A stretch of DNA of 64,000 nt from the NCBI GenBank assembly GCA_021781705.1, contig JAJXWI010000007.1, positions 325 through 64,324 of the forward strand, in the 5' to 3' direction. The notes beneath the pieces were generated by a model. That model was not told the origin of the DNA and made no database searches. It saw only the letters and a program-made list of their open reading frames with translations. The translations under genes were made by a program, and so were the position numbers. The stretch is from a bacterium. Its GTDB lineage: Bacteria; Verrucomicrobiota; Lentisphaeria; Victivallales; GWF2-38-69. This document shows, one piece after another, positions 1 to 64,000 of this stretch (positions are counted from its first letter, which is position 1; every line of letters starts with the position of its first letter).

Positions 1-3000
1 AACGGCAATGTTCTTTCTTTTGCTATAATCTTCAATCTGATCTTTATTAATTCTGCCGACTGAAAAATATTTTGATTTTTCATGTGCAAAGTAGAGACCG
101 CATACAGAAGAAACCGGTGACATTGCATAATTTTCCGTTAATTTGACCTCGATATTTCGTCGAGCGTTTAAAAGTTCAAACAGCGTAACTTTTTCCGAAT
201 GATCAGGCAGTGACGGATACCCTATTGCCGGTCTGATTCCTTCAAATCCGGAAGAATTACTCTTGCGACCTTTCCAGTATTCTTTCGATATCAAGCTATT
301 AAGGTGCTCAGAAAAAGCCTCCGCAAGTCTGTCTGCAAGAGCCTTTGCCATGATTATTCTATAGTCATCACTTTGTTTAGCAAGTTCCTCTTCCAACTCC
401 CTTATTCCTAACCCTGCCGTAGCGGTAAAAAATCCTATATAATCTGTTAATCCCGTATCGATAGGCGCAATAAAATCTGCAAGAGAGAAACAAGTATCCG
501 AATCCTGACCTTTTGTCTGCTGTCTCAGTGTATGAAAAACAGCCAGTTGCTGTTTTTTTGTTTCATTGGAATAAACAATTATATCCTCTCCACGCGAGTT
601 AGCAGGGTATATCCCAAATACGGCGTTAGCTTTTAGCTTTTTATTTTTTACCAGATATGAAAGCATTTCCCTGGCATCGTCATAGAGCTTTCTTGCTGCG
701 TTCCCATAGTTGGCATCCTCAAGAATTTGGGGGAATTTCCCCTTTAATTCCCAAACATGAAAGAAATAAGTCCAGTCAATATGGGCAATTAGCTTATCCA
801 AGGGATAATCTACCAAAACTTTAGTACCTATAAAATCAGGTTTTACAATCTGGATTTTTTTCCAGTCGGTTACAAATTTTCTTTCTCTCGCCTGACTAAA
901 AGGTAGCAGCTCTTTGCCCTGCAAAGCAGATTCATAATCTTCGGCTATTTTCTTGTACCCAGCCCTCATTTTATCAGCATAATCGGAGGAGCATTCGTTG
1001 GTAAGAGATTTTACGACATTAACAGAAACTGAGGCATCCTTCACATGAACGACGGGACCGCTATAAACAGGAGCTATTTTAACTGCAGTATGAACGGTAG
1101 ATGTAGTTGCTCCTCCCACAAGAAGCGGTATCTTCAATCCGGCCTTCTCCATTTCTTTTGCGACATGGGTCATTTCATCAAGAGAAGGAGTAATAAGTCC
1201 GCTTAAGCCTATCATGTCAACTTTCTCTTGAATGGCGGTCTTTATTATATTCTCACATGCTACCATCACTCCAAGGTCAATTATTTCATAGCTGTTACAC
1301 TTGAGGACGACATTAACGATATTTTTTCCTATATCGTGAACATCTCCTTTTACTGTAGCCATCAAAATTTTCCCGGAAGCTTTAAGAGAAAGATTGTCAA
1401 GCTTTTCTTGTTCAATTAAAGGTGTCAAATGCTCAACGGCTTTTTTCATTACTCGAGCGCTTTTTATAACCTGCGGAAGAAACATTTTTCCAGCGCCAAA
1501 CAACTCTCCAACATGTTTAATTCCGTCCATTAAAGGGCCTTCTATTATGGAGATGGGCGATGTATACTTCTTTTTTGCTTCGTCAACGTCTACTTCAATA
1601 AAATCTGTTACTCCTTTAACAACGGCGTGACTTATGCGTTCTTCTACTGAAGCATCTCTCCATATTGAATCACATTTGTGAACCCTTAATGCTGAGGAGT
1701 CTTTTTTTAGCGTTACTGCCTTTTCAATCAATTTATCAGTGGCATCAGAAGTCCGATTTAATATCACATCTTCCACGATTTTAAGCGTATCTTCAGCTAT
1801 ATCTTCATATGGAATTAACTGTCCGGCATTCACAATCCCCATGTCCATTCCTGCTTTTATAGCATGAAATAAAAATACAGAATGCAGCATCTCGCGCACC
1901 GTGTTATTCCCTCTAAAAGAAAAAGATAAATTACTTACGCCCCCGCTGATCAAACAGCCTGGGCACTCTTTTTTTATAGTTTCAACTGCTCTTATGTAGT
2001 CTGACGCATATTCATTGTGTTCTTCCATTCCTGTCGCTATGGCTAGAATTGCAGGGTCGAAAATTATGTTTTGCGGAATATATTTAAGCTCTTCGGTAAG
2101 GATTTTATATGCCCGCTTACAGATAGATACTTTTCTTTCGTAAGTATCAGCCTGTCCCTGTTCGTCAAAAGCCATTACAATTACAGCAGCACCACATTTT
2201 TGAATTTCTCTTGCCTTGTTTTTAAATTCAGATTCTCCTTCCTTAAGGCTTATGGAGTTTACTATTCCTTTTCCTTGAAGACATTTTAACCCTTCGAAAA
2301 TAACTGACCACTTGGATGAATCTATCATTATGGGGACACGGCTTATTTCCGGTTCGGACGCCACAAGGTTTAGAAATGTCTTCATTTCATGTTCCGAGTT
2401 AAGCATCGCATCATCCATATTGACATCTATCACCTGTGCGCCATTTTCTATCTGATGTCTTGCAATGGAGAGCGCCTCTTCGTATTTTTTTTCTTTTATC
2501 AAATCGGCGAATTTTTTCGATCCGGCAACATTTGTCCGTTCTCCTATATTAACGAAATTTGAATCCGGTCTGATGTCAAAAACTTCAAGGCCGCTCAAAC
2601 GGCAAAACGTTTTAGAATTTGGAATCTGCCTTGGCTTAATGCCTTCAACAGCTTGAGCGATAGCTTTTATATGGTCTGGAGTCGTGCCGCAGCAGCCACC
2701 CACAATGTTCAAAAGTCCTTCCTGGGCAAAAGCTTTTATTTTTTCTGCCATTATTTCTGGGGTCTGTTTGTATCTTCCAAATTCATCGGGCAGTCCGGCA
2801 TTGGGATGGCAGCTGACATAAGTCGAAGCATTCTCAGATAAGACCTTAATGTGAGGGTAAATCTGGTCAGGTCCAAGAGCGCAATTAAGTCCAATGCTCA
2901 AAAGCGGGGCATGAGATACAGAAACCCAGAATGCCTCAGCGGTTTGTCCCGAAAGTGTGCGTCCGCTTATATCTGCAATGGTAGCTGATATCATAAGAGG

Positions 3001-3627
3001 CAAGCTTATTTTAAGCTCTTCAAAAAGGCTCAAAACAGCATAAATAGCTGCTTTGCAGTTTAATGTATCAAAAACAGTTTCGATTAGAATCGTATCCACG
3101 CCGCCGTCTATAAGAGCCTTGGCGCTTTCTTTATACGCTCTGACAAAATCGTCAAAATAACATTCGCGATATCCGGGGTTATTGACATCAGGAGATATTG
3201 AGGCAGTTTTTCCGGTAGGCCCAAGAACCCCTGCGACAAATCTCGGTTTCAAAGGGTTTTCAGCGGTAATATCATCTGCTGCTTTTCTGGCAATTTTGGC
3301 TGAGGCATAAGCAATATCGTACACATGTTTTTCTAGCCCGTACTCTGACATAGATATTGAGGTTGTATTAAAGGAATTCGTCTCTATTATGTCCGCACCT
3401 GATTCGAGATATTTCCGGTGAATTTCTTCTATAACATCGGGTCTGGTAATGGAAAGAATGTCATTATTCCCTTTCAAAAGCTTTTTTGAGCCGCAAAACT
3501 GCACCCCTCGAAAGTCTTCTTCCGTTAAGCCATATTTTTGAATCATCGTCCCCATGGCTCCGTCAAGAACAAGAATATTTTCCGTCAATCTCTTTTCTAT
3601 AAGAACATTATCTTTTTGAACTCTCAT
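1..3627 (-). CDS. metH: Cobalamin-dependent methionine synthase; the C-terminal end runs off the left edge of the window
   Basis: Missing from the ORF track because it is open at position 1. The reverse-strand ATG at 3627 reads [41 protein letters not shown], a homocysteine S-methyltransferase domain start. Reverse translation near 1260-1370 gives [38 protein letters not shown], which carries the DxHxxG B12-binding signature. About 1200 codons are open. Confidence 0.9.
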
Positions 3628-3847
3628 TTACACCTCAATCTGTCAACAATATAAATAACAGGAATTTCTATTTCGCACTATACTCTAAAATATTCTCTCT
3701 TTCAAAACAATCTTAACAAAAAATGCACTAACATCTTGAATATGGAATTATTGTAGTATTTAATTTTCAACGGGACTGATGAGTTAAAGCAAATCAACTA
3801 ATAATTTTTAAGGAGAAAACTGTGAATCAAGGACCTGCAGTATTAAA

Positions 3848-4081
3848 ATGACAGTCATCACCACAATGGTTAACTGGCTCTTTGCAGGACTTTGCATGCA
3901 GTTTGCCCTTGCATTTATGGAAGCCTTCGCAGGTCCAGCATTATTTTACTTATTCTCAGCATTCTGCGTTGCCGCTATCATGTTTGTCAAATTCTTTGTC
4001 CCTGAAACAAAATGGATAACGCTTGAAGAACTCGAAGCTAATCTCAAAAGTGGTAAAAAACTGAGAGATCTCGGCAGCTAA
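3848..4081 (+). pseudogene. C-terminal remnant of an MFS sugar-porter-type transporter (last ~2 TM helices plus tail)
   Basis: The 77-aa ORF ...VNWLFAGLCMQFALAFMEAFAGPALFYLFSAFCVAAIMFVKFFVPETKWITLEELE matches the conserved sugar-porter C-terminus (PETKG-x-x-LEE type). No upstream transporter body exists. It could still be expressed as a mini-protein, since AAGGAG lies at 3811-3816. Confidence 0.5.
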
Positions 4082-4237
4082 GCACTCTCAACACAATATT
4101 ACCTTAACTCAATACTTATAAGGGAATGTATTTTTGAGTCTAAATAAAATTGTTGTTTGTTTTAATTTTACTTCCTGTAATTTATAAAAGCTACAGTAAG
4201 TTAGGGTAAGACTTATGTCATTATTTTAAAATATCAA

Positions 4238-4735
4238 ATGCTTTCTTCTGGAAAAAGCGTTACGCAAGTTCTATTGTACCACTCTTCAGTATCATTTAAG
4301 CACTATGAGAATACGCACAGGCAGATAAATATGAATAAGAATAAAGAAGGAAAATTATTCGAAAAAGAACTTGAAAGCATAAAAACAGAAAAGGATAAAA
4401 TACGGAAAATAGTTGATGCTACCGGGGCAAAAAATCCTGGAAGAATAGACAAGTTCATCAATGTCTTTTTCGTCCTTTTTGCAATCACTTTTTTTCTGTT
4501 TGAGACACTCAAGCACATCTACAAATTCCAGACGCCTTATATTTCCGTAGATACTCTGCTGATTATGGTGACATTACTTGTATGTATAAAAACACTTATA
4601 AATATTCATATTCAGGCGAAGGTGAACCATTTTCAGTTCTGGGTATTGAACTCATTAGAATTCAGGATGAATGATCTCTCTAAAAAACTAAATGATATTG
4701 AGAAGAATACTCGAAAGGAATCACCGAATGAGTAA
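4238..4735 (+). CDS. Hypothetical membrane protein (charged N-terminal half, two predicted TM helices)
   Basis: ORF-track 165 aa, with hydrophobic stretches FINVFFVLFAITFFLF and LLIMVTLLVCIKTLINI. An alternative ATG at 4331 (MNKNKEGK...) is possible. I recognise no family motif. Confidence 0.4.
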   Translation: MLSSGKSVTQVLLYHSSVSFKHYENTHRQINMNKNKEGKLFEKELESIKTEKDKIRKIVDATGAKNPGRIDKFINVFFVLFAITFFLFETLKHIYKFQTPYISVDTLLIMVTLLVCIKTLINIHIQAKVNHFQFWVLNSLEFRMNDLSKKLNDIEKNTRKESPNE

Positions 4736-5447
4736 AGTCTTAAACACATTACTTCTGTTTCTGTTATGCTCGTCCTGCCACAGCACTATTCCCCCCACAG
4801 ACAATGCTGCAGTTAACAAGGATACGCACGAAAAAGTTCTTTATTCGCTAGACTTTTCCGATACCTGTAATGTCGCCGACATAAAAAAATGGTTTAAGGA
4901 ACAAGGCTTTGAAATAAAAAGAAATCCTTCCGACCTGGATATTTACCACGATAAAGGCTCTCTGGTTTTTGATACGAAAGGACAAATTTTCTCATACATA
5001 TTAAAGTCGGATATGAATATTGCAAATGCAAAAAAGCTAAGAATAATCTGGGGGGTAAACAGTTTTCCCAAAAATGCTAGTTATGAAAACAAGATCAGAA
5101 ATGAAGCCCTGATGGTATATGTTTATTATGGGAGAAATTTTATGGACAGCGGGAGTATTTTTATTCCTAACTCACCTTACTTCTTGGGGCTCTTCCTCAG
5201 TGATAGCGACCGCACAGGAGATTATTACGAAGGGAGACACTTTAAGGCCGGTGGCAGATTTGTTTGCATTGGTAATCCTAAACTAGACGAAACCGTAGTT
5301 TCTGAATTTGATCTACAGGAAGGCTTCAAAAAAGGATTTGGAGAAGATAAGACTATTCCTTCAATATCAGGAATTGGTCTCGAAGTTGAGACCACAAAAA
5401 CAGGTAAGGCAAAAGCTTTTATCAAAAAAATAGAAATTCTCGGATGA
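4728..5447 (+). CDS. Putative lipoprotein, function unknown
   Basis: The internal ATG at 4728 gives MSKVLNTLLLFLLCSSCHS, a signal peptide with a lipobox-like LCSSC, preceded by AAGGAA. I recognise no catalytic motif. Confidence 0.5.
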   Translation: MSKVLNTLLLFLLCSSCHSTIPPTDNAAVNKDTHEKVLYSLDFSDTCNVADIKKWFKEQGFEIKRNPSDLDIYHDKGSLVFDTKGQIFSYILKSDMNIANAKKLRIIWGVNSFPKNASYENKIRNEALMVYVYYGRNFMDSGSIFIPNSPYFLGLFLSDSDRTGDYYEGRHFKAGGRFVCIGNPKLDETVVSEFDLQEGFKKGFGEDKTIPSISGIGLEVETTKTGKAKAFIKKIEILG

Positions 5448-5463
5448 TCTCTTAACACGAACT

Positions 5464-6183
5464 ATGAACCACCAATCATTTTATATTTACGGAATAAACC
5501 CTGCCTTTGAAGTTATAATGGCTGGGAGAAGAACAATTCACGAAGCTTTTATTGCAGATACGAGGAATCCTCGAATTAAGAAGCTTATGCCTCTTCTTGA
5601 AAAGAAAAATATAAAAATATCTATAGTGGACAAAGGTGAGCTGATAAATCTGACCAGAAACAAATATCATCAGGGAGTAGTCCTTTCCGTTTCTAGTTAC
5701 CCATATGTACCATTCCATACACTGTTTGACTCGAATAAACTTCTGCTTTTGGATAACATTGAAGATCCGCAAAATATGGGTGCAATTTTAAGAAGCGCTG
5801 AAGTAATGGGATTTAATTCCATAATGCTGGCAAGACGTGGAACACCTGAAATCTATGCCTCAGTAGTAAAAGTATCTGCTGGAGCAACAGAACACCTCAG
5901 AATTACACAGGATCTGAATGCCAACTCTTACGTTAAGAAAGCAAAAGAACTGGGATACACAATTATTTCATTAGATGAAAATGGAAAACATTCGTTATCA
6001 GAAATAGCGGCGGCAAAACCGCAGAAAATGATGTTGGTAGTAGGTGGCGAAGACAAATCCGTTGGACAGTTCATTCTTAACGAATCGCATTTCATTCTAG
6101 GAATAAAGCAACAAGGCAAAATCAATTCACTGAATGCCTCAGTAGCCGCCGGCGTCGGAATGTATATGCTTTCCTCTTTATAA
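5464..6183 (+). CDS. rlmB: SpoU/TrmH-family RNA 2'-O-methyltransferase (RlmB-like, 23S rRNA Gm2251)
   Basis: N-terminal YGINPAFEVIMAGRR (substrate-binding domain), LDNIEDPQNMGAILRSAEVMGF, and C-terminal knot motif SLNASVAAGVGMYML. Confidence 0.8.
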   Translation: MNHQSFYIYGINPAFEVIMAGRRTIHEAFIADTRNPRIKKLMPLLEKKNIKISIVDKGELINLTRNKYHQGVVLSVSSYPYVPFHTLFDSNKLLLLDNIEDPQNMGAILRSAEVMGFNSIMLARRGTPEIYASVVKVSAGATEHLRITQDLNANSYVKKAKELGYTIISLDENGKHSLSEIAAAKPQKMMLVVGGEDKSVGQFILNESHFILGIKQQGKINSLNASVAAGVGMYMLSSL

Positions 6184-6279
6184 CCGGAAATCTCCTGTAA
6201 TTGGTGGAAAAGTAAGAGCTGATTTCTCTGGAGATCGAGGATAGTTTTTTACATAGTCTTGGTCACGTTTTTTAATATT

Positions 6280-8301
6280 CTATTCTTTTTTAAGAATCAT
6301 ACAGGTTCTGCTTGGAAGGTATATTGTAATTCCTGTTCGTGAACCCTTGTCATTTTTTTTAGTAGAAGTTTTAAAGAGCTGTCCTTGAGCTATTCTTTCA
6401 TGCCCCCCGTATATTTTTCTATCCGAGTCAAGTAGCAACTTATAATCGCCCCTAGAAATGTCTATAAAATAATCCGAAACTGAATTAACTGGATGGAAAT
6501 TGTATATGAAGATCAGTTTGCCCCTGCTGAAAGCTATGATTTTATCATCAGAATGAGTATATTTTTTTTCGCAGAAGTGATTAATGGCCTCATTTTCAGT
6601 TATAAGTATTAGCACATCTCTGTCGAAACTGCCGAGTTGTTCAAATTTTAAAAATCCATTATCTGCCAAGCTCCACTGTCTTCTTGCGTATTTATAAGAC
6701 CAATTATTTCCTTCTCTTGGGAAATCTATCCATTCAGGATGCCCGAATTCATTTCCCATAAAATTAAGGTAGCCGCCGTTTGCTGTAGACATGGTCATTA
6801 GTCTTATCATTTTATGCAGAGCTATTCCTCTGTCTATTGTAGGGTCTGTATCTATTTTACTCATGTGCTCATACATGTTTGCGTCCATGAGCCAGAATGC
6901 CATAGTTTTACTGCCTACTATCGCCTGGTCATGGCATTCCACGTAGCTTATTGTTTTTTCATCGCTTCTGCGGTTCGTTAATTCATAGAACATGGATTCT
7001 ACATTCCAATGGTCGTCTGAAACTTTCTTGAAATAATTGAACCAGAAATCAGGGATCCCCAGAGACAGTCTGTAATCAAATCCTATCCCCCCATCAGCAA
7101 TGGGAGCGCCAAGTCCCGGCATTCCGCTGACGTCTTCAGCTATTGTAGTTGCCGCAGGTTTTACTGCATGTATGACTTTATTTGCAAGGGTTAGGTACGC
7201 AACTGCATCTTCATCAACAGATGAGTCAAAATAGCAGTCGTAGTGAGAAAAATTAGTTCCCAGGCCGTGGTCATAGTACATCATACTTGTAATGCCGTCA
7301 AATCTGTACCCGTCGATCTTATACTCATCAAGCCAAAAACGGCAATTTGATAGCAAGAAGTGAAGAACTTCAGTTTTTCCATAATTAAAGCACCTTGAAT
7401 CCCATGCATGATGTTCACCTCTTGCTCCATCATGGAAATATTGATAAGGAGTTCCATCGAATCTTGATAAACCCTCCGATTCATTTTTAACTGAATGTGA
7501 ATGAACCAAATCCATTATTACTGCTATACCCATTTCGTGCGCGTCATCAATCAAATGTTTGAGTTCTTCAGGTGTTCCAAATCTTGATGAAGCGGCAAAA
7601 AAGTTTGAAACGTGGTATCCAAAGCTACCATAATACGGGTGTTCCATCAATGCCATTATTTGCAGCGTGTTGTATCCGGCCTTCTTAATTCTAGGAAGGA
7701 TATTGATTCTGAATCCTTCATATGTACCTACTCCTTCCTTTTCCTGTCCCATACCTATGTGTGATTCATAAATCAGAGGGAACTTGAACTCAGGTTTGAA
7801 ATCAGGAATCTTCCATGTGTAATTTTCTTTTGGCGCCCAAATCTGAGCCGAGAAAATTTTTGTATGATCATCCTGGACAACGCGCCTTGCATAAGCAGGA
7901 ATACGTTCTCCGCATCCCCCGTTCCACTTTACAAAAAGCTTGTATAATTGTCCGTGATTGATTTTACTTAACGGGATTTTCAGTTCCCATATACCAGCCA
8001 TGACATTTATTTTTTTCATTGCGAATTCCGGTAGATTTTTCCATTTTGAAAAATCCCCGTACATGTAGATTTCAGAAGCATGAGGCGCCCATTCTCTCAA
8101 CACCCAGTGATCTTCTTTTTTGTGCAGTCCAAAATATTCATGACCATTTGCAAAATCAGAAATGGGGATTGTGTTCTGTGTAAGCCTGTATTCGGTGTCT
8201 TTCGCTCTCCGCTGACGTGCGTTTATGGAGTTTGCAAAATAATTCTTTATGATTTGATCATCAAGTAGTTTCGTAAGGCGTATTTTTTGAGTTGCCGTCA
8301 T
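6280..8301 (-). CDS. glgB: 1,4-alpha-glucan branching enzyme, GH13 (eukaryote-like GH13_8 architecture)
   Basis: 673 aa with GH13 catalytic regions DLVHSHS, DGYRFDGITSMMY, EDVSGMPG and YVECHDQ. The N-terminal EYFGLH...REWAP...GDFSKW is typical of the eukaryote-type branching-enzyme subfamily. Confidence 0.85.
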   Translation of the reverse strand: MTATQKIRLTKLLDDQIIKNYFANSINARQRRAKDTEYRLTQNTIPISDFANGHEYFGLHKKEDHWVLREWAPHASEIYMYGDFSKWKNLPEFAMKKINVMAGIWELKIPLSKINHGQLYKLFVKWNGGCGERIPAYARRVVQDDHTKIFSAQIWAPKENYTWKIPDFKPEFKFPLIYESHIGMGQEKEGVGTYEGFRINILPRIKKAGYNTLQIMALMEHPYYGSFGYHVSNFFAASSRFGTPEELKHLIDDAHEMGIAVIMDLVHSHSVKNESEGLSRFDGTPYQYFHDGARGEHHAWDSRCFNYGKTEVLHFLLSNCRFWLDEYKIDGYRFDGITSMMYYDHGLGTNFSHYDCYFDSSVDEDAVAYLTLANKVIHAVKPAATTIAEDVSGMPGLGAPIADGGIGFDYRLSLGIPDFWFNYFKKVSDDHWNVESMFYELTNRRSDEKTISYVECHDQAIVGSKTMAFWLMDANMYEHMSKIDTDPTIDRGIALHKMIRLMTMSTANGGYLNFMGNEFGHPEWIDFPREGNNWSYKYARRQWSLADNGFLKFEQLGSFDRDVLILITENEAINHFCEKKYTHSDDKIIAFSRGKLIFIYNFHPVNSVSDYFIDISRGDYKLLLDSDRKIYGGHERIAQGQLFKTSTKKNDKGSRTGITIYLPSRTCMILKKE

Positions 8302-8794
8302 CTTATCTCTTACTTGGACATTTTTAATGTGACTCTACTCTGCCGAGCTGTATTCAATTTCAGGCGTTCTATGATTCATATTAACAATTTGTCGGACTTT
8401 GCTCTAAAACTGCTAGACTTACAGAAAGATATACATTTTTCAGAATAAAACAAGCTAATCGATAATATATTTCGGAGAGGATGCTATTTTTGCCATTTAG
8501 CTATTCCAGAAAAATGTATGGAAGCAAAAACTTTCCGCTTTTAGAGTTAAACTTTATCTCAATGTTCTTGCCATTTAATCGCTCTGCATTTATATTGCTT
8601 TTCTCCATCATCATTTCTTCTTAAATTTGCTTGTTGTAATATGCTACATTTTTAGTAAACTGAGAAGAATTTAAATCTTATTACGATTCAGTCAAATGTC
8701 CTAGAATCGAAAAATGAGGATATAAAAACTGGTATACCTCCAGTAGAATAATAAAAATTTTTACAAAACGTGAAAAGCTCAAAGGAATTGCAAA

Positions 8795-9391
8795 ATGAAA
8801 AAACACACATTAAATATTTTTAGTCTCTTAATAGCATGCGGTCTATTTTTGCCTCACGCTAAAATGCAAGCTGCTGTCACCGATCCAATAGAGCTGGACA
8901 GCGCCATTATAGCAGACCTTGTACGGGAACATGAACGCGATTTTTTTACTCAAATGATAAAATCATTCATGGTAGAACTAGCAAAAGAAGAGCTGCATGA
9001 AAATCGTTTGGACCGGAAACTAAGTCCCCCGTGCGACTATCGCTTTAATGTAAAGCCTGATTCAATGATCTATGGGCACGGTCAAGGGAAGGTCCGGTAT
9101 GAATTAATGGATCCACTCCTCGATATGGGTTCCAAAGAGGCAATTATAAAAGATTTTTGCGAGGGATGGAATGACTGCGTCAGGTACCTAAATGGTGAAT
9201 ATTCTGAACAACAGCTCATTAAATATCAAATGGAAAGGCATCGTAGATACTTTCCTGTAGCCCTGCCTGAAAAAGTAGATGGATACGCCGCCGGAATAAA
9301 TGCGGCAGCGGACCGGAGGGGATCATTTTTTTTCTGGTTAAACCCTCAGTTTTATAATCATCCAGTGGGCATGGAGCCAGTCTTGGAATAA
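8795..9391 (+). CDS. Putative secreted protein or lipoprotein, function unknown
   Basis: Signal peptide MKKHTLNIFSLLIACGLF with a lipobox-like LIAC. No recognisable domain. Confidence 0.45.
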   Translation: MKKHTLNIFSLLIACGLFLPHAKMQAAVTDPIELDSAIIADLVREHERDFFTQMIKSFMVELAKEELHENRLDRKLSPPCDYRFNVKPDSMIYGHGQGKVRYELMDPLLDMGSKEAIIKDFCEGWNDCVRYLNGEYSEQQLIKYQMERHRRYFPVALPEKVDGYAAGINAAADRRGSFFFWLNPQFYNHPVGMEPVLE

Positions 9392-9499
9392 GAAGAATTA
9401 AAAAGAAAACTTGGGCTAACGGCAATCCTACTTTCTTTAGGAAACTTATTTTGCTTTAATAAGAAACCTGTTATATTTGAAATATTATCAAATACGAGT

Positions 9500-9576
9500 G
9501 CACCCATAGCTCAGCTGGATAGAGCGTCTGCCTCCGGAGCAGAAGGTCGTGAGTTCGAATCTCGCTGGGTGCACCA
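9500..9576 (+). tRNA. tRNA-Arg (anticodon CCG), CCA encoded
   Basis: Cloverleaf read by hand. Acceptor GCACCCA/TGGGTGC, D-arm AGCTCAGCTGGATAGAGC, anticodon stem TCTGC/GCAGA with loop CTCCGGA (anticodon CCG), T-arm GTGAGTTCGAATCTCGC, discriminator A, then CCA. Confidence 0.9.
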
Positions 9577-9760
9577 TTTATCTATCATTAATAGTTAGTA
9601 ATTTTATCTGGTTTACTATATTGTACATTGCGTACAATGTTTGTATCTCTTTTACCTCTAGAGTGTTGCGATGTGTAGTGTAAGCTCTGTTCTGGCTGTA
9701 GTAGATTTAGCAATCCCTTTGTTTATTTAAGTTATTGCTAAATGAAAGAAGTCTGAAAAC

Positions 9761-10741
9761 CTAAGCGCCGAGACGCTTTTCGGGAAGCAGATAATTTTGT
9801 ACATAATCAGACACGGCATCTTCAAGTGGTGTAACCTCTGCTCCATATCCGGCATCCCTTAGCTTGACAGTTTCGGCTTTTGTGTAATACTGATAACTCT
9901 TGCTGATACTTTCTGGCATATCGATGTAATCGATTACAGGAGTTTTGCCAAGAGCTTTGAAAACTGATTTCGCCAGATGGTTCCATGTTTCAGCACGTCC
10001 GCTTCCTATGTTATAAATTCCGTTCTTCCCCGAAGTAAGGAAATGCAGAACCATCTTGACGGCATCTTTAACGTAGATAAAATCTCTTTTTTGTTCGCCG
10101 TCCTGAAAGTCTTCACGATTGGATTTGAATAATTTTATTTTCCCTGTTTCCAGTATTTGATAGTATGCCTTGCACACAAGGCTCTTCATATCATCTTTAT
10201 GCCACTCATTAGGACCGAATACGTTAGTAAATTTAAATCCTACAACTTCATGGAGCAGATCGTTGTTTTTGATCCAGAGATCAAACATCTGTTTTGAATA
10301 TCCATACATATTCATGGGTCTCAGTTTTTCCAGCTCATTCTCATCGTCAACATATCCCATCTCGCCATTGCCGTAGGTGGCTGCGCTTGATGCGTACATA
10401 AAACGAATTTTATTCTGCAGAGCAATCTTGGCCAATTCCTTGCTGTACTCATAATTATTCCGGACAAGATAGCTGGCATTTTTTTCCATAGTGCTCGAAC
10501 AAGCGCCCAGATGAATTACAGCTTTTAAATCGTCGCCAAAGGCGTGCTTTGAAAGAAGAGGTAGAAAATTTTCTTTTTCTACATAGTCATAATATTTCAA
10601 AGGAACGAGGTTCTTCCACTTTTCTGAATTAGCAGCAAGGTTGTCAACAATAAGAATATTGTTAATACCGAGATTGTTCAGTTCCCAAACAATCGCACTG
10701 CCTATAAATCCCGCTCCGCCAGTAACGATATATTCAATCAT
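9761..10741 (-). CDS. hldD: ADP-L-glycero-D-manno-heptose 6-epimerase
   Basis: From the ATG at 10741: MIEYIVTGGAGFIGSAIVWELN..., then HLGACSST, YASSAATYG, YGYSK and KRDFIYVKD. It is collinear with E. coli HldD along its length. The longer ORF-track start at 10795 would overlap ftsH. Confidence 0.85.
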   Translation of the reverse strand: MIEYIVTGGAGFIGSAIVWELNNLGINNILIVDNLAANSEKWKNLVPLKYYDYVEKENFLPLLSKHAFGDDLKAVIHLGACSSTMEKNASYLVRNNYEYSKELAKIALQNKIRFMYASSAATYGNGEMGYVDDENELEKLRPMNMYGYSKQMFDLWIKNNDLLHEVVGFKFTNVFGPNEWHKDDMKSLVCKAYYQILETGKIKLFKSNREDFQDGEQKRDFIYVKDAVKMVLHFLTSGKNGIYNIGSGRAETWNHLAKSVFKALGKTPVIDYIDMPESISKSYQYYTKAETVKLRDAGYGAEVTPLEDAVSDYVQNYLLPEKRLGA

Positions 10742-10766
10742 ATAGCAATTCCTAAAAATCTTATCT

Positions 10767-12698
10767 TTAAACTGTTTGAGAGGCAGAAGCTGCATTCTCT
10801 GCCGTTTTAATATCTACAGGTTGGGCAACCAGTGTTTCTTCCATTCCGAGAAGTTCCTTGACCTCTTTTGCCGAAAGAGTTTCTTTCTTGAGAAGTTCTT
10901 GAGATAGAAGTTCAAGCTGATCTTTGTATTCTTTAATGATCATGTCAGACTTGTTTTTTGCTTCAGCTACAAGTCTCTTCATTTCCAAGTCAATTTCTCT
11001 TGCCGTATCTTCACTGTAAGACTCTGACCTAGTTATATCACGTCCGAGGAAAATATGATCTTCTCTCGAGCCGTATGACAGGGTTCCCATCTTGTCGCTC
11101 ATACCAAATACGCAAATCATTTTTTTTGCAATCTTTGTAACTTCAACAATATCTCCTGCAGCGCCACTGGTAATGTCGCCGAATATTATCTCCTCAGCAC
11201 TTCTTCCTCCCATTGCCATAGTCATCATATCTTCAAGTTCAGATCTTGTCTGAGTATAACGATCTTCTTCGGCTAGCTGAAAAGTCGCTCCAAGGTAGGC
11301 AATGCCTCTTGGTATAATTGTAACTTTATGTAAAGGCGTACAATGTTTGCAATGGAGACTAACAAGGGTATGCCCTGCTTCGTGGTAAGCCGTAATTTTT
11401 CTCTCCTTTTCGCTGATTTTTCTGCTTCTACGCTCTCTGCCCCAGCAAACTTTATCCCTGGCTTCTTCCATCTCTTCCATGGTAACGGCTTCCTTATTTG
11501 CCCTTGCAGCAAGAAGAGCTGATTCATTTACCAGGTTAGCCAGATCAGCGCCGCTGAACCCCGGAGTGCCCTTTGCTATAATATCCAGATCCGCTGCAGG
11601 ATTAAGTTTTATATTCTTTGAGTGAACACCAAGAATTTGTCTTCTCCCTTTAATGTCAGGCAAGTCAAGAACTATCTGGCGATCAAATCTTCCCGGTCTG
11701 ATAAGTGCAGGGTCAAGAACATCAGGCCTGTTTGTCGCGGCAAGGACTATTACACCTTCTTGAGTTTCGAGACCATCCATTTCTACAAGCATTGCATTTA
11801 AAGTTTGCTCTCTTTCATCATGTCCACCGCCTATCCCTGAAAAACGAGAACGTCCAACGGCATCAATTTCGTCAATAAAAATCAGGCATGGCGCGCACTT
11901 TCTAGCTTGCTCAAACATGTCTCTCACGCGGCTGGCGCCCACGCCGACGAACATTTCAACAAAATCAGAACCGCTAATCGCAAAAAATGGCACGCCTGCT
12001 TCTCCGGCAATTGCCTTTGCCAGCATAGTTTTGCCGGTTCCTGGCGGGCCTATAAGCATTGCTCCTTTAGGTATTTTTGCCCCGAGAAGTTTGAACTTTA
12101 TAGGATCCTTTAAGTAATCCATTATTTCCTTAGTTTCTTCTTTTGCTTCTTCTATTCCGGCAACGTCATCGAATTTTATCCTGTTTTTATCAGGGGAAAT
12201 CATTCTGGCTTTACTTTTTCCAAACTGCATAGCGCCTTTTCCTGCCATCTTCATCTGTCGGGAGAAAAGCATATAGAGCAAAGCGATAGGAAGAACAACA
12301 ACCAGGAACGTATAAATGGCGCTTTTATACCATGTGTCCTCATTATTAATGGTCACATTTACCTTGTACTTTCCAGTAGTGGTGTCTCTCAAGAGCTTAT
12401 CAAGACTATCTGTGTACATTATTCTACTCCTGTAATTCTCTTCGGAATAGCCTGTTTTAAGTTTTCCCTGAACCTGCATCACGTTTCCGCTTTCCGGAGT
12501 CAGTTCTACCGTAGATATCTTGCCTTGAACCAAATCGGATTCAAAAGCTGATTGATCAATCGCTTTTAGCTGTTTACTATTAGAAGAAAAGAAAAAAAGC
12601 GCAGCAGCCGCTACAAAGACTAGCATCCACACAATCATTGCGACAGGCGGAGCTTTTTTTAAAGGGGATCCTAACTTTGGGGGGGTATCATTTGCCAT
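10767..12698 (-). CDS. ftsH: ATP-dependent zinc metalloprotease FtsH
   Basis: Two N-terminal TM segments, Walker A GPPGTGKT, Walker [32 protein letters not shown], and the zinc site HEAGH. Confidence 0.95.
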
Positions 12699-12819
12699 AA
12701 ATAATTATCCAATTAATTTTATTTGTTATTAATCTATTTTTAAGACAGACCAATGTGAAAAAGGGCAGAAAGCCACAAGGAAAAAGTCTGCTAACTCCAA
12801 AAAGATATGCCATATTCTG

Positions 12820-13338
12820 TTAAATTACAAGCAGCCACAAAATTAAACCTATTATGGCTATAACGAGCAATATGGATACATAAATCGTTATCTTTGAGAA
12901 AAGCTTGTCTTTTCTTATGACATTGTCCCTCCTGGGAATATCTGAGACATTAGCCATAGGGGCGATTGGTTCCGAATCGCCAATATTGGCGAGATCAATT
13001 ATGGTTTTGGCGCCGCCCGAACTTGAAAGGGTGGAAACTTTTTCCAGGCTATATAAGAGTTCAACTTTGCCGATACGCAGGATGTCTCCATTTTTAAGTT
13101 CAACACTTTTTACGTATTTATCATTGATTTTCGAGCCGTTTGTACTATCCAGATCTCTCATTATATAATGTCCTGAGTCAAGCCTTACGATCTCGCAGTG
13201 AGTCGCGCTTACAGCAGGATCCTGAAGGCAAATATCGCAGGAACTTGATCTTCCTAAAGAATACGTCGCACCAGTTAGTGGGATTTTTTTCCCTTTTTCA
13301 TTTTCAGAAATTATTATAAGCTCAGGAGTGACTTTCAT
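12820..13338 (-). CDS. FHA-domain protein with a C-terminal membrane anchor
   Basis: From the ATG at 13338: ...YSLGRSSSCDICLQDPAVSATHCEI...DLDSTNGSKIND...L.NGDILRIG (FHA core). The C-terminus ITIYVSILLVIAIIGLILWLLVI is a TM helix. Confidence 0.7.
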   Translation of the reverse strand: MKVTPELIIISENEKGKKIPLTGATYSLGRSSSCDICLQDPAVSATHCEIVRLDSGHYIMRDLDSTNGSKINDKYVKSVELKNGDILRIGKVELLYSLEKVSTLSSSGGAKTIIDLANIGDSEPIAPMANVSDIPRRDNVIRKDKLFSKITIYVSILLVIAIIGLILWLLVI

Positions 13339-13612
13339 AATTGTAGTACTATAATATCCGGTTATTGTAATTGAAAACAAAATCCAAAGAACCTTACAGA
13401 ATTTAAAGTAATATGTCGGTTTGTCAAATCCTTTCCCAAGAAATTTTTATTTTCCTGGAAAAAATAATTTTGGCACCCATCAACCTGTGATCCCGTGTTT
13501 CTTTAAATATTATTTTGAATAAAAATCTGGATAGCATTATTGTAACTGCACATTGGTACTATTATCCTTAACGGAAGTCATGAATAAACACGAGAAAGGA
13601 ATAATCTGACAC

Positions 13613-14260
13613 ATGGGGAAAAATATAATTTTTTTAGGCGCTCCTGGCGCAGGCAAGGGAACTTTTGCAAGTTTGTTAACAGAGAAAGCGTCTCTTATTC
13701 ACATTTCGACAGGCGACATATTCAGAAGAGAAATCAAAAATGAAACAGAAATAGGGAAGAAGGCAAAAAAATATGTAGAATCAGGAGGCCTTGTTCCCGA
13801 TGAAATAGTTGCCGAAATGGTAACAAAAAGACTTTCAGAACCTGATTGTGTCAACGGGGTTATACTTGACGGGTTTCCCAGAACGCTCAATCAGGCGCAA
13901 TTGCTTAAGAACGCACTGAAGAATATAAACATGAAAATCGACAAGGTTATTTATTTTGAAGCGGGTGACGATTTACTTATTAAGCGTCTTACGGCAAGAA
14001 TCATGTGCAAACAATGCAATGAGAATTTTAACAAATTATTCTCTCCTCCAAAAGTTGAAGGGAAATGCGATAAGTGCGGGGGTGAGCTGTATCAGAGAAA
14101 AGATGACAGCTTGGAAACTGCAAAAAGCAGGTTGGAGCTGTTCTATAAAGAAACTTCGCCCCTTATAGATTTCTACAAAAATGAAAAGTTACTACTATCT
14201 CTCAATTCAGAAAGAGAAAAAGATGTGGTAATGAAAGACCTATTAAAGCTGCTTTTATAG
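13613..14260 (+). CDS. adk: Adenylate kinase (long form with a Cys4 lid)
   Basis: P-loop GAPGAGKGT, ISTGDIFR, GFPRT, and a lid with CKQC...CDKCGGELYQRKDD. Confidence 0.95.
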   Translation: MGKNIIFLGAPGAGKGTFASLLTEKASLIHISTGDIFRREIKNETEIGKKAKKYVESGGLVPDEIVAEMVTKRLSEPDCVNGVILDGFPRTLNQAQLLKNALKNINMKIDKVIYFEAGDDLLIKRLTARIMCKQCNENFNKLFSPPKVEGKCDKCGGELYQRKDDSLETAKSRLELFYKETSPLIDFYKNEKLLLSLNSEREKDVVMKDLLKLLL

Positions 14261-14307
14261 CCTGTATCTTGAATAATATAATATCCTAATTAAATAAGGA
14301 GATTTAT

Positions 14308-15131
14308 ATGATTGACCAAGAAAGCAGTTACTTTTATTATCCTGCCACCACGGTGATAGTAGATGATGATAAGGAATTTCTCGATGGCTTAAGTCGGTTT
14401 TTTGAATTTACATAAGATTGGACCGATCAAGACTTTCGTGGATCCTCTGCAAGCTTTGTCATATCTAGAGACACAAAACAACATATATAAAAGTTATCAA
14501 AAGTATTCCAGCGGAAAAAATATTACTAACAGGAACTGCTGATTATAAATTAGCAGTAGGTGCTTTTAATGATCGGCTAATTGACAGATTTATAATTAAA
14601 GAAAAAGGAATACAAAAGAAAGTATTTGAACTTATTAGTGTATCTAACAAGAGATATTTTTATGATTTTTCTGAAGCACTATTGCACGTTTTTGATAAAG
14701 GAATAAAGAAAGCTGTTCAGTACACATCCGTAGCTTTTACCTGGCATACTAAAAATAAAATCACAGAGTATTCCCAATGTGATGGCAATGGGAGCTGCCT
14801 TGGGTTTGATAGTGCAGGAATGATTCACTGGCTCTTAATATGTTCAGACGAAGATATGAACGATTATATAAGTATTGCTGAGAATTCAGATGGCGGGCTT
14901 CCCATAGCAGCTGAAGTAAAAATAAAAACAAAATTGCTCTTTTTCTTTTCAGAAGAAGAAAAACTGTTACCAGTACAAGCGTGGGCAAAAAACACATTCA
15001 CAATTGACAGTGAATTTACTATTGATAACGAAAAATATTTCTTCTCATTTATATCAAATAAAACTTTTGGTATAGATTTGGGAAAAGTTATGACGTTGAA
15101 GAATTGGACAAAACTTTCTTATCGTGACTAA
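14308..15131 (+). pseudogene. Disrupted response-regulator-like gene (receiver fragments plus an unknown C-terminal domain)
   Basis: AAGGAG then ATG 14308 reads MIDQESSYFYYPATTVIVDDDKEFLDGLSRFFEFT and hits a stop at 14413. The next frame continues IGPIKTFVDPLQALSYLE... A third frame gives LLTGTADYKLAVGAFNDRLIDRFIIKEKG... running into the 149-aa ORF 14682-15131. The segment that should carry the phospho-acceptor Asp is missing. Confidence 0.6.
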
Positions 15132-15171
15132 AAAAGGTAGTAGATTTTAACCGACAGTAAAGGCATACTTA

Positions 15172-15704
15172 ATGAAAATTGGCTTAATCGGTGCAATTCC
15201 AGAGGAAACTCATTTATTTGAACCTTTTTTGTCTGGGAAAAAGCAGAAGATTGTTGGGAATTCCGAATTTGTGCAAGGAGAGTTTGACGGACATGCTATT
15301 ATAATGGTGTGGCAAAGTTGCTGCTGCTGATGGTACCGCAAATTTGATTCATGTTTTTGATGTAGAGCTTGTTATTTTTATTGGCACTGCTGGTGGGTGC
15401 GACGCGGGCCTCAATGCTGAGGATAAGGCAAGCTTCTTAACACTAAATTAAGAGAAGTAAACATCAAGGATCCCAATGTTATTTGTGGCCTTATTGTAGT
15501 AGGAGATCAGTTTATCGCGGATAAGAAAAAATAAAAGTATTAAAAGAAAAACAGCCAGACCTAAAATGTGTTAAAATGGAGGGGGGCGCAGTTGCTAAAA
15601 TTTGCCATTGCCATAATACTCCCTTTTTGGGAATAAGAGCAATTTCTGAGAATGCAGACGAAAACGAACGTGTAGAATATGCTACTTTCAATCTAAAAAT
15701 ATAG
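15172..15704 (+). pseudogene. mtnN: Degraded 5'-methylthioadenosine/S-adenosylhomocysteine nucleosidase gene
   Basis: MKIGLIGAIPEETHLFEPF...EFVQGEFDGHAIIMV, then frame breaks. Fragments follow: KVAAADGTANLIHVFDVELVIFIGTAGG, ..GGAVAKICHCHNTPFLGIRAISENADE... and EYATFNLKI. At least three frame changes or stops fall within ~530 nt. Confidence 0.65.
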
Positions 15705-15713
15705 GATATTGTT

Positions 15714-16499
15714 ATGTCAACAAAAATAATAGACTTAAGTGTATCAATTGAAAATGGATTACCGTCTGATCCGCCAGGAATGATACCTGAAATTGAATAT
15801 ATGAGCCATGAAGCTGGAGCTTTGCAAATGGCAACTTTTTTTAATGGATTAAAAAAAGAACAGCTTCCTGAGGGGAAAGGCTGGGCTACAGAAAATATAA
15901 AATTAACTACCCATTCTGGGACACATCTTGACGCGCCTTTTCATTACCATCATAAAATGGATAACGGAACGCCTGCCTTGACTATAGATCAGATTCCTCT
16001 GGAATGGTGTTATAATGATGGAGTATTGCTTGATTTTACCGGTAAGCAGGATGGAGATAAAATAACACAATCAGATATAGAAGAAAAACTTTTAAAAATA
16101 AAATATAAAATTAAGCCATTTGATATTGTCTTGATTCATACAGGCATGGATAAATATTGGGGAAGACCTGAATATCTTAAGAAAGGCACAGGAATGACCA
16201 AAGAAGGTACATTATTCCTTTTAAAGCAGGGAGTTAAAATTACCGGAATAGACGCATGGAGTTGGGATAGACCTTTTTGCTTTATTCAGGAAGAATACGA
16301 GAAGAGTAATAACCCTTCTGTAATATGGGAGGCTCATTTCGCTGGTATAGAAAAAGGCTATTGTCATATTGAAAAAATGGCCAATTTTTCAAAGATAGGA
16401 AGGCCTTACGGCTTTAAAATATGTTGTTTTCCTATAAAGATAAAAGATGCCAGCGCGGCATGGGTAAGACCAGTAGCTATAATCGAAGAATTAAATTGA
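15714..16499 (+). CDS. Putative cyclase-family metal hydrolase (kynurenine formamidase-like)
   Basis: The HSGTHLDAPFHY motif (HxGTHxDxPxH) and the GIDAWSWD region are typical of the cyclase/arylformamidase family. Confidence 0.65.
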   Translation: MSTKIIDLSVSIENGLPSDPPGMIPEIEYMSHEAGALQMATFFNGLKKEQLPEGKGWATENIKLTTHSGTHLDAPFHYHHKMDNGTPALTIDQIPLEWCYNDGVLLDFTGKQDGDKITQSDIEEKLLKIKYKIKPFDIVLIHTGMDKYWGRPEYLKKGTGMTKEGTLFLLKQGVKITGIDAWSWDRPFCFIQEEYEKSNNPSVIWEAHFAGIEKGYCHIEKMANFSKIGRPYGFKICCFPIKIKDASAAWVRPVAIIEELN

Positions 16500-16528
16500 G
16501 AAAATTTTAACTAATAAAATAAAACATC

Positions 16529-16966
16529 ATGAATAAGGAAAAGTTTATTGGGATTTGGACGTTGAAATCTTTCGAAACAAGGTTTTCAGATGGTAGCATT
16601 GAATATCCTATGGGAAAAAACTTAATAGGTTACATAATGTACCATCCAAATGACTACATGTCTGTAGTAATTATGAATAAGGATAGAGCAAATTTTAATG
16701 AGAAATTTAATCCAATTAAAGATTTCTGCAAAACGATAAATAGTCAAAAGAAATCTGATGCGTTTGATACATATTTTTCTTACTGCGGTCCCTATGAAAT
16801 AAAAAACGATCAATTAATTGTCCATCATTTAGATGCATGTTCTATTCCAGATTGGGTTGGGATATCTCAAGATCGCACATATAAATTCTCTGCAAATACT
16901 CTAACTTTGTCAAATGTAAGCACAAATGCAACTGCTCTTCTTGTGTGGGAGCGTATACATGACTAA
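16529..16966 (+). CDS. Lipocalin-like domain protein
   Basis: N-terminal FIGIWTLKSFETRFSDGS...GYIMYHPNDYMS resembles the bacterial lipocalin-like domain family. Weak, motif-level only. Confidence 0.45.
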   Translation: MNKEKFIGIWTLKSFETRFSDGSIEYPMGKNLIGYIMYHPNDYMSVVIMNKDRANFNEKFNPIKDFCKTINSQKKSDAFDTYFSYCGPYEIKNDQLIVHHLDACSIPDWVGISQDRTYKFSANTLTLSNVSTNATALLVWERIHD

Positions 16967-17358
16967 ATTGAAAGCAATTTTTTAAGGTTTTCTGGAAATT
17001 CTGGCCTTCCTGTTTGGGTGGATATTGGTGTAATAGTAAATATACCAGAAACGCACAATTTTTGGTCAGATTTTCTAATTACCTCCTGTTCCATAATGGC
17101 ACGAATTTTGCCTTGAGGGATTATTTTGGACGTTGTGATATATTCATCTCCAGCTCGGAGCGGAGCTTTATATTTTATTGTGGATTCAACAAGAACTAAA
17201 TCGTGTCCTTCGTCATGAGTTTTGGCAAAGTGCTTTAAGGTGTTTGTGTCTAGCATGTGCCATGAATACAAAATAGTTAGCATTATTTACTATTCCTTGA
17301 ATATCAAGTTCACTATCCCTTACTTCACCACAAATTGAAAAAAATCATTAATATTCAT
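16963..17358 (-). pseudogene. Frameshifted 4HBT/YbgC-like acyl-CoA thioesterase
   Basis: The reverse ATG at 17358 gives MNINDFFQFVVK then a stop. The +1 frame gives EVRDSELDIQGIVNNANYFVFMAHARHKHLK. A third frame (ORF 16963-17283) gives ..LKHFAKTHDEGHDLVLVESTIKYKAPLRAGDEY... Together these rebuild a hot-dog thioesterase with two frame changes. Confidence 0.55.
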
Positions 17359-17736
17359 CTTGTTATTCTCTTTATTCTTCGATATTTATTGTGCCTATTC
17401 TATACATTACATGTTATAAATTCAAGTTCAGTCGACACGTCAGGCGACGCGTCATTTTTCAAGAAGTTATTATAATAACTATGATTGGAAGTCAAAGTTA
17501 TTCCTAAGAGTTTTGCACTCTATATCCCTGCCATTTATTGGACAAGGCAACTAGTATAAATTATTCTCCTACTCAAAAGCGACTGGATTTTAGATTTTTC
17601 CGGTTAAATAACGCGGTTTAATTAGCAAAGCAAAAATGAGCTGTTATTTTTATCGAAGGAAAGTTACATGCCGAAACTCGGGGCGGAGGTGTTTTGTGTT
17701 AATTTTATTTTTGAAAACTGGATCGTTTGAGGTATA

Positions 17737-18501
17737 ATGAAGGATGCTGTAGTAATACATAGCCGGGAAGAAATTCTAGGAATAAAAAAAGCTGGCCAGG
17801 CGGCAGGATTTGTTCGAGAAGAACTAAAAAATCTTGTTCGGTCCGGCATGTCAACTAAGGAGATTGATGAAATAGCCAGAGCACTGATAGAATCCACTGG
17901 AGGGAAAAGCGCTTTTTTCGGATACCGCGGATTTCCTGGGCAAATTTGCATCTCTCTTAATGACGAAGTGGTTCACGGAATAGGAAGAAACGACGTTATA
18001 GTAAAAAGTGGAGATGTAGTAAGTCTTGATGTTGGCGTACTGTTGGACGGATATGTCGGAGATACTGCTGAAAGTATAATAGCCGGAGTAGAAAAAGAAG
18101 AAGCCGCATTCCTTCTAAAAAAAACCAGAGAGGCTCTTTTTGCAGGTATAAATGCTGCATTAAAAGGAAACTTTGTAAGGGATATAAGCCAAGCTGTTCA
18201 AAAAATAGCAGAAGCAAACCATTTAGGCATAGTTCGAGAATATGTAGGGCACGGCTGTGGAAAAAGGCTTCATGAGCCGCCGGAAGTGCCAAATTATAAA
18301 ACCTCAAACAGGGGGCCGAAGCTCCAGAATGGCATGGTATTAGCAATTGAACCCATGCTCAATCTTGGAACTCATGCAGTAAAAACTGACATTGACGGAT
18401 GGACAGTTAGGACGCTTGATGCTAAATTGTCAGCGCATTTTGAACACATGGTATTAATAAACGAAGATAACCCGGAGATATTAACGTGGGCAAAGAAGTA
18501 A
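17737..18501 (+). CDS. map: Type I methionine aminopeptidase
   Basis: [42 protein letters not shown] and HFEH metal-ligand regions, in the conserved position upstream of infA. Confidence 0.95.
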
Positions 18502-18722
18502 TAACGGTTGACGGAGTAGTGAAAGAGTTGCTGCCTAACACTATGTTTAGAGTACAGCTTGAAAATGGACATATGGTATTAGCCCATATAAGCGGGAAAA
18601 TGAGGCTCCACTTCATAAGAATCCTGCCTGGAGACACTGTAACTATGGAAATGTCTCCTTATGATCTTACAAAAGGCAGAATAACATTCAGGAAAAAGGG
18701 TGAGGAAAAAAGCGTGAGATAA
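18486..18722 (+). CDS. infA: Translation initiation factor IF-1
   Basis: [59 protein letters not shown] is near-collinear with E. coli InfA. Confidence 0.9.
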
Positions 18723-18786
18723 TATTCTTTAAGACCCTAACCTTTTCTATAATCTCACTATTTTTCATTTTTTTTAGCCTTAATAC

Positions 18787-18814
18787 TTGACTGTTTTGCC
18801 CTTTCGGTTATTTT
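18787..18814 (+). promoter_or_regulatory. Candidate sigma70-type promoter ahead of rpmJ-rpsM
   Basis: TTGACT (18787-18792), a 16-nt spacer, then TATTTT (18809-18814), inside the unusually long 221-nt infA-rpmJ spacer. Confidence 0.3.
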
Positions 18815-18943
18815 TATCATCCTTTTGATGTCTAGTTTTGACAGAAAAGCGGCTGATTGTTTATTCCGAACAAATGGGTCTAGCCGGTCTATTCGTTCGT
18901 GTCATTAATGTAAAGTTAAAACTAAATTTGAGGGTATCTCATC

Positions 18944-19060
18944 ATGAAAGTAAGAGTTTCAGTAAAACGCCTTTGCGAATACTGCCAGGTCGTAAAAAGA
19001 AGCGGTATCGTAAGAGTAATTTGTGCAAGAAATAAAAGGCACAAACAAAAGCAAGGATAA
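18944..19060 (+). CDS. rpmJ: 50S ribosomal protein L36
   Basis: Below the ORF-track length cutoff. The ATG at 18944 gives [38 protein letters not shown] (38 aa), with the canonical L36 sequence and position. Confidence 0.95.
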
Positions 19061-19103
19061 ATTTTAATTTTATTATTTATAAAAAGTAAGAGGTAATAAA
19101 AAC

Positions 19104-19502
19104 ATGCCCAGGATTTTAGGTATCGACATCCCAGGAAAAAAGCGGGTAGAAATATCGCTCCGCCACATTTATGGCATCGGACCTGCAAAAGCTTTGGAAA
19201 TTGTCAAAAGAGCAAAAATTCCGCTCGGAACCAAAGCCGATGATCTGACAGCCGAGAACGTAGCTATAATAACCACGATGTTACAGAAAGACTATATTGT
19301 GGAAGGGGATCTGCGCCGTGCTATTATGCAGGATATTCGCAGACTCACAGCAATAGGAAGTTACAGAGGTGTTCGTCACCGCAAGGGACTCCCTGTTAGA
19401 GGACAGAGAACAAAAACAAATGCGCGTACTAGAAAAGGTCGTAAACTTACAGTCGGCGCAATCCGTGACAAAACGCAAAGAAAAATTGCTTCTAAAGACT
19501 AA
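19104..19502 (+). CDS. rpsM: 30S ribosomal protein S13
   Basis: MPRILGIDIPGKKRVEISLRHIYGIG...YRGVRHRKGLPVRGQRTKTNARTRKG. Confidence 0.95.
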   Translation: MPRILGIDIPGKKRVEISLRHIYGIGPAKALEIVKRAKIPLGTKADDLTAENVAIITTMLQKDYIVEGDLRRAIMQDIRRLTAIGSYRGVRHRKGLPVRGQRTKTNARTRKGRKLTVGAIRDKTQRKIASKD

Positions 19503-19517
19503 TAGAGAGTTTGTTAT

Positions 19518-20003
19518 ATGACAGAACATAAAAATATGCAAAAAGAAACCGATGTCGCCGTTGAAGCTGCTGTTCAAAATGCAGAGACTGCAAATATTGC
19601 AACAGAAGCAGCAGCAGGCGAAATTAAGCAACGCAAAGCTAAAGGTGCTCGTCTTGTTCCAAGCGGCATAGCTTTCATTAAAGCTACCTTTAATAACACT
19701 AAAGTTACAGTAACAGATCCTCGCGGGAATGTTCTCTGCTGGGGTACGGCAGGAAAAGCCGGATTCAAAGGATCTAGAAAAAGTACAGCTTATGCGGCTC
19801 AACAAGTTGCTACAGACACTGTAAAAAAGGCTCAACAATCTTTTGGAATGCGTGAAATTGAAGCACGCATTAACGGACCTGGGCCGGGGCGTGAATCTGC
19901 CGTACGAGGAATAGCTGCCACTGGCGTAAATATTACCTCTATAAAGGATATCACCCCTGTACCGCATAACGGTTGCAGACCACCAAAAAGACGTCGTATT
20001 TAA
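19518..20003 (+). CDS. rpsK: 30S ribosomal protein S11 (with a ~30-aa N-terminal extension)
   Basis: [22 protein letters not shown]...GFKGSRKST...[12 protein letters not shown]...[16 protein letters not shown]. Confidence 0.95.
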
Positions 20004-20024
20004 TATTCGAGGAGATTTTATAAT

Positions 20025-20651
20025 ATGAGACAAACAGGACCATCATGCAGAATTTGCAGAAGGGAAGAAACTAAGTTGTTTCTCAAAGGAGAAAGGTGCT
20101 TAAAAGCGAAATGCGCCATAGATAGAGACAGGGGAATCCCGGGCGTACACAAGAAATCAAGAGCAAAACTTTCTGATTACGGAGTACAGTTAAGAGCTAA
20201 ACAAAAAATTCGTAAACATTATGGACTCGGAGAGAGGCAGTTTAGGAAAGTTTTTGGTACGGCTTCCCAGAAGAAAGGGATAACAAGTTTTATGCTTCTT
20301 GTTCTTCTTGAAATGAGATTAGATAATATTGTATACCGTATGGGATTTGCACCGTCAAGAGCTCAAGCAAGACAAATGGTTACACACGGGCATATCAGAG
20401 TAAACGGAAGAAGAGTTAATGTTCCCTCTTTTACACTTAAAGCCGGCGATGTTATTGAGCTTAAGGTAGCAGAAAGAAGCTCAGCTCTGGCTGTTAAGAA
20501 TATTGAAATAACTGAAAATATCAATAAGATTCCTGAGTGGATTTCTTTTGACAAGGATGCAAAAAAGGGTCAAATAGTTCGTCTCCCTGAGCAGGGAGAA
20601 ATACAGCCACCTGCAGACGAGCAGTTAGTTGTTGAATTATATTCTAAGTAA
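20025..20651 (+). CDS. rpsD: 30S ribosomal protein S4
   Basis: N-terminal Cys motif [28 protein letters not shown], and an S4 RNA-binding domain [31 protein letters not shown]. Confidence 0.95.
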
Positions 20652-20667
20652 CACAGGAGAGGAAACT

Positions 20668-21699
20668 ATGGGTTTTTCAAATGATTTTCCAATACCTCAG
20701 AGTATTGAAATAGATGAATCGACAGCGACTGGTACTTATACTAAATTTACAGCAGCGCCGTTTCAAAGCGGTTTTGGACATACGATCGGCAATTCTATCA
20801 GAAGGGTATTACTTTCTTCTCTTAAGGGCGTTGCAATTTCGGCTATCCGCATTGACGGAGTAACTCATGAATTTGCTACAATGCCAAAAGTCGTAGAAGA
20901 TGTTGCTGAAATAGTACTCAACTTGAAAAAAGTTCTTTTTATAACTCACTCAGGCGCTCCGAAAACTCTTGAGATAAAAAAGAAAACAGCAGGACCGGTC
21001 ACGGCGGCAGATATAATCACCGATGGAACCGTTGAAATCATAAATCCTGAGCAGCTCATTTGTACTTTGGACAAAGATACAAATTTCAGAGTTGAAATGG
21101 ATCTGGCGGAAGGAAGAGGGTTCAGACCTTCAGATAAGAATAAGTTTAGTACTCAGCCTGTAGGCACAATTCCGATTGATTCAAATTTCAGCCCTGTAAG
21201 AAGAGTACGTTATCAGGTAGGCTCTGCGCGAGTGGGAGAAGAAACTGAGATGGACAGTTTAATTCTTGAAGTCTGGACGGACGGTAGAATAACGCCTCAC
21301 TCAGCACTTGAAAAAGCTGCAAAAATACTAAGAGACCATCTGCGCCCATTTTTTGGACAAAATGAAGTGCGCGATGCTTCTTCTCTTGTCAGTGATGAAG
21401 AAAAAGCAATGTTCAAGCTTCTCACACAGAATGTTGAAACACTTAATTTATCAGTGCGTTCGCAGAACTGTCTTAACAACGCCAATCTCAAGCTCATCGG
21501 CGAATTATGTTTGAAAACTGAAGCAAGAATGCTTAAGTATAAGAACTTCGGGAAGAAGTCTCTTGACGAAATAGTTGCAAAACTTATCGCTATGAACTTG
21601 TCACTTGGCATGACTTTCAGCGAATCTATGACGGCAGCAATTCAAATGGAATCGCAGGCATTAAATCCAAATTCAACAAATGTTCAGGAAAGTAACTAA
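20668..21699 (+). CDS. rpoA: DNA-directed RNA polymerase alpha subunit
   Basis: The ATG at 20668 is preceded by AGGAGAGG. Motifs include GFGHTIGNSIRRVLLSS, and a C-terminal domain LNLSVRSQNCLNNANLKLIGEL...NFGKKSLDEI. Confidence 0.95.
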   Translation: MGFSNDFPIPQSIEIDESTATGTYTKFTAAPFQSGFGHTIGNSIRRVLLSSLKGVAISAIRIDGVTHEFATMPKVVEDVAEIVLNLKKVLFITHSGAPKTLEIKKKTAGPVTAADIITDGTVEIINPEQLICTLDKDTNFRVEMDLAEGRGFRPSDKNKFSTQPVGTIPIDSNFSPVRRVRYQVGSARVGEETEMDSLILEVWTDGRITPHSALEKAAKILRDHLRPFFGQNEVRDASSLVSDEEKAMFKLLTQNVETLNLSVRSQNCLNNANLKLIGELCLKTEARMLKYKNFGKKSLDEIVAKLIAMNLSLGMTFSESMTAAIQMESQALNPNSTNVQESN

Positions 21700-21702
21700 A
21701 TT

Positions 21703-22128
21703 ATGCGTCACAAAAAACATACGTTTAAAATAGGAAGAACGGGTGCTCACAGAACCGCCCTTCTAGCAAACCAGGTTTGCAGTCTTGTTTTTTCTAAAGA
21801 AATAAAGACTACTCTAGTAAAGGCTAAAGAAACTAAGAGGCTTGCTGAAAAGATGGTAACTCTTGCAAAAAAGGGGACACTCCATGCAAGACGCCTGGCT
21901 ATCAGCAAACTGCGCAACAAAGATGCCGTTAAGGTATTGTTCGACGAATTAGCCCCGCAATATACGGAGCGGAAAGGCGGATATACAAGAATAATACAGC
22001 TCGGACAGCGCATAGGAGATGCCGCCGAGATATGCATACTTCAGTGGGTAGGCGAAATAGGGAAAGTTGAAAAGAAAGCCACTTCAGCTAAGAAAGTTGC
22101 AGAAAAAGTAGAAGAAAAGAAAGCTTAA
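21703..22128 (+). CDS. rplQ: 50S ribosomal protein L17
   Basis: MRHKKHTFKIGRTGAHRTALLANQ...TTLVKAKE.KRLAEKMVTLAKKG...GGYTRI. Confidence 0.95.
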   Translation: MRHKKHTFKIGRTGAHRTALLANQVCSLVFSKEIKTTLVKAKETKRLAEKMVTLAKKGTLHARRLAISKLRNKDAVKVLFDELAPQYTERKGGYTRIIQLGQRIGDAAEICILQWVGEIGKVEKKATSAKKVAEKVEEKKA

Positions 22129-22162
22129 GTTTAGCTTTTAAAGCTAATGTTTGAATCGAGTA

Positions 22163-22191
22163 GGAGGTAGCCAAGTAATTGAGCTACCTCC
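22163..22191. terminator. Stem-loop between convergent rplQ and the GGDEF gene (possible bidirectional terminator)
   Basis: GGAGGTAGC (22163-22171), an 11-nt loop, then GCTACCTCC (22183-22191). There is no clear U-tract on either strand. Confidence 0.35.
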
Positions 22192-22223
22192 CTCTCGTAC
22201 TACCGCACATACAGTCATGGTGC

Positions 22224-23126
22224 TCAGGTCTCTATACGATTTCTGCCATTATTCTTTGCCTTATATAAAAGACTGTCAACTATGGCGATGAATTCATCAA
22301 GTTTATGTTGTCCATTATATTGACTGATTCCAGCGCTAAAAGTAATTTGCCTGCCTGGGGCAGATTCAAATGAAAGATTTTTAATACTGTCAAGACATTT
22401 CGTTACGACGGCAATTGCTCCTTCAATAGATACATTAGGCAATATAATAAGGAACTCTTCACCTCCGTATCTGCCGATGATATCGGACTGCCGTAAATTT
22501 TGTTTAATAAAAGAACATATTTTTACAAGGACTTCATCGCCGGCTAAATGGCCAAAATGGTCATTTACTGATTTAAAGTGGTCAATATCAAATTCAACCA
22601 ACGACAAAGGCAACGAATATCTTTTACTAGTATAAATGGCCTTTTCAAGTTCTTTCAATATATGACGTCTGTTAGGGACACCGGTCAGAGCATCTGTATT
22701 AGCAAGTAATTCCATCTTAGTTAAAGCAAGGTGCAATGTATCTTCAGCTTTTTTAATTCTCAACAAATTAGATATTCTAATCAATAATTCTATTTTCTTA
22801 ACAGGCTTCGATTGATAATCAGTTGCGCCGCTATCAAAAGACTTTATCAGAGTGTCGTCGTCAGTATCGGAAGTAAGTATTATAATTAATATGGATGGGT
22901 AGAGCTTTTTAATCATGAGTGACAGTTCGTGACCATCCATTTCCGGCATCATAATATCGGAAATAACGATATCAGGAAGATTGGTATTGTGTTCTTTCAG
23001 GTATTCAAGGGCTTTAACGCCATTTTCTGCATCAGCAACATCATAACCTCCCTCTGAGACAAGACTTTTTAGAAAAGCCCGTTGCGAAATAGAGTCTTCG
23101 ACCAGTAAAATTTTCCCTGTTTCCAT
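22224..23126 (-). CDS. Response regulator receiver + GGDEF diguanylate cyclase (WspR/PleD-like)
   Basis: From the ATG at 23126: METGKILLVEDS...DIVISDIMMPEMDG (receiver with the acceptor Asp), a coiled linker, then a GGDEF domain with RYGGEEF preceded by an RQSD (RxxD) I-site. The start lies 2 nt after the cheR stop. Confidence 0.85.
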   Translation of the reverse strand: METGKILLVEDSISQRAFLKSLVSEGGYDVADAENGVKALEYLKEHNTNLPDIVISDIMMPEMDGHELSLMIKKLYPSILIIILTSDTDDDTLIKSFDSGATDYQSKPVKKIELLIRISNLLRIKKAEDTLHLALTKMELLANTDALTGVPNRRHILKELEKAIYTSKRYSLPLSLVEFDIDHFKSVNDHFGHLAGDEVLVKICSFIKQNLRQSDIIGRYGGEEFLIILPNVSIEGAIAVVTKCLDSIKNLSFESAPGRQITFSAGISQYNGQHKLDEFIAIVDSLLYKAKNNGRNRIET

Positions 23127-23128
23127 AT

Positions 23129-24601
23129 TTAATACCACCCTTTTTCTCTTATTTTCTGTATATTGTTTTTGCATGCCCTCAATATGTTTTCTGCAGACAA
23201 GTCCTGACAAAATTTTATCGGTTTGTCCCTGTTTTTTCCTAATAAATTAACAGCGTTATTGTACTCTCTTAAGGCGTTATTATAATTTTCCTGACATAAA
23301 TATATGTTCCCAAGATTAAAATAAGCCAACACAATTTCAGGATCAATATAAATAACCTTTTTGAATTGGGCTTCTGCCCCTTTTAGGTTGTTATCCCTGT
23401 CCAATAGTACGCCTAAAAAATAATGTGCATCTACAAACAAACTATCTAACTCTATTATTTTTGTCAGTAAATTAATTGCTTCTGTATACTTTTCCTGATT
23501 TGCCAGAATTGTTGCTTGGGCAAAATAAGAAGGGATATTGTACATATCCTGAGCTATTATTTTATCGAATACGGAGAGAGCATTTTCATATTTTTTATTG
23601 TTGAACTCTATTACGGCTTCCTTATAAAGCTGTTTTAGCTCATTAACGGGCTCTGTTTTTTCTTCTATTTGTATTTTTTTTGTAGAAGGATAATCTTGAA
23701 GCTTAATCTCAGGGATACTGATAAAGGGGACTATCTCTTTTTTACTTTTTCCAGTAGTTGCTTTTTTGTAAACGAACGCCTGCGGAAATTCAGACCTGCA
23801 AAATTTATCGGTTACCTGCCATAAACTTTCTGTATCTCCCAAAAAAAGATACCCATCAGATTTAAGATTATAGTAAAAACTCTCAATTACTCTTTTTGTG
23901 GTCGCCGAATCGAAATATATTATCACATTCCTGCAAAAAATAAGATCCAGGTTTTGCATTTTTTCTGATGAATATGCCTCCGTTGCCAGATTGTGCCTTT
24001 CGAAGCTTACAAGATCCTTTACCGACTTGTTTAGAATATATTCAGAGTCTCTTTTTATGAAATATTTATTTAAAAGAGTTTCAGGTAACTGGTTGATATC
24101 TTTTTTATTAAAGATTGCTTCTTTTGCGGCATTAATCGCAATTCTGTTTATATCTGTACCAAGAATACAAATGTCCCAGTCTTTATAGGAAGGGAGAACT
24201 TCCATTATGGCCATTGCGATAGTATATGGTTCATCTCCTTTAGAACAAGCTGCTGACCAGATTCTTATGGATTTATCCTTTGAATAAGTTTTTCTTTTGA
24301 TCATGTCGGGTAAAATGAATTCTATCAATGATTCAATTTGGGGCCTATTTCTATAAAAATGAGTTTCTCCCACGGTAATTAAATCAAACAGTTCACACAG
24401 TTCAAAATATTTGTTGGTATGAAATTTTATATAATTATAATACTCCAGATAGGTATTGAATTTATGTTTTTCCATTCGTTCATTTACGGCGGCGCAGAAG
24501 AAGGTGATGTTATCTTTATTAAAATAAAGACCACTTTCTTCAATAAGTAATTCCTGAAAAAGTTTAAAAACATCCTCAGATAGATCTAAGCCGCTTTTCA
24601 T
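23129..24601 (-). CDS. cheR: Chemotaxis protein methyltransferase CheR fused to C-terminal TPR repeats (WspC-like)
   Basis: ETHFYRN, the SAM-binding IRIWSAACSKGDEPYTIAM and IFCRNVIIYFD. The C-terminal ~170 aa are TPR-like (AINLLTKIIELDSLFVDAHYFLGVLL..., AYFNLGNIYLCQENYNNALREY). Confidence 0.85.
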   Translation of the reverse strand: MKSGLDLSEDVFKLFQELLIEESGLYFNKDNITFFCAAVNERMEKHKFNTYLEYYNYIKFHTNKYFELCELFDLITVGETHFYRNRPQIESLIEFILPDMIKRKTYSKDKSIRIWSAACSKGDEPYTIAMAIMEVLPSYKDWDICILGTDINRIAINAAKEAIFNKKDINQLPETLLNKYFIKRDSEYILNKSVKDLVSFERHNLATEAYSSEKMQNLDLIFCRNVIIYFDSATTKRVIESFYYNLKSDGYLFLGDTESLWQVTDKFCRSEFPQAFVYKKATTGKSKKEIVPFISIPEIKLQDYPSTKKIQIEEKTEPVNELKQLYKEAVIEFNNKKYENALSVFDKIIAQDMYNIPSYFAQATILANQEKYTEAINLLTKIIELDSLFVDAHYFLGVLLDRDNNLKGAEAQFKKVIYIDPEIVLAYFNLGNIYLCQENYNNALREYNNAVNLLGKNRDKPIKFCQDLSAENILRACKNNIQKIREKGWY

Positions 24602-24604
24602 TAG

Positions 24605-25093
24605 CTAGTCCTTTTTTTTAACCTGCTCAAGGATATCCATTTCTTTCTTGCTTAATATTTCTTCTAAATTAAAGATGGTAATTACTCTTTCATTTATTCT
24701 TGCAATACCCGTAATATAGTTGTTTTCAACCTGAATCGAGATCGCATTTGGCGTGGGCTGGATATCCTCTTCTGACAAGCTTAGTACTTCCATTACGCTA
24801 TCGACAATAAGACCGATGATGAACTTATTTACTTTGCAGAGGATAATTCGTTTTTTGGGCGTATTTTCTATGATGTTAATTCTGAATTTCTTTCTTAAGT
24901 CCATTATTGCAAACATCTTGCCTCTTAGGTTAATTACGCCTTCAATAAAGTCAGGCACCTGTGGTAAATGATGAATTTCTAGTGGTTTTAATACTTCTCG
25001 TACACAGGATATGTCTAGCCCGAATTGCTCATTCATAAGAGTAAACACGAGAATGTGTTTAATTTGTATTTTTTCTTCTGTTTCCTGTTTCAT
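24605..25093 (-). CDS. cheW: CheW-like coupling protein (second copy)
   Basis: ILVFTLMNEQFGLDISCVREVLKPLEIHHLPQVPDFIEGVINLRGKMFAIMDLRKKF. I prefer the ATG at 25093 over the TTG at 25144 used by the ORF track. Confidence 0.8.
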   Translation of the reverse strand: MKQETEEKIQIKHILVFTLMNEQFGLDISCVREVLKPLEIHHLPQVPDFIEGVINLRGKMFAIMDLRKKFRINIIENTPKKRIILCKVNKFIIGLIVDSVMEVLSLSEEDIQPTPNAISIQVENNYITGIARINERVITIFNLEEILSKKEMDILEQVKKKD

Positions 25094-25106
25094 ATTCTTT
25101 TTTTCT

Positions 25107-26174
25107 TTAAATACTTTTAACAATCTCTTCACAAATTTTTTCAATCGGTAATATTTTATCTATTGCACCTTCATCTATAGCCGCCTTTGGCATGCCATAC
25201 ACTACGCAACTTTTCTCGTCTTGCGCAATTGTCAATCCTCCCATATCTTTTACAAGTTTCATTCCTGCGGCGCCATCTCTGCCCATTCCCGTCAATATCA
25301 CACCTATCGCTTCTTTTTTATAGTTTCTGGCTACAGATTCCAGCAACACATCTCCCGAAGGTTGAAAATCATTATTGTTGGCTGAATCATGGATAAGACG
25401 TATCTGTCTTTCGTCTACTCTCATCTGCAAGTCGCAAGGAGCAATATATGCCGTTCCAGGCAATATTGTTTCTGAGTTTTCTGCAGTCTTTATAGTAATT
25501 AAACACCTCTCTTTAAGCCATTCTATCAAACCCTCAACAAAGCCGCTTGCTATATGCTGCACAATAACTATGGCGCATGGGAAGTTTTTTGGTATATTTT
25601 TAAGTATCTCAAGCAATGCAGCAGGTCCTCCGGTCGAGGAAACAATAGCTACAATTCTATTAGCAGCATTTCTGCAGGAATCTTTTGTATAATCAATTCC
25701 TTGTTGTGGCGCCGGTATTTGCGGCATTATATGACGAATTACCTTGATTTTGCTTAACAATACGACCTTGCTTATCAGCTCTTTTTTAAATATATCATTT
25801 GCTGGAGTTTCTGTCTGGCCTTTTTCTATAACATCCAGAGCGCCATAGGAGATTGCTTTAAATACATTACTTTTTGCATCCTTCGAGAAAGGTGAAGAAA
25901 TAACAAGTATGGGGGTGGGATTTTTTGACATTATACTCTGGATAGAATCAAAATCATTCGGGGACGGTATGTTAATGCTCATAATAATTATGTCGGGTTT
26001 TATTTTTGGTACAACCTCGACAGCCTCTTTCCCATTATGAGTTCTGCAAGCAACAATGAAATTTGGATTTGCGTTTAATATGTCTGTTATGACTTTACAT
26101 GATAAAGGCGAGTCTTCGACCAATAAAATTCTGATTATATTTTTTAATTCTGGTGACATTTTTTCTTTTTTCAT
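25107..26174 (-). CDS. cheB: Protein-glutamate methylesterase CheB (WspF-like) with an atypical receiver domain
   Basis: The catalytic domain is intact: IVAIVSSTGGP, VIVQHIASGF, ILTGMGRDGAAGM. The N-terminal receiver aligns with E. coli CheB, but PDVLTLDVEMPRMDG corresponds here to PDIIIMSINIPSPND, so Asp56 is replaced by Ser. Confidence 0.85.
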   Translation of the reverse strand: MKKEKMSPELKNIIRILLVEDSPLSCKVITDILNANPNFIVACRTHNGKEAVEVVPKIKPDIIIMSINIPSPNDFDSIQSIMSKNPTPILVISSPFSKDAKSNVFKAISYGALDVIEKGQTETPANDIFKKELISKVVLLSKIKVIRHIMPQIPAPQQGIDYTKDSCRNAANRIVAIVSSTGGPAALLEILKNIPKNFPCAIVIVQHIASGFVEGLIEWLKERCLITIKTAENSETILPGTAYIAPCDLQMRVDERQIRLIHDSANNNDFQPSGDVLLESVARNYKKEAIGVILTGMGRDGAAGMKLVKDMGGLTIAQDEKSCVVYGMPKAAIDEGAIDKILPIEKICEEIVKSI

Positions 26175-28420
26175 CCGATTAATCTTTCAATAGTATCAAG
26201 AAGATTTGTTTGATTAAATGCTGTCTTTACGATATAGGCCTGCGCGCCAACTTCAAAGCCGTGCCTTTTATCTTCCTCTTTGTTCATGGAAGTGACAAGT
26301 ACCACAGGGATATCCTTATACTCTTCATTCTTTTTTAGGGTGCTGCAAAGGTCAAAGCCGTCCAATCTTGGCATTTGAACATCTGAAATTATGAGGTCGT
26401 ATTTTGTCTGTGCTACTTTATCCAGACCGTCTAACCCATCAACGGCGATATCAACAATATAATCGTGTGCTTTTAAAATATTTTTCTCAAGTTCTCTTGT
26501 TGAGAGCGAATCATCTACAATAAGAATCCTTTTCTGATTAGTTATTTTATTATTTTGCGGTTGTCCTTCCTGTGTAACCGCGGCGGGATATCTCTCAAAA
26601 GTCTTACTATGCTTAATTAAATCTATCACATCCAGAATGATAACGACTTCGCCAGAGCTAAGAATCGTGGCACCTATAATATTTTTAACATTGCCATGAT
26701 GTTTGCTTATGCTCTTTACAAAAACTTCTTTTTCATTTACTATTTTGTCAACAATAAAACCTACTTTTTTATTTAAGGAACTGATAATGATAACAAACAC
26801 GCTTTCGTTAATTTTCTGTCTTCCTTTTCTATCCTGCTCGTTATCCGTTTCGAGGGGAAGAGATAAAGCTTTGCCCAGCCTAACTACGGGTATTATCTGA
26901 TCTCGTACCTGGATTGCCATCTTTCCTTCAATTGTAGATATATTTTTAACATCAACCTTCAGACTCTCTGAAACAGATGCTGTAGGAATGGCCAAAAATT
27001 TTCCGTATTCCTTTATAAGAAGTACATGTATAATGGCTAAAGTCCGAGGGAGAATTATGGTAAATTTTGTGCCTTTATTCTTTTCGGTCTTTATGAAAAT
27101 CTGGCCATTTAAATTACTTATATCATGCTTAGCTACATTAAGACCAACACCGCGGCCTGAAATATCTGTAATTATCGGACTTGTGGACAAGCCATCCATC
27201 ATTACTAAATTTAAGATACTTTCATCTGGCATTTGGCTTAAATCTTTTTCAGATACAAGCTTTTTATTTAAAGCTACAGTTTTTATCTCATTAATGTCGA
27301 TTCCCTTGCCATCATCTTCTATTGTTATTACAATATTACCTGCGTCATGGAAGGCTTCTAAGTAAATTGTTCCTGTTTTGGGTTTGTTAAGATTTTTTCT
27401 CACGTCAGGGGCTTCAATTCCATGGTCAACACAGTTTCGCAATATGTGCATTAGAGAAGCCTTTATTCCATCCAGAATATTCTTGTCTAGCTCTGTTTCT
27501 TTCCCTGAAATCTTTAAATCTATTAATTTATTTTCCTGCGCCGCTATATCTCTGATCATGCGTGGAAATCCTTCAAAGGTAGTCGAGCAGGGAATCATCC
27601 GTATCTGCTTTATGTTGTTTTGCAATTCGTCTATAATCGGATCTAAGCAAAAGGCCTCGGATGAAATATTATTGTGTAGCAAAGTAGAAATTTCTTTTAA
27701 TTTTTCTATATTGGCATCGCATTTGCCTAGGGTATTTTTAACGTCTCTATTCTGGAAAAGTGTATCCTTTTTAATTTTATCGCTGATAAAAGATAATTCC
27801 GTCTCTGTTTCTTTTACAATTTTTAAAAGTTTCTTGATTTGATCTAGTTTCGCAGAGTTTCCCGTCTTGTTTATCATTAGCATGCCAACCAGATTAAAAA
27901 GGTTGTTTATCCTATTTAACGGAACCTGAACATATTCCTGGATTGGTTCATGTTCTTTACTCGTAACAGAACCATCTCTATGTATTGGAGGTTCAACGTC
28001 ATATGTAAAATTTTCAGCAGATTCTTTTTTCAGAGAGGGCTGCGAAAGAAGAGACTCATCCAATTTTCTACAAGCTGCAGATACTACACCTGATTTTTCT
28101 TCTGTTAAGATTCCCTTCAAAATTTTTCTGATAACATCAACAGCATTGAATATGGAGTCTGCAATTAATGAAGAAAAAGTTATTTTTTTTTGTATAATAC
28201 CGACAAAGATATTTTCTATTCTATGAGATATTTCCTGAATCTCAAGAAAATTAAACATTCGACTTGAGCCTTTAAGTGTATGCGCCGCCCTATTTAGTTC
28301 TGTTATAAGCCCATCATTATCAGGCTGGTTTTCCAACTCCACCAAACCGTTATCTAATTTAGTTAAATAACCTTCTGCTTCTACCTTAAATAATTCAATA
28401 AAATCTTGTTCTTTAGGCAT
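26171..28420 (-). CDS. cheA: Hybrid chemotaxis histidine kinase CheA with a C-terminal receiver (WspE-like)
   Basis: Hpt LNRAAHTLKGSS; HATPase HILRNCVDHGIE, DDGKGID, GRGVGLNV; a CheW-like domain; and a C-terminal receiver ILIVDDSLSTRE...DLIISDVQMPRLDG...YIVK. I prefer the ATG at 28420 over the TTG at 28468. A 4-nt overlap joins it to cheB. Confidence 0.9.
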   Translation of the reverse strand: MPKEQDFIELFKVEAEGYLTKLDNGLVELENQPDNDGLITELNRAAHTLKGSSRMFNFLEIQEISHRIENIFVGIIQKKITFSSLIADSIFNAVDVIRKILKGILTEEKSGVVSAACRKLDESLLSQPSLKKESAENFTYDVEPPIHRDGSVTSKEHEPIQEYVQVPLNRINNLFNLVGMLMINKTGNSAKLDQIKKLLKIVKETETELSFISDKIKKDTLFQNRDVKNTLGKCDANIEKLKEISTLLHNNISSEAFCLDPIIDELQNNIKQIRMIPCSTTFEGFPRMIRDIAAQENKLIDLKISGKETELDKNILDGIKASLMHILRNCVDHGIEAPDVRKNLNKPKTGTIYLEAFHDAGNIVITIEDDGKGIDINEIKTVALNKKLVSEKDLSQMPDESILNLVMMDGLSTSPIITDISGRGVGLNVAKHDISNLNGQIFIKTEKNKGTKFTIILPRTLAIIHVLLIKEYGKFLAIPTASVSESLKVDVKNISTIEGKMAIQVRDQIIPVVRLGKALSLPLETDNEQDRKGRQKINESVFVIIISSLNKKVGFIVDKIVNEKEVFVKSISKHHGNVKNIIGATILSSGEVVIILDVIDLIKHSKTFERYPAAVTQEGQPQNNKITNQKRILIVDDSLSTRELEKNILKAHDYIVDIAVDGLDGLDKVAQTKYDLIISDVQMPRLDGFDLCSTLKKNEEYKDIPVVLVTSMNKEEDKRHGFEVGAQAYIVKTAFNQTNLLDTIERLIG

Positions 28421-28610
28421 TCTTTTTACTCTGTTCCTTCCATGAAACTCCAAACATCGATCTTTCAACTTTCAATGTTTCAAAATTCTACTTCGATGTG
28501 CTGTCGGGGCGACATCACCGATGGCGCCGTTATACTCGGATGTTTCGCCAAAATAACTCTATTACGATACATGATTGTCTTGATAAAACTCCGAAAAATG
28601 GAGATCTCCG

Positions 28611-30146
28611 CTAATTGGCTATTACATCGTAATTCTGCTTGATATTCCCTTTTTCTTTAATTGCAATATCCTCTCCACCAAACTTAAACATTTCTAACGC
28701 TTGTTTTAATTCTTGAGATAACTCTGCCAACAGGACAGAAGAGGAGGCTGTTTGTTTGGTAGATAATACGAATTGTTTAATTGTATTATCAATACTCAAA
28801 ATTACCTGAACCATCTGTTCTGATGCGTATTTTTGCTGCTGGGTTGACAAAGAAATTTCCTCGGCTGCACCGGCTGTTTCTTTTACTTGATCTAAGCCTT
28901 TTGTAACCCATTTAGTAGAGTCTTCAATCCCCATAATAGTGGCATTTATTTCACGCTGAATCTCTGTTATCAGTTGTCTTATTTCTTCGGTGGATTCAGA
29001 GGAACGTTCTGCAAGCTTTCTCACTTCCTGTGCAACGACAGCAAAACCTTTTCCCGCTTCTCCTGCCCGGGCAGCCTCAATAGCGGCATTTAAAGCCAGC
29101 AGATTGGTTTGCTCGGCTATACTGTCTATAAGGTTTGTAATACTTCCTATGGCTTGTGATTTCTCACCTAAAGAAAGAATTTTAGTGGCAGTTGCGTCAA
29201 CTTTAGCTGTTGTTTCAGTCATGTCTATTAAAGTTCGTTCTGCAAATTTTGCCACTTTTTCCGCATTGGAAGCGATCTGAACGGCAGTAGCAGAAAATTC
29301 CTTGACTGTGGATGAGATCTGACTGATTGATGTAGACTGGCTGGTGGCGCTTGTAGACTGTTCTTGAACAGAAGAACGGATTTGCATAGCAGCAGAGGCT
29401 GTTTGAAGGCTGGCTTCCTTTATTTGGCTTAAAAGCGTTTTTAATCTTAAAATTGTTTGATTAAATACCTTTGCTAATTTTTTCAATAATTCATTGTCTG
29501 TATTCTCGTTTGCCTTGACAATAAAATCACCTTTGGAAAAGCTGTCTAATAAGGCATAATATTCAGATAATCCTATCGCCATTTCAAGAGATTGATTTAC
29601 CAATTCCTGTACGCCTTGCGCAGTTAAATTAATTTCATGATTCAATTTGCTCAGTAATTCATTTTCTGATTTCTCGGACGCTCGTACTGAATAGTCTCCC
29701 TGAGCCAACTTATGCAACGCCTCGAAAGCTTCACATAATCCTATCGCCATTTCATGAGACTGATCTACAAAATCCTGCACGCCTCCGGCCGTCAGATTAA
29801 TTGCATGACTAAATTTATTCAACAATTCGTTTTCATATTTTTCGGAAGCGCGCGCTGAAGGATCTCCCTGGGCTAACTTGCCCAACACCTCAATGTCCTC
29901 AGATACGGCTAAAGATAACTCCAGTGATGCACTTTTCGCCTTGCGTAGATCTCTCGCAATCTGATTGAACTTACACAGGATCACTGCCATCGTAATAACA
30001 ACTATAATAATTCCCGCTGCTGCTGCATTCAAAGCAATGGTACTTATTAGGGGAGGATTTAAAAAAAGTAAAATTTCCAATGCAACCACTAAAAGAATTA
30101 TTACCACTAACGCTAGTTCTACAAATTTCACACTTATCCATTTCAT
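28611..30146 (-). CDS. Methyl-accepting chemotaxis protein: N-terminal membrane hairpin, tandem HAMP-like repeats, no periplasmic sensor domain
   Basis: Two adjacent TM helices (aa ~9-29 and 33-58) are joined by a very short loop. Three repeats contain GD-x-S-x-RA...ENELL...IN. The C-terminal signalling domain carries the conserved hairpin [44 protein letters not shown]. Confidence 0.9.
29454..29921 (-). repeat. Intragenic tandem repeat, 168-nt unit (56 aa), about 2.8 copies, inside the MCP gene
   Basis: The plus-strand string ATAATCCTATCGCCATTTCA recurs at 29567 and 29735 (offset 168 nt). The protein copies [47 protein letters not shown] and [47 protein letters not shown] are followed by [29 protein letters not shown]. 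Confidence 0.85.
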
Positions 30147-30218
30147 AACGACTAACCTTTAATTAGACTAAGCCTACAAATTAACCTTAATTACATTTTT
30201 TCTAAAGATAAAATGCGG

Positions 30219-30443
30219 TTAAAACTGAATTTGTATCCTGAGCTTTCCTGCCCCTTCATCTTTCACTGAAAGAATTACTTTCTTCATTCTTTCAGCCCAG
30301 ACTCGCGCATCTTTCTCAAAAGTTGGGCAATCGCCCAGCACCTCCAGAATTTCACCCGGTTTCATATCCGGTGACATTACTGCTAATTTAAGAATCGGCT
30401 GAGGGCATTTTAACCCTAGTGCATTTAATACTCTTGATTCCAT
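30219..30443 (-). CDS. TusA/SirA-like sulfur-carrier protein
   Basis: 74 aa with LNALGLKCPQPILKL (the conserved Cys-Pro-x-Pro motif of the TusA family). Confidence 0.75.
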   Translation of the reverse strand: MESRVLNALGLKCPQPILKLAVMSPDMKPGEILEVLGDCPTFEKDARVWAERMKKVILSVKDEGAGKLRIQIQF

Positions 30444-30515
30444 GTGTTTAATCCTCTTCTGTTATTTTTTCTATTAATTTCTCGTACCCAAAACTAATAG
30501 TTTCTTTACATTGTA

Positions 30516-31985
30516 TTAATAATCTCTTCCAATTTCCTGTATTAAGTTTCTGTTTTTGTCATATATTTTTATCAACATAGGCATATCGCCCGGAAAACTA
30601 TGCGTGGCGCAGCCAAGACATGGATCATATGCCCTGAAAGCGATCTCTACCATATTCAACAAACCTTCAGAAACATTCCCTCCTTTTATAAAGTTAGAGG
30701 CGGCTTTTTCAATAGACATACAAATGGCTGCAGCATTATTCTGCGTGGATACTATCAGGTTTACATCTCGAATTAAACCTTTTTCATCTGCTTTATAATG
30801 ATGAATTAAGGTGCCTCTCGGCGCTTCTATCGCGCCAATTCCCTCAGATGGCGCTTCTTTAGGAAGATTTCTTATGTTGGGATCTGTCAGTTCAGGATCA
30901 TCTGCCAGTTCGGTCATTCTTTCTGCCGCGTAAAGCCCTTCAATGAGTCTTGCCCAATGAAAAGCCAGGGTGTTGTGTAGAGGTTTAGCGCCTAAAGTGT
31001 CATACATCCTTTCATATTCTATTTGCGCTAACGTCGTCGTCATACCTTCAGAGACATTTAGCCTGGCCAATGGCGCAACTCTGTAAATTCCGCTGTCTTT
31101 ACCATCAATAAACCCTTTCCATCCGATATTTTTTAGATATGTGAACTTCATGTAGGTCCATGGTTCAACATGTTCCGCAATGTGATGGAGATAATCCTCA
31201 GGCTTAAACTTTGCATATTCTTTCCCGTCAGGATCTACTACTCTAATCTGGCCGTCATAAAAACTGACTTTGTTTTCTTCGTCAACCATCCCCATATAAT
31301 AGGTCTTGATTTTGTAAATATCGCCTGCAATTAGATCAACATACTCCTTGTTTTTAAGGACAACATCGTCAAAAATTTTCAAGGCAAATCTGTAAAATTC
31401 AACTCCATACTTTGCTACTTCCTTAATTTTTTTTCTATCATCTTCGGTTAATGGTTTTGACACTCCTCCGGGAAGACCAAAAACGGGGTGAATAGCCGTG
31501 CCGCCTATAGTCTCCATGATTTTTCTGCACTCTTTTCTCAATCTTATCACCTTGCCGGCTGTTTCTTTTCCAACTTTCGCTATAACTCCAAGAATATTCC
31601 TCTGGGAAGCGGGAGCTTGGGTGCCGACGATAAAGTCCGGTCCGCCAAGAAAGAAGAAATGAAGCGCATGATCCTCCATTAAAAAAGCAGTGTACATAAG
31701 TTCTCTTATTTTCTTTGCGGCGGAAGTTGGGTCTACTCTATAAAGGGCATCAAGGGCCTTGCTCGATGCAATATGATGCGCGGTGGGGCAAACGCCGCAA
31801 ATTCGTGAGGTAAGAATAGGCATTTCTTCAGCAGCTCTGCCCTCACAGAATTTTTCAAATCCCCGCAGTTCCGGCACTTGGAAATATGCCTTATCCACAT
31901 CACCGATATCATTTAAAAAAATTTCTATTTTCCCATGCCCTTCTACCCTGGTTACAGGGTTTATAATAATGCTCCTACTAGTCAT
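30516..31985 (-). CDS. mvhA: [NiFe] hydrogenase large subunit, Mvh/group 3c-like
   Basis: N-terminal RVEGHGKIEI, proximal Ni ligands RICGVCPTAHH, C-terminal DPCLGCATHS followed by a ~27-aa tail (a maturation protease substrate). Context: mvhG, mvhD and hdrA lie upstream. Confidence 0.85.
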   Translation of the reverse strand: MTSRSIIINPVTRVEGHGKIEIFLNDIGDVDKAYFQVPELRGFEKFCEGRAAEEMPILTSRICGVCPTAHHIASSKALDALYRVDPTSAAKKIRELMYTAFLMEDHALHFFFLGGPDFIVGTQAPASQRNILGVIAKVGKETAGKVIRLRKECRKIMETIGGTAIHPVFGLPGGVSKPLTEDDRKKIKEVAKYGVEFYRFALKIFDDVVLKNKEYVDLIAGDIYKIKTYYMGMVDEENKVSFYDGQIRVVDPDGKEYAKFKPEDYLHHIAEHVEPWTYMKFTYLKNIGWKGFIDGKDSGIYRVAPLARLNVSEGMTTTLAQIEYERMYDTLGAKPLHNTLAFHWARLIEGLYAAERMTELADDPELTDPNIRNLPKEAPSEGIGAIEAPRGTLIHHYKADEKGLIRDVNLIVSTQNNAAAICMSIEKAASNFIKGGNVSEGLLNMVEIAFRAYDPCLGCATHSFPGDMPMLIKIYDKNRNLIQEIGRDY

Positions 31986-32950
31986 TTTAATCTCCTTTTT
32001 CTTTTAATCAGTGAAGAAGCAAGCGTAAACCTGTAAAAGGTTCCAGTCATATCAGCAACAGAATCTACTACTTTTTTAATTTCTTCTTCATCATTAAAAT
32101 CTACTATCGATGCCAAGGCTGAGAGAAACTTGCTTCCCTGATCAATAACATTATCAGTTGGGCCAAAACATCCGCGGCATGGCATATTTGCTTTTATGCA
32201 TCTTTCGCCGCAGCCTGACCTCGTGGCCGGACCGAGACAGATAAGCCCCTGGGCTAGGAAACACTTCTCTGGATCAATGATTACCTCATGCGGCCTTTTT
32301 ATCTCTTTTAGTGTCATTATATCCGGTTTTGAATCCTTTCGCGAACAATTCTCGCATAAAGTCTTTGCCGGTCCTATAACCGAGCCTTTTGGGGGCAGGT
32401 TGTTTTCTAAAATAGCAGTAATTGTCTGCATTATAAGATCAGGTGAAGGCGGACATCCGGGCAGATAATAGTCTACATCAATAACCTGGTTTAACGCCTT
32501 CACGGTGTCATAAAATTCTGGCAATTCAAGCTCGCCCGATGCTGTTTTGGTTTTTACTTGAGGTTCTTTTCCTTCCGGATTGATGACGCTTGGCGCTTCG
32601 CGATACACTTTTTTTAAAATGCTTTCTCTATCCCAAAAATTTGCCAGCGCAGGTATACCTCCCAAGTGGGCACAACTGCCGAAGGCGATAATCAGCTTTG
32701 ATTTTTTCCTTAAAAGACGAACGGTTTCTTCTTGTTCATTTAATCGTATGGCGCCGCTTATAAAGCTAACATCTATTTCATTGTCATTCATGTTTTCTAT
32801 ATCTGCATACTTAAAATCCAAGGCGATAGGCCAGAAGACGATATCCACTGCCTCAATAACCTTTAATATATCTTCGTTTAAGTCTAGCACAGCCTCTTCG
32901 CACCCGCCACAGCTAGCTTCCCAGCAAAACGCAACTTTAGGCTTTATCAT
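31982..32950 (-). CDS. mvhG: [NiFe] hydrogenase small subunit, Mvh/group 3c-like
   Basis: CWEASCGGCEEAVLDL, GSCAHLGGIP, and C-terminal Cys clusters (CENC, CLGPATRSGCGERC, CRGC). A 4-nt overlap joins it to the large-subunit gene. Confidence 0.8.
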   Translation of the reverse strand: MIKPKVAFCWEASCGGCEEAVLDLNEDILKVIEAVDIVFWPIALDFKYADIENMNDNEIDVSFISGAIRLNEQEETVRLLRKKSKLIIAFGSCAHLGGIPALANFWDRESILKKVYREAPSVINPEGKEPQVKTKTASGELELPEFYDTVKALNQVIDVDYYLPGCPPSPDLIMQTITAILENNLPPKGSVIGPAKTLCENCSRKDSKPDIMTLKEIKRPHEVIIDPEKCFLAQGLICLGPATRSGCGERCIKANMPCRGCFGPTDNVIDQGSKFLSALASIVDFNDEEEIKKVVDSVADMTGTFYRFTLASSLIKRKRRLK

Positions 32951-32973
32951 TTTCTATCAACTCCTTGGAATGT

Positions 32974-33390
32974 CTAAATCAATGCTTCGTTTCTCAGTGG
33001 TCCTAGTGACTTTACGTTTTTCACCATTTCTGACACTATCGTAACAAACTTATCATCTTCGGTAGAGGAAACCCAATCCAGCTTAAAGCGTCCTTCTTCA
33101 ATTCCCAATTCCATCAGCACCTTCTTTAAAAAGTGGTACCGCCTCAGAATGTTATAATTTCCTTCCTTATAATGGCAATCACCGGGATGACAACCCAGGA
33201 TCAAAACTCCATCAGCGCCTTCCTTAAAAGCTTCCAAAACAAATTGAGGATCGACTCGTCCACTGCACATAACCCTGATAATATTTATGTTTTGGGGGTA
33301 GGTTTTTCTGGAACTGCCGGCTTTATCTGCGCCAGCGTATGAACACCAAGAGCATAAAAATGCTACTATTCTGGGTTCGAAATTGTTCAT
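32974..33390 (-). CDS. mvhD: Methyl-viologen-reducing hydrogenase delta subunit (MvhD)
   Basis: PRIVAFLCSWCSYAGADKAG...VMCSGRVDPQFVLEAFKEGADGVLILGCHPGDCHYKEGN is the characteristic MvhD Cys pattern. Confidence 0.85.
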   Translation of the reverse strand: MNNFEPRIVAFLCSWCSYAGADKAGSSRKTYPQNINIIRVMCSGRVDPQFVLEAFKEGADGVLILGCHPGDCHYKEGNYNILRRYHFLKKVLMELGIEEGRFKLDWVSSTEDDKFVTIVSEMVKNVKSLGPLRNEALI

Positions 33391-35360
33391 TTCATAATCT
33401 CCTTGATTTCAGCTGTTATCTCACATGAAGTGAAATGTCTAGCTTTAACAGCCCCGCTTGGGCAGGCAGCCGAGCATATTCCGCATCCTTTACATAAAAT
33501 ATCATTAATTGCAGCAACCTTTTTCTCCTTGTCAAAATAAATGGCTTTATAAGGACAAAGCCCGATGCAAATTTTGCAACCGCTGCAAAGTTTTTCATCT
33601 ATTTCAGCTATCGTTGCCTCCAATTTTAGTTTTTCTCCGGGAACAAGACATGAGAGGATTTTTCCCGCGGCAGCCGCGCCTTGGGCTACAGAACTCTGAA
33701 TATCCTTTGGACCCTGGCAGCATCCGGCTATGAATATTCCCCCAGTTGTCGTGCTTACTGGCGCCAGCTTGTCATGCTCCTCCGTAAAAAATCCATCACT
33801 TCCCAATGTGATATCAAATAGTTGAGATATTGAGGTAGCGTCTTCGCTTGGTTCAATCGCGGTAGACAGTATTACCATATCTACTGCAAGTTTACTTTCC
33901 TTGCCGGCAGCATCTTTGTATTTTACAACCAGACTGCCTGCATCTTCATTGACTTCTACGGCATCAGGGCCGGCAGTGCGAATTAGATTCACCCCGTCTT
34001 CTAAAGCCTTATCGTACAATTCATGATATCCCTTGCCCGCCAAAGAAAAATCGGAATAAAAATTAAAAACTTCTGTATTTGGCGATTTCTTTTTGATTAT
34101 ATGCGCAAATGTCAAAGAATACGTACAACAGACACCGGAGCAATAGTTATGAAATTTCTTACTTCTCGAACCCACGCAATGAATGATAGCTGCAGATTTG
34201 GGCGATTCCCCGTTTTTTAGGATAACTTCTCCGCCCGTGGGACCCGTTGAACTTAATATTCTTTCAAACTCCAATCCAGTATAAATATTTTCAAACTTTC
34301 CATAGCCGGAGCGGGGAATTTTATTTGCTATAAACGAATCAAAGCCCGTAGCCAGAACAACACTTCCCACTTTTATTTCGATGATTTCATCCTGATCATC
34401 AAAATTAATGGCGCCGAAAGGACAGTTAGCTTTGCAAATTTCACATTTCTTTTCTTCCGTGTTTTCAGTAGCTTTGTTTCTGAAATGAAGGCAATTTTTC
34501 CTGTCGATAACAGCTACATTAGGGAGTGCCCCGACAAATGGTATGTATATAGCTTTTCTTTCGTTTAAGTTCTCATTATATCTATTTTTTACATTAACGG
34601 GACAAGCCTCAAAACAAGCTCCGCAGCCTAAGCAGGTTTCCGTGCTGACGGAACGCGCTTTCTTTTTAATCTTTATTATAAAATTCCCAAAATAGCCCAA
34701 AACTTCATCAACGACGCTATAAGTGAAGACATGAATATTATTTTTATGTAAAATCTCATCCAGTTTGGGGTCTAGCATGCACGTGGCGCATTCAAATTTC
34801 GGGAAGACATCTTCATATCTGACTACTCTCCCCCCAATATTCGGAGATTTTTCTACCAAATAGACTTTTCGTCCCTTTTGCGCAAGAACAAGCGCTGCTT
34901 CTATTCCAGCTACTCCAGCACCTACTACCAAAGCGTCAGGAGTACAATCAATTTCTTTATTTACTATTGGTTGGTGAAGCAAAACCCGACTTACTGCTGT
35001 TCTGATAATTACTTTGGCCTTTTCTGTAGCTATGACTTTATCGGAAATTACCCAGGCGCAGTGCTCCCTGATATTTGCTATTTGAACTAAATAGGGGTTT
35101 AATCCAGCTTCTTCGGCTATTTTCATAAAGGTGCTTTCGTGCTCTTTGGGAGAGCAGGCGGCGATAACTACCCTGCTTAAGTTTCTCTCTATTATTTCTT
35201 TTTTCAGTAATGCCTTTCCCGCTTCTGCGCACAGAAGGGTATGAGATTTAACGAAGGCTACATGGGCTAAAGAGGACGCATATTTTGCTATTTCTTCAAC
35301 GTTTAAAGCCTCTTTTATATTTGGTCCGCACTCACATATAAAAACGCCAATTCTTTCCAT
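33387..35360 (-). CDS. hdrA: HdrA-like FAD/FeS heterodisulfide-reductase subunit A (flavin-based electron-bifurcation type)
   Basis: 657 aa with N-terminal GVFICECGPNI, an FAD fold DALVVGAGVAGIEAALVLAQKGRKVYLVEKSPNIGG, several CxxCxxCxxxCP ferredoxin motifs (CLGCGACFEACP, CSGCKICIGLCP, CKGCGICSAACP), and 4-nt overlap with mvhD. Confidence 0.85.
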   Translation of the reverse strand: MERIGVFICECGPNIKEALNVEEIAKYASSLAHVAFVKSHTLLCAEAGKALLKKEIIERNLSRVVIAACSPKEHESTFMKIAEEAGLNPYLVQIANIREHCAWVISDKVIATEKAKVIIRTAVSRVLLHQPIVNKEIDCTPDALVVGAGVAGIEAALVLAQKGRKVYLVEKSPNIGGRVVRYEDVFPKFECATCMLDPKLDEILHKNNIHVFTYSVVDEVLGYFGNFIIKIKKKARSVSTETCLGCGACFEACPVNVKNRYNENLNERKAIYIPFVGALPNVAVIDRKNCLHFRNKATENTEEKKCEICKANCPFGAINFDDQDEIIEIKVGSVVLATGFDSFIANKIPRSGYGKFENIYTGLEFERILSSTGPTGGEVILKNGESPKSAAIIHCVGSRSKKFHNYCSGVCCTYSLTFAHIIKKKSPNTEVFNFYSDFSLAGKGYHELYDKALEDGVNLIRTAGPDAVEVNEDAGSLVVKYKDAAGKESKLAVDMVILSTAIEPSEDATSISQLFDITLGSDGFFTEEHDKLAPVSTTTGGIFIAGCCQGPKDIQSSVAQGAAAAGKILSCLVPGEKLKLEATIAEIDEKLCSGCKICIGLCPYKAIYFDKEKKVAAINDILCKGCGICSAACPSGAVKARHFTSCEITAEIKEIMK

Positions 35361-35364
35361 AACC

Positions 35365-35886
35365 TTAATACTCTGGTATGCTATCGGGATTTATAATTTC
35401 TTTGTCCAATATGTTTTTCACATTTAATATTCCAAGAAGCCTGCCGTCTGCTCTGCACTCTCCCTCTATATATTCTGCATATTCAACGGGAATAGTGGTA
35501 AGTGGTGGAGCTATCATACTTTTAGGCACTTCTGTTATATTAATAACTTCGTCAACCAAAAGTGCCGACTCGTAAACTCCTGAAGTTATAACTATCAGCC
35601 TTGATTTTTCAGTTATTTTTTCCTTCTGCAATCTAAACAACTTTTTCAAATCTATTACCAGTAAAATATCTCCTTTAAAATTTACAACCCCTTCAATGTC
35701 TTTCGGACTAGAAGGAAGGTATGTAATCTGAAATGATTTTACAACTTCTTTTATACTTGAAATTTCTATGCCATACCACTCTTGCTTCAAGCGAAAGATT
35801 AAGAGTTTTTCAGTTATTATGCCAGCTTTTGCAGGTTCGTAAAACTCTTCTTCGTATAAAGATATATTTTTTTCTTCTCTTTGCAT
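35365..35886 (-). CDS. cheW: CheW-like coupling protein (first copy), directly upstream of hdrA
   Basis: LLIFRLKQEWYGIEISSIKEVVKSFQITYLPSSPKDIEGVVNFKGDILLVIDLKKLF. Its stop codon lies 4 nt from the hdrA ATG. Confidence 0.8.
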   Translation of the reverse strand: MQREEKNISLYEEEFYEPAKAGIITEKLLIFRLKQEWYGIEISSIKEVVKSFQITYLPSSPKDIEGVVNFKGDILLVIDLKKLFRLQKEKITEKSRLIVITSGVYESALLVDEVINITEVPKSMIAPPLTTIPVEYAEYIEGECRADGRLLGILNVKNILDKEIINPDSIPEY

Positions 35887-35995
35887 TGCACTACATTCCT
35901 AACCTCATTTCATCTTTATTAAGAACTTGTCATTTTGTTGATGCCGAGGCATTTGATTAGAATACTATCATCTCTCGAGGAAACTATATGACCGC

Positions 35996-36024
35996 ATTAT
36001 ATCAAATAACTAAAGGCCATACAA
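35996..36024 (-). promoter_or_regulatory. Candidate extended -10 promoter for the cheW-hdrA... string
   Basis: On the minus strand: TTGTAT (36024-36019), a 17-nt spacer, then TGATATAAT (36004-35996), about 110 nt upstream of the cheW ATG. Confidence 0.35.
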
Positions 36025-36296
36025 GCAGTACGTTGCACAAAAGATCGTTTTTGTTTTGCCAGTCGATAACGGGAATGGGTTTGCTCTCCATAATAAAATA
36101 AACAAAGGATTAGGCAGAGAAGTGTATTTGCAGAATTATATCCCACCGCGGGAGAGCAACCCCAATGAGAACATAATTGGCCTTATAAATTCCGCTGCGG
36201 AATTTATGAGGGACGTATCGAGAAGAAAATATCGAACCCCTTGCGGCATACTTTACAGAACTCTTACATAAAGATAACGCAGGTCTGGTAAGAAGT

Positions 36297-36782
36297 TTAA
36301 AGTTTGTACCAGAAATCGTTCGGAAGAGATGTGCCTGTTTGCTTTTTGTAGCCATATTCTACTCCTCTCATGTAGCGCGATTCTTTATCCGGAAACACTT
36401 TTTTGTAAATTTCCTTTTGTATTTTTATCCATGCTTTAGCTAATTTTCCAAATGCAAACCGATCTTTATTTGTGCCATAACACTTCCCAGCACCAATGCC
36501 GTCTGAATAAGCTGGCGGAACTTCGCCATCTTGACTGCTTGCCTCACTAGTTTCTAATATGTTGTTTTTGTCTTGAATATCTAATTCTTTTATCGTTTGG
36601 GCTAAAACCCGCAACTGTTGTTCTCGATCTAGGTTCATAGTTATACTTTTAAGGAGTGCCGATACTACCTGGTCTGACACTTCACTACTTTTCTCTGCCG
36701 CAGTAGATACACCAGTTACCACAAGCAAGCCAACTAAATACATCACCACGGTTATTGTGCGGTTAAGATAATTTCTCATCAA
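36297..36782 (-). CDS. Secreted hypothetical protein
   Basis: Signal-anchor MMRNYLNRTITVVMYLVGLLVVTGVSTAA. I recognise no domain. Confidence 0.45.
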   Translation of the reverse strand: MMRNYLNRTITVVMYLVGLLVVTGVSTAAEKSSEVSDQVVSALLKSITMNLDREQQLRVLAQTIKELDIQDKNNILETSEASSQDGEVPPAYSDGIGAGKCYGTNKDRFAFGKLAKAWIKIQKEIYKKVFPDKESRYMRGVEYGYKKQTGTSLPNDFWYKL

Positions 36783-37390
36783 TTATATTCTCCTTTTCTT
36801 AAATTAAATATAGTGCTATAGATTTCCTGGGGCGATGTTACCTGAAATGCATTGATTCCAACTGAGACTGCAGCCTTAACGTTGACATTTGCATCATCAA
36901 AAAAGAAAATATCAGAAGGTTTGGCTTTCAGGCTGGTAACTACGTATTCATAAGCTTCTTTTTGCGGTTTCAAGTATCCGATTTCATGCGAAAAGAATTT
37001 ATGGTCGAACAGTCTGAATAAGTCGTATTTTTCGGTCAGAAAATTAACATGAGCCGGATTGGTATTTGACAAGACGGATAAAATGTATCCTTTTTTCTTG
37101 AGGCCGCTAAATATTTCAAAGAACCCGTCTTTTGGAGCTCCCACTACACCCATAAAATACTGCTTCATCTCTTCCTGTGTAATGGTTATCTTAAATTCGC
37201 TTAAAAACTGGCGTATGAATTCGTCGAAGTCTTTTTGTTTGCCTGTTTCGTATTCGCGTGTAGATTTGCACTTGTGCCAGAGTTGTACCAACTCATCAAG
37301 TTCATAGGTTTTTCCGATTGCTTTTTGAATGGATTCTATCCAATATAAATCGATAATGACTCCGCCCATGTCCGTTACTATGTGTTTCAT
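36779..37390 (-). CDS. HAD-superfamily phosphatase (YihX-like subfamily IA)
   Basis: From the ATG at 37390: MKHIVTDMGGVIIDL (motif I), VLSNTN (motif II), FFDDANVNVKAAVSVGI (motifs III/IV). Collinear with E. coli YihX. Confidence 0.7.
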   Translation of the reverse strand: MKHIVTDMGGVIIDLYWIESIQKAIGKTYELDELVQLWHKCKSTREYETGKQKDFDEFIRQFLSEFKITITQEEMKQYFMGVVGAPKDGFFEIFSGLKKKGYILSVLSNTNPAHVNFLTEKYDLFRLFDHKFFSHEIGYLKPQKEAYEYVVTSLKAKPSDIFFFDDANVNVKAAVSVGINAFQVTSPQEIYSTIFNLRKGEYN

Positions 37391-38100
37391 GTCAAATCCC
37401 TGCATTCCTGTTTATAGTTTCTCTTTCCGAAAATTAGTGTTCCTACTCTGACGATTGTAGCTCCGTCTGTTATTGCTATTTTAAAGTCTGACGACATTCC
37501 CATTGAAAGTTCTGGCAGCTTTATTCTAAACTTTTGCTCAAGTTGGTTTCTTTCAGTCATCAGTGTGGAGAAGATACGGGTAAGTTCTGTTTTGTTAGTC
37601 TCATACGGGGCCATGGTCATAAGCCCCACCAGTTCCAGATTGTGGCACTTTAAAGCAGCCGTAACGCAACTTTCAACATCTTTAGTATCAAGTCCGAATT
37701 TGCTCTCTTCTTCAGACACGTTCACTTCCAGAAGTATTTTTGGCTTTCTGTTTTTTTCTTTTGCCATTCTCTCTATTTTGACAAGTAGCTTTTCTGAATC
37801 AACGGAATGAATGTAATCAGCCAATTCTACGGCTTTTGCAACTTTATTGCTCTGTAGGTGTCCAATAAGGTGCCATTCAATGTCTTTAGGAAGCCTTGGG
37901 ACTTTTTTTTCAAGCTCCTGAACCTTGTTTTCTCCAAAGATCCGTTGGCCGCAATTGTATGCAGCAAGAATATCTTCAGAAGGAAAAGTTTTGCTTACAG
38001 CTAAAAGTTTTACTGTCCCAAGTGGCCTATTGGCTGTTTTTTCTGCGCCCGTTATTTCTTCCCTGATGTATTCAAGATTTTCTCTTATGTGATTTGTCAT
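37387..38100 (-). CDS. yggS: YggS-family pyridoxal-phosphate homeostasis protein
   Basis: VKLLAVSKTFPSEDILAAYNCGQRIFGENKVQEL, WHLIGHLQSNK, LSMGMSSDF, VRVGTLIFG. Confidence 0.85.
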   Translation of the reverse strand: MTNHIRENLEYIREEITGAEKTANRPLGTVKLLAVSKTFPSEDILAAYNCGQRIFGENKVQELEKKVPRLPKDIEWHLIGHLQSNKVAKAVELADYIHSVDSEKLLVKIERMAKEKNRKPKILLEVNVSEEESKFGLDTKDVESCVTAALKCHNLELVGLMTMAPYETNKTELTRIFSTLMTERNQLEQKFRIKLPELSMGMSSDFKIAITDGATIVRVGTLIFGKRNYKQECRDLT

Positions 38101-38336
38101 TATACTAAACCTGACTGAGGGTTCAAAGCACTTTAAAATATAGAGTTTGCCAAGACTTTCAATAACATTAATATTTTTCCTATCTGTATTGATCCCTTTT
38201 TGTTGGCGTATCTCTCTTGCCTCAAAGCCAAAACACTATTAATTATTCATTCTTGCAAGATCAACTGCTTGCTGTATACGTTGCGTTATAATATAATTCT
38301 AAGATAGAAATGTGCTAAATTTAGTGAGAGATAATT

Positions 38337-38753
38337 ATGAATGAATACACATTTATTTATTGCATAATAGAAAAAATTATTTGGCCTTTGTGTGCAATTT
38401 GGTTTTTGTGGTACTTTAGAGATTCCATTAGAAAGTTCATTCTTTCTCTAAAAAAAGTTAAGTATAAAAATTTAGAATTAGAGGCTGGAGAAGAAATTTC
38501 TATTTCCCAAGATGAGAGTATAAATGAAATCGCAGGATACTTAACTAAAAGTGCACGCAGCTTTAATTGGTTCAGAGAAAATACTGAACTAAAGTATAAT
38601 GATGAAGAATTTCAGAAAATAATTAATGATCATTCAGATATTTTTAAGTTCACAAGAATTATTAGAAGAGACGAAAGTTGGAATAGATTAAAGCCTGGAT
38701 ATCCTGCCATAAAGCTGAAAGCAAAAGCTCTCGTAGATATTGAGAATAACTAA
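38337..38753 (+). CDS. Hypothetical small protein with an N-terminal TM helix
   Basis: ORF track; hydrophobic IIWPLCAIWFLWYF; AT-rich islet. No recognisable family. Confidence 0.35.
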   Translation: MNEYTFIYCIIEKIIWPLCAIWFLWYFRDSIRKFILSLKKVKYKNLELEAGEEISISQDESINEIAGYLTKSARSFNWFRENTELKYNDEEFQKIINDHSDIFKFTRIIRRDESWNRLKPGYPAIKLKAKALVDIENN

Positions 38754-38777
38754 TTTAGAACTCAGGAATAACAATAT

Positions 38778-39234
38778 ATGATGATATTAATTGCAACTTT
38801 AGGTGGTGGATTTCTCGGCTATTTTCTTAATGGACATAGCAATAATCGGAACAGAAAACGTAAATTAAAAGCACATTGGGCAGTCATAAGAGAAGAGGCA
38901 GATATCTGCAAAGAAAGAGCAGAAGAGTTTCTTAAAGGCAATATTTCTGCTCCTCTTTAATAGATTGCCCGCGCTGTGTTATACTACTTCCTTTCCTGTG
39001 CTACTTGCTAAGGGAGATTTAACTGGAAATGAGGCAAAATCTCTTATTAAGTTTTTTACACAAGTTCAAAATTTTAACAGGGGCCTGGATATTTCAGAGA
39101 AGCTTTTTATCAATAAAGATAAAGAAAATCTGGATAAAGTTTATGGAAGAAATAAACTTTATGCTGAGAAACTTTCCGGAGAGCTATTTTCAGAGGTTTC
39201 AAATATATTAGAAAGAAAAGACAGCTTCCCATAA
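38778..39234 (+). pseudogene. Hypothetical TM protein split into two ORFs (60 aa + 89 aa) by a single frame change near 38955-38963
   Basis: ORF 38778-38960 (AGGAA upstream, ATG start) ends ...GNISAPL then two stops. The +1 frame is already open from 38890 and continues (L)PALCYTTSFPVLLAKGDL... to 39234. The second ORF has only a TTG start and no SD, so one interrupted gene is more likely than two genes. Confidence 0.35.
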
Positions 39235-39527
39235 AGGACTTTGGCTTGCTAGTTTTTATATTATTACATCATGCCGTCATGAAAGCTTTACTAAAGTAAG
39301 CCCCCCGCATAATCATAAATTCCCTTTTTTTATCTACTATTGGAGGAATGAGTTCTGTCTTGTCTGTTTTCATTTCTGCAAGCAAGATGCTTGCGATACT
39401 TTCAAATTAAGACAAGTATGCTATAATTACGTGTTATTAATGTATTCTACATTTACACAAATTGTTCCGCAATTACGAGATTAAAGGATACACTTTAAAA
39501 TAAAGATTAATTCAAATTTAAAAATAT

Positions 39528-40265
39528 ATGAATAAAGAAAAGTTTATCGTATGCATCCCAGCCAGGTATGGGAGTACAAGATTCCCTGGTAAAGTCGTAG
39601 CCCTGCTTAGCGGGAAACCGATAGTTCGGTGGGTGTACGAGAAGGGCTGTTCATCCAACGCTGACAGTGTAATTGTGGCAACCGATAATGTTATTGTAAG
39701 AGATACTGTAATAGGGTTTGGCGGGAAATGTGTTATGACCTCCGAGAATCATCCGTCAGGAACTGACAGGATCTGGGAAGCAGTAAAAGACATTGACTGT
39801 GATGTGATTATTAACATTCAGGGAGATGAGCCGCTTATAGCAGTTTCAACGATAAACAAGCTTATAGAATTGTTTAAGAATAATCCTTCCGTCGAGATGG
39901 GAACAGTAGTTGTTCTTTCTGATAGAAATAAGATTGCATCTAACCCGAATGCTGTGAAAGCTGTTCTTTCTAAGAACGGAACCGCTCTTTATTTTAGCAG
40001 GTCTGAAATTCCTTATATCAGGGAAAAGGGAAAAGAGTTTCCACTCTATAAGCATTTAGGTATTTACGGGTATAGAAAAAATACTCTGAAAAAACTTGTT
40101 TCTCTACCGCAAAGCGAGCTGGAAAAATGCGAGATGTTAGAACAGCTTAGAGCGTTAGATAATGGCATAACAATTCATGCTGTAATACTGGGAGAAGATT
40201 TCGGTGTCGGAATAGATACTCTGGAAGATCTTCAAAAAGCGGAAATGCTTATAAAAAACATGTAA
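39528..40265 (+). CDS. kdsB: 3-deoxy-manno-octulosonate cytidylyltransferase (CMP-KDO synthetase)
   Basis: IPARYGSTRFPGK, GTDRI, INIQGDEPLI, LEQLRALDNG. Confidence 0.9.
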   Translation: MNKEKFIVCIPARYGSTRFPGKVVALLSGKPIVRWVYEKGCSSNADSVIVATDNVIVRDTVIGFGGKCVMTSENHPSGTDRIWEAVKDIDCDVIINIQGDEPLIAVSTINKLIELFKNNPSVEMGTVVVLSDRNKIASNPNAVKAVLSKNGTALYFSRSEIPYIREKGKEFPLYKHLGIYGYRKNTLKKLVSLPQSELEKCEMLEQLRALDNGITIHAVILGEDFGVGIDTLEDLQKAEMLIKNM

Positions 40266-40278
40266 TCAGGTAGTCATT

Positions 40279-41100
40279 ATGTTCAAAATAAATGATAAAA
40301 TCGAAGTAGGAAATGGTAAGCTGTTGCTTATGGCAGGGCCATGTGTGGCAGAAAGTTTTGAAATCTGTTCTGAAACAGCTTCATTTTTGAAAAACTTGAC
40401 TGAAGACCTTGGAATAAATTATGTTTTTAAGGCTTCGTATGACAAGGCCAACAGAAGTTCGGGTGGAACTTTCAGGGGCAATGGCATGGAAAATGGGCTG
40501 AAAATACTTAAGGATATCAAAGAAAAGTTTAATGTTCCTATTGTTACTGACATACATGATTTACAGCAAGTCAAAAAAGTTGCAGAAATAGCAGATGTTT
40601 TACAGCTTCCAGCATTCCTCTGCAGGCAGACAGACATACTTGTTGAGATGGCCAAACAGGGCAAGCCTATCAACATTAAAAAGGGACAGTTTATGGCTCC
40701 TCATGACATGAAGGGGGTTGTAGAAAAAGTAAAGGATATTAATAACAGAATAATGTTGACAGAACGCGGCGTTACTTTTGGATACAATAATCTTGTAGTT
40801 GATATGAGGTCATTGAAAATTATGAGAGCATTTGGATTTCCTGTGGTGTTTGATGCTACTCACTCTGTTCAGCTACCAGGAGGATTAGGGAATGCTTCCG
40901 GAGGGCAGAGAGAGTTTATAGAATCGTTAACTTTAGCGGCGACGGCAGTAGGTATTGATGCTATTTTTATGGAAATTCATCCCTGCCCTGATAAGGCATT
41001 GTGTGATGGCCCAAATTCTCTCGATTTTAAAATGGCTGAAAATTTGTTAAAAAAGGTAAAAAACTTATATGACTCTCAAAGAAAAGGCTTTAAAAATTAA
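40279..41100 (+). CDS. kdsA: 3-deoxy-8-phosphooctulonate (KDO-8-P) synthase
   Basis: LMAGPCVAES, FKASYDKANRSS, LQLPAFLCRQTD, NIKKGQF, VFDATHSVQLPGG. Confidence 0.9.
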   Translation: MFKINDKIEVGNGKLLLMAGPCVAESFEICSETASFLKNLTEDLGINYVFKASYDKANRSSGGTFRGNGMENGLKILKDIKEKFNVPIVTDIHDLQQVKKVAEIADVLQLPAFLCRQTDILVEMAKQGKPINIKKGQFMAPHDMKGVVEKVKDINNRIMLTERGVTFGYNNLVVDMRSLKIMRAFGFPVVFDATHSVQLPGGLGNASGGQREFIESLTLAATAVGIDAIFMEIHPCPDKALCDGPNSLDFKMAENLLKKVKNLYDSQRKGFKN

Positions 41101-41587
41101 GGCGATAGTTCTTGATGTTGACGGAGTTTTGACTGACGGGAAAATAGGGTATTCTCAAACTAATGATGAGATAAAATTCTTTGACGTAAAAGACGGGTTT
41201 GCAATTAATTTGGCACTCAAGGCCGGATTTGAAGTGGGTATACTTTCTGGTAGGGAGTCAAAGGCAAACAGAATAAGAGGGCAGGAGCTTGGTTTCACTT
41301 TTGTTTACGAAGGTGAGAAAAACAAAAGTAAAGGGTTTGATAGACTGCTTGTTGAGCACGGTCTTCAGGACTACGAGTGTCTGTACATTGGTGATGACAT
41401 CATAGACATACAGGTTCTAAAAAGAGCGGGTGTGGCCGTTGTTCCAAATGATGCAGTTAAGGAAATTGATAATTTTTATGACTTTAAGACCTCTGCCTGC
41501 GGCGGGAAGGGTGCTGTTAGAGAAGCCATTGTATGGTTGTTGAAGGAGACAGGGAAATGGGATTCATTAATTCAAAAATATTTATAA
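41069..41587 (+). CDS. kdsC: KDO-8-phosphate phosphatase
   Basis: IKAIVLDVDGVLTDG, FDVKDG, GILSGRES, YIGDDIIDIQVLKRAG, GGKGAVRE. Confidence 0.85.
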   Translation: MTLKEKALKIKAIVLDVDGVLTDGKIGYSQTNDEIKFFDVKDGFAINLALKAGFEVGILSGRESKANRIRGQELGFTFVYEGEKNKSKGFDRLLVEHGLQDYECLYIGDDIIDIQVLKRAGVAVVPNDAVKEIDNFYDFKTSACGGKGAVREAIVWLLKETGKWDSLIQKYL

Positions 41588-42081
41588 TTACAGCTCTGCT
41601 AGGAGTGTGTTTTTATACTGTCAGCAAGGCTGAAGATGTTACAGCTTCGATGAGAAATTTTGTTAAGCCTCAGTATAATGAAAAAACACATCTCCTGGAA
41701 TACGTTATCACCGGAACAGATGCTAAAACTGAGGGCGGAGTGATTGAAATAATCAATGCAAGAATTGAAATAATCGGAGCGGACGGAAAAACTGTAAGAG
41801 CTGTATTGACGTCTCCAATTGCTTTTTATAATCAGACTACGCAGTTTATAACAGGAGATCAATCTATAAAATTTGAATCATTGTCTTTTGATGCTGACGG
41901 AATAGGCTTTGATGCTAGCCAGGCAGCGCAGACTCTTCATATAAGAAAAAATGTAAAACTGGTTGTTAAGTCTACAGAAGATATCAAGTCGCAGTTTGCA
42001 ATAGGAAAAGAATTTTCGGAAGATACTGGGAAAGTATCGGATACCGATATAGAACCAGATACTAAAGGAGTGAGTAAATGA
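41557..42081 (+). CDS. lptC: LptC-like LPS export protein
   Basis: The ATG at 41557 is preceded by AAGGAG. It has an N-terminal membrane anchor FIITALLGVCFYTV. Size and position between kdsC and lptA fit LptC. Sequence motifs are weak. Confidence 0.5.
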   Translation: MGFINSKIFIITALLGVCFYTVSKAEDVTASMRNFVKPQYNEKTHLLEYVITGTDAKTEGGVIEIINARIEIIGADGKTVRAVLTSPIAFYNQTTQFITGDQSIKFESLSFDADGIGFDASQAAQTLHIRKNVKLVVKSTEDIKSQFAIGKEFSEDTGKVSDTDIEPDTKGVSK

Positions 42082-42707
42082 GAAAGGGATTTTTATTTTT
42101 AGGTAAGCTTTTTTTGTGTTTTGTATTTTTTATTAGTCCTCTTGTTTTAAAGGCTGAAGATTTTATGGGTTCTGTTTTTTCTCAGGGGCAGCAGGGCGGC
42201 GGCAAACAGAAGGGGCCCACAGTAATAACCGCAGACACTATGGATATGGATATAAAAAATAATCTGGTAACTCTTATCGGAAATGTGGTAGTAGACGATC
42301 CTTCTAACAAGTTGACTGCAGATAAGATGCTCGTGTATCTGCAAGATACAAAAGGTGGAGATTCAAAAAAAGAACTTAAGGCCATAGTAGCTCTAGGGAA
42401 TGTGATTATGGTCAGAAAAGCTATTACTGAAGAAGATAAAAAAAATGGAAAAAGAGAAGCTCATTCCGGCAGAGCCGACTATGATGCAATTGCCGGTATA
42501 ATCATTATGACTGAAAATCCAGTAATCTATCAAGGGGATAATTATATGAAAGGTGATAGAATAATATTGTGGAAAAATAGCGAAAGAATGAAAATAGAAG
42601 GAGACCAGTCAACGGGCAGATCCAGCCGTATAGTAATAACCCAAGGAACAGATACAAGTACGGCTACTGATACTGGGAATAGCGGTTTTAAAATAGGCGC
42701 AAAGTAG
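42078..42707 (+). CDS. lptA: LptA (OstA-like) periplasmic LPS transport protein
   Basis: Signal peptide, then OstA_N-like ITADTMDMDIKNNLVTLIGNVVVDDPSNKLTADKMLVYL and a second half GRADYDAIAGIIIMTENPVIYQGDNYMKGDRIIL. Confidence 0.65.
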   Translation: MRKGFLFLGKLFLCFVFFISPLVLKAEDFMGSVFSQGQQGGGKQKGPTVITADTMDMDIKNNLVTLIGNVVVDDPSNKLTADKMLVYLQDTKGGDSKKELKAIVALGNVIMVRKAITEEDKKNGKREAHSGRADYDAIAGIIIMTENPVIYQGDNYMKGDRIILWKNSERMKIEGDQSTGRSSRIVITQGTDTSTATDTGNSGFKIGAK

Positions 42708-42754
42708 CTTAACGGGGAATGTTTTCGTTCCGAGAGAAAAAGGATAAAATAGTT

Positions 42755-43513
42755 ATGGCAGACGAGAAGATAACAGCAAATGCTGTCAATAAAATTCTGG
42801 TGGAAGCCAAGGATCTTGTAAAGGCTTATAGAGGTAAGCGTGTAGTAAATTGTGTTTCAATGAATGTTTGTGAGGGGGAGGTTGTCGGATTGCTCGGACC
42901 TAACGGAGCAGGAAAAACAACCAGTTTTTATATGATAACCGGTCTTATCAGGCAGGACTTGGGATCTGTACATTTCAGAGATGTGGATATCTCAAATTAC
43001 CCTATGTATAAAAGAGCCAGACTCGGAATGGGGTATCTTGCACAGGAACCATCAATATTCAGAAAACTTACGGTGGAACAGAATATAATGGCGATTCTTG
43101 AGACTCTTGACCTCACCTCTTATGAGAGAAAAGAGAGATTGACGTCGCTCTTGGACGAGCTTGAAATAGGGTACTTGGCAAAACAAAAAGCAATGACCCT
43201 GAGCGGAGGCGAGCGCAGAAGGCTTGAAATTACCAGAGCATTAGTGACTAATCCGTCTTTAATCCTTCTTGACGAGCCTTTTAGCGGTGTTGACCCGCTG
43301 GCGGTTTATGACGTTCAGCAAATTATATGCAGATTAAGAGATAAAGGTCTGGCCATACTTATAACAGATCATAACGTAAGAGAGACATTATCAGTTGTTA
43401 ATAGGGCTTATTTAATGTGTGAGGGGAAAATCGTAGTTGAGGGTACTAGTGATTTTTTGGTGAAAGATTCAAAAGCAAGAGAAATTTATCTTGGTCCAAA
43501 ATTTACAATGTAA
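42755..43513 (+). CDS. lptB: LPS export ABC transporter ATP-binding protein LptB
   Basis: LVKAYRGKRVVNCVSMNVCEGEVVGLLGPNGAGKTTSFYMITGL, LSGGERRRLEITRAL, ILLDEPFSGVDP. I prefer the ATG at 42755 (AAGGA upstream) over 42719. Confidence 0.9.
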   Translation: MADEKITANAVNKILVEAKDLVKAYRGKRVVNCVSMNVCEGEVVGLLGPNGAGKTTSFYMITGLIRQDLGSVHFRDVDISNYPMYKRARLGMGYLAQEPSIFRKLTVEQNIMAILETLDLTSYERKERLTSLLDELEIGYLAKQKAMTLSGGERRRLEITRALVTNPSLILLDEPFSGVDPLAVYDVQQIICRLRDKGLAILITDHNVRETLSVVNRAYLMCEGKIVVEGTSDFLVKDSKAREIYLGPKFTM

Positions 43514-43584
43514 GTATTGGAAATTATATTCCTTTTCGTTATAATTTAATTACCGGTAGAAAACCATAACTAAGGAGTGGTAAG

Positions 43585-43911
43585 ATGAGTGTAATAGTAA
43601 GCGTTAGAAATGGGAACGTCTCTGACACACTGAAAAAGTATGCTGAAACAAAAGCAGGCAGACTGGTTGAAGAATATCCGAAAATTACAAGCGTAAGAGT
43701 TACTCTTGATACGCAGAAGTCCAGATGCAAAGCTGAACTTATTGTAAGGGGTAAAGATATTGATATGGAAGCGGATAATGAGTCTTTCGACTTTTATGAA
43801 TCAATAGATACCGTAGTTGAAAAAGTAGTCCATCAGCTTAGCAAGCATGTTGATAAAGTTCACGATCATAAATCTCACCATAAGATTCCAATAAAAGAGA
43901 TGGAAGAATAA
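43585..43911 (+). CDS. hpf: Ribosome hibernation promoting factor (short HPF/RaiA type)
   Basis: MSVIVSVRNGNVSDTLKKYAETKAGRLVEEYPKITSVRVTL...AELIVRGKDIDMEADNESFDFYESIDTVVEKVVHQLSKH. Confidence 0.8.
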   Translation: MSVIVSVRNGNVSDTLKKYAETKAGRLVEEYPKITSVRVTLDTQKSRCKAELIVRGKDIDMEADNESFDFYESIDTVVEKVVHQLSKHVDKVHDHKSHHKIPIKEMEE

Positions 43912-43935
43912 ATACTGAAAAATTGTTAATGCCTC

Positions 43936-44478
43936 TTGAGCCATGAGTCTCGGGGGGCTTTTTCATTTATGAACAGCAGTAGGCGAGAAAATTATTTTAT
44001 AGATAGAAACTTATGGCTCTCCTCATCTTCGACTAACTTTTTTAAGCATTGCAGGATTGAGAATTACCAGGATAGTGGTAAAGGCGGACAAAAAAGAAAC
44101 CGCAAGTACTCGGCCGTCAGACTTACTCATATCCCTACAGGAATAAGCGTTACCAGCGCTGAATGCAGGGAGCAAAATATAAACAGGCTTAAAGCCCTTG
44201 AAAAACTTAAGATAAAAATGGCTATGATGCTTTCTGGGCCAAATGTAGATATTCCTAGGAGCATCATAAGCATTCAGAGCCCGGATTATCCATTATGGGT
44301 TGCCTTTTTGATGGATGAGTTATACAGGGATGACTTCGAAATTACTTCGAGTGCAGAAAGATTGGGGATTTCCAATTCTAAGTTGCTCAAGCTTATTTTT
44401 AGAGATAAAATTATCTGGAATGAGCTTAACTCTAACAGGATGAAGTTAGGTAAGCATTCTTTTGTTTTGCCGGGTTGA
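43936..44478 (+). CDS. RF-1-domain (GGQ motif) protein: release-factor-like peptidyl-tRNA hydrolase domain plus an unassigned C-terminal domain
   Basis: SGKGGQKRNRKYSAVRLTHIPTGISVTSAECREQNINRLKALEKL is collinear with the GGQ domain of class I release factors. The ORF-track start is a TTG; an ATG at 43969 is the alternative. Confidence 0.6.
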   Translation: MSHESRGAFSFMNSSRRENYFIDRNLWLSSSSTNFFKHCRIENYQDSGKGGQKRNRKYSAVRLTHIPTGISVTSAECREQNINRLKALEKLKIKMAMMLSGPNVDIPRSIISIQSPDYPLWVAFLMDELYRDDFEITSSAERLGISNSKLLKLIFRDKIIWNELNSNRMKLGKHSFVLPG

Positions 44479-44548
44479 TGTCTGATCGTTGAATATTTAA
44501 TTAAAATGATAAATTAGTAATCGTAAATTACGGAAATTGAAAGGGTAT

Positions 44549-45352
44549 ATGACAGACTACAAGGATAAAATTGAAAGGTTAGTTAATATTGTCAGCCATC
44601 TGCGCTCCCCTGAAGGATGTCCATGGGACAGAAAGCAGGATCACATTACGCTTAAACCTATGTTGATCGAGGAATCCGCAGAACTTCTTGATGCGATAGA
44701 TGCGAATGACACTGAAAACATAAAAGAAGAACTTGGTGATATTCTGCTGCATATAGTTTTTCATTCAACTATAGCGGAGGAAAACGGAGGATTCACCTTT
44801 TCAGATGTTATAAATGATATTTCTGAAAAGATGGAACGCCGGCATCCCCACATATTCGGAGATAGAGATAAAATAGGGAGTGCTGATGAGGTTGTAGAAT
44901 TATGGCAGCAAATAAAAGCGGAAGAAAAAAAGAAATCTAATAGAAAAGAGACTATACTTGGAAGGATACCGAAAAATCTTCCTGCCTTATTTCGGGCCGA
45001 AACTGTTCAAAAAAAAATTTCTGAGGCGGGCTTTGATTGGGATAATATATTGGACGTTTTTGCAAAAATAGAGGAAGAGATAAAAGAGCTTAAGGAAGCT
45101 ATTGCTAAAAAAGATGAAAAAAATATCGACGAAGAAATAGGGGATTTGCTGTTTTCTATTGTTAATTATTGCAGGTTTAAGCGTGGCGCTTCTGCTGAGC
45201 AATTATTACAACATGCAACAGATAAATTTGTAAATAGATTTAATGAGGTTGAAAAGAAGGTAAAAGAGAGCAAAAAAGCATTATCGGAATATTCTATAAA
45301 AGAGCTGGATTGGTTCTGGGAAGAAGCGAAAAAACTGGAATTAAAAAAGTGA
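44549..45352 (+). CDS. mazG: Nucleoside triphosphate pyrophosphohydrolase MazG (two-domain)
   Basis: LRSPEGCPWDRKQDH, EESAELLDAI, EELGDILLHIVFH; second domain EEIGDLLFSIVN. Confidence 0.85.
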   Translation: MTDYKDKIERLVNIVSHLRSPEGCPWDRKQDHITLKPMLIEESAELLDAIDANDTENIKEELGDILLHIVFHSTIAEENGGFTFSDVINDISEKMERRHPHIFGDRDKIGSADEVVELWQQIKAEEKKKSNRKETILGRIPKNLPALFRAETVQKKISEAGFDWDNILDVFAKIEEEIKELKEAIAKKDEKNIDEEIGDLLFSIVNYCRFKRGASAEQLLQHATDKFVNRFNEVEKKVKESKKALSEYSIKELDWFWEEAKKLELKK

Positions 45353-45363
45353 TTTAGGGAAAG

Positions 45364-46995
45364 ATGAAAGAATTTATTCAGGTAAAAATTTATGATACGA
45401 CACTAAGGGACGGTTCTCAGTCTGAAGGAATCTCTTTTTCGAAAAACGATAAGATAAGAATAGCTGAAGCTCTCGATAACTTTGGAGTTTCTTACATAGA
45501 GGGAGGTTGGCCAGGATCAAACCCAAGAGATATCGCGTTCTTTAAAGCTGCAAAAAAAATGAATTTTAAGAATGCAAAATTAGCAGCATTTGGTAGCACA
45601 AGAAGGAGCTCAAACAGCGTGGAAAATGATGACAATATAATAAAATTGCTGGAATCGGAAGCTCCTGTAGTTACTATATTCGGGAAATCGTGGCTTTTGC
45701 ACGTAAGTAAGGTGCTTAAAATTACTCCCGATCAAAACTTGCAAATGATAGCAGATTCATGTGCGTATTTATCAAAGCATAACAGAGAAGTTATTTTTGA
45801 TGCCGAACATTTTTTTGATGGATATAAAGACAATCCTGATATTGCCAAGGAGACATTAAAAACGGCAGTAAGGAATGGAGTTAAGACGGTTGTTCTTTGC
45901 GATACTAATGGTGGGACTCTCACTACCCAGATTATGCAGATATGTAAAGATGTTATTAACTTTATGCCTAAAGGCGTATCTGTAGGAATTCATTGCCATA
46001 ATGATTCAGATTTGGCTGTGGCAAATTCTCTTACAGCTGTAGAGTGTGGAATCACACATATTCAAGGAACCATAAATGGATATGGCGAAAGATGTGGTAA
46101 TACTAATTTGTGTTCAATCATCCCGTCTCTGGAACTTAAGCTTGGGAAAAAAACTCTATGCGGAGATAATATTTCGAAATTAAAAGGGTTGAGCAGATTT
46201 GTCGATGAAATAGCCAATATCAGAAGCAATAACAGGCTTCCATATGTAGGAGACAGCGCTTTTGCGCATAAGGGAGGAATGCATGTTAATGCTGTAGAAA
46301 AGATCCCTCTTACTTTTGAACATGTTACTCCAGAGACAGTTGGAAATAAAAGAAGAATTCTTATTTCAGAATTGTCAGGGAAAAGCAATATTCTTACAAA
46401 AATTGCAGAATATAAACTTGAGAATCTTTCAGCTGAAGAGATAAAAGAAGTTTTAACAGAGCTTAAGCGGATGGAAAATAAAGGATACGAATATGAAGCA
46501 GCTGATGGTTCTTTCAATCTCCTTATGAATAAAATAATCAAGAAACATAAGCCGTTTTTCCTCCTTGAAGGGTATAGGGTTATTATTGAAAAAAGAAGAT
46601 ATAACGAGCCTTGCCTTTCAGAAGCTACAGTAAAAATTAATGTCAATGGAGAACAGAGCCTTATTGCCTCGGAGGGATTCGGGCCAGTTAATGCTTTAGA
46701 TAAAGCTTTAAGAAAGGCGTTGATTCGGTTTTATCCTTGCATAGAACATGTATTGCTCAAAGATTATAAGGTGAGAATAATCGAAGGCGAAATAGGTACA
46801 GTGGCCAAAATTCGCGTTCTGATAGAGTCTTCTTCTGGTAACAAGTCTTGGGGGGCTGTAGGGGTTAGTGAAAATAGTATCGACGCATCATTGGAGGCGC
46901 TTGTTGATTCCATTGAATATTTTTTACTTTCCAAAGAAAAATACGAAAAAGATTCTAACTTCTACGATAACAATAAGGTGGGCTTACGCAAATGA
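45364..46995 (+). CDS. cimA: (R)-citramalate synthase (2-isopropylmalate synthase family, long form with a LeuA-dimer-type regulatory domain)
   Basis: IYDTTLRDGSQSEGISFS, HCHNDSDLAVANSL, GTINGYGERCGN. 543 aa with a C-terminal regulatory domain. Confidence 0.7.
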   Translation: MKEFIQVKIYDTTLRDGSQSEGISFSKNDKIRIAEALDNFGVSYIEGGWPGSNPRDIAFFKAAKKMNFKNAKLAAFGSTRRSSNSVENDDNIIKLLESEAPVVTIFGKSWLLHVSKVLKITPDQNLQMIADSCAYLSKHNREVIFDAEHFFDGYKDNPDIAKETLKTAVRNGVKTVVLCDTNGGTLTTQIMQICKDVINFMPKGVSVGIHCHNDSDLAVANSLTAVECGITHIQGTINGYGERCGNTNLCSIIPSLELKLGKKTLCGDNISKLKGLSRFVDEIANIRSNNRLPYVGDSAFAHKGGMHVNAVEKIPLTFEHVTPETVGNKRRILISELSGKSNILTKIAEYKLENLSAEEIKEVLTELKRMENKGYEYEAADGSFNLLMNKIIKKHKPFFLLEGYRVIIEKRRYNEPCLSEATVKINVNGEQSLIASEGFGPVNALDKALRKALIRFYPCIEHVLLKDYKVRIIEGEIGTVAKIRVLIESSSGNKSWGAVGVSENSIDASLEALVDSIEYFLLSKEKYEKDSNFYDNNKVGLRK

Positions 46996-47378
46996 GCGTA
47001 TTATCAATATATTTCAGGAAATGGCTGCTTATATTCCCTTTTGCCGGAATCGTCTTTTTTTCATTTCCTGCGCCCAAGGCGCATGCAATGGATCCCGTAA
47101 CTATCGGCTTGCTCGCACCAATACTTATGCCTTATGCTCAACAGGCCGCAGCTTATGCTATCAAGGGATGCGCAAAAACAGTTCCAGGGTGGATCAATGC
47201 AGGTACGCAGTTTATTAACATATTCAGGTTGCCATTAGGAGTCTTGCAGCTTACTTTAGGTGTGCCCTTTGGTTTATTTGACTGCGGTATTGAGAACACA
47301 TGGAAAGGGCTTATTGCGCCGTTCCTCATGGTTAAAGAAATATTGTGTATGCCACTTTACTTTTGCGGGGTCATGTAG
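46992..47378 (+). CDS. Hypothetical membrane or secreted protein
   Basis: ATGA overlap with the cimA stop. Signal-like WLLIFPFAGIVFFSFPAPKAHA followed by a hydrophobic Gly/Pro-rich body. Confidence 0.4.
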   Translation: MSVLSIYFRKWLLIFPFAGIVFFSFPAPKAHAMDPVTIGLLAPILMPYAQQAAAYAIKGCAKTVPGWINAGTQFINIFRLPLGVLQLTLGVPFGLFDCGIENTWKGLIAPFLMVKEILCMPLYFCGVM

Positions 47379-47381
47379 GAT

Positions 47382-47813
47382 ATGAACAAATTTACGGATG
47401 ACGAAAGGCACCCATTTAGAGGAAAAATTGCAGTTATTAAGAAAATTAATAGAATGAAGTCATTATTGCGCGATTGGTATGGAGAAAAGTCTGGGAAAAG
47501 CCAGATTTCAGCATACATGCCGAAATGCATTCACGTAAGAGATGCTGTAAAAAGAATATTATCGGATGTTAGTTACGATGATGGTATACTTTTGGAAAAG
47601 CTGCAGAACGCATGGAATAAGCTTGTCGGAACCGAGGTTAGTAATAACTCAAAACCTGTTTCTCTGAAAAATGGAATACTCACTATTGAGGCCAAAAACA
47701 GTGTTTGGCTTAGCGAACTGAAGAATTTTTATGCGCATAAAATAGAAGAGCAAGTCAGAACTGTTTGCGGCGCCTCTGTCAAAAAAATTTATTTTGCTCC
47801 GGCCGGGAAATGA
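47382..47813 (+). CDS. DUF721/DciA-like protein
   Basis: LQNAWNKLVGTEVSNNSKPVSLKNGILTIEAKNSVWLSELKNFYAHKIEEQV fits the DUF721 pattern (W..ivG......p..l..g.L.v......W..EL). Confidence 0.55.
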   Translation: MNKFTDDERHPFRGKIAVIKKINRMKSLLRDWYGEKSGKSQISAYMPKCIHVRDAVKRILSDVSYDDGILLEKLQNAWNKLVGTEVSNNSKPVSLKNGILTIEAKNSVWLSELKNFYAHKIEEQVRTVCGASVKKIYFAPAGK

Positions 47814-47860
47814 TTTCTGTTGGACTTTTGACGAAAATGTAATATTGCCTTTTTTAAATT

Positions 47861-48838
47861 ATGAATTTATTGGAAATAAATAATATAAAAAAATATTACC
47901 CTATCAAAAAAGGGGTGTTTTCCAGGACTGATTACGTAAAAGCCGTTGATGGTATATCTCTATCTATCAGAGCCGGAGAGACGGTCGGGATTGTAGGTGA
48001 GAGTGGTTGCGGGAAATCAACTTTGGGTAAACTTATTGTAAGGCTGGAAAAAGCAACAAGCGGAAAAATACTTCTCAAAGGAAATGATATTAGCAGGATT
48101 TCTGAAAAGAAAATGAAAGCAATTCGATCCTCTTTTCAGATGGTTTTTCAGGATCCTTACAGTTCTTTGAATGCACAGAAAAAAATTTACAGCATATTGG
48201 ATGAAGTTCTTATGCTCTTTACAAACATGTCAAAAGATAAAAGATATGAGAGAATTCTTGAGCTTATCCGGATGGTGGGACTGGAAGAGGATCATCTTTT
48301 TCGATATCCTAAACAATTTAGCGGTGGACAGAGGCAGAGAATATGCATAGCCAGAGCTCTTGCTGTAGATCCTGAAATTATTGTGGCCGACGAACCTGTT
48401 TCTTCTCTTGACGTAAGTATTCAGGCGCAAATAATTAATCTTCTCTCTGATATCCAAAGGGAAACAAAAGTTTCTTTTTTATTTATATCCCATGATATGG
48501 CGGTAATTGAAAATATATCTGATAGAATTTTTGTTATGTATTTCGGAAAAATTGTTGAATCTGGAATTTCTGAAGAAATAATAAAAAGACCAGTTCATCC
48601 TTATACAAAAGTGTTAATTCAGGCAGTGCCGGATATAGACAAACGCAGAAGGGGAAAAAATAGTATGGGAAAAAATACTCAAATAGAGTTGATTACAGAT
48701 CAAGGGTGCAAGTTTAGCAATAGGTGCGGGTTTGCTCAAGAAATATGTTTTAGAGAAGAGCCTATGCTTGAACTTGTAAATGAAGAAAAAGAACATTGGT
48801 GCGCCTGTTTTTTTAAAGGGGAAATGAAAACGATATGA
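47861..48838 (+). CDS. Oligopeptide/dipeptide-type ABC transporter ATP-binding protein (OppF/DppF-like), with no cognate permease genes nearby
   Basis: Walker A GESGCGKST, signature FSGGQRQRICIARAL, Walker B IIVADEPVSSLD, and a C-terminal Opp-type extension with CKFSNRC...C...HWCAC. Confidence 0.8.
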   Translation: MNLLEINNIKKYYPIKKGVFSRTDYVKAVDGISLSIRAGETVGIVGESGCGKSTLGKLIVRLEKATSGKILLKGNDISRISEKKMKAIRSSFQMVFQDPYSSLNAQKKIYSILDEVLMLFTNMSKDKRYERILELIRMVGLEEDHLFRYPKQFSGGQRQRICIARALAVDPEIIVADEPVSSLDVSIQAQIINLLSDIQRETKVSFLFISHDMAVIENISDRIFVMYFGKIVESGISEEIIKRPVHPYTKVLIQAVPDIDKRRRGKNSMGKNTQIELITDQGCKFSNRCGFAQEICFREEPMLELVNEEKEHWCACFFKGEMKTI

Positions 48839-49410
48839 ACATAATAAGCGGTGCCGCCAGAGGCATAAGACTTGAAGTCCCAAAAGGGTTAGATGTAAGG
48901 CCTACAGCTGCCAGAGCAAGAAAGTCTCTGTTCGATTCATTGAGGTTTTTTCAAGGGCTGACGATTGTTGATCTGTTTTCAGGGGTGGGCGCTCTCGGGT
49001 TGGAAGCTGCCAGCCGAGGTGCAGAAGATATCTATTTTGTGGAAAATTCTTTTGAAAATTGCCGGTTTATTGAGGAAAACATCCAAAAACTGAAAACTGC
49101 CGGAGTTGAATCCAAAATGAGTGTTGTCAAGTGCGATGCTATGAAGGTGTGTGAGAATCTGGCCGGCTTGAGAGGTAAAATAGATATAATATTTGCCGAT
49201 CCACCTTATGATATGGCTGATACAATAACCAAAAATCTTTTTGGAAGCGAAAAGTTTATCGAATGGGTAGGCAACGCTTTGTTTGTTTTTGAATCTCCTT
49301 CGGAAATAAGCAGAAAACCTGATTTTAAAGATTTAAGCTTGTGGACTACTAGAGACTGTCGTAAATTAGGACAATCGATTTTTTATTTTTTAACAACAAA
49401 AAAACTTTAG
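48835..49410 (+). CDS. rsmD: 16S rRNA (guanine966-N2)-methyltransferase RsmD
   Basis: RPTAARARKSLFDSL, DLFSGVGALGLEAASRGA, IIFADPPY. Confidence 0.85.
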   Translation: MNIISGAARGIRLEVPKGLDVRPTAARARKSLFDSLRFFQGLTIVDLFSGVGALGLEAASRGAEDIYFVENSFENCRFIEENIQKLKTAGVESKMSVVKCDAMKVCENLAGLRGKIDIIFADPPYDMADTITKNLFGSEKFIEWVGNALFVFESPSEISRKPDFKDLSLWTTRDCRKLGQSIFYFLTTKKL

Positions 49411-49417
49411 TACATAT

Positions 49418-49921
49418 ATGAAAAAAGCTCTTTTCCCGGGAAGTTTTGATCCCGTAACAAATGGACATCTTGATGTCATTGAAAGAGCATCGAAGTTGTT
49501 TGATGCTCTTATTGTATCTGTAGCTGTAAATGAAACCAAATGTTCTCTTTTTAGCATTCCGGAGAGAAAGGAATTTTTAAAAATTGCATGCGAGGAGCGT
49601 GGAATAAAAAACATAGAAGTAACTAGCTTCAGCGGACTTCTTGTGGATGCAGTAAAGAAAATGAGGGTTAATGTTGTTATTCGCGGGCTCAGAGCATTTT
49701 CGGATTTTGAGTTTGAATTTCAATTGGCTTTAATGAATCGAGAATTGGATAAAGCTTGTGAAACAATTTTTCTTATGCCAAGTCCAGAATATACCTTTGT
49801 AAGTTCAAGAATGATAAAAGAAATAGCTAAATTCGGCGGAGATATATCGGCTTTTGTTCCTCCTGTTGTAAAGAGGGCTTTGAAGGAAAAAAAGCTAGGT
49901 AAAAGCAGGATAGTTTTATGA
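49418..49921 (+). CDS. coaD: Phosphopantetheine adenylyltransferase
   Basis: ALFPGSFDPVTNGHLDVIERA, VIRGLRAFSDFEFEFQLALMNR, SSRMIKEIAKFGGDIS. Confidence 0.95.
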   Translation: MKKALFPGSFDPVTNGHLDVIERASKLFDALIVSVAVNETKCSLFSIPERKEFLKIACEERGIKNIEVTSFSGLLVDAVKKMRVNVVIRGLRAFSDFEFEFQLALMNRELDKACETIFLMPSPEYTFVSSRMIKEIAKFGGDISAFVPPVVKRALKEKKLGKSRIVL

Positions 49922-50382
49922 TAAGTGTTATAGTATCAAGAGTAACTGAGGATGGGCTTTTTATTGAGGGCGAAGAACCTTCCAGCGTGATGAATATTGA
50001 GCCTGAATCCAGGATTATTCCCATTCGCGGACTTTATTATAAAATAAAAGTTGCGATGATAAATAATGGGATTCTCGTTACCGGAAGCGCTCACATGAGC
50101 TTTAAATCTTTATGTGATAATTGCCTAGCTGAATTTGAGTTAAAAATTGCCAATGAAAACATTTGCCACCTGTACGAAAAGACAGACGCTTGCGAAATTG
50201 ACTTGACAGAAGATGTAAGAGAAGATATTTTAATTAGTTTGCCACATAGATTACTATGCAAAAAAAACTGCAAAGGGCTTTGTTTTAATTGTGGGCAAAA
50301 TTTAAATTTAAAAAAGTGTTCTTGTCCGAAACAGAAAAATAAGGATCTGGTCTGGGAAGAACTGAATAAATTAAAACTTTAA
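49918..50382 (+). CDS. yceD: YceD/DUF177 family protein
   Basis: Conserved position upstream of rpmF-plsX. It has LCDNCLAEF and a C-terminal CKKNCKGLCFNCGQNLN Cys cluster. Confidence 0.75.
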   Translation: MISVIVSRVTEDGLFIEGEEPSSVMNIEPESRIIPIRGLYYKIKVAMINNGILVTGSAHMSFKSLCDNCLAEFELKIANENICHLYEKTDACEIDLTEDVREDILISLPHRLLCKKNCKGLCFNCGQNLNLKKCSCPKQKNKDLVWEELNKLKL

Positions 50383-50406
50383 TAAATATTTAAATGGAGT
50401 AAAAAA

Positions 50407-50586
50407 ATGGGCGTTCCGAAAAGAAAAACTTCCAAAATGAAGAAAAGACAACGTAAAGGTGCTAATCGTTATGAAGGTATAAAGACTGGTATTTGTACTG
50501 CCTGCCAAGCTCCTGTCCTCCCTCATAAAGTCTGTTCATCTTGTGGAACTTATAAAGGCAAACAAGTTATAACTGTTGAGGCATGA
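50407..50586 (+). CDS. rpmF: 50S ribosomal protein L32
   Basis: Below the ORF-track cutoff. The ATG at 50407 gives MGVPKRKTSKMKKRQRKGANRYEGIKTGICTACQAPVLPHKVCSSCGTYKGKQVITVEA (59 aa), overlapping the plsX start. Confidence 0.9.
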   Translation: MGVPKRKTSKMKKRQRKGANRYEGIKTGICTACQAPVLPHKVCSSCGTYKGKQVITVEA

Positions 50587-51605
50587 TGAAAATTGCCATC
50601 GATGCAATGGGTGGAGATTATGCTCCAGCCTCTGTAATAGATGGAACTGCTGAAGCTTTAAATGCTTATACGGGCTTTGATGTGGTTCTTGTAGGACATC
50701 TTGAAGAGATAAAACCTCTATTGCAAAAACATGGGCTTGATAAAAATCCAAGAGTTCAACTTGTTCACGCGGAACAGGTTGTAAATATGGACGAGTCATC
50801 AACCACTGCTATCAGAGCAAAAAAAGGTTCTTCAGTGACAGTTGCTGCAGGTATTGTTGGAAAAGGAGACGCTGATGCGTTGGTTACAATAGGGCATACC
50901 GGAGCTGCAGTAGCTGCTACTATGATAAAAATGAGGACTCTGCCTGGCGTAGAGAGACCTGCAATTGCTGTCATTTTACCTTCTAAGGAAGGGCGAACAG
51001 TTCTTCTTGACGCTGGAGCCAATGTTGAATGCAGTTCTGCAAACCTTGCTCAATTTGCAGTAATGGGGGAAATTTATTCAAAAATAATTTTAGGTTTGGA
51101 CAGCCCCAAAATAGGTCTTATGAGTGTAGGCGATGAAGACACAAAAGGCAACGATATGACTAAGGAAGCTTTTAAACTTCTTTCAAATATGCCTATTAAC
51201 TTCATCGGAAATGTTGAGGGTTGTGATATTTTTAAGGATAGAGTTGACGTGGTTGTATGTGACGGCTTTGTTGGCAATGTTGTATTGAAAGCCTGTGAAG
51301 GTCTATCTAAAGCAGTTTTTCATTGGCTAAAAAAGGCATTTACAAAAAATCCATTGAGAATAGCAACCGCACTCCTAGCGCTAAAACCTTTTGCAGAACT
51401 TAAGGGGATGGGAGACCAGGAAGAATATGGCGGAGCTCCTCTTCTTGGCGTAAATAGAATTTGTATTATAGGTCATGGTTCTTCTTCTCCAAAAGCTGTT
51501 AAAAACGCAATACGAGTAGCAGTTGAACTAGTTAATAAAAATTTAAACGAAGAAATCCTGAAAAAGCTGCAGGCGTCTAATGCCATGATTAATGTTGGTC
51601 ATTAG
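50583..51605 (+). CDS. plsX: Phosphate acyltransferase PlsX
   Basis: MKIAIDAMGGDYAP, DADALVTIGHTGA, GNVEG and DVVVCDGFVGNVVLK. Confidence 0.95.
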   Translation: MMKIAIDAMGGDYAPASVIDGTAEALNAYTGFDVVLVGHLEEIKPLLQKHGLDKNPRVQLVHAEQVVNMDESSTTAIRAKKGSSVTVAAGIVGKGDADALVTIGHTGAAVAATMIKMRTLPGVERPAIAVILPSKEGRTVLLDAGANVECSSANLAQFAVMGEIYSKIILGLDSPKIGLMSVGDEDTKGNDMTKEAFKLLSNMPINFIGNVEGCDIFKDRVDVVVCDGFVGNVVLKACEGLSKAVFHWLKKAFTKNPLRIATALLALKPFAELKGMGDQEEYGGAPLLGVNRICIIGHGSSSPKAVKNAIRVAVELVNKNLNEEILKKLQASNAMINVGH

Positions 51606-51627
51606 AAATCAGCTTGATTTTTGTTAG

Positions 51628-52611
51628 ATGGGTATAAAAATAGTTGGAATTGGTTCGTATGTTCCTGAGAGGGTTCTTACTAATTTTGATCTGGAAAAAA
51701 TAGTAGATACCAATGATGAGTGGATTAGGACAAGAACTGGCATACAGGAACGCAGAATAGCTTCAGATACTGAATATACTTCTGATATGGCAGAAATGGC
51801 GGCAAGAAGAGCTTTGGAAATGGCTGGTTCTTTTGCAGATCAGTTGGACTTAATTGTTTTAGCTACGGTTACGCCTGATACTAGACTCCCGAGCGCTGCC
51901 TGTCATGTTCAAAGAAAACTTGGAGCGCGATCTGCGGCGTGCTTTGATTTTCAAGCAGCTTGTGCCGGTTCGGTTTATGGAATAGAGCTGGTTACTGCCA
52001 TGATGAAAAATAATCGCAAATATAAAAAAGCATTATTGGTGGGGTGTGAAAAACTTAGCAGTGTAACAAACTGGTCTGACAGGAATACATGTGTATTGTT
52101 CGGGGATGCTGCAGGCGCCTTTATTTTTGAAAAAACTAAGGAATCAGGGGATACTCTTTTGGCAAGTGTTATAAGTGCCAACGGAGCTGATTATGAAATG
52201 TTGTGGATCCCCGGCGGCGGTTGTCAGTTGCCTCTCACAAAAGAAAATGTTGATAGTAATCTCCAGTATATAAGAATGGAAGGTAATAAAGTTTTCAAGA
52301 TTGCTGTCACCTCAATGGTGAACTCCTGCCATGAAGTACTGGAGGCGGCTCATCTTAAAAGCGAAGATATTGACTGGCTCATTCCTCATCAAGCTAATAT
52401 GCGAATAATAGGTGCGGTAGGGGAGCGACTGAAAATTCCTACAGAAAAAGTTATTTCTAATCTTTGGAAATATGGTAATACTTCTGCGGCATCGATAGGA
52501 CTTGCTTTAGATGAAGCTGCCAGAAGTGGCAAAGTCAAAAAAGGAGATAGGTTACTTCTTACAGCATTTGGCGGCGGCATGACTTGGGGTTCTTCTATTC
52601 TAAGATGGTAA
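51628..52611 (+). CDS. fabH: 3-oxoacyl-ACP synthase III
   Basis: NDEWIRTRTGIQERR, active-site AACAGSVYG, IPHQANMRII, GNTSAASIGLAL, FGGGMTWG. Confidence 0.95.
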   Translation: MGIKIVGIGSYVPERVLTNFDLEKIVDTNDEWIRTRTGIQERRIASDTEYTSDMAEMAARRALEMAGSFADQLDLIVLATVTPDTRLPSAACHVQRKLGARSAACFDFQAACAGSVYGIELVTAMMKNNRKYKKALLVGCEKLSSVTNWSDRNTCVLFGDAAGAFIFEKTKESGDTLLASVISANGADYEMLWIPGGGCQLPLTKENVDSNLQYIRMEGNKVFKIAVTSMVNSCHEVLEAAHLKSEDIDWLIPHQANMRIIGAVGERLKIPTEKVISNLWKYGNTSAASIGLALDEAARSGKVKKGDRLLLTAFGGGMTWGSSILRW

Positions 52612-52636
52612 CTTTACAAAAGACAAGGTTATTCCT

Positions 52637-53743
52637 GTGATATTATTTTCATCCTGCTCTTGGAGAAAAAATTACTTGTGCCTTTACTTGCTTGTATTGT
52701 TAACTTCAGCAGGCGTTATTTCATCCTGTTCAAAAAGTAGCAATAATCCCGAACCTCCACATTTAAAAACTCAGCTTGTCTCCGAACTTTTTTCGGCGCT
52801 TAGACAGGAAAATTGGGAAGTTGCTTTAGAAAAAATAAACAGAATAAGAGAATTATCTCCTGATGAAGCAGCCCTTTCCGGTATTGAACTTACTATTAAA
52901 AACAACCTTACAATTCAAGAGACACAAAAAAAACTTGATGATAGTGATATAGATGGGGCTATAAAAATCATAAATGACTTTACGGAAAAGAATGGGCAAA
53001 CAGTAGATTTTCGTGATGCCATTAGAGAGCTTAATACTTTAAAGGAAATACGAAGTCTATCTGAGTCTGTAGCCGCTGAAGAAGATAGTGTAAATCTAGC
53101 ATATGCTACGGCAAAACTGAATAAAACAATCTCAAGCTACCCTGATGCAAAAAATTTGCAATCACTTACAGATCGAACTCCCTCAAGAATTCAGGAACTG
53201 AAAAAGAAAGAACGTCTCATGGGGCTTGAGGATTTACGCGCCGACATAGATATAGAATGGTTTAAAAACATAGAGGTTATTGATACATTGATGGCAATGT
53301 TTGAAGCTATTAATCCAGATGATGACTTGCCTTTGTCTTATAGAAAAGGGTTGGCCGCAGACTGGGATAATTTAAGTTTCACTGAAAATTATCTTAATTC
53401 TAATCTGGAATACATATTTTTTAGAATGATTTTACTTGCTGACCAGAAGGGTCAGCAGCAAAAAGATTTAATGTCCAAGCTGGCGACTCTTGAGCCAAAT
53501 AACTATAGAACTATGTTGATGAAAGGATTTATTCTGAACATGCTAGGCAAAGTGGATGATTCTATGACCATTCTATCAACAGTAAAAACTGACTTATCAA
53601 TTAGCGACTCTCAGTACATGGCCTGGTTCATTTTGTCCCCTACAAATACTGGTGTTTATGAAATAAACCCATTTGCTTTGTGCCCATTCTTTGTTTATAT
53701 TTCAAATGACTTAAGTTTTGTCAATAAAACAAAAACTCAATAA
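52637..53743 (+). CDS. Putative lipoprotein with helical-repeat (TPR-like) content
   Basis: GTG start. LLVLLTSAGVISSCSK is a lipobox. The rest is helical with no catalytic motif. Confidence 0.45.
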   Translation: MILFSSCSWRKNYLCLYLLVLLTSAGVISSCSKSSNNPEPPHLKTQLVSELFSALRQENWEVALEKINRIRELSPDEAALSGIELTIKNNLTIQETQKKLDDSDIDGAIKIINDFTEKNGQTVDFRDAIRELNTLKEIRSLSESVAAEEDSVNLAYATAKLNKTISSYPDAKNLQSLTDRTPSRIQELKKKERLMGLEDLRADIDIEWFKNIEVIDTLMAMFEAINPDDDLPLSYRKGLAADWDNLSFTENYLNSNLEYIFFRMILLADQKGQQQKDLMSKLATLEPNNYRTMLMKGFILNMLGKVDDSMTILSTVKTDLSISDSQYMAWFILSPTNTGVYEINPFALCPFFVYISNDLSFVNKTKTQ

Positions 53744-53768
53744 AAACAACACAAGGAGCAAAAATCAC

Positions 53769-54935
53769 ATGCAAAAGAAATTAATTGTAATGGCTTCTTC
53801 CTTCTGCGTAATGGCTTCCCTTTGCTTTGCGCAAGATGCTAAGGTGGCAGCAGATGCGAAAGATGCAAAAACAGATGTTAAGGCGGCAGTAGATGCGAAA
53901 GATGCAAAAACAGATGTTAAGGCGGCAGATGCGAAACAAGCAAAAATTGAAATGCCAAAAATGCCAGAACTTGATCCTAAAACTTGGGATTTTCTTCCTG
54001 ATGTTGTGGCTACTGTAGGCGACAAAAAAATTACAAAATCTGATCTTGTAAGAGTTTTAAATCCTCAGGCAAAGATGATGATGATGATGGGGCAAAAATT
54101 TGTTGCCGATGACTATAAGAATTTAGCAAAGGGGTTAACTCAAGAGCTTGTAAAGGCCGCTATAGTTGAAAATCTTGCAGCTAAGGAAGGGTATAAATCT
54201 ACTCCTGAACTGGAAAATCAAGTTTATGATAAGTTCGTTGAAGGTATGAAAAAACAGATGCCTGATTCAAAAAACTTCAATTTCGAAGACATGATAAAGC
54301 AGCAGGGGCTTACAGTTGCTGACGTAAAGAAACAGATGGCCGAAGGTGAAGTTGTACAAAAGTGGGTTAATGAAAAAATTGTTCCTAAGATAAAAATTTC
54401 TGACGCTGACGTAAAATCATTTTACGACAAGAACAAAGAAACTTTCTTTAAGAAACCTGAAACAGTGACAGCTTCTCATATTCTTTTCAAGCCTAGCGAG
54501 AGTGCTGATAAGTCCAAAGAGAATACCGATAAATTCTGGGAAGAAGCCAAGGCAACAGCTGAAAAGGCATATAAAGATATTGTGGACAAAAAGATTACTT
54601 TTGAAGATGCAGTCAAAAAGTACAGTGAAGGACCTAGCAAGGATAATGGCGGACAGCTCGGAACTTTTGCCAAAGGGCAGATGGTTCCTGAATTTGAGGT
54701 CGCATGTTGGAAGCTAGCTCAGGGCAATATGAGCGGATACGAGTTGGTAAAAACTCAATTCGGCTGGCACGTAATCAAAGTTACCGCTTATGACAAGGGC
54801 GGATATATAGATCTTGACGATAAAGTTTCTTCCCAAATTAAGGAAAAACTCAAACAGGAGGCTGTTTTCAAGAAAGTCAATGAAATGATTGATGCTCAAA
54901 TGAAGAAGTTAAATCCTGTTGTCAGTATTAAATAA
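53769..54935 (+). CDS. SurA/PrsA-like parvulin peptidyl-prolyl isomerase
   Basis: The ATG at 53769 gives MQKKLIVMASSFCVMASLCFA (signal peptide), a DAK-rich repeat, a chaperone-like helical region, and a parvulin domain ASHILFKP...QLGTFAKGQMVPEFE...GWHVIKV. Confidence 0.8.
   Translation: MQKKLIVMASSFCVMASLCFAQDAKVAADAKDAKTDVKAAVDAKDAKTDVKAADAKQAKIEMPKMPELDPKTWDFLPDVVATVGDKKITKSDLVRVLNPQAKMMMMMGQKFVADDYKNLAKGLTQELVKAAIVENLAAKEGYKSTPELENQVYDKFVEGMKKQMPDSKNFNFEDMIKQQGLTVADVKKQMAEGEVVQKWVNEKIVPKIKISDADVKSFYDKNKETFFKKPETVTASHILFKPSESADKSKENTDKFWEEAKATAEKAYKDIVDKKITFEDAVKKYSEGPSKDNGGQLGTFAKGQMVPEFEVACWKLAQGNMSGYELVKTQFGWHVIKVTAYDKGGYIDLDDKVSSQIKEKLKQEAVFKKVNEMIDAQMKKLNPVVSIK
53853..53945 (+). repeat. 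Tandem 39-nt repeat (about 2.4 copies) encoding (A)DAKDAKTDVKAA in the PPIase N-terminus
   Basis: GATGCGAAAGATGCAAAAACAGATGTTAAGGCGGCAG occurs at 53853-53889 and identically at 53892-53928, followed by a partial third copy GATGCGAAACAAGCAAAA. Confidence 0.85.
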
Positions 54936-54958
54936 TCTCTGTTAATCGATAATAGTGC

Positions 54959-54995
54959 AGTCGGCAGCCCATTAATTGGGCTGCCGACTTTTTGC
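54959..54995 (+). terminator. Rho-independent terminator of the PPIase gene
   Basis: A 13-bp perfect stem AGTCGGCAGCCCA / TGGGCTGCCGACT with a 5-nt loop, followed by TTTTTG. Confidence 0.85.
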
Positions 54996-55328
54996 TTTAG
55001 GTTATTTACTATTCGGACAAATATCCTAGCCCAAGTTTACCCCGCCCCTTAGAGAGTAACCTTGGACTAACTTAATCTTAAGGGAAAAAAACACGAAGGC
55101 CATCCTTAAGGTATGGCACGCATATGTGGATGCAATGGAATCTAAAAAAGCTGAAGATTATTATGATGGGGTTGGGGTGTTAGGATGCTATCTAACATGG
55201 ACACAACGCTCCCCGTGGAGTTATATATCTTTTAGATTGAGAGAGTTAATAATTTTGAATAAGTCATTGCTCAAGAAAAGGAAACTGACAAGATGCCTTT
55301 GACGTAACCAGCGTTCAATATACAAAGC

Positions 55329-55360
55329 CGGAGCCGAGTAGGCGATCGGCTCCGTTTTCT
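55329..55360. terminator. Stem-loop downstream of the GGGtGRT gene (possibly bidirectional)
   Basis: CGGAGCCGA (55329-55337), an 8-nt loop, then TCGGCTCCG (55346-55354). The plus strand follows with TTTTCT; the minus strand follows with GCTTTGTAT. Confidence 0.55.
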
Positions 55361-55420
55361 AAAAGTGCTGTACATTCGCAACAAAATAACTCATAGTCTC
55401 ATGCTTATGAGACTATTAAT

Positions 55421-56422
55421 TTATTTACCTGTAGCTACTTCTATAGCGACGGCTACTGAGACTGTTGCGCCAACCATGGGGTTGTTGCCCATCCCAATGA
55501 GCCCCATCATTTCTACATGCGCCGGGACTGAGGAAGAGCCTGCAAACTGAGCGTCAGAGTGCATTCTGCCCATTGTATCGGTCATTCCGTAAGAAGCAGG
55601 GCCCGCAGCCATATTGTCGGGATGAAGTGTTCTTCCTGTTCCTCCGCCTGAAGCGACAGAAAAATATTTAATTCCCAGTTCCGAAGTTTCTTTTTTATAT
55701 GTTCCTACGACAGGATGTTGGAATCTGGTGGGATTAGTTGAATTTCCTGTGATGGATACTCCCACTTTTTCATGATGCATTATAGCTACGCCTTCGCGTA
55801 CGTCGTCAGTGCCATAGCATCTTACTTTTGCTCTTTCGCCTGTGGAATATGCAATTTCCTTAACGATATCAAGTTTGCTCGTGTAGTAGTCAAACTTTGT
55901 TTTTACGTAGGTAAAACCATTCACTCTGGAAATGATCTGAGCGGCGTCTTTTCCCAGTCCGTTCAAAATTACTTTCAGAGGCGTTTTTCTTACTTTATTG
56001 GCTGAGTTAGCAATGCCGATCGCTCCTTCAGCTGCAGCAAATGATTCATGTCCTGCTACAAAAGCAAAACATTGCGTCTCTTCGCTTAGCAGCATTGCGC
56101 CGAGGTTGCCATGGCCGATCCCGACTTTTCTGTCATCAGCTACAGAACCAGGAATGCAAAAGGCTTGGAGCCCTTCCCCGATAGCCGTTGATGCCGCCGC
56201 CGCTTTAGTTATGCCTTTTTTGATTGCTATTGCTGCGCCTAAAATGTAAGCCCAGCATGCGTTTTCAAAGCATATGGGCTGAACATCTTTTACGATTGAT
56301 GCAACATCTATTCCCTTATCTGTGCATATTTTTTTCGCTTCTTCAAGTGAGGCGATGTTATACTTTTTCAGGACTTCATTAATCTTGTCTATTCTTCTTT
56401 CATATCCTTCAAACAGTGCCAT
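55421..56422 (-). CDS. GGGtGRT-family protein (conserved, function unknown)
   Basis: 333 aa containing the eponymous motif SVASGGGTGRTLHPD, paired with a NifU-like gene immediately upstream. Confidence 0.75.
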   Translation of the reverse strand: MALFEGYERRIDKINEVLKKYNIASLEEAKKICTDKGIDVASIVKDVQPICFENACWAYILGAAIAIKKGITKAAAASTAIGEGLQAFCIPGSVADDRKVGIGHGNLGAMLLSEETQCFAFVAGHESFAAAEGAIGIANSANKVRKTPLKVILNGLGKDAAQIISRVNGFTYVKTKFDYYTSKLDIVKEIAYSTGERAKVRCYGTDDVREGVAIMHHEKVGVSITGNSTNPTRFQHPVVGTYKKETSELGIKYFSVASGGGTGRTLHPDNMAAGPASYGMTDTMGRMHSDAQFAGSSSVPAHVEMMGLIGMGNNPMVGATVSVAVAIEVATGK

Positions 56423-56445
56423 TTTCTCTGATTCCTCTTTACTTG

Positions 56446-57138
56446 TTATTCTTTTCTCGGGTCAATGTACTTAACAGCTTCTTTGAAACGGCCATAAGTT
56501 CCGGTAGCTTTTTTTATAGCTTCTGATGATTCTGTGCCCTTCTTAATCATGTCCATCATCTTGCCGAAATGTATGAATTCGTAGCCGATAATTTCATCAT
56601 TTGCGTCAAGAGCAGTCCTTGTGACATAACCTTCTGCCATTTCAAGGTATCTGGGACCTTTGCTTACGGTACTGTACATGGTGCCAACCTGGCTTCTGAG
56701 CCCTTTCCCTAAATCTTCAAGCCCTGCACCGATAGGCAGTCCACCTTCAGTGAATGCTGTTTGGCTTCTCCCATAAGCTATTTGAAGGAATAGCTCTCTC
56801 ATTGCCGTGTTTATAGCATCGCAAACCAGATCTGTATTCAGCGCCTCAAGAATAGTTTTTCCTGTAAGTATTTCGGCTGCCATCGCTGCTGAATGGGTCA
56901 TTCCAGAACATCCGATAGTCTCTATCAGAGCTTCATGGATTATTCCATCTTTGATGTTTAGCGTAAGTTTGCAAGCTCCCTGTTGAGGGGCGCACCAGCC
57001 CACGCCATGTGTTAATCCGGAAATATCTTTTATTTCTTTTGCCTGTGTCCATTTTCCTTCCTGAGGAATTGGAGCCGGTCCATGGTTTGGTCCCTTGGCT
57101 ACACAAGTCATTTGTTCCACTTCATGAGAGTAAAGCAA
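56446..57138 (-). CDS. NifU/IscU-like N-terminal-domain protein with a C-terminal extension
   Basis: TTG start with AGGAGG 7 nt upstream. GVGWCAPQQGACKLTLNIKDGIIHEALIETIGCSGMTHSAAMAAEILTGKTILEAL shows the three-Cys scaffold pattern of IscU/NifU. Confidence 0.65.
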   Translation of the reverse strand: MLYSHEVEQMTCVAKGPNHGPAPIPQEGKWTQAKEIKDISGLTHGVGWCAPQQGACKLTLNIKDGIIHEALIETIGCSGMTHSAAMAAEILTGKTILEALNTDLVCDAINTAMRELFLQIAYGRSQTAFTEGGLPIGAGLEDLGKGLRSQVGTMYSTVSKGPRYLEMAEGYVTRTALDANDEIIGYEFIHFGKMMDMIKKGTESSEAIKKATGTYGRFKEAVKYIDPRKE

Positions 57139-57243
57139 TTTTAAGCCCTCCTTGTTTTGTTACCGTTTCGCCGCATGGTACAATTAAAAATATTGGATGA
57201 TTGAGTCCTTAAATTCTTAATTTGCAATTTATAATTTGTAATT

Positions 57244-57708
57244 TTACTCCGAGTATTCAGCCCAGCAGGTTGCCGTTTCCCAGACCCTTACACGTTCCAG
57301 GTATACTTTGCCGCTTATCTCATAAGGTGAGCCGTCTTTATTCGTATAGAATTTATTTCTAGCAAGTTCTGAGCTGATGTGTTTAAAGATTCTTTCGGCG
57401 ACAGACTCCGATGTTGGATCCTGTTTTTCAAAAGTTACGAGTCTATCGAAATTTTTTGAAAAATAGTCGTAGTGTTTTGATTCCGAATTGATGAGCATTG
57501 CGTGGTCAAACGAGTCAAGAAATTTTCCAAAGCCCGTTTTTAAAACCTGAAAATCGCAAACCATGTTATTTTTGTCAAGTTCCTTCGAGGCTAGAATAAT
57601 CTCTATCTTTCTGCTGTGCCCGTGCGGAGCGCGGCAATTGCTGGTATTGTTTTCGCTGGATAAAAAGTGCCCTGTTTCTATCCAGAAAGTTTTGCATATC
57701 CTGTACAT
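57244..57708 (-). CDS. queD: 6-carboxy-5,6,7,8-tetrahydropterin synthase (QueD/PTPS family)
   Basis: From the ATG at 57708: MYRICKTFWIETGHFL...CRAPHGHSRKIEI (CxxxHGH zinc and catalytic motif) and C-terminal VRVWETATCWAEY. Confidence 0.65.
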   Translation of the reverse strand: MYRICKTFWIETGHFLSSENNTSNCRAPHGHSRKIEIILASKELDKNNMVCDFQVLKTGFGKFLDSFDHAMLINSESKHYDYFSKNFDRLVTFEKQDPTSESVAERIFKHISSELARNKFYTNKDGSPYEISGKVYLERVRVWETATCWAEYSE

Positions 57709-57910
57709 AATACTAAATCCGATTGAAATTTCAATGTTTTTGTAAAATTGCACAATTAGCTGGTAATGTCAACATGCTCGATTATTTTTGTTGCTGGTTT
57801 TAGTATATGAAAATTTTAGAAAACAGGATTTTTTGGGGTATATTTAATATTGCTTATTTACGGAAGAATGGGAAATTACATATAAGAACAAATTTAAAGA
57901 AGGTTTTTTC

Positions 57911-59518
57911 ATGGACAACAAAGAGATAAAGAATAACGATAAAGAAGAAAAAGATAATCCAATTCCATTTGATGATATACAAAAACAAATTCAGGATGCT
58001 TTGAAGAATCTTGGCGCAAATTCATTTGTGATTCCGATACAGGCAAAACGGGCCGGGCATGAAAATAAACCGACGGAAGAAAAACCAGAGGATAGCTCTA
58101 AGAAAGTCCTGGAAATAATTAAAAATTTCAAGCTTAAGCCAAGAGAAGTTAAAGAGTATCTCGACAGATATGTTGTAAAACAGGAAGAAGCAAAAAAGGT
58201 TCTTTCCGTGTCAGTTTGCGATCATTACAATAACGTCAGAAGATGCATGGGGAAAAATGCTGATGTTACTTTGGAATACGCTAAACAGAATATCCTGCTG
58301 TTAGGGCCTACAGGCGTGGGCAAGACCTATCTGGTAAAATGTCTGGCGAATCTTATCGGGGTTCCGTTTGTAAAAGCTGACGCCACGAAATATTCCGCTA
58401 CAGGTTATGTAGGAAGCAACGTTGAAGACCTTGTCAGGGATCTTGTTAAAATAGCTGACGGCAATGTTGAGCTTGCCCAGTACGGGATCGTCTATATTGA
58501 TGAAATAGATAAAATTGCGGCAAGTACAGTAGATAGCGGACTCGATGTTTCCGGCAAAGGCGTTCAGATAAATCTTTTAAAGTTGATGGAAGATTCTGAT
58601 GTTAACTTGCAGAGCCAGACCGACATGCTCGGGCAGTTCGAATCTGTCATGGACGCAATGCATGGCAAAGGAAAAAATAAAAAGAGTACCATAAGTACGA
58701 AAAACATTCTTTTCATAGTAAGCGGGGCTTTTGAAAATCTGTCAGATATCATTAAAAAAAGAGTCTCGGGCGCGCAGATAGGATTTGGCAAGGACGGAGC
58801 GACAGAAAAAGAAAAATCTTTTTACTTGAAACAAAGTACTACGCCGGATTTTATAAAATTTGGGTTTGAGCCTGAATTTATCGGTAGATTGCCGGTGAGA
58901 GTTGCCTGCAACGAACTCTCTGCAGAAGACCTCGAGAAGGTTATGACAAATTCTGAGGGCAGTATCCTTAAACAATATGTTCATGATTTTGAAGGATATA
59001 ATATCAAGTTTGAAGTCGACGAAGAATCGATTTCTTTTATAGCAAAGGAAGCTTATAAACAGCAGACCGGCGCCCGCGGCATAATGACTGTTATGGAAGA
59101 AATATTTAGAAATTTTAAATATGAGCTTCCTTCTGTCGGGCTTACTAATTTTAAGGCTAATATTAAAACAGTTTCTGCCCCTGAAGAGAGTCTTAAAAAG
59201 TTAATATCAGAATCAAAGGATTATCATTGCGAAGCTTTGAAAAAAGATATTATCAAATTTTGCGAACAGTTTAAGTCTGAGAACGGGATTGTGCTCATTT
59301 TTAACAAACAGGCAGAAAAGGCTCTCATAGCAGAAGCTCTTTCTACAGGAAAAACTGTTTATACTTTGTGCTGGGCAAAATTCAAAGATTATCCGTACGG
59401 ACTGAAGCTCATTTCCGGTAAAATTAAAAGTAGTACTCTCAATATTACCGCAAAAATGGTCAAGTCTCCAGAACAGGAACTTTCCAATCTTATCTCTGCA
59501 AAATATAAGAAAACATGA
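57911..59518 (+). CDS. ClpX-like AAA+ unfoldase paralog lacking the N-terminal zinc-binding domain, with a ~130-aa C-terminal extension
   Basis: [25 protein letters not shown], Walker [13 protein letters not shown], pore loop [10 protein letters not shown], Walker [11 protein letters not shown], and an IGF-like AQIGFGKDG. These are collinear with ClpX. The N-terminus is a Lys/Glu-rich segment without the C4 zinc ribbon. No clpP is adjacent. Confidence 0.7.
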
Positions 59519-59735
59519 CCATATTTTAGCAGACGCTTCTCCCTTTACAGTTTTCCCTAATTGTCGTATAATATCGTTTGACTAACTTTCACAAATTGGT
59601 GTAGAGATACACTAATAGGAAAACAAAAGACGTTATCTCTAAATTATGGGAGCGGATAAAATTATCGTATAGGAAATTGTATTTTGAGTCATTAAAAGTC
59701 CCGGCAAAGCCGGCTAAGTTCAAAAATTCTTTAAG

Positions 59736-62138
59736 ATGATTAATAAAATTACAAAACTCAATAAAATTGGAAAATTCTCTTCTATCAGTCAAGAGAAAGC
59801 TTTTCAATATGGCGGTAAGGGGCAAAATTGTAATATTGTTTTTGGATTTAACGGATCAGGTAAGACTACCTTATCAAACGCAATTTCATTTTTTGCTGAT
59901 AACTCATTTATCAGCGAGGAAGAAAAAAAGGAAGTATTTGACGATATAAAAAATAGCAACGATTCTTTCGTAGAATTGGATTTACAAGGCAATTCAAAAA
60001 TAAAATATCCAGCTAATAGATTACATAGCAAAAGTATTTATATTTTCAATTCTAATTTTGTAGCTACCCATGTTTTTAATGGCACAAAAGGAAAATTGAA
60101 GAAATTTTCAAACATAGGCGGCGAGATTAAAAATAAAGAAATTGACAATATCAATGAGCAAATCGGCAAACTTGATGAAGAAAAGAGAAAACTAGAGAGC
60201 GAAAATATAAATCTCGATGAAAAGCATGTAGAAATAACAAAAATTAGAAGCGCAAATTTTGGAAAAACATTAACCGATAAAAATAAAAGACTTCAAGCCC
60301 AAAATTTAAATAATGCTCAACTGCCAAATGATACTATTGAAAATTTGGAAACAGAACTTGCCACACTTTCTGCTGATTATGACTTAAGCAAGAAACATAC
60401 AGATCTAGATGTCGATCTCGGAGAATTACGACAGCTTACTTTTGGGTTATTGTCTTTGGATATTCCAAAAATAGGCGAACTTTTATCAAAGAATATCCAA
60501 CAGCTTTCAACAGAAGCTTTAGAAAGAAAGATAAAAGAGGTTCAAAATCTCTTTCCAAATGATCAACACAAGCATAGCGTCGAGAAATGGTTTAGATTTG
60601 GTAAAGATATTTTGGAAAGTACACGTGAAAGAGATAGCAAACATTGTCCAATTTGTAATACAGACATTTCGGCAAAGCTAGACTTCGTTCTGAAAGATTA
60701 TCAGGGCTATTTTGACGAAAGCTATGAAAATTTTATTGAAGAATTAAAACAGAAGATTGATGATATATCTGCGAATATTATTTCTATCGAACAATATGAA
60801 CAAAATGCAGTAAAACTAGAACAAGTACATATCAAATATGAGAAATTATTGAGAAGCTATTCTTTCGATAAATATGATTTTAAAAGTGTTAAAACAGATT
60901 TAATTGAGCTAGAAAAAATTTTAAAATCAAAAAATGATAGTGTTCAAAATGGTTTTTCAAAACCTAAAAATATTGAAAATAATATAACTGCTTTGAATAA
61001 TGCCCTGTCAGCTTTTCAGGCACTTAAGAACAATATTTTAAATCATTTAGAATCAAAGGAGTTAGATACTCATACTATTGAAGGACAGATCAGGCAGACC
61101 TATAACAAGATTATCATCTTAGAATTGAACCAAGCCGATGAATTAGATGCTTTGAGAAAATATAAAAATAACAAAGCTCGAATTGGAGTTATCGTAGATA
61201 GTAGAGAGCATGGGCTTCCTTTTTGGAAGAACAAACTGCTATCAGAGTTGAAAAAGATTAAAGCCGAATCAAAAAGCATTTCTAACTATCTCAACAAAAT
61301 GGGAATAAACCATTTTGATATTGATATCAATGAGGAAAAGCAAGATGAAAACATAATAATCAAATACAAGGACTCAGCAAGTGAAAGGAACAAACTCAAA
61401 AATTGTCTTAGTGACGGCGAAAAAACCGCACTGGCGTTTGCTTATTTTTTAAGTAAATTTGAAAATGAAATAAACCCAGAGGCAAAAATCAAAGAAGCTG
61501 TTATTGTTATTGATGATCCTATTTCAAGTCTTGATGATAACAGACTATACAGCACTGCGCACTTAATTTGGTGTAACTTTGAAGAAGTTAAACAGTTAAT
61601 CGTTTTGAGCCACAATTTCCTTTTCCTAAAATTTTTCAATTCTTTTACAGGGAAAGTAAATTGTCTGTTCATAGATCAAGAAAAAATATACGAACTTCCC
61701 GACGAATTGAAAAATTTTGAAACCCCTTATTTCTATATGCTCCGAAGTGTTATTGATTATCTTGATCAAGATAATCAAAATGTAACTTATAACGAAGCAA
61801 AAAGATATTTACCAAATTTCATACGCCGGGTTTTGGAAACATTCCTATCCTTCAAGTTTTCAAGAATAGCAAATAAGACAGACGGATATAGAAGTCCGGG
61901 GTTAAATGAATTTGATGACAATATTGATAATACGGATATGGAAGATAAAGTTAAGAAAGAATTGAAGGGAAAAATTGCTGAGATTAACCGAATTGCAAAT
62001 GATCATTCACACGGCAACGCACACCACACACAAGAGAGTTTTTACATTTCCGAAACTGATCTAAAAGCACTTGCCAAGAACGCTATTTATATAATTGAAA
62101 CAATGGATAATTTGCACAAAACTAGTTTTGTTAATTAA
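59736..62138 (+). CDS. RloC-like anticodon nuclease candidate: AAA_13-type ABC ATPase with a long coiled-coil insert carrying a CxxC hook and a PrrC-type C-terminal nuclease region
   Basis: 800 aa with Walker A GFNGSGKTT, a ~400-aa heptad-rich insert containing WFRFGKDIL...HCPICNT, ABC signature LSDGEKTALAF, Walker B AVIVIDDPISSLD, D-loop/His LIVLSHN, and a C-terminal LPNFIRRVLETFLSF (R-x3-E) plus NDHSHGNAHH, as in PrrC/RloC ACNase domains. Confidence 0.6.
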   Translation: MINKITKLNKIGKFSSISQEKAFQYGGKGQNCNIVFGFNGSGKTTLSNAISFFADNSFISEEEKKEVFDDIKNSNDSFVELDLQGNSKIKYPANRLHSKSIYIFNSNFVATHVFNGTKGKLKKFSNIGGEIKNKEIDNINEQIGKLDEEKRKLESENINLDEKHVEITKIRSANFGKTLTDKNKRLQAQNLNNAQLPNDTIENLETELATLSADYDLSKKHTDLDVDLGELRQLTFGLLSLDIPKIGELLSKNIQQLSTEALERKIKEVQNLFPNDQHKHSVEKWFRFGKDILESTRERDSKHCPICNTDISAKLDFVLKDYQGYFDESYENFIEELKQKIDDISANIISIEQYEQNAVKLEQVHIKYEKLLRSYSFDKYDFKSVKTDLIELEKILKSKNDSVQNGFSKPKNIENNITALNNALSAFQALKNNILNHLESKELDTHTIEGQIRQTYNKIIILELNQADELDALRKYKNNKARIGVIVDSREHGLPFWKNKLLSELKKIKAESKSISNYLNKMGINHFDIDINEEKQDENIIIKYKDSASERNKLKNCLSDGEKTALAFAYFLSKFENEINPEAKIKEAVIVIDDPISSLDDNRLYSTAHLIWCNFEEVKQLIVLSHNFLFLKFFNSFTGKVNCLFIDQEKIYELPDELKNFETPYFYMLRSVIDYLDQDNQNVTYNEAKRYLPNFIRRVLETFLSFKFSRIANKTDGYRSPGLNEFDDNIDNTDMEDKVKKELKGKIAEINRIANDHSHGNAHHTQESFYISETDLKALAKNAIYIIETMDNLHKTSFVN

Positions 62139-62246
62139 ATGATCACTCACATCCACCCGAACCGAACAAACAGACAAAAAACTGATGGGAATTTTCGAGC
62201 AAAAAATAAAAGAAACCATATCTAATACTATGGAGTGAATAAAATT

Positions 62247-63110
62247 ATGCCAGATCCGATAACAACAGCTTTAGCTTTAAGTGGTGCAATAGGTAGTGCA
62301 GCAAAAGTTGCAAACACACCATTATTTAAAACATTCATTGATGGAATTACTGGTTTTAAGATAAGTCAATGGGCGGCGGAAGGCGAGGTTAGAAAAAAGC
62401 TAATACTTGATGATTATGAAAAAGCAAAGAACTCTGGAATTATTGGTATTCAATATATTTCGGCACTAAGGGAACTTACTAATTTAATAAATACTGCGGT
62501 TAAATCTTCAAAATATGTAATTCCAGACAAGCCGAATGATATAAAAATGGATAATGATTTCTTCTGGAATACTATTGAACATTCTAAGAGTATCTCCAAT
62601 GAAGAAATGCAGGAATTGATAGCGAAAATTATTGCTGGCGAATACAATACACCCGGAACTTATTCGATGAGTACTTTGCAAATTATCAAAATGCTTGGGA
62701 AGAATGAGTTGGAACTATTTGAAAGAATTTGCAGTCTTCTGATTAATAAGGTTCAAATACCAGAGAAATTATTTTCCTTGTCGGACTATGATAGAGATTT
62801 CATAGTAGAACTTCAAATTGGTTTTAGCAAGTTTCAAGCATTACAGAGTTTAGGATTGTTTTTACCAAGTGACATGGGAAGAAAAATAAAAAATCCAAAG
62901 AAGGAAACATTTGAACTTACATATTTTGACAAAATTTTTTTATTTATCCACGAGAATGAGAATTACCTAGTAATAGATATTCCGAGGTTTTATGAATTAA
63001 CAATGGTAGGCAAACAAATATTGAAACATCTTAACCCGCAATATAATGATAAGTATTATGCCTGGCTGAAGGCAAACTATAAAGTCCCAAACTATAAAAT
63101 TCTCGAATAG
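62247..63110 (+). CDS. DUF2806-like protein
   Basis: The ATG at 62247 is preceded by GGAG (the ORF track uses the GTG at 62235). The central DNDFFWNTIEHSKSISNEEMQELIAKIIAGEYNTPGTYSMSTLQIIKMLGKNELELFERICSL matches my recollection of the DUF2806 core (D.dW...f...a..vSdeemq.lWakiLAGE...PG.fS.rTL..l..L...Ea..F). Confidence 0.5.
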   Translation: MPDPITTALALSGAIGSAAKVANTPLFKTFIDGITGFKISQWAAEGEVRKKLILDDYEKAKNSGIIGIQYISALRELTNLINTAVKSSKYVIPDKPNDIKMDNDFFWNTIEHSKSISNEEMQELIAKIIAGEYNTPGTYSMSTLQIIKMLGKNELELFERICSLLINKVQIPEKLFSLSDYDRDFIVELQIGFSKFQALQSLGLFLPSDMGRKIKNPKKETFELTYFDKIFLFIHENENYLVIDIPRFYELTMVGKQILKHLNPQYNDKYYAWLKANYKVPNYKILE

Positions 63111-63544
63111 TTACTGATCAAGGGATATTTGATTATTTGCCTATTGAGCCTCGGTAAAATTGGTAAAGGTGGGATCCCTCGCCGAGGGCGACGAATTGAA
63201 ATGGACGGCTACGGCGAGCCGTTCCTACCCCATTTTTCAAAAAACTCTGTTATATAGCTGGAGTAAAGAACATGGAAACAACCAAAATTGCTTTGTTTAA
63301 AAGCAAAAAGATAAAAAAGTAACCTCAAAAGATTAATAAAAATGAATGATAAAAACTGTACGTACTGCAGGATAATTTCAGGAAAGATAGAAGCGAATCT
63401 TCCCGACTTCGGCGGTAAAAAGGCAAGATTAAAGAAATCCAAGCTCAAGCTTGTGAAAAGCTCTTTTGTAGTGCCTAGCTAGTCGCAATTATTATACTTT
63501 CTTTTTATTAAATATTGCATTGCTTGTTAGTATCTGATAGATTA

Positions 63545-64000
63545 ATGGCAAAGCAAAAGGAAGATAAAATGTTTGTCAGAGTAAAAACCACGCCGAATAG
63601 TCCAAGACAATCAGTGCAGCTTGTAGAGAGCGTTCGCGATGGTCAAAAGATAAAGCAAAAGATAGTAAGGCATGTGGGGATAGCCTTTGATGAAGACGAG
63701 CTCAAGAGACTAAAAGATCTTGCTGAGTACATAAAGACGAAGATAGAAAATGAAAGGGAGCCTTCATTGTTTCGATCCGAAGACTTAGCTGAAATGGCCA
63801 TAAAAAGTAGAGACAAGAAAGAAGAAGTTCCTGATAATGTAAAGCTTAAAGAAGTTGAAGCCGTTCAGGAGGTAATAACAGGAATACACGATATTTACGG
63901 GCAAGTATATAAAGAAATAGGCTTTGAACAGGCGATATCAAGACCGGCCTCGCATGAGAATGCTTTGAAGAAGCTTTATCACATTGTTATGGGAAGGATA
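63545..64000 (+). mobile_element. IS1634-family (IS4-like) transposase gene, 5' part; runs off the right edge
   Basis: Open to the window end, so absent from the ORF track. MAKQKEDKMFVRVKTTPNSPRQSVQLVESVRDGQKIKQKIVRHVGIAFDEDELKRLKDL... resembles the conserved IS1634 N-terminus (MF.R.k.....y.qiVESyR..GKvrQ..v..lG). IS ends are not identifiable within the window. Confidence 0.5.

Follow-up and report, generated by a model that had tools for sequence, protein, structure and literature searches.

Genes and layout of the locus

Within the window (the whole 64-kb stretch of DNA that was analysed), twelve co-directional genes on the minus strand span positions 22224–35886, in the order CheW, HdrA, MvhD, MvhG, MvhA, TusA, MCP, CheA-REC, CheB, CheW, CheR-TPR and REC-GGDEF (Table 1). 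All of these genes had been named in the initial annotation, and coordinates, strand and Pfam domains bear them out; its total of thirteen does not hold, as its own list contains twelve. Computed with the most plausible start codon for each gene, the gaps at the junctions are, in gene order, 4, −4, 23, −4, 72, 72, 190, −4, 13, 3 and 2 nt (range −4 to 190 nt). The junctions are operon-like, as described before, with the correction that the gap between mcp and cheA is 190 nt. A coding-strand scan of the twelve-gene string revealed no terminator-like sites in any intergenic gap, in agreement with the earlier statement that the 72-nt mvhA-tusA and tusA-mcp gaps hold no visible GC-rich hairpin. The extended −10 element proposed upstream of cheW1 is present in the sequence (36024–35996). 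The promoter-like element of which it is part lies ∼110 nt upstream of the cheW1 ATG, and its −35 hexamer is below the threshold of the consensus scan. On the basis of the operon-like layout and the absence of intergenic terminators, the twelve genes most likely constitute one transcription unit and would be co-transcribed. The 72-nt and 190-nt gaps leave room for internal promoters, which counts against a single unit.

Table 1. Positions of genes and sequence elements in the window.
Feature	Position	Strand	Evidence
Promoter-like element (putative), TTGTAT-17 nt-TGATATAAT, i.e. TTGTAT-17 nt-(TG)ATATAAT	35996..36024	-	read from sequence
cheW1, 173 aa	35365..35886	-	Pfam CheW 1.2e-30
hdrA, 657 aa, TusA-linked subfamily (by sequence)	33387..35360	-	Fer4 and FAD domains; PDB 5odc_A, E 9.5e-172
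mvhD, 138 aa	32974..33390	-	Pfam FlpD 2.7e-53; 4-nt overlap with hdrA
mvhG, [NiFe] hydrogenase small subunit, 322 aa	31982..32950	-	Pfam Oxidored_q6 3.4e-27
mvhA, [NiFe] hydrogenase large subunit, 489 aa	30516..31985	-	NiFeSe_Hases; PDB 7t2r_D 1.8e-121, 5odc_F 2.9e-116
tusA-like gene, 74 aa	30219..30443	-	Pfam TusA 2.5e-15
TusA C13 (KCPQP), codon	30405-30407	-	invariant in alignment
TusA C39 (GDCPT), codon	30327-30329	-	invariant in alignment
mcp, 511 aa: membrane hairpin, three 56-aa repeats, MCP signalling domain	28611..30146	-	Pfam MCPsignal 1.3e-38
MCP hydrophobic segments, about aa 8-29 and 33-58, NPP between	29973..30125	-	hydropathy scan
Three 56-aa tandem repeats of MCP, aa 74-241	29424..29927	-	self-similarity
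cheA-REC, ORF 765 aa, likely ATG 28420	26171..28468	-	Pfam Hpt, HATPase_c, CheW, Response_reg
cheB, 355 aa, REC and methylesterase	25107..26174	-	Pfam CheB_methylest 4.8e-63; 4-nt overlap with cheA
cheW2, ORF 179 aa, likely ATG 25093	24605..25144	-	Pfam CheW 7e-35
cheR with C-terminal TPR region, 490 aa	23129..24601	-	Pfam CheR 4.3e-56 and TPR families
REC-GGDEF, likely ATG 23126	22224..23210	-	Pfam GGDEF 1.6e-42, Response_reg 1.5e-24

The chemosensory genes had been described as a complete Wsp-type set split by the hydrogenase genes, and every part is indeed matched by Pfam. In common with Wsp of Pseudomonas (WspA-F plus WspR), the set comprises an MCP, two CheW-like proteins, CheR-TPR, a CheA-REC hybrid, CheB and a REC-GGDEF protein; in the translation of the latter, the GGEEF active site is preceded by an RxxD motif (RQSD). 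The window differs from Wsp in its gene order, in an MCP without a periplasmic domain and in the inserted hydrogenase-TusA block. The cheW1 product is closer to the upstream CheW of the loci L170–L173 (47–52% identity) than to the downstream one (31–37%) and is therefore taken as the positional orthologue of the former; the cheW2 product is 50–58% identical to the downstream CheW of L170–L172. CheW1-type and CheW2-type proteins hold their positions across relatives. Only in this window is a REC-GGDEF protein the output. In relatives, REC proteins and type IV pilus genes close the orthologous clusters, a further difference from Wsp that is reminiscent of Frz or Pil-Chp, and in some of them GAF-GGDEF and PilZ lie close by instead.

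The HdrA-Mvh module and the two-cysteine TusA

Residues 3–653 of HdrA align colinearly with PDB 5odc_A. The block shares with MvhADG-HdrABC of methanogens ([NiFe] group 3c; PDB 5ODC) the full-length and strongly similar HdrA, MvhD, MvhG and MvhA as well as the hdrA-mvhDGA order, but hdrB and hdrC are absent from the window and the TusA-linked loci examined, mvhA is followed by the gene for a two-cysteine TusA, and the block lies inside a che operon. The MvhA translation contains the motifs RICGVCPTAHH and DPCLGCATH and has kept a 27-aa C-terminal extension, as in catalytic hydrogenases; the HycI protease is kept in relatives. Relatives of MvhA at 70–74% identity were found in many phyla, and the protein is equally close to HdrBC-linked MvhAs (up to 73%) and TusA-linked MvhAs. 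Judged by these identities, MvhA is no distinct sensory clade.

Among the loci fetched, the 15 closest relatives of the window HdrA all belong to the TusA-linked class (54–60% identity), and the identity to HdrBC-linked HdrAs is 39–47%. Identity among TusA-linked HdrAs is 60% and drops to 43% when the classes are compared with each other, with the nearest neighbour in the same class for 18 out of 18. Class outweighs taxonomy, in that the HdrA of an Omnitrophota locus with HdrBC (L020) is just 44% identical. By these comparisons, TusA-linked HdrA is a separate sequence cluster, or subfamily. The hdrB or hdrC genes were found close by in 48 of 76 TusA-less loci (63%) of an MvhA-seeded sample of 80 species genomes, as against none of the four TusA-linked loci of that sample, none of the 34 mvhA-containing loci of a TusA-seeded set, and none in the window. 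They might be encoded elsewhere in the genome, which counts against a reading without HdrBC; separate loci for hdrA and hdrBC occur in some methanogens.

TusA family proteins carry persulfide. Two conserved cysteines, as in the window TusA, are also known from DsrC. The AF2 model of the window TusA (pLDDT 89.7) matches E. coli TusA 3lvk_B with a TM score of 0.87 (Foldseek), and the closest structural matches are IscS-bound TusA and the YeeD of the thiosulfate uptake complex. In an alignment of 43 sequences from across phyla (A2), with ∼82% mean column identity, both cysteines are invariant, the second one (GDCP) replacing an aspartate of the DDP motif of E. coli TusA; in the predicted TusA fold, they lie in beta-to-alpha loops right before helices 1 and 2. 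The TusA fold, the CPxP cysteine, the association with an Hdr-type flavoprotein and the two conserved cysteines are shared with TusA/DsrC-type sulfur relays, including TusA with sHdr. The window TusA differs from these in belonging to a distinct subfamily with its second invariant cysteine in the GDCP motif, and TusA of this type adjoins signal transducers, with no DsrE, LbpA or HdrBC-like genes nearby. A cysteine desulfurase, rhodanese or DsrE gene adjoining tusA was not seen in the annotated loci.

The MCP repeats and recurrence of the gene order

The MCP had been assigned a membrane hairpin and no periplasmic ligand-binding domain, and the hydropathy scan gave the same picture, with two hydrophobic segments linked by NPP and no periplasmic domain. 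Its "HAMP-like repeats" were confirmed as repeats, three of 56 aa that are pairwise 61%, 43% and 32% identical (z-scores of 15–31 versus shuffles), but their likeness to HAMP is weak (Pfam HAMP E 0.065; 14 bits versus a cut-off of 25). Poly-HAMP arrays such as Aer2 resemble them in the ∼56-aa tandem repeats between membrane or sensor domain and output, in the predicted helix-loop-helix structure and in the connector motif GD..(V/A)R...(N/D)EL..L...N, whereas the MCP repeats are sub-threshold for Pfam HAMP and their profile-profile match is weak (P 2.2e-4). A search of 1.84 billion representative proteins gave just 306 matches to the module, which is thus rare and a narrow family of its own. 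In histidine kinases, MCPs and GGDEF proteins (34, 11 and 10 fusions, respectively, among 80 representatives, plus HD or EAL) it is found at the N terminus, on the input side, and it is fused once to a GerE HTH output (L088). Since fusion to many outputs is typical of input or transmission modules, it probably is one.

The same module is common to transducers adjoining TusA in other loci, and the MCP repeats share 41–50% identity with the N-terminal parts of the histidine kinases encoded downstream of tusA in L037 and L070. The window MCP lacks the Cys-rich N-domain found in most TusA-adjacent transducers. Some TusA-partner MCPs carry CZB domains, which sense via thiols and zinc.

The synteny is not confined to this genome and returns in diverged contigs. 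The full order from CheW through HdrA-MvhDGA-TusA-MCP-CheA-REC-CheB-CheW to CheR-TPR recurs in an Omnitrophota MAG (L171) and in L172, and partial synteny was found in L174, L175, an ERZ1426815 contig and L006, in which cheA-cheB lies directly upstream of hdrA; Che proteins of relatives are ∼45–58% identical to those of the window. Linkage of Mvh/HdrA, TusA and a signal transducer extends to Desulfobacterales, Nitrospirota, Omnitrophota and other lineages. In the TusA-seeded, unbiased sample (80 metagenome loci, of which 67 were evaluable upstream, 62 downstream and 50 on both flanks), mvh or hdrA lies immediately upstream of tusA in 31 of 67 (46%) and a repeat-module transducer immediately downstream in ∼37 of 62 (about 60%). 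Both neighbours are present in 16 of the 50 two-flank loci, a further 14 of the 50 have tusA and the transducer without hydrogenase, and in half of the TusA loci no Mvh gene could be recognised upstream. In the MvhA-seeded sample, tusA follows mvhA in 4 of 80 genomes (L006, L037, L043, L070); a repeat-module transducer adjoins it in three, and L006 is the fourth, with its upstream cheA-cheB. The two-cysteine TusA subfamily is a hub bridging Mvh/HdrA and transducers. Recurrence in diverged relatives, together with the wider cross-phylum linkage, argues for a functional link and not a chance insertion.

Parts of the block can be missing: three loci (L086, L090, L143) keep hdrA-mvhD-tusA without mvhG and mvhA, L173 keeps tusA alone, and in L170 the che operon stands without any part of the block, be it hdr, mvh or tusA. 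The pathway can thus do without the hydrogenase. The TusA hub and the systematic absence of HdrBC had both been missed in the initial annotation.

A possible route from H2 or redox state to c-di-GMP

Overall, the locus suggests an undescribed route from H2 or redox state to a c-di-GMP signal; no prior description of a hydrogenase-TusA-chemosensory arrangement was found. We lean, with slightly better than even confidence, towards a pathway in which HdrA/Mvh sets the state of TusA, the MCP reads TusA and the Che pathway leads to c-di-GMP. The sensory front end would consist of cytoplasmic HdrA-MvhD-MvhG-MvhA and the two-cysteine TusA-family protein. MvhAG would oxidise H2 and the electrons would pass via MvhD to the HdrA flavin; with HdrBC not encoded nearby, the high-potential branch would determine the form of TusA, by redox chemistry or sulfuration: dithiol on the one hand, disulfide or persulfide on the other. 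One of these forms of TusA would bind the array of three 56-aa repeats in the membrane-anchored MCP and the activity of CheA-REC would shift, changing REC-GGDEF phosphorylation and the c-di-GMP level, with adaptation by CheB and CheR. We infer the chemistry on TusA, the protein–protein contacts and the direction of signalling from sequence and gene context. Points against this pathway are an MvhA that does not stand apart from HdrBC-linked ones, the relatives without hydrogenase, the TusA loci with no Mvh gene upstream and the missing Cys-rich domain of the window MCP.

An ordinary H2-oxidising, ferredoxin-reducing Hdr/Mvh that is merely expressed from a che operon under the same conditions, with no signal exchanged, seems improbable to us. 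MvhA cannot be told apart from metabolic group 3c enzymes, its C-terminal extension and the HycI and HypA maturation genes of relatives would suit such an enzyme, and the che operon of L170 is complete without the block; the linkage, however, recurs across phyla in another gene order (L006) and with other outputs (histidine kinase or MCP), TusA adjoins repeat-module transducers even where the hydrogenase is missing, and hdrBC is systematically absent next to a distinct HdrA subfamily. Equally doubtful is a sensor of sulfur status, in which the TusA-transducer pair senses sulfane sulfur with persulfide loading of TusA as the signal, HdrA-Mvh serves only to reset TusA by stripping or reducing its persulfide at the expense of H2 or another reductant, and the cue is the availability of sulfur, not H2. 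The persulfide carriers of the TusA family, the IscS and YeeD structures, the TusA-transducer pairs without Mvh and the CZB domains of some partner MCPs all fit this reading, but sulfur-mobilising genes were not seen adjoining tusA in annotated loci and the second invariant cysteine fits a dithiol/disulfide couple as readily as a persulfide. Still less probable is the reverse direction, with the Che pathway sensing another cue via hairpin and repeats and controlling HdrA-Mvh activity or assembly through TusA as effector: gene neighbourhood by itself gives no direction and the membrane-anchored MCP has no Cys-rich domain, but the repeats sit on the input side of transducers, the window pathway already has a conventional output in REC-GGDEF, and we know of no case in which a TusA protein carries a Che-type output to a redox enzyme.

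The proposed H2-to-c-di-GMP pathway can be compared with the H2-sensing regulatory [NiFe] group 2b hydrogenase HoxBC with its kinase HoxJ and regulator HoxA (PMC6978683; PMC5037454). There, too, a cytoplasmic [NiFe] hydrogenase is encoded beside, and acts on, a signalling kinase (PMC6978683; HydDB table, PMC5037454), but the window hydrogenase is group 3c-like and not group 2, is extended at its C terminus and has HdrA as a partner and TusA as a putative intermediary, and its output would be the Che pathway and c-di-GMP instead of transcription of hydrogenase genes. The putative sensory hydrogenases of HydDB, diguanylate-cyclase-linked [NiFe] group 2c and MCP-linked [FeFe] group C2, are likewise connected genetically to c-di-GMP or chemotaxis, as deduced from gene context (PMC5037454), but belong to other hydrogenase classes, neither with HdrA or TusA. 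Group 3c is listed in HydDB only as Hdr-linked and bifurcating (PMC5037454).

The gene cluster and its Hdr/Mvh enzyme

Twelve genes follow one another on the minus strand between positions 22224 and 35886 of the window, and each assignment was confirmed by Pfam. The initial annotation had listed the same genes, all of which are present, but gave their number as thirteen. With the most plausible start codons, the successive junctions along the cluster measure 4, −4, 23, −4, 72, 72, 190, −4, 13, 3 and 2 nt, and a terminator scan returned no terminators in the coding-strand intergenic gaps. A promoter scan yielded 55 promoter-like matches against 42.4 expected from shuffled sequences, an excess so small that the scan is uninformative on internal promoters; the promoter-like element that had been placed upstream of cheW1 is present. 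A search of positions 21000-39500 with Rfam gave no riboswitches or other RNA families. The cluster is convergent with the rpoA-rplQ operon, whose end it faces, and its other neighbours have housekeeping roles (YggS, KDO and Lpt genes, CimA, PlsX, FabH, FtsH, Adk). The GC3 of the hydrogenase genes (0.36–0.42) is near the range of the housekeeping genes (0.26–0.37), except for mvhD (0.42), and on this per-gene GC and GC3 comparison, which showed no hint of recent import, a recent horizontal insertion was rejected as an explanation.

Two smaller features border the cluster. The convergent genes rplQ and REC-GGDEF are separated by a hairpin that lacks a U-tract on both strands; it may serve as a terminator or as a processing site. 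Directly upstream of the promoter region lies an ORF of 161 aa that begins with a signal-peptide-like segment and matches no family; in relatives, its slot is taken by a single-domain REC gene preceding cheW.

Features of the window, with domain evidence (Pfam) or description
Feature	Coordinates	Strand	Evidence or description
CheW1	35365-35886	-	CheW domain
HdrA	33387-35360	-	Fer4 and FAD domains
MvhD	32974-33390	-	FlpD, 2.7e-53
MvhG	31982-32950	-	Oxidored_q6, 3.4e-27
MvhA	30516-31985	-	NiFeSe_Hases
TusA	30219-30443	-	TusA domain, 2.5e-15
MCP	28611-30146	-	MCPsignal
CheA-REC	26171-28468	-	Hpt, HATPase_c, CheW, REC
CheB	25107-26174	-	REC and methylesterase
CheW2	24605-25144	-	CheW domain
CheR-TPR	23129-24601	-	CheR and TPR
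REC-GGDEF	22224-23210	-	REC and GGDEF
Promoter-like element	36024-35996		TTGTAT-17 nt-TGATATAAT
Hairpin	22163-22191		9-bp stem, GGAGGTAGC, 11-nt loop, GCTACCTCC
161-aa ORF	36297-36782	-	
GC-skew minimum	~38000-38350		
GGGtGRT-family gene	55421-57753	-	PF14057, E 6.6e-194
Possible defence or mobile island	59736-63110		GC 0.31

As judged from its sequences, the enzyme part of the cluster is a bona fide Hdr/Mvh. HdrA is full length and matches the Methanothermococcus HdrA (5odc_A) from end to end (9.5e-172, residues 3–653 on 5–647). The best PDB matches of MvhA were a bifurcating NiFe hydrogenase (7t2r_D, 1.8e-121) and MvhA (5odc_F, 2.9e-116). Both nickel-iron ligand motifs, RICGVCPTAHH and DPCLGCATH (RxCGxCxxxH and DPCxxCxxH), are there, the latter followed by a 27-aa C-terminal extension, and relatives of MvhA in Aminicenantes, Nitrospirota and Elusimicrobiota are 70–74% identical. 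The motifs and similarity of MvhA, the presence of MvhG and MvhD alongside and the full-length HdrA are those of a group 3c Mvh. The hdrB and hdrC genes expected alongside a group 3c/HdrABC complex gave no tblastn match in the 64-kb window, nor did hyp and hycI in the same panel.

HdrB (CCG domains, disulfide-reducing site) and HdrC likewise gave no tblastn matches in TusA-linked loci. Among 80 species genomes sampled with MvhA as the seed, hdrB or hdrC occurred close by in 48 of 76 tusA-less loci and in none of the 4 with tusA, and in the 80 metagenome loci seeded with TusA they were near none of the 34 that contain mvhA; these counts describe local neighbourhoods, and hdrBC could sit unlinked elsewhere in these genomes. 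When sequences are compared, HdrA divides by class and not by taxonomy. Mean identity was 60% among TusA-linked HdrAs and 43% across the class boundary, nearest neighbours were of the same class in 18 of 18 cases, and for the window HdrA all 15 of the 15 nearest HdrAs were TusA-linked; the HdrBC-linked HdrA of an Omnitrophota locus (L020) is only 44% identical to it. Cysteines at residues 139 and 439 are kept in about 90% of the TusA-linked HdrAs and missing from the HdrBC-linked ones, and near residues 519 and 548 the cysteine pattern of the two classes is reversed. C101 was rejected as a class-specific cysteine because methanogen HdrA has it too. The class split was seen only in HdrA; MvhA showed no separation from HdrBC-linked MvhAs and was rejected as a distinct sensory clade.

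TusA and the conserved gene neighbourhood

TusA is the hub of the system. The window protein falls in a tight subfamily of at least 470 clusters (62–84% identity, 82% mean column identity) with two invariant cysteines, C13 (KCPQP) and C39 (GDCPT); GDCP here takes the place of the DDP motif found in E. coli TusA, with which it aligns. Both the fold and the CPxP cysteine of the TusA/SirA family were found: besides the Pfam match and the invariant KCPQP, the predicted structure (pLDDT 89.7) has the TusA fold, with a TM of 0.87 to 3lvk_B, and places C13 and C39 in loops right before helices 1 and 2.

The TusA-seeded loci were obtained by scanning metagenomes with a TusA profile, so that the sampling is unbiased as to neighbours. 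Immediately upstream of tusA, mvhA, hycI, mvhD or hdrA was found in 31 of the 67 loci with upstream sequence; immediately downstream, a repeat-module transducer was found in about 37 of the 62 with downstream sequence. Both flanks were available for 50 loci, with both partners in 16, the transducer only in 14, Mvh only in 7 and neither in 13. Three loci without mvhG and mvhA (L086, L090, L143) show that the HdrA-MvhD-TusA core can exist hydrogenase-free, which implies a different electron donor.

Gene order in comparison loci from other genomes and metagenomes
Locus	Gene order
L171 (Omnitrophota MAG GCA_043813305.1)	GAF-GGDEF, REC, CheW, HypA-like, HdrA, MvhD, MvhG, MvhA, HycI, TusA, MCP, CheA-REC, CheB, CheW, CheR-TPR ... 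PilZ
L172	core as L171, then REC proteins and type IV pilus genes (MshEN-T2SSE, T2SSF, pilin)
L174	mvhA-tusA-mcp-cheA-cheB-cheW-cheR
L175	mvhDGA-hycI-tusA-mcp(CZB)-cheA-cheB-cheW
ERZ1426815 contig	mvhDGA-tusA-mcp-cheA-cheB-cheW; hdrA absent
L006	cheA-REC and cheB immediately 5' of hdrA-mvhDGA-hycI-tusA
L002 (Nitrospirota MAG)	hdrA-mvhDGA-tusA-MCP(CZB)
L084, L085 (Desulfobacterales)	hdrA-mvhDGA-tusA, then PAS histidine kinase
L086 (7590-12280), L090, L143	hdrA-mvhD-tusA-transducer (kinase)
L173 (enzyme-less)	REC-CheW-TusA-MCP-CheA
L170 (enzyme-less)	REC-CheW-HypA-like-MCP-CheA-CheB-CheW-CheR

Around the best full-length homologues of the MCP, the order cheW-hdrA-mvhDGA-tusA-mcp, whose recurrence the initial annotation had put up for comparison, was found again in L171 and L172. 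The closest relative is L174 (77% identity for the C-terminus of MvhA, 80% for TusA). An affinity to Omnitrophota is hinted at only by the best MCP hits and by L171. The Che proteins of the syntenic loci are about 45–58% identical to those of the window, and CheW identities are position-specific, the upstream and downstream types each being conserved across relatives. Since L173 and L170 have no enzyme genes, the hdr-mvh block is modular, though the same slot is used repeatedly.

A short HypA-like gene, absent from the window, lies between cheW and hdrA in L171 (4048-4302) and L172 (1850-2095), and is retained between cheW and mcp in L170 (1535-1780) although the hydrogenase is absent there. 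In these loci it encodes 81–84 aa and covers only the first 68 of 112 positions of the HypA profile (E 3e-13).

The repeat module of the MCP

In the window MCP, a membrane hairpin is followed by three repeats of 56 aa (aa 74–241). It had been described as lacking a periplasmic ligand-binding domain, and only an NPP loop indeed joins the two hydrophobic segments; the description of its repeats as HAMP-like failed at the family threshold of Pfam (E 0.065, 14 bits where 25 are needed). With hhalign, canonical HAMPs gave a weak profile match (P 2.2e-4, probability 45%), and an AF2 model of the repeat region made without an alignment showed the expected helix-loop pattern, but with a pLDDT of 50. 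A full phmmer search over 1.84 billion representative proteins returned just 306 matches to the repeat module, so that it appears to be a narrow family rather than generic HAMP.

The repeats are 41–50% identical to the N-terminal regions of kinases encoded 3' of tusA elsewhere. Most such proteins have a seven-Cys N-domain before the repeats (CWEFFEC..CP...CWL..GT.C...C..C), for which Pfam gave no significant match (DUF2769, E 0.24); it is missing from the window MCP and found in its homologues P0242 and P0244. Among 80 representatives, the outputs joined to the module were histidine kinases (34), MCPs (11) and GGDEF domains (10), plus HD or EAL. A protein of L088 (18189-20138, minus strand) has the Cys-rich domain and repeats fused to PAS domains and a GerE HTH, a transcription-factor output encoded 8 kb from a tusA-kinase pair. 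Such pairing of one module with many outputs is what is usually seen for sensory input or transmission domains.

Proposed signalling role, known systems and other features of the window

The initial interpretation was that H2 or redox state feeds a chemosensory array that sets c-di-GMP levels. The linkage on which it was built is strongly supported by the recurring synteny; this support does not extend to the mechanism or to the direction of signalling, and rival explanations of the same gene order are signal flow in the opposite direction and pure co-expression of the Hdr/Mvh and che genes. The simplest model fitting all observations has three parts, HdrA to TusA to transducer; gene content, gene order and co-occurrence are observed, and the rest of the model is inferred. 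HdrA-MvhD, plus MvhGA where encoded, would act on the two-Cys TusA instead of an HdrBC-bound disulfide; the repeat-module transducer would read the state of TusA and, in the window, drive CheA-REC and the WspR-like REC-GGDEF. A rival explanation assigns TusA the part of a sulfane-sulfur sensor, which Hdr/Mvh merely resets. Because some relatives have no mvhGA, H2 cannot be the universal cue; the common denominator among the relatives is the redox state of HdrA.

Going further along the HdrA-TusA-transducer model, we suggest tentatively, and with somewhat more doubt than confidence, that the flavin-based bifurcating HdrA-Mvh has been repurposed as a signalling front end, the two-Cys TusA substituting for HdrBC as messenger to the repeat-module sensors. 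The two-Cys TusA would then pair with a separate subfamily of HdrA in place of HdrBC and serve as a diffusible protein-thiol messenger. The 56-aa repeat module, often with the seven-Cys N-domain, would read it and, across several phyla, pass the signal on to histidine kinases, chemoreceptors, diguanylate cyclases and transcription factors; in the window, this system would take its Che/c-di-GMP form.

The cluster resembles Wsp in its component set (MCP, two CheW, CheR-TPR, CheA-REC, CheB, REC-GGDEF), the completeness of which, as first claimed, was borne out by the Pfam domains and by the GGEEF and RQSD motifs of REC-GGDEF. It differs in its order, cheW-(hyd)-mcp-cheA-cheB-cheW-cheR-ggdef and not wspABCDEFR, in the inserted hydrogenase-TusA block and in a receptor without a WspA-like periplasmic domain; moreover, the orthologous clusters of relatives lie in pilus-type surroundings, and their last gene is not REC-GGDEF. 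Sensory hydrogenases of the group 2b type have a large subunit without C-terminal extension. The window shares with them a signalling partner encoded alongside, MCP and CheA lying downstream in the same string, and in relatives histidine kinases occupy this position. In contrast to group 2b, MvhA has its best structural relatives in Mvh and in group 3 enzymes of the bifurcating or NAD-reducing kind, and it carries its extension, with HycI encoded in relatives (L171, L172, L175).

Signalling of group 2b regulatory hydrogenases to kinases is established (PMC6978683). HydDB lists putative classes 2c, linked to diguanylate cyclases, and [FeFe] C2, linked to MCPs; its description of group 3c goes no further than Hdr-linked and bifurcating (PMC5037454). 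In a genome paper on Omnitrophota and Cloacimonadota, group 3c/Hdr and TusA come up solely in connection with metabolism (PMC8542988). A full-text literature search found no paper in which Mvh/HdrA is combined with TusA and either a che cluster or a kinase, and both the two-Cys TusA and the repeat-based sensor module are apparently undescribed. If the coupling is real, it would be a third possible bacterial route for sensing H2 or cellular redox state, beside the group 2b enzymes and the putative 2c and [FeFe]-C classes, and would employ an enzyme type used by methanogens for energy conservation. It would give a function to a very conserved orphan TusA subfamily, to a bacterial HdrA subfamily without hdrBC nearby and to an unnamed sensor module found in about 300 protein clusters, and would suggest how uncultured anaerobes (Omnitrophota-like lineages, Desulfobacterales, Nitrospirota) might tune attachment, type IV pili or biofilm to H2-producing partners.

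Elsewhere in the window, the minimum of the cumulative GC skew coincides with a switch of gene orientation from minus to plus, where yggS is divergent from a 138-aa ORF; dnaA is absent near this minimum. In the low-GC region, possibly an island of defence genes or mobile DNA, lie the genes for an AAA_13 ATPase of 800 aa and for a DUF2806 protein. The conserved GGGtGRT-family gene has as neighbours an unassigned 230-aa ORF and a 6-pyruvoyl-tetrahydropterin synthase homologue.

Follow-up and report, generated by a model that had tools for sequence, protein, structure and literature searches.

A gene for an RloC-type anticodon nuclease and a DUF2806-family gene follow one another in a 64,000-nucleotide stretch of DNA from a bacterium of the Victivallales (contig JAJXWI010000007.1, positions 325 to 64,324; hereafter the window). 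The original prediction had read the two genes as a candidate defence module. Judged from sequence and gene neighbourhood, their adjacency is accidental, and they do not make up a new two-gene defence system. Very probably, each of them is a horizontally acquired defence candidate consisting of a single gene and independent of the other, and the two have come to adjoin in a variable hotspot, rloC having been inserted into the leader of the DUF2806 gene. The two genes are:

59736..62138, + strand: rloC orthologue, 800 aa, whose ABC ATPase head resembles that of Rad50/SMC and is interrupted by a coiled coil
62247..63110, + strand: DUF2806-family gene, 287 aa (Pfam DUF2806), with an alternative GTG start at 62235

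Identity of the RloC-type protein

By its sequence, the 800-aa protein belongs, as an ordinary member, to RloC, a known family of anti-phage nucleases that cut tRNA. This assignment follows from matches to AAA_13, PDC-S06 and PrrC models, the names given to orthologues, invariant motifs and an SMC/Rad50-like fold. In the HMM searches that the original prediction had proposed, Pfam AAA_13 matched at 1.9e-58 (aa 31-768) and the PADLOC PrrC model at 2.6e-16 (aa 492-706). Several PADLOC PDC-S06 models matched the full length of the protein, the best at 2.1e-47 (aa 1-792 on model positions 1-773 of 790). About 100 orthologues with 45-78% identity were found, several of them named 'wobble nucleotide-excising tRNase', the COG name of RloC, by JGI. 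The motifs are:

59844..59870, + strand: Walker A, GFNGSGKTT (aa 37-45)
60642..60662, + strand: HCPICNT (aa 303-309), a CxxC zinc-hook-like motif where a non-helical stretch interrupts the helical insert, close to its middle
61407..61439, + strand: ABC signature, LSDGEKTALAF (aa 558-568)
61500..61535, + strand: Walker B / D-loop, VIVIDDPISSLD (aa 589-600)
61605-61616, + strand: H-loop LSHN, after the Walker B / D-loop
61824..62015, + strand: anticodon-nuclease triad region, R697-x3-E701 ... S758-H759 (motif definition in PMC2610378)

Every motif quoted in the original prediction was present, and its RloC architecture, with ABC ATPase, hook-bearing coiled-coil insert and Arg-Glu-His site, held throughout. 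In an alignment of 27 orthologous sequences, the ATPase residues G37, G42, K43, T44, T45, E562-A565, D593, D594, P595 and H626, the hook residues C304, P305 and C307, and the triad R697, E701 and H759 were all invariant; the triad falls in RRVLE (aa 697-701) and NDHSHG (aa 755-760), within what is predicted to be a C-terminal PrrC/RloC-type (HEPN) anticodon-nuclease domain. The insert of about 390 aa that splits the ATPase head is almost entirely helical in the AF2 model (aa 133-521); helicity is interrupted at aa 298-314, and this stretch holds the CPIC motif. With this model as query, Foldseek retrieved the coiled-coil-bearing heads of SMC, Rad50 and Lamassu LmuB, and an RloC profile run against the PDB gave weak Rad50 matches only. 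PDB sequence searches with either of the two proteins alone gave no match.

[quoted passage not shown] The window protein lies within this size range, and it resembles the prototype from Geobacillus kaustophilus in its ABC motifs, its helical insert with CxxC and its R-x3-E...(S)H triad. It differs from the published set in the E701-to-H759 spacing, which is 57 residues, 5 past the published range of 36-52 (PMC2610378). An IS adjoins rloC in G. kaustophilus as it does here. RloC excises the tRNA wobble nucleotide, and its DNA-dependent ATPase and zinc hook switch the anticodon nuclease (PMC2610378, PMC3458546). By homology to the G. kaustophilus enzyme, the Rad50-like ATPase and zinc hook of the window protein would hold the C-terminal nuclease inactive until DNA ends or DNA damage arose during infection; the activated enzyme would then excise the wobble nucleotide and so stop translation.

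PrrC (E. coli EcoprrI) likewise combines an ABC ATPase N-domain with a HEPN-type C-domain bearing the Arg-Glu-His triad, but it has 341-416 aa and no coiled-coil/zinc-hook insert. The gene prrC is embedded in an R-M operon, as are close orthologues of the window gene; it is invariably part of a type Ic hsd locus, whereas the window gene has no hsd neighbours. Rad50, SMC, Lamassu LmuB and retron Ec83 PtuA, the best Foldseek and PDB-profile matches, share the head-plus-coiled-coil organization; they lack, however, the C-terminal anticodon-nuclease domain and have separate nuclease partners. PADLOC PDC-S06 is a single-gene phage-defence candidate, a computational candidate class, and genes of the kind found in the window are already catalogued there as stand-alone candidates.

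The DUF2806 gene

The assignment of the second gene to DUF2806, also made in the original prediction, was borne out by a Pfam match at 5e-21 (75.9 bits against a cut-off of 24.5) and by matches to the same family in 36 of 36 aligned homologues; a match to Abi_alpha was marginal, appearing in 2 of the 36 with an E-value of 0.013. The ATG at 62247, which is the start in all homologues, is the likely start, the GTG at 62235 being less likely. A transmembrane N-terminus was considered and rejected, since a hand calculation gave too low a hydrophobicity and homologues are polar in this segment. The fold was predicted with confidence. Foldseek searches with the model gave no match with E <1 in the PDB and one unnamed phage protein in BFVD. 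The neighbours of about 35 DUF2806 loci were heterogeneous, with no recurrent gene among them in the genomic data; KilA-N/Bro-N genes stood downstream on the same strand in 3 of the 19 loci with such a gene, too few for a partner.

Belisama, from the superintegron of Vibrio cholerae, has been reported as a DUF2806 single-gene abortive-infection system; its overexpression is toxic, and its lysis phenotype is Abi-like (bioRxiv 10.1101/2024.07.02.601686). Like Belisama, which is patchily distributed over many genera, the window gene has a DUF2806 domain and belongs to a group that is solitary in the loci surveyed; unlike it, the window subfamily occurs in Bacteroidota and Patescibacteria and not in Pseudomonadota. 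By this analogy, which holds at the level of the Pfam family only, the window protein probably acts on its own, as an abortive-infection or toxic effector.

It is unlikely, in our estimate, that the subfamily instead has some other conserved role, cellular or in mobile elements, unrelated to phage. Such a role would fit its unusual conservation (44-76% identity across Bacteroidota, many Patescibacteria and Brocadiaceae), the housekeeping genes that often flank it, e.g. obg, aminotransferase, dnaX and Ddl, and the lack of any PADLOC or PHROGs model matching the protein. Against this stand the Pfam family shared with the experimentally tested Belisama, and the patchy cross-phylum spread and low GC, which point to horizontal transfer. 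Furthermore, an integrase, resolvase, KilA-N, HsdR or HNH gene sometimes adjoins members of the subfamily, and related strains carry PhD/ParE, PIN-PhoH, DUF3800 and Bro-N genes in the hotspot that the window gene occupies.

Restriction-modification linkage of the rloC clade

RloC genes are also found unlinked to any R-M system, and linkage has generally been described as rare (PMC2610378, PMC3458546). The clade of the window protein differs from this general picture: of the 14 informative loci at 60% identity or above, 10 had R-M genes directly 5' of rloC on the same strand, at distances of 2-15 nt except for one of the 10 with 487 nt. The genes coupled in this way encode type I, AlwI type II and Dam-like systems, and a further arrangement consists of ResIII and a methylase/S fusion with an HTH controller; the genes 3' of rloC were heterogeneous. 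In the window, rloC is flanked by a clpX-like gene and the DUF2806 gene, and searches with ten R-M query proteins found no relative within the window, in agreement with the original prediction, which had noted no hsd genes nearby. The window rloC is an orphan, its usual R-M partner being absent here.

An orphan of a mostly R-M-linked clade could be a decaying or inert relic left after loss of the partner, so that only the DUF2806 gene, or neither gene, would be functional. The 2008 description of the family suggests that some orthologues may be inactive where the genome has no suitable R-M system (PMC2610378), and the surroundings of the window gene are eroding, as the split IS and the remains of HIT and Bro-N genes show. 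The gene itself speaks otherwise: its ORF runs to the full length of 800 aa, no invariant catalytic or ATPase residue has been lost, and six independent contigs carry the same sequence. Restriction-modification genes at another place in the genome could also act in trans, the R-M search having covered the window. We therefore hold the relic reading to be improbable.

Linkage of the two genes and the site of rloC

The arrangement of the two genes was as originally described. They lie on the same strand with a gap of 96-108 nt, depending on the DUF2806 start, in which no terminator-like hairpin was found. Both are more AT-rich than their surroundings (about 31% GC against 38-39%), the GC content being 30.8% for rloC, 32.3% for the DUF2806 gene, 37.8% for the whole window and 39.3% for the 9.5 kb upstream. 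Six contigs from the same population share the pair at 100% conservation, and gene fragments and an IS1634-like element follow downstream, as had been noted. An Rfam scan of 57000-64000 found no RNA element. The remaining features of the locus are:

59544..59572, + strand: promoter-like site TTTACA-17-TATAAT (11/12), just past the clpX-like stop codon
59601..59665, + strand: left copy of the DUF2806 leader, homologous to L021 7939-8002, its 3' part also to window 62203-62248
62203..62248, + strand: right (resident) copy of the DUF2806 leader, continuing into the ATG
63250..63312, + strand: Bro-N remnant, homologous to the Bro-N 5' end and upstream sequence (L021 8922-8988)
63342..63403, + strand: first 62 nt of a HIT-family gene, truncated here and intact in the same-species contig L015
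63569..64000, + strand: N-terminal part of an IS1634-family transposase gene (NF033559), running off the window

In the longer contig L016, the transposase gene is split into ORFs of 289 and 126 aa, and it is therefore degenerate. The locus is a variable hotspot between the clpX-like and HIT genes.

Recurrent AAA_13-DUF2806 linkage, for which the original prediction had proposed a neighbourhood survey and the lack of which it had itself counted against a module, was not seen. Single-protein pattern scans for rloC gave 1 and 6 loci only in genome and metagenome collections, and an alignment-based scan used in their place gave 80. No DUF2806 gene was found within about 6 kb of 86 RloC-like loci, read under genetic codes 11 and 25, or on the contigs of the closest orthologue, and no RloC-like gene near about 35 DUF2806 loci outside the window's species, the flanks surveyed reaching 6-8 kb and many contigs being short. 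Among the loci surveyed, the pair is known from one population only. An 804-aa gene located 8 nt upstream of a DUF2806 gene in a Saccharibacteria MAG proved to be NPPY methylase-like, without Walker A, and not an RloC.

The corresponding site of a sister lineage (L021/L022) carries clpX-like, DUF2806, Bro-N, HIT and PhoH genes, Bro-N standing after the DUF2806 gene in L021, and no AAA_13 gene. Its DUF2806 protein is the nearest relative of the window protein (76% aa identity) and is encoded at the same chromosomal site without rloC. Nucleotide homology to L021 is broken exactly around the rloC segment, 59549-62201, and resumes at 62202; in place of this 2.65-kb segment the sister lineage has 334 unrelated nt. 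The two genes are not gained or lost jointly, the indel being confined to that segment and the DUF2806 gene being kept. Because linkage does not recur and the DUF2806 gene stands alone at the sister site, the module reading is unsupported.

The left copy of the DUF2806 leader ends ...AAATTAT, where the DUF2806 ATG would come, at the left edge of the insertion. It aligned to the right copy with a score of 46, against 27 +/- 4.5 (maximum 42) for shuffled sequences (z about 4), and to L021 with a score of 60; these direct repeats lend moderate support to an insertion of rloC. The presence of a leader copy to the left of rloC suggests that rloC was probably inserted into the leader of the resident DUF2806 gene, between the gene and its promoter. 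As a by-product of such an insertion, the two genes are now probably co-transcribed, there being one good promoter-like site upstream (with the counterpart TTTACT..TACAAT in L021) and no terminator between them. Some functional interplay of rloC and the DUF2806 protein is possible on this account.

A dedicated two-gene module, with the DUF2806 protein as a regulator, sensor or antitoxin-like silencer replacing the R-M partner, would accommodate the shared strand, short gap and probable single promoter, the complete conservation of the pair in its population and the missing cis partner that is normal for this rloC clade. Besides the survey and the sister site, it has to contend with rloC orthologues whose partners lie upstream at short distances and not downstream, with Belisama, which works alone and is itself toxic, and with the internal silencing switch of RloC, which is said to permit transfer 'without an external silencer' (PMC3458546). 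We consider it very improbable. Slimmer still is the chance that, in this one lineage, rloC lost its R-M partner and the DUF2806 protein was co-opted as its external silencer or sensor; if true, this would be a young lineage-specific two-gene toxin/regulator pair arisen from an accidental operon fusion.

In the preferred reading, that of two independent single-gene candidates, rloC, usually the last gene of an R-M operon in close orthologues, would have arrived here as an orphan and landed in the DUF2806 leader, between promoter and gene, giving a shared transcript, and the DUF2806 protein would act alone in a Belisama-like manner. Stand-alone competence of both would be in keeping with the internal switch of RloC and with Belisama working as one gene.

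A candidate 'new two-gene defence system' is hereby removed and refiled as RloC / PDC-S06 beside a DUF2806 / Belisama-like gene. Little is new at the locus, which holds a known single-gene nuclease and a single gene of a known family. It offers a clean example of a defence gene probably inserted into the leader of another with capture of its promoter, and the tight coupling of this rloC clade to several kinds of R-M system contrasts with the rare linkage of the literature. The DUF2806 subfamily, well conserved, mobile across phyla and with a predicted fold that has no solved relative, is a reasonable target for structural and functional work.

The RloC-like protein and its DUF2806 neighbour

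A nuclease gene and the gene that follows it had been proposed as a two-gene defence module. Both ORFs are real:

59736-62138, + strand, rloC, encoding a protein of 800 aa
62247-63110, + strand, DUF2806 gene, encoding a protein of 287 aa

All the motifs quoted for the 800-aa protein were found at their places:

aa 37-45, Walker A
aa 303-309, HCPICNT
aa 558-568, signature LSDGEKTALAF
aa 589-600, Walker B
aa 697-701, RRVLE
aa 755-760, NDHSHG

Pfam AAA_13 matched this protein over nearly its full length (1.9e-58), several PADLOC PDC-S06 models spanned its entire length (best 2.1e-47) and PADLOC's PrrC model covered aa 492-706 (2.6e-16). A database search returned about 100 full-length relatives with 45-78% identity from Patescibacteria, Ignavibacteria, Bacilli, the PVC group, Alphaproteobacteria and others, several of them bearing the JGI name 'wobble nucleotide-excising tRNase'. 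In an alignment of 27 RloC sequences, P-loop residues G37, G42, K43, T44 and T45, the hook C304-P305-x-C307, signature residues E562-A565, D593-D594-P595, H626, and R697, E701 and H759 were invariant, and S758 was nearly so. The AF2 model (pLDDT 78.9) was helical over aa 133-521 apart from an interruption at aa 298-314, where the CPIC motif lies. Foldseek matched this model to SMC, Rad50 and cohesin heads with coiled coils, to Lamassu LmuB and to PtuA of retron Ec83; a PDB profile search gave weak matches to Rad50.

RloC was defined as a protein of 658-897 aa with ABC ATPase motifs, a coiled-coil insert with a CX2C zinc hook at its centre, and a C-proximal Arg-X3-Glu-X36-52-His, often with Ser preceding the His (PMC2610378). 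The 800-aa protein fits this description in all but the Glu-His spacing, which is 57 instead of 36-52 residues. The RloC architecture put forward in the original prediction is thus borne out by the AAA_13 and PDC-S06 matches, the invariant motifs and the location of CPIC in the helical insert, and on sequence and model the protein is filed as an RloC orthologue. Identity with PrrC was ruled out because the insert is present and no hsd locus surrounds the gene. RloC-family nuclease domains are members of the HEPN superfamily (PMC3710099). Within the rloC coding sequence, positions 61753-61778 form a perfect 26-nt palindrome, TTGATTATCTTGA|TCAAGATAATCAA.

The second ORF (62235/62247-63110, +) was confirmed as DUF2806 (Pfam 75.9 bits, cut-off 24.5), with an additional match to TIGR03899 under that model's cut-off; ATG 62247 is the start position common to all homologues. 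Its core DNDFFWN...SNEEMQELIAKIIAGEYN...LELFE is nearly invariant among them. The AF2 model was confident (pLDDT 84.7, pTM 0.82), and a search with it gave no PDB match with E <1 and one match in BFVD, an unnamed phage protein (E 8.7e-11); the subfamily thus has a confidently predicted fold without a solved relative. Neither PADLOC nor PHROGs holds a model for this protein. Hundreds of relatives with 44-76% identity were found; hosts of the subfamily are Bacteroidota, many Patescibacteria lineages (Saccharibacteria, Peregrinibacteria/Peribacteria, Gracilibacteria, Paceibacteria, Absconditabacteria) and one Brocadiaceae MAG, a distribution that indicates horizontal transfer of the gene. Subfamily members (L001-L014 and L110-L148; L-numbers denote contigs with relatives of either gene, followed where needed by coordinates in that contig) are mostly solitary, often amid housekeeping genes of small Patescibacteria (candidate-phyla-radiation) genomes. 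A 493-aa ORF at L134 5887-7365 joins DUF2806 to NUDIX, and may be a fusion or a gene-calling artefact.

Functional literature on Pfam DUF2806 consists of one preprint, on Vibrio cholerae integron cassettes (bioRxiv 10.1101/2024.07.02.601686). Its Belisama is a one-gene system whose DUF2806 domain was described as a distant relative of Abi-alpha; the gene is reported to protect from phage, to lyse cultures beyond recovery when the MOI is high and to be toxic on overexpression. The Abi_alpha signal was marginal here (2 of 36 DUF2806 members, E 0.013). By homology, the DUF2806 protein is probably a separate Abi-type effector.

Genomic linkage of the two families

The physical basis for a module was described correctly: the genes lie on the same strand, 96-108 nt apart with no terminator-like hairpin in between, and are AT-rich (31-32% GC versus 37.8% for the whole window and 39.3% for the 9.5 kb upstream). 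Linkage was surveyed from both genes. Representative genomes and metagenomes yielded 86 RloC-like loci (21-83% identity), which were taken together with some 6 kb to either side, contig permitting. The DUF2806 HMM had no match in them under genetic codes 11 and 25, nor did it have any in contigs of the closest rloC orthologue. From the other side, tblastn and the RloC HMM revealed no RloC in 31 distinct DUF2806 loci of representative genomes or in further contigs, drawn from metagenomes, that carry the four closest homologues or P0043. The pair was found only in six contigs in which both genes are 100% identical to those of the window, and which represent one population.

Neighbours of DUF2806 genes were heterogeneous, comprising housekeeping genes (obg, aminotransferase, dnaX, SDR, Ddl) and mobile-element or defence-type genes (integrase, resolvase, KilA-N, Bro-N, HsdR, HNH, DUF3800); genes downstream of rloC orthologues were equally so (Bact_hydrolase, DUF2130, DnaB, AAA_21). 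The genomic distributions of the two genes are independent of each other. Recurrent linkage, whose absence the original prediction had named as grounds for refutation, was found in neither direction, and a two-gene module is not supported. It is very improbable that this lineage has co-opted its DUF2806 protein to regulate RloC. Overall novelty is low: an RloC orthologue with existing PADLOC (PDC-S06) models lies beside a DUF2806-family gene.

Two other candidates were discarded. A Bro-N/KilA-N protein of about 270-290 aa is encoded 3' of DUF2806 in 3 of the 19 loci in which the next gene lies on the same strand (L021 8948-9805, L004 1869-2684, L139 5936-6754); L004 and L139 share the same DUF2806 protein, so that at most two of the three are independent. 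This was the sole hint of recurrence, in too few loci to make it a DUF2806 partner. An 804-aa protein encoded 8 nt 5' of DUF2806 in a Saccharibacteria MAG (L121 3582-5993) was rejected as an RloC, showing no similarity and no Walker A; it has no Pfam match and carries a methylase-like NPPY motif.

The corresponding site in a sister lineage

Two sister-lineage contigs, L021 and L022, carry the DUF2806 homologue nearest to that of the window (76% aa identity), with the same genes flanking it (clpX-like, 83%; HIT, 85%; PIN-PhoH, 90% aa identity), and these contigs contain no AAA_13 gene. Nucleotide sequences of the window and L021 match at 57896-59548 and again at 62202-63144, and the rloC-bearing segment 59549-62201 has 334 unrelated nt in its place in L021. 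Because homology breaks around this segment and L021 is without an AAA_13 gene, rloC must have been gained or lost on its own. The 334 nt (L021 7623-7956) are G+C-rich with several strong hairpins, e.g. CCACGGGCGTTAGCCCGTGG; nothing in Rfam matches them, and they may represent a MITE/REP-like element.

About 65 nt located 5' of rloC (59601-59665) share homology with the leader of the L021 DUF2806 gene (7939-8002), and their 3' 47 nt also match the DUF2806 leader of the window (62203-62248), generating a direct repeat that flanks rloC (score 46, versus 27 ± 4.5 for shuffles). The left copy stops at ...AAATTAT, the exact point at which ATG follows in the true leader. To its left, at 59544-59572, lies the site that most resembles a promoter in this region (11/12), and it has a counterpart in L021. 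This arrangement suggests that the DUF2806 leader was the insertion site of an rloC cassette, which captured the resident promoter. As a consequence, rloC would now stand between the DUF2806 gene and that gene's promoter, from which both would be co-transcribed, and the insertion would explain the operon-like look of the pair without functional coupling.

An upstream block, conserved and unrelated to these two genes, contains a gene for a 333-aa GGGtGRT-family protein, preceded by one for a 230-aa protein without Pfam match (55421-57138, -), and a downstream QueD/PTPS gene (57244-57753). On the other side, the truncated gene fragments and IS1634-like transposase of the original prediction were recovered:

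63250-63312, Bro-N remnant, 5' end of a Bro-N gene
63342-63403, HIT fragment, first 62 nt
63569-64000, IS1634-family transposase gene (NF033559)

In the same-species contig L015, the DUF2806 gene is followed by intact HIT, PhD/ParE, PIN-PhoH and PDDEXK_3 genes, and in the sister lineage by Bro-N, HIT, DUF3800, PIN-PhoH and 23S_rRNA_IVP genes. In the window and in L016, a longer contig of the same species, HIT is cut at 63403 and followed by a degenerate IS1634, whose transposase gene is split into two ORFs in L016, and downstream synteny is altered. Genes beyond the split IS1634 (chorismate-binding, YicC, DNA_pol_B) differ from those of L015. The region downstream of DUF2806 is a small, eroding, variable islet; the proposed defence-island context fits this, and has no bearing on functional pairing.

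Restriction-modification genes in the rloC clade

The absence of hsd genes was upheld, since ten restriction-modification (R-M) proteins from related loci had no relatives in the window. An R-M gene lies directly upstream of rloC on the same strand in 10 of 14 informative loci (at least 60% identity), 2-15 nt away in nine and 487 nt away in one. The associated genes encode type I HsdR (L036, and L053 at 50% identity), a ResIII/HsdR_N helicase with an N6_Mtase-Methylase_S fusion (L031, L033, L149), AlwI endonuclease with an N6_N4 methylase (L027), or a Dam-like methylase (L024); in L149/L150 an HTH gene precedes the R-M genes. rloC is the last gene of R-M operons in L031, L033, L036, L027, L024, L025, L026, L035, L043, L053 and L149/L150. 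Since its clade is usually attached to R-M genes, the rloC of the window is an orphan; such a copy can still be functional. The R-M linkage of close rloC orthologues is much tighter than the literature gives for RloC generally.
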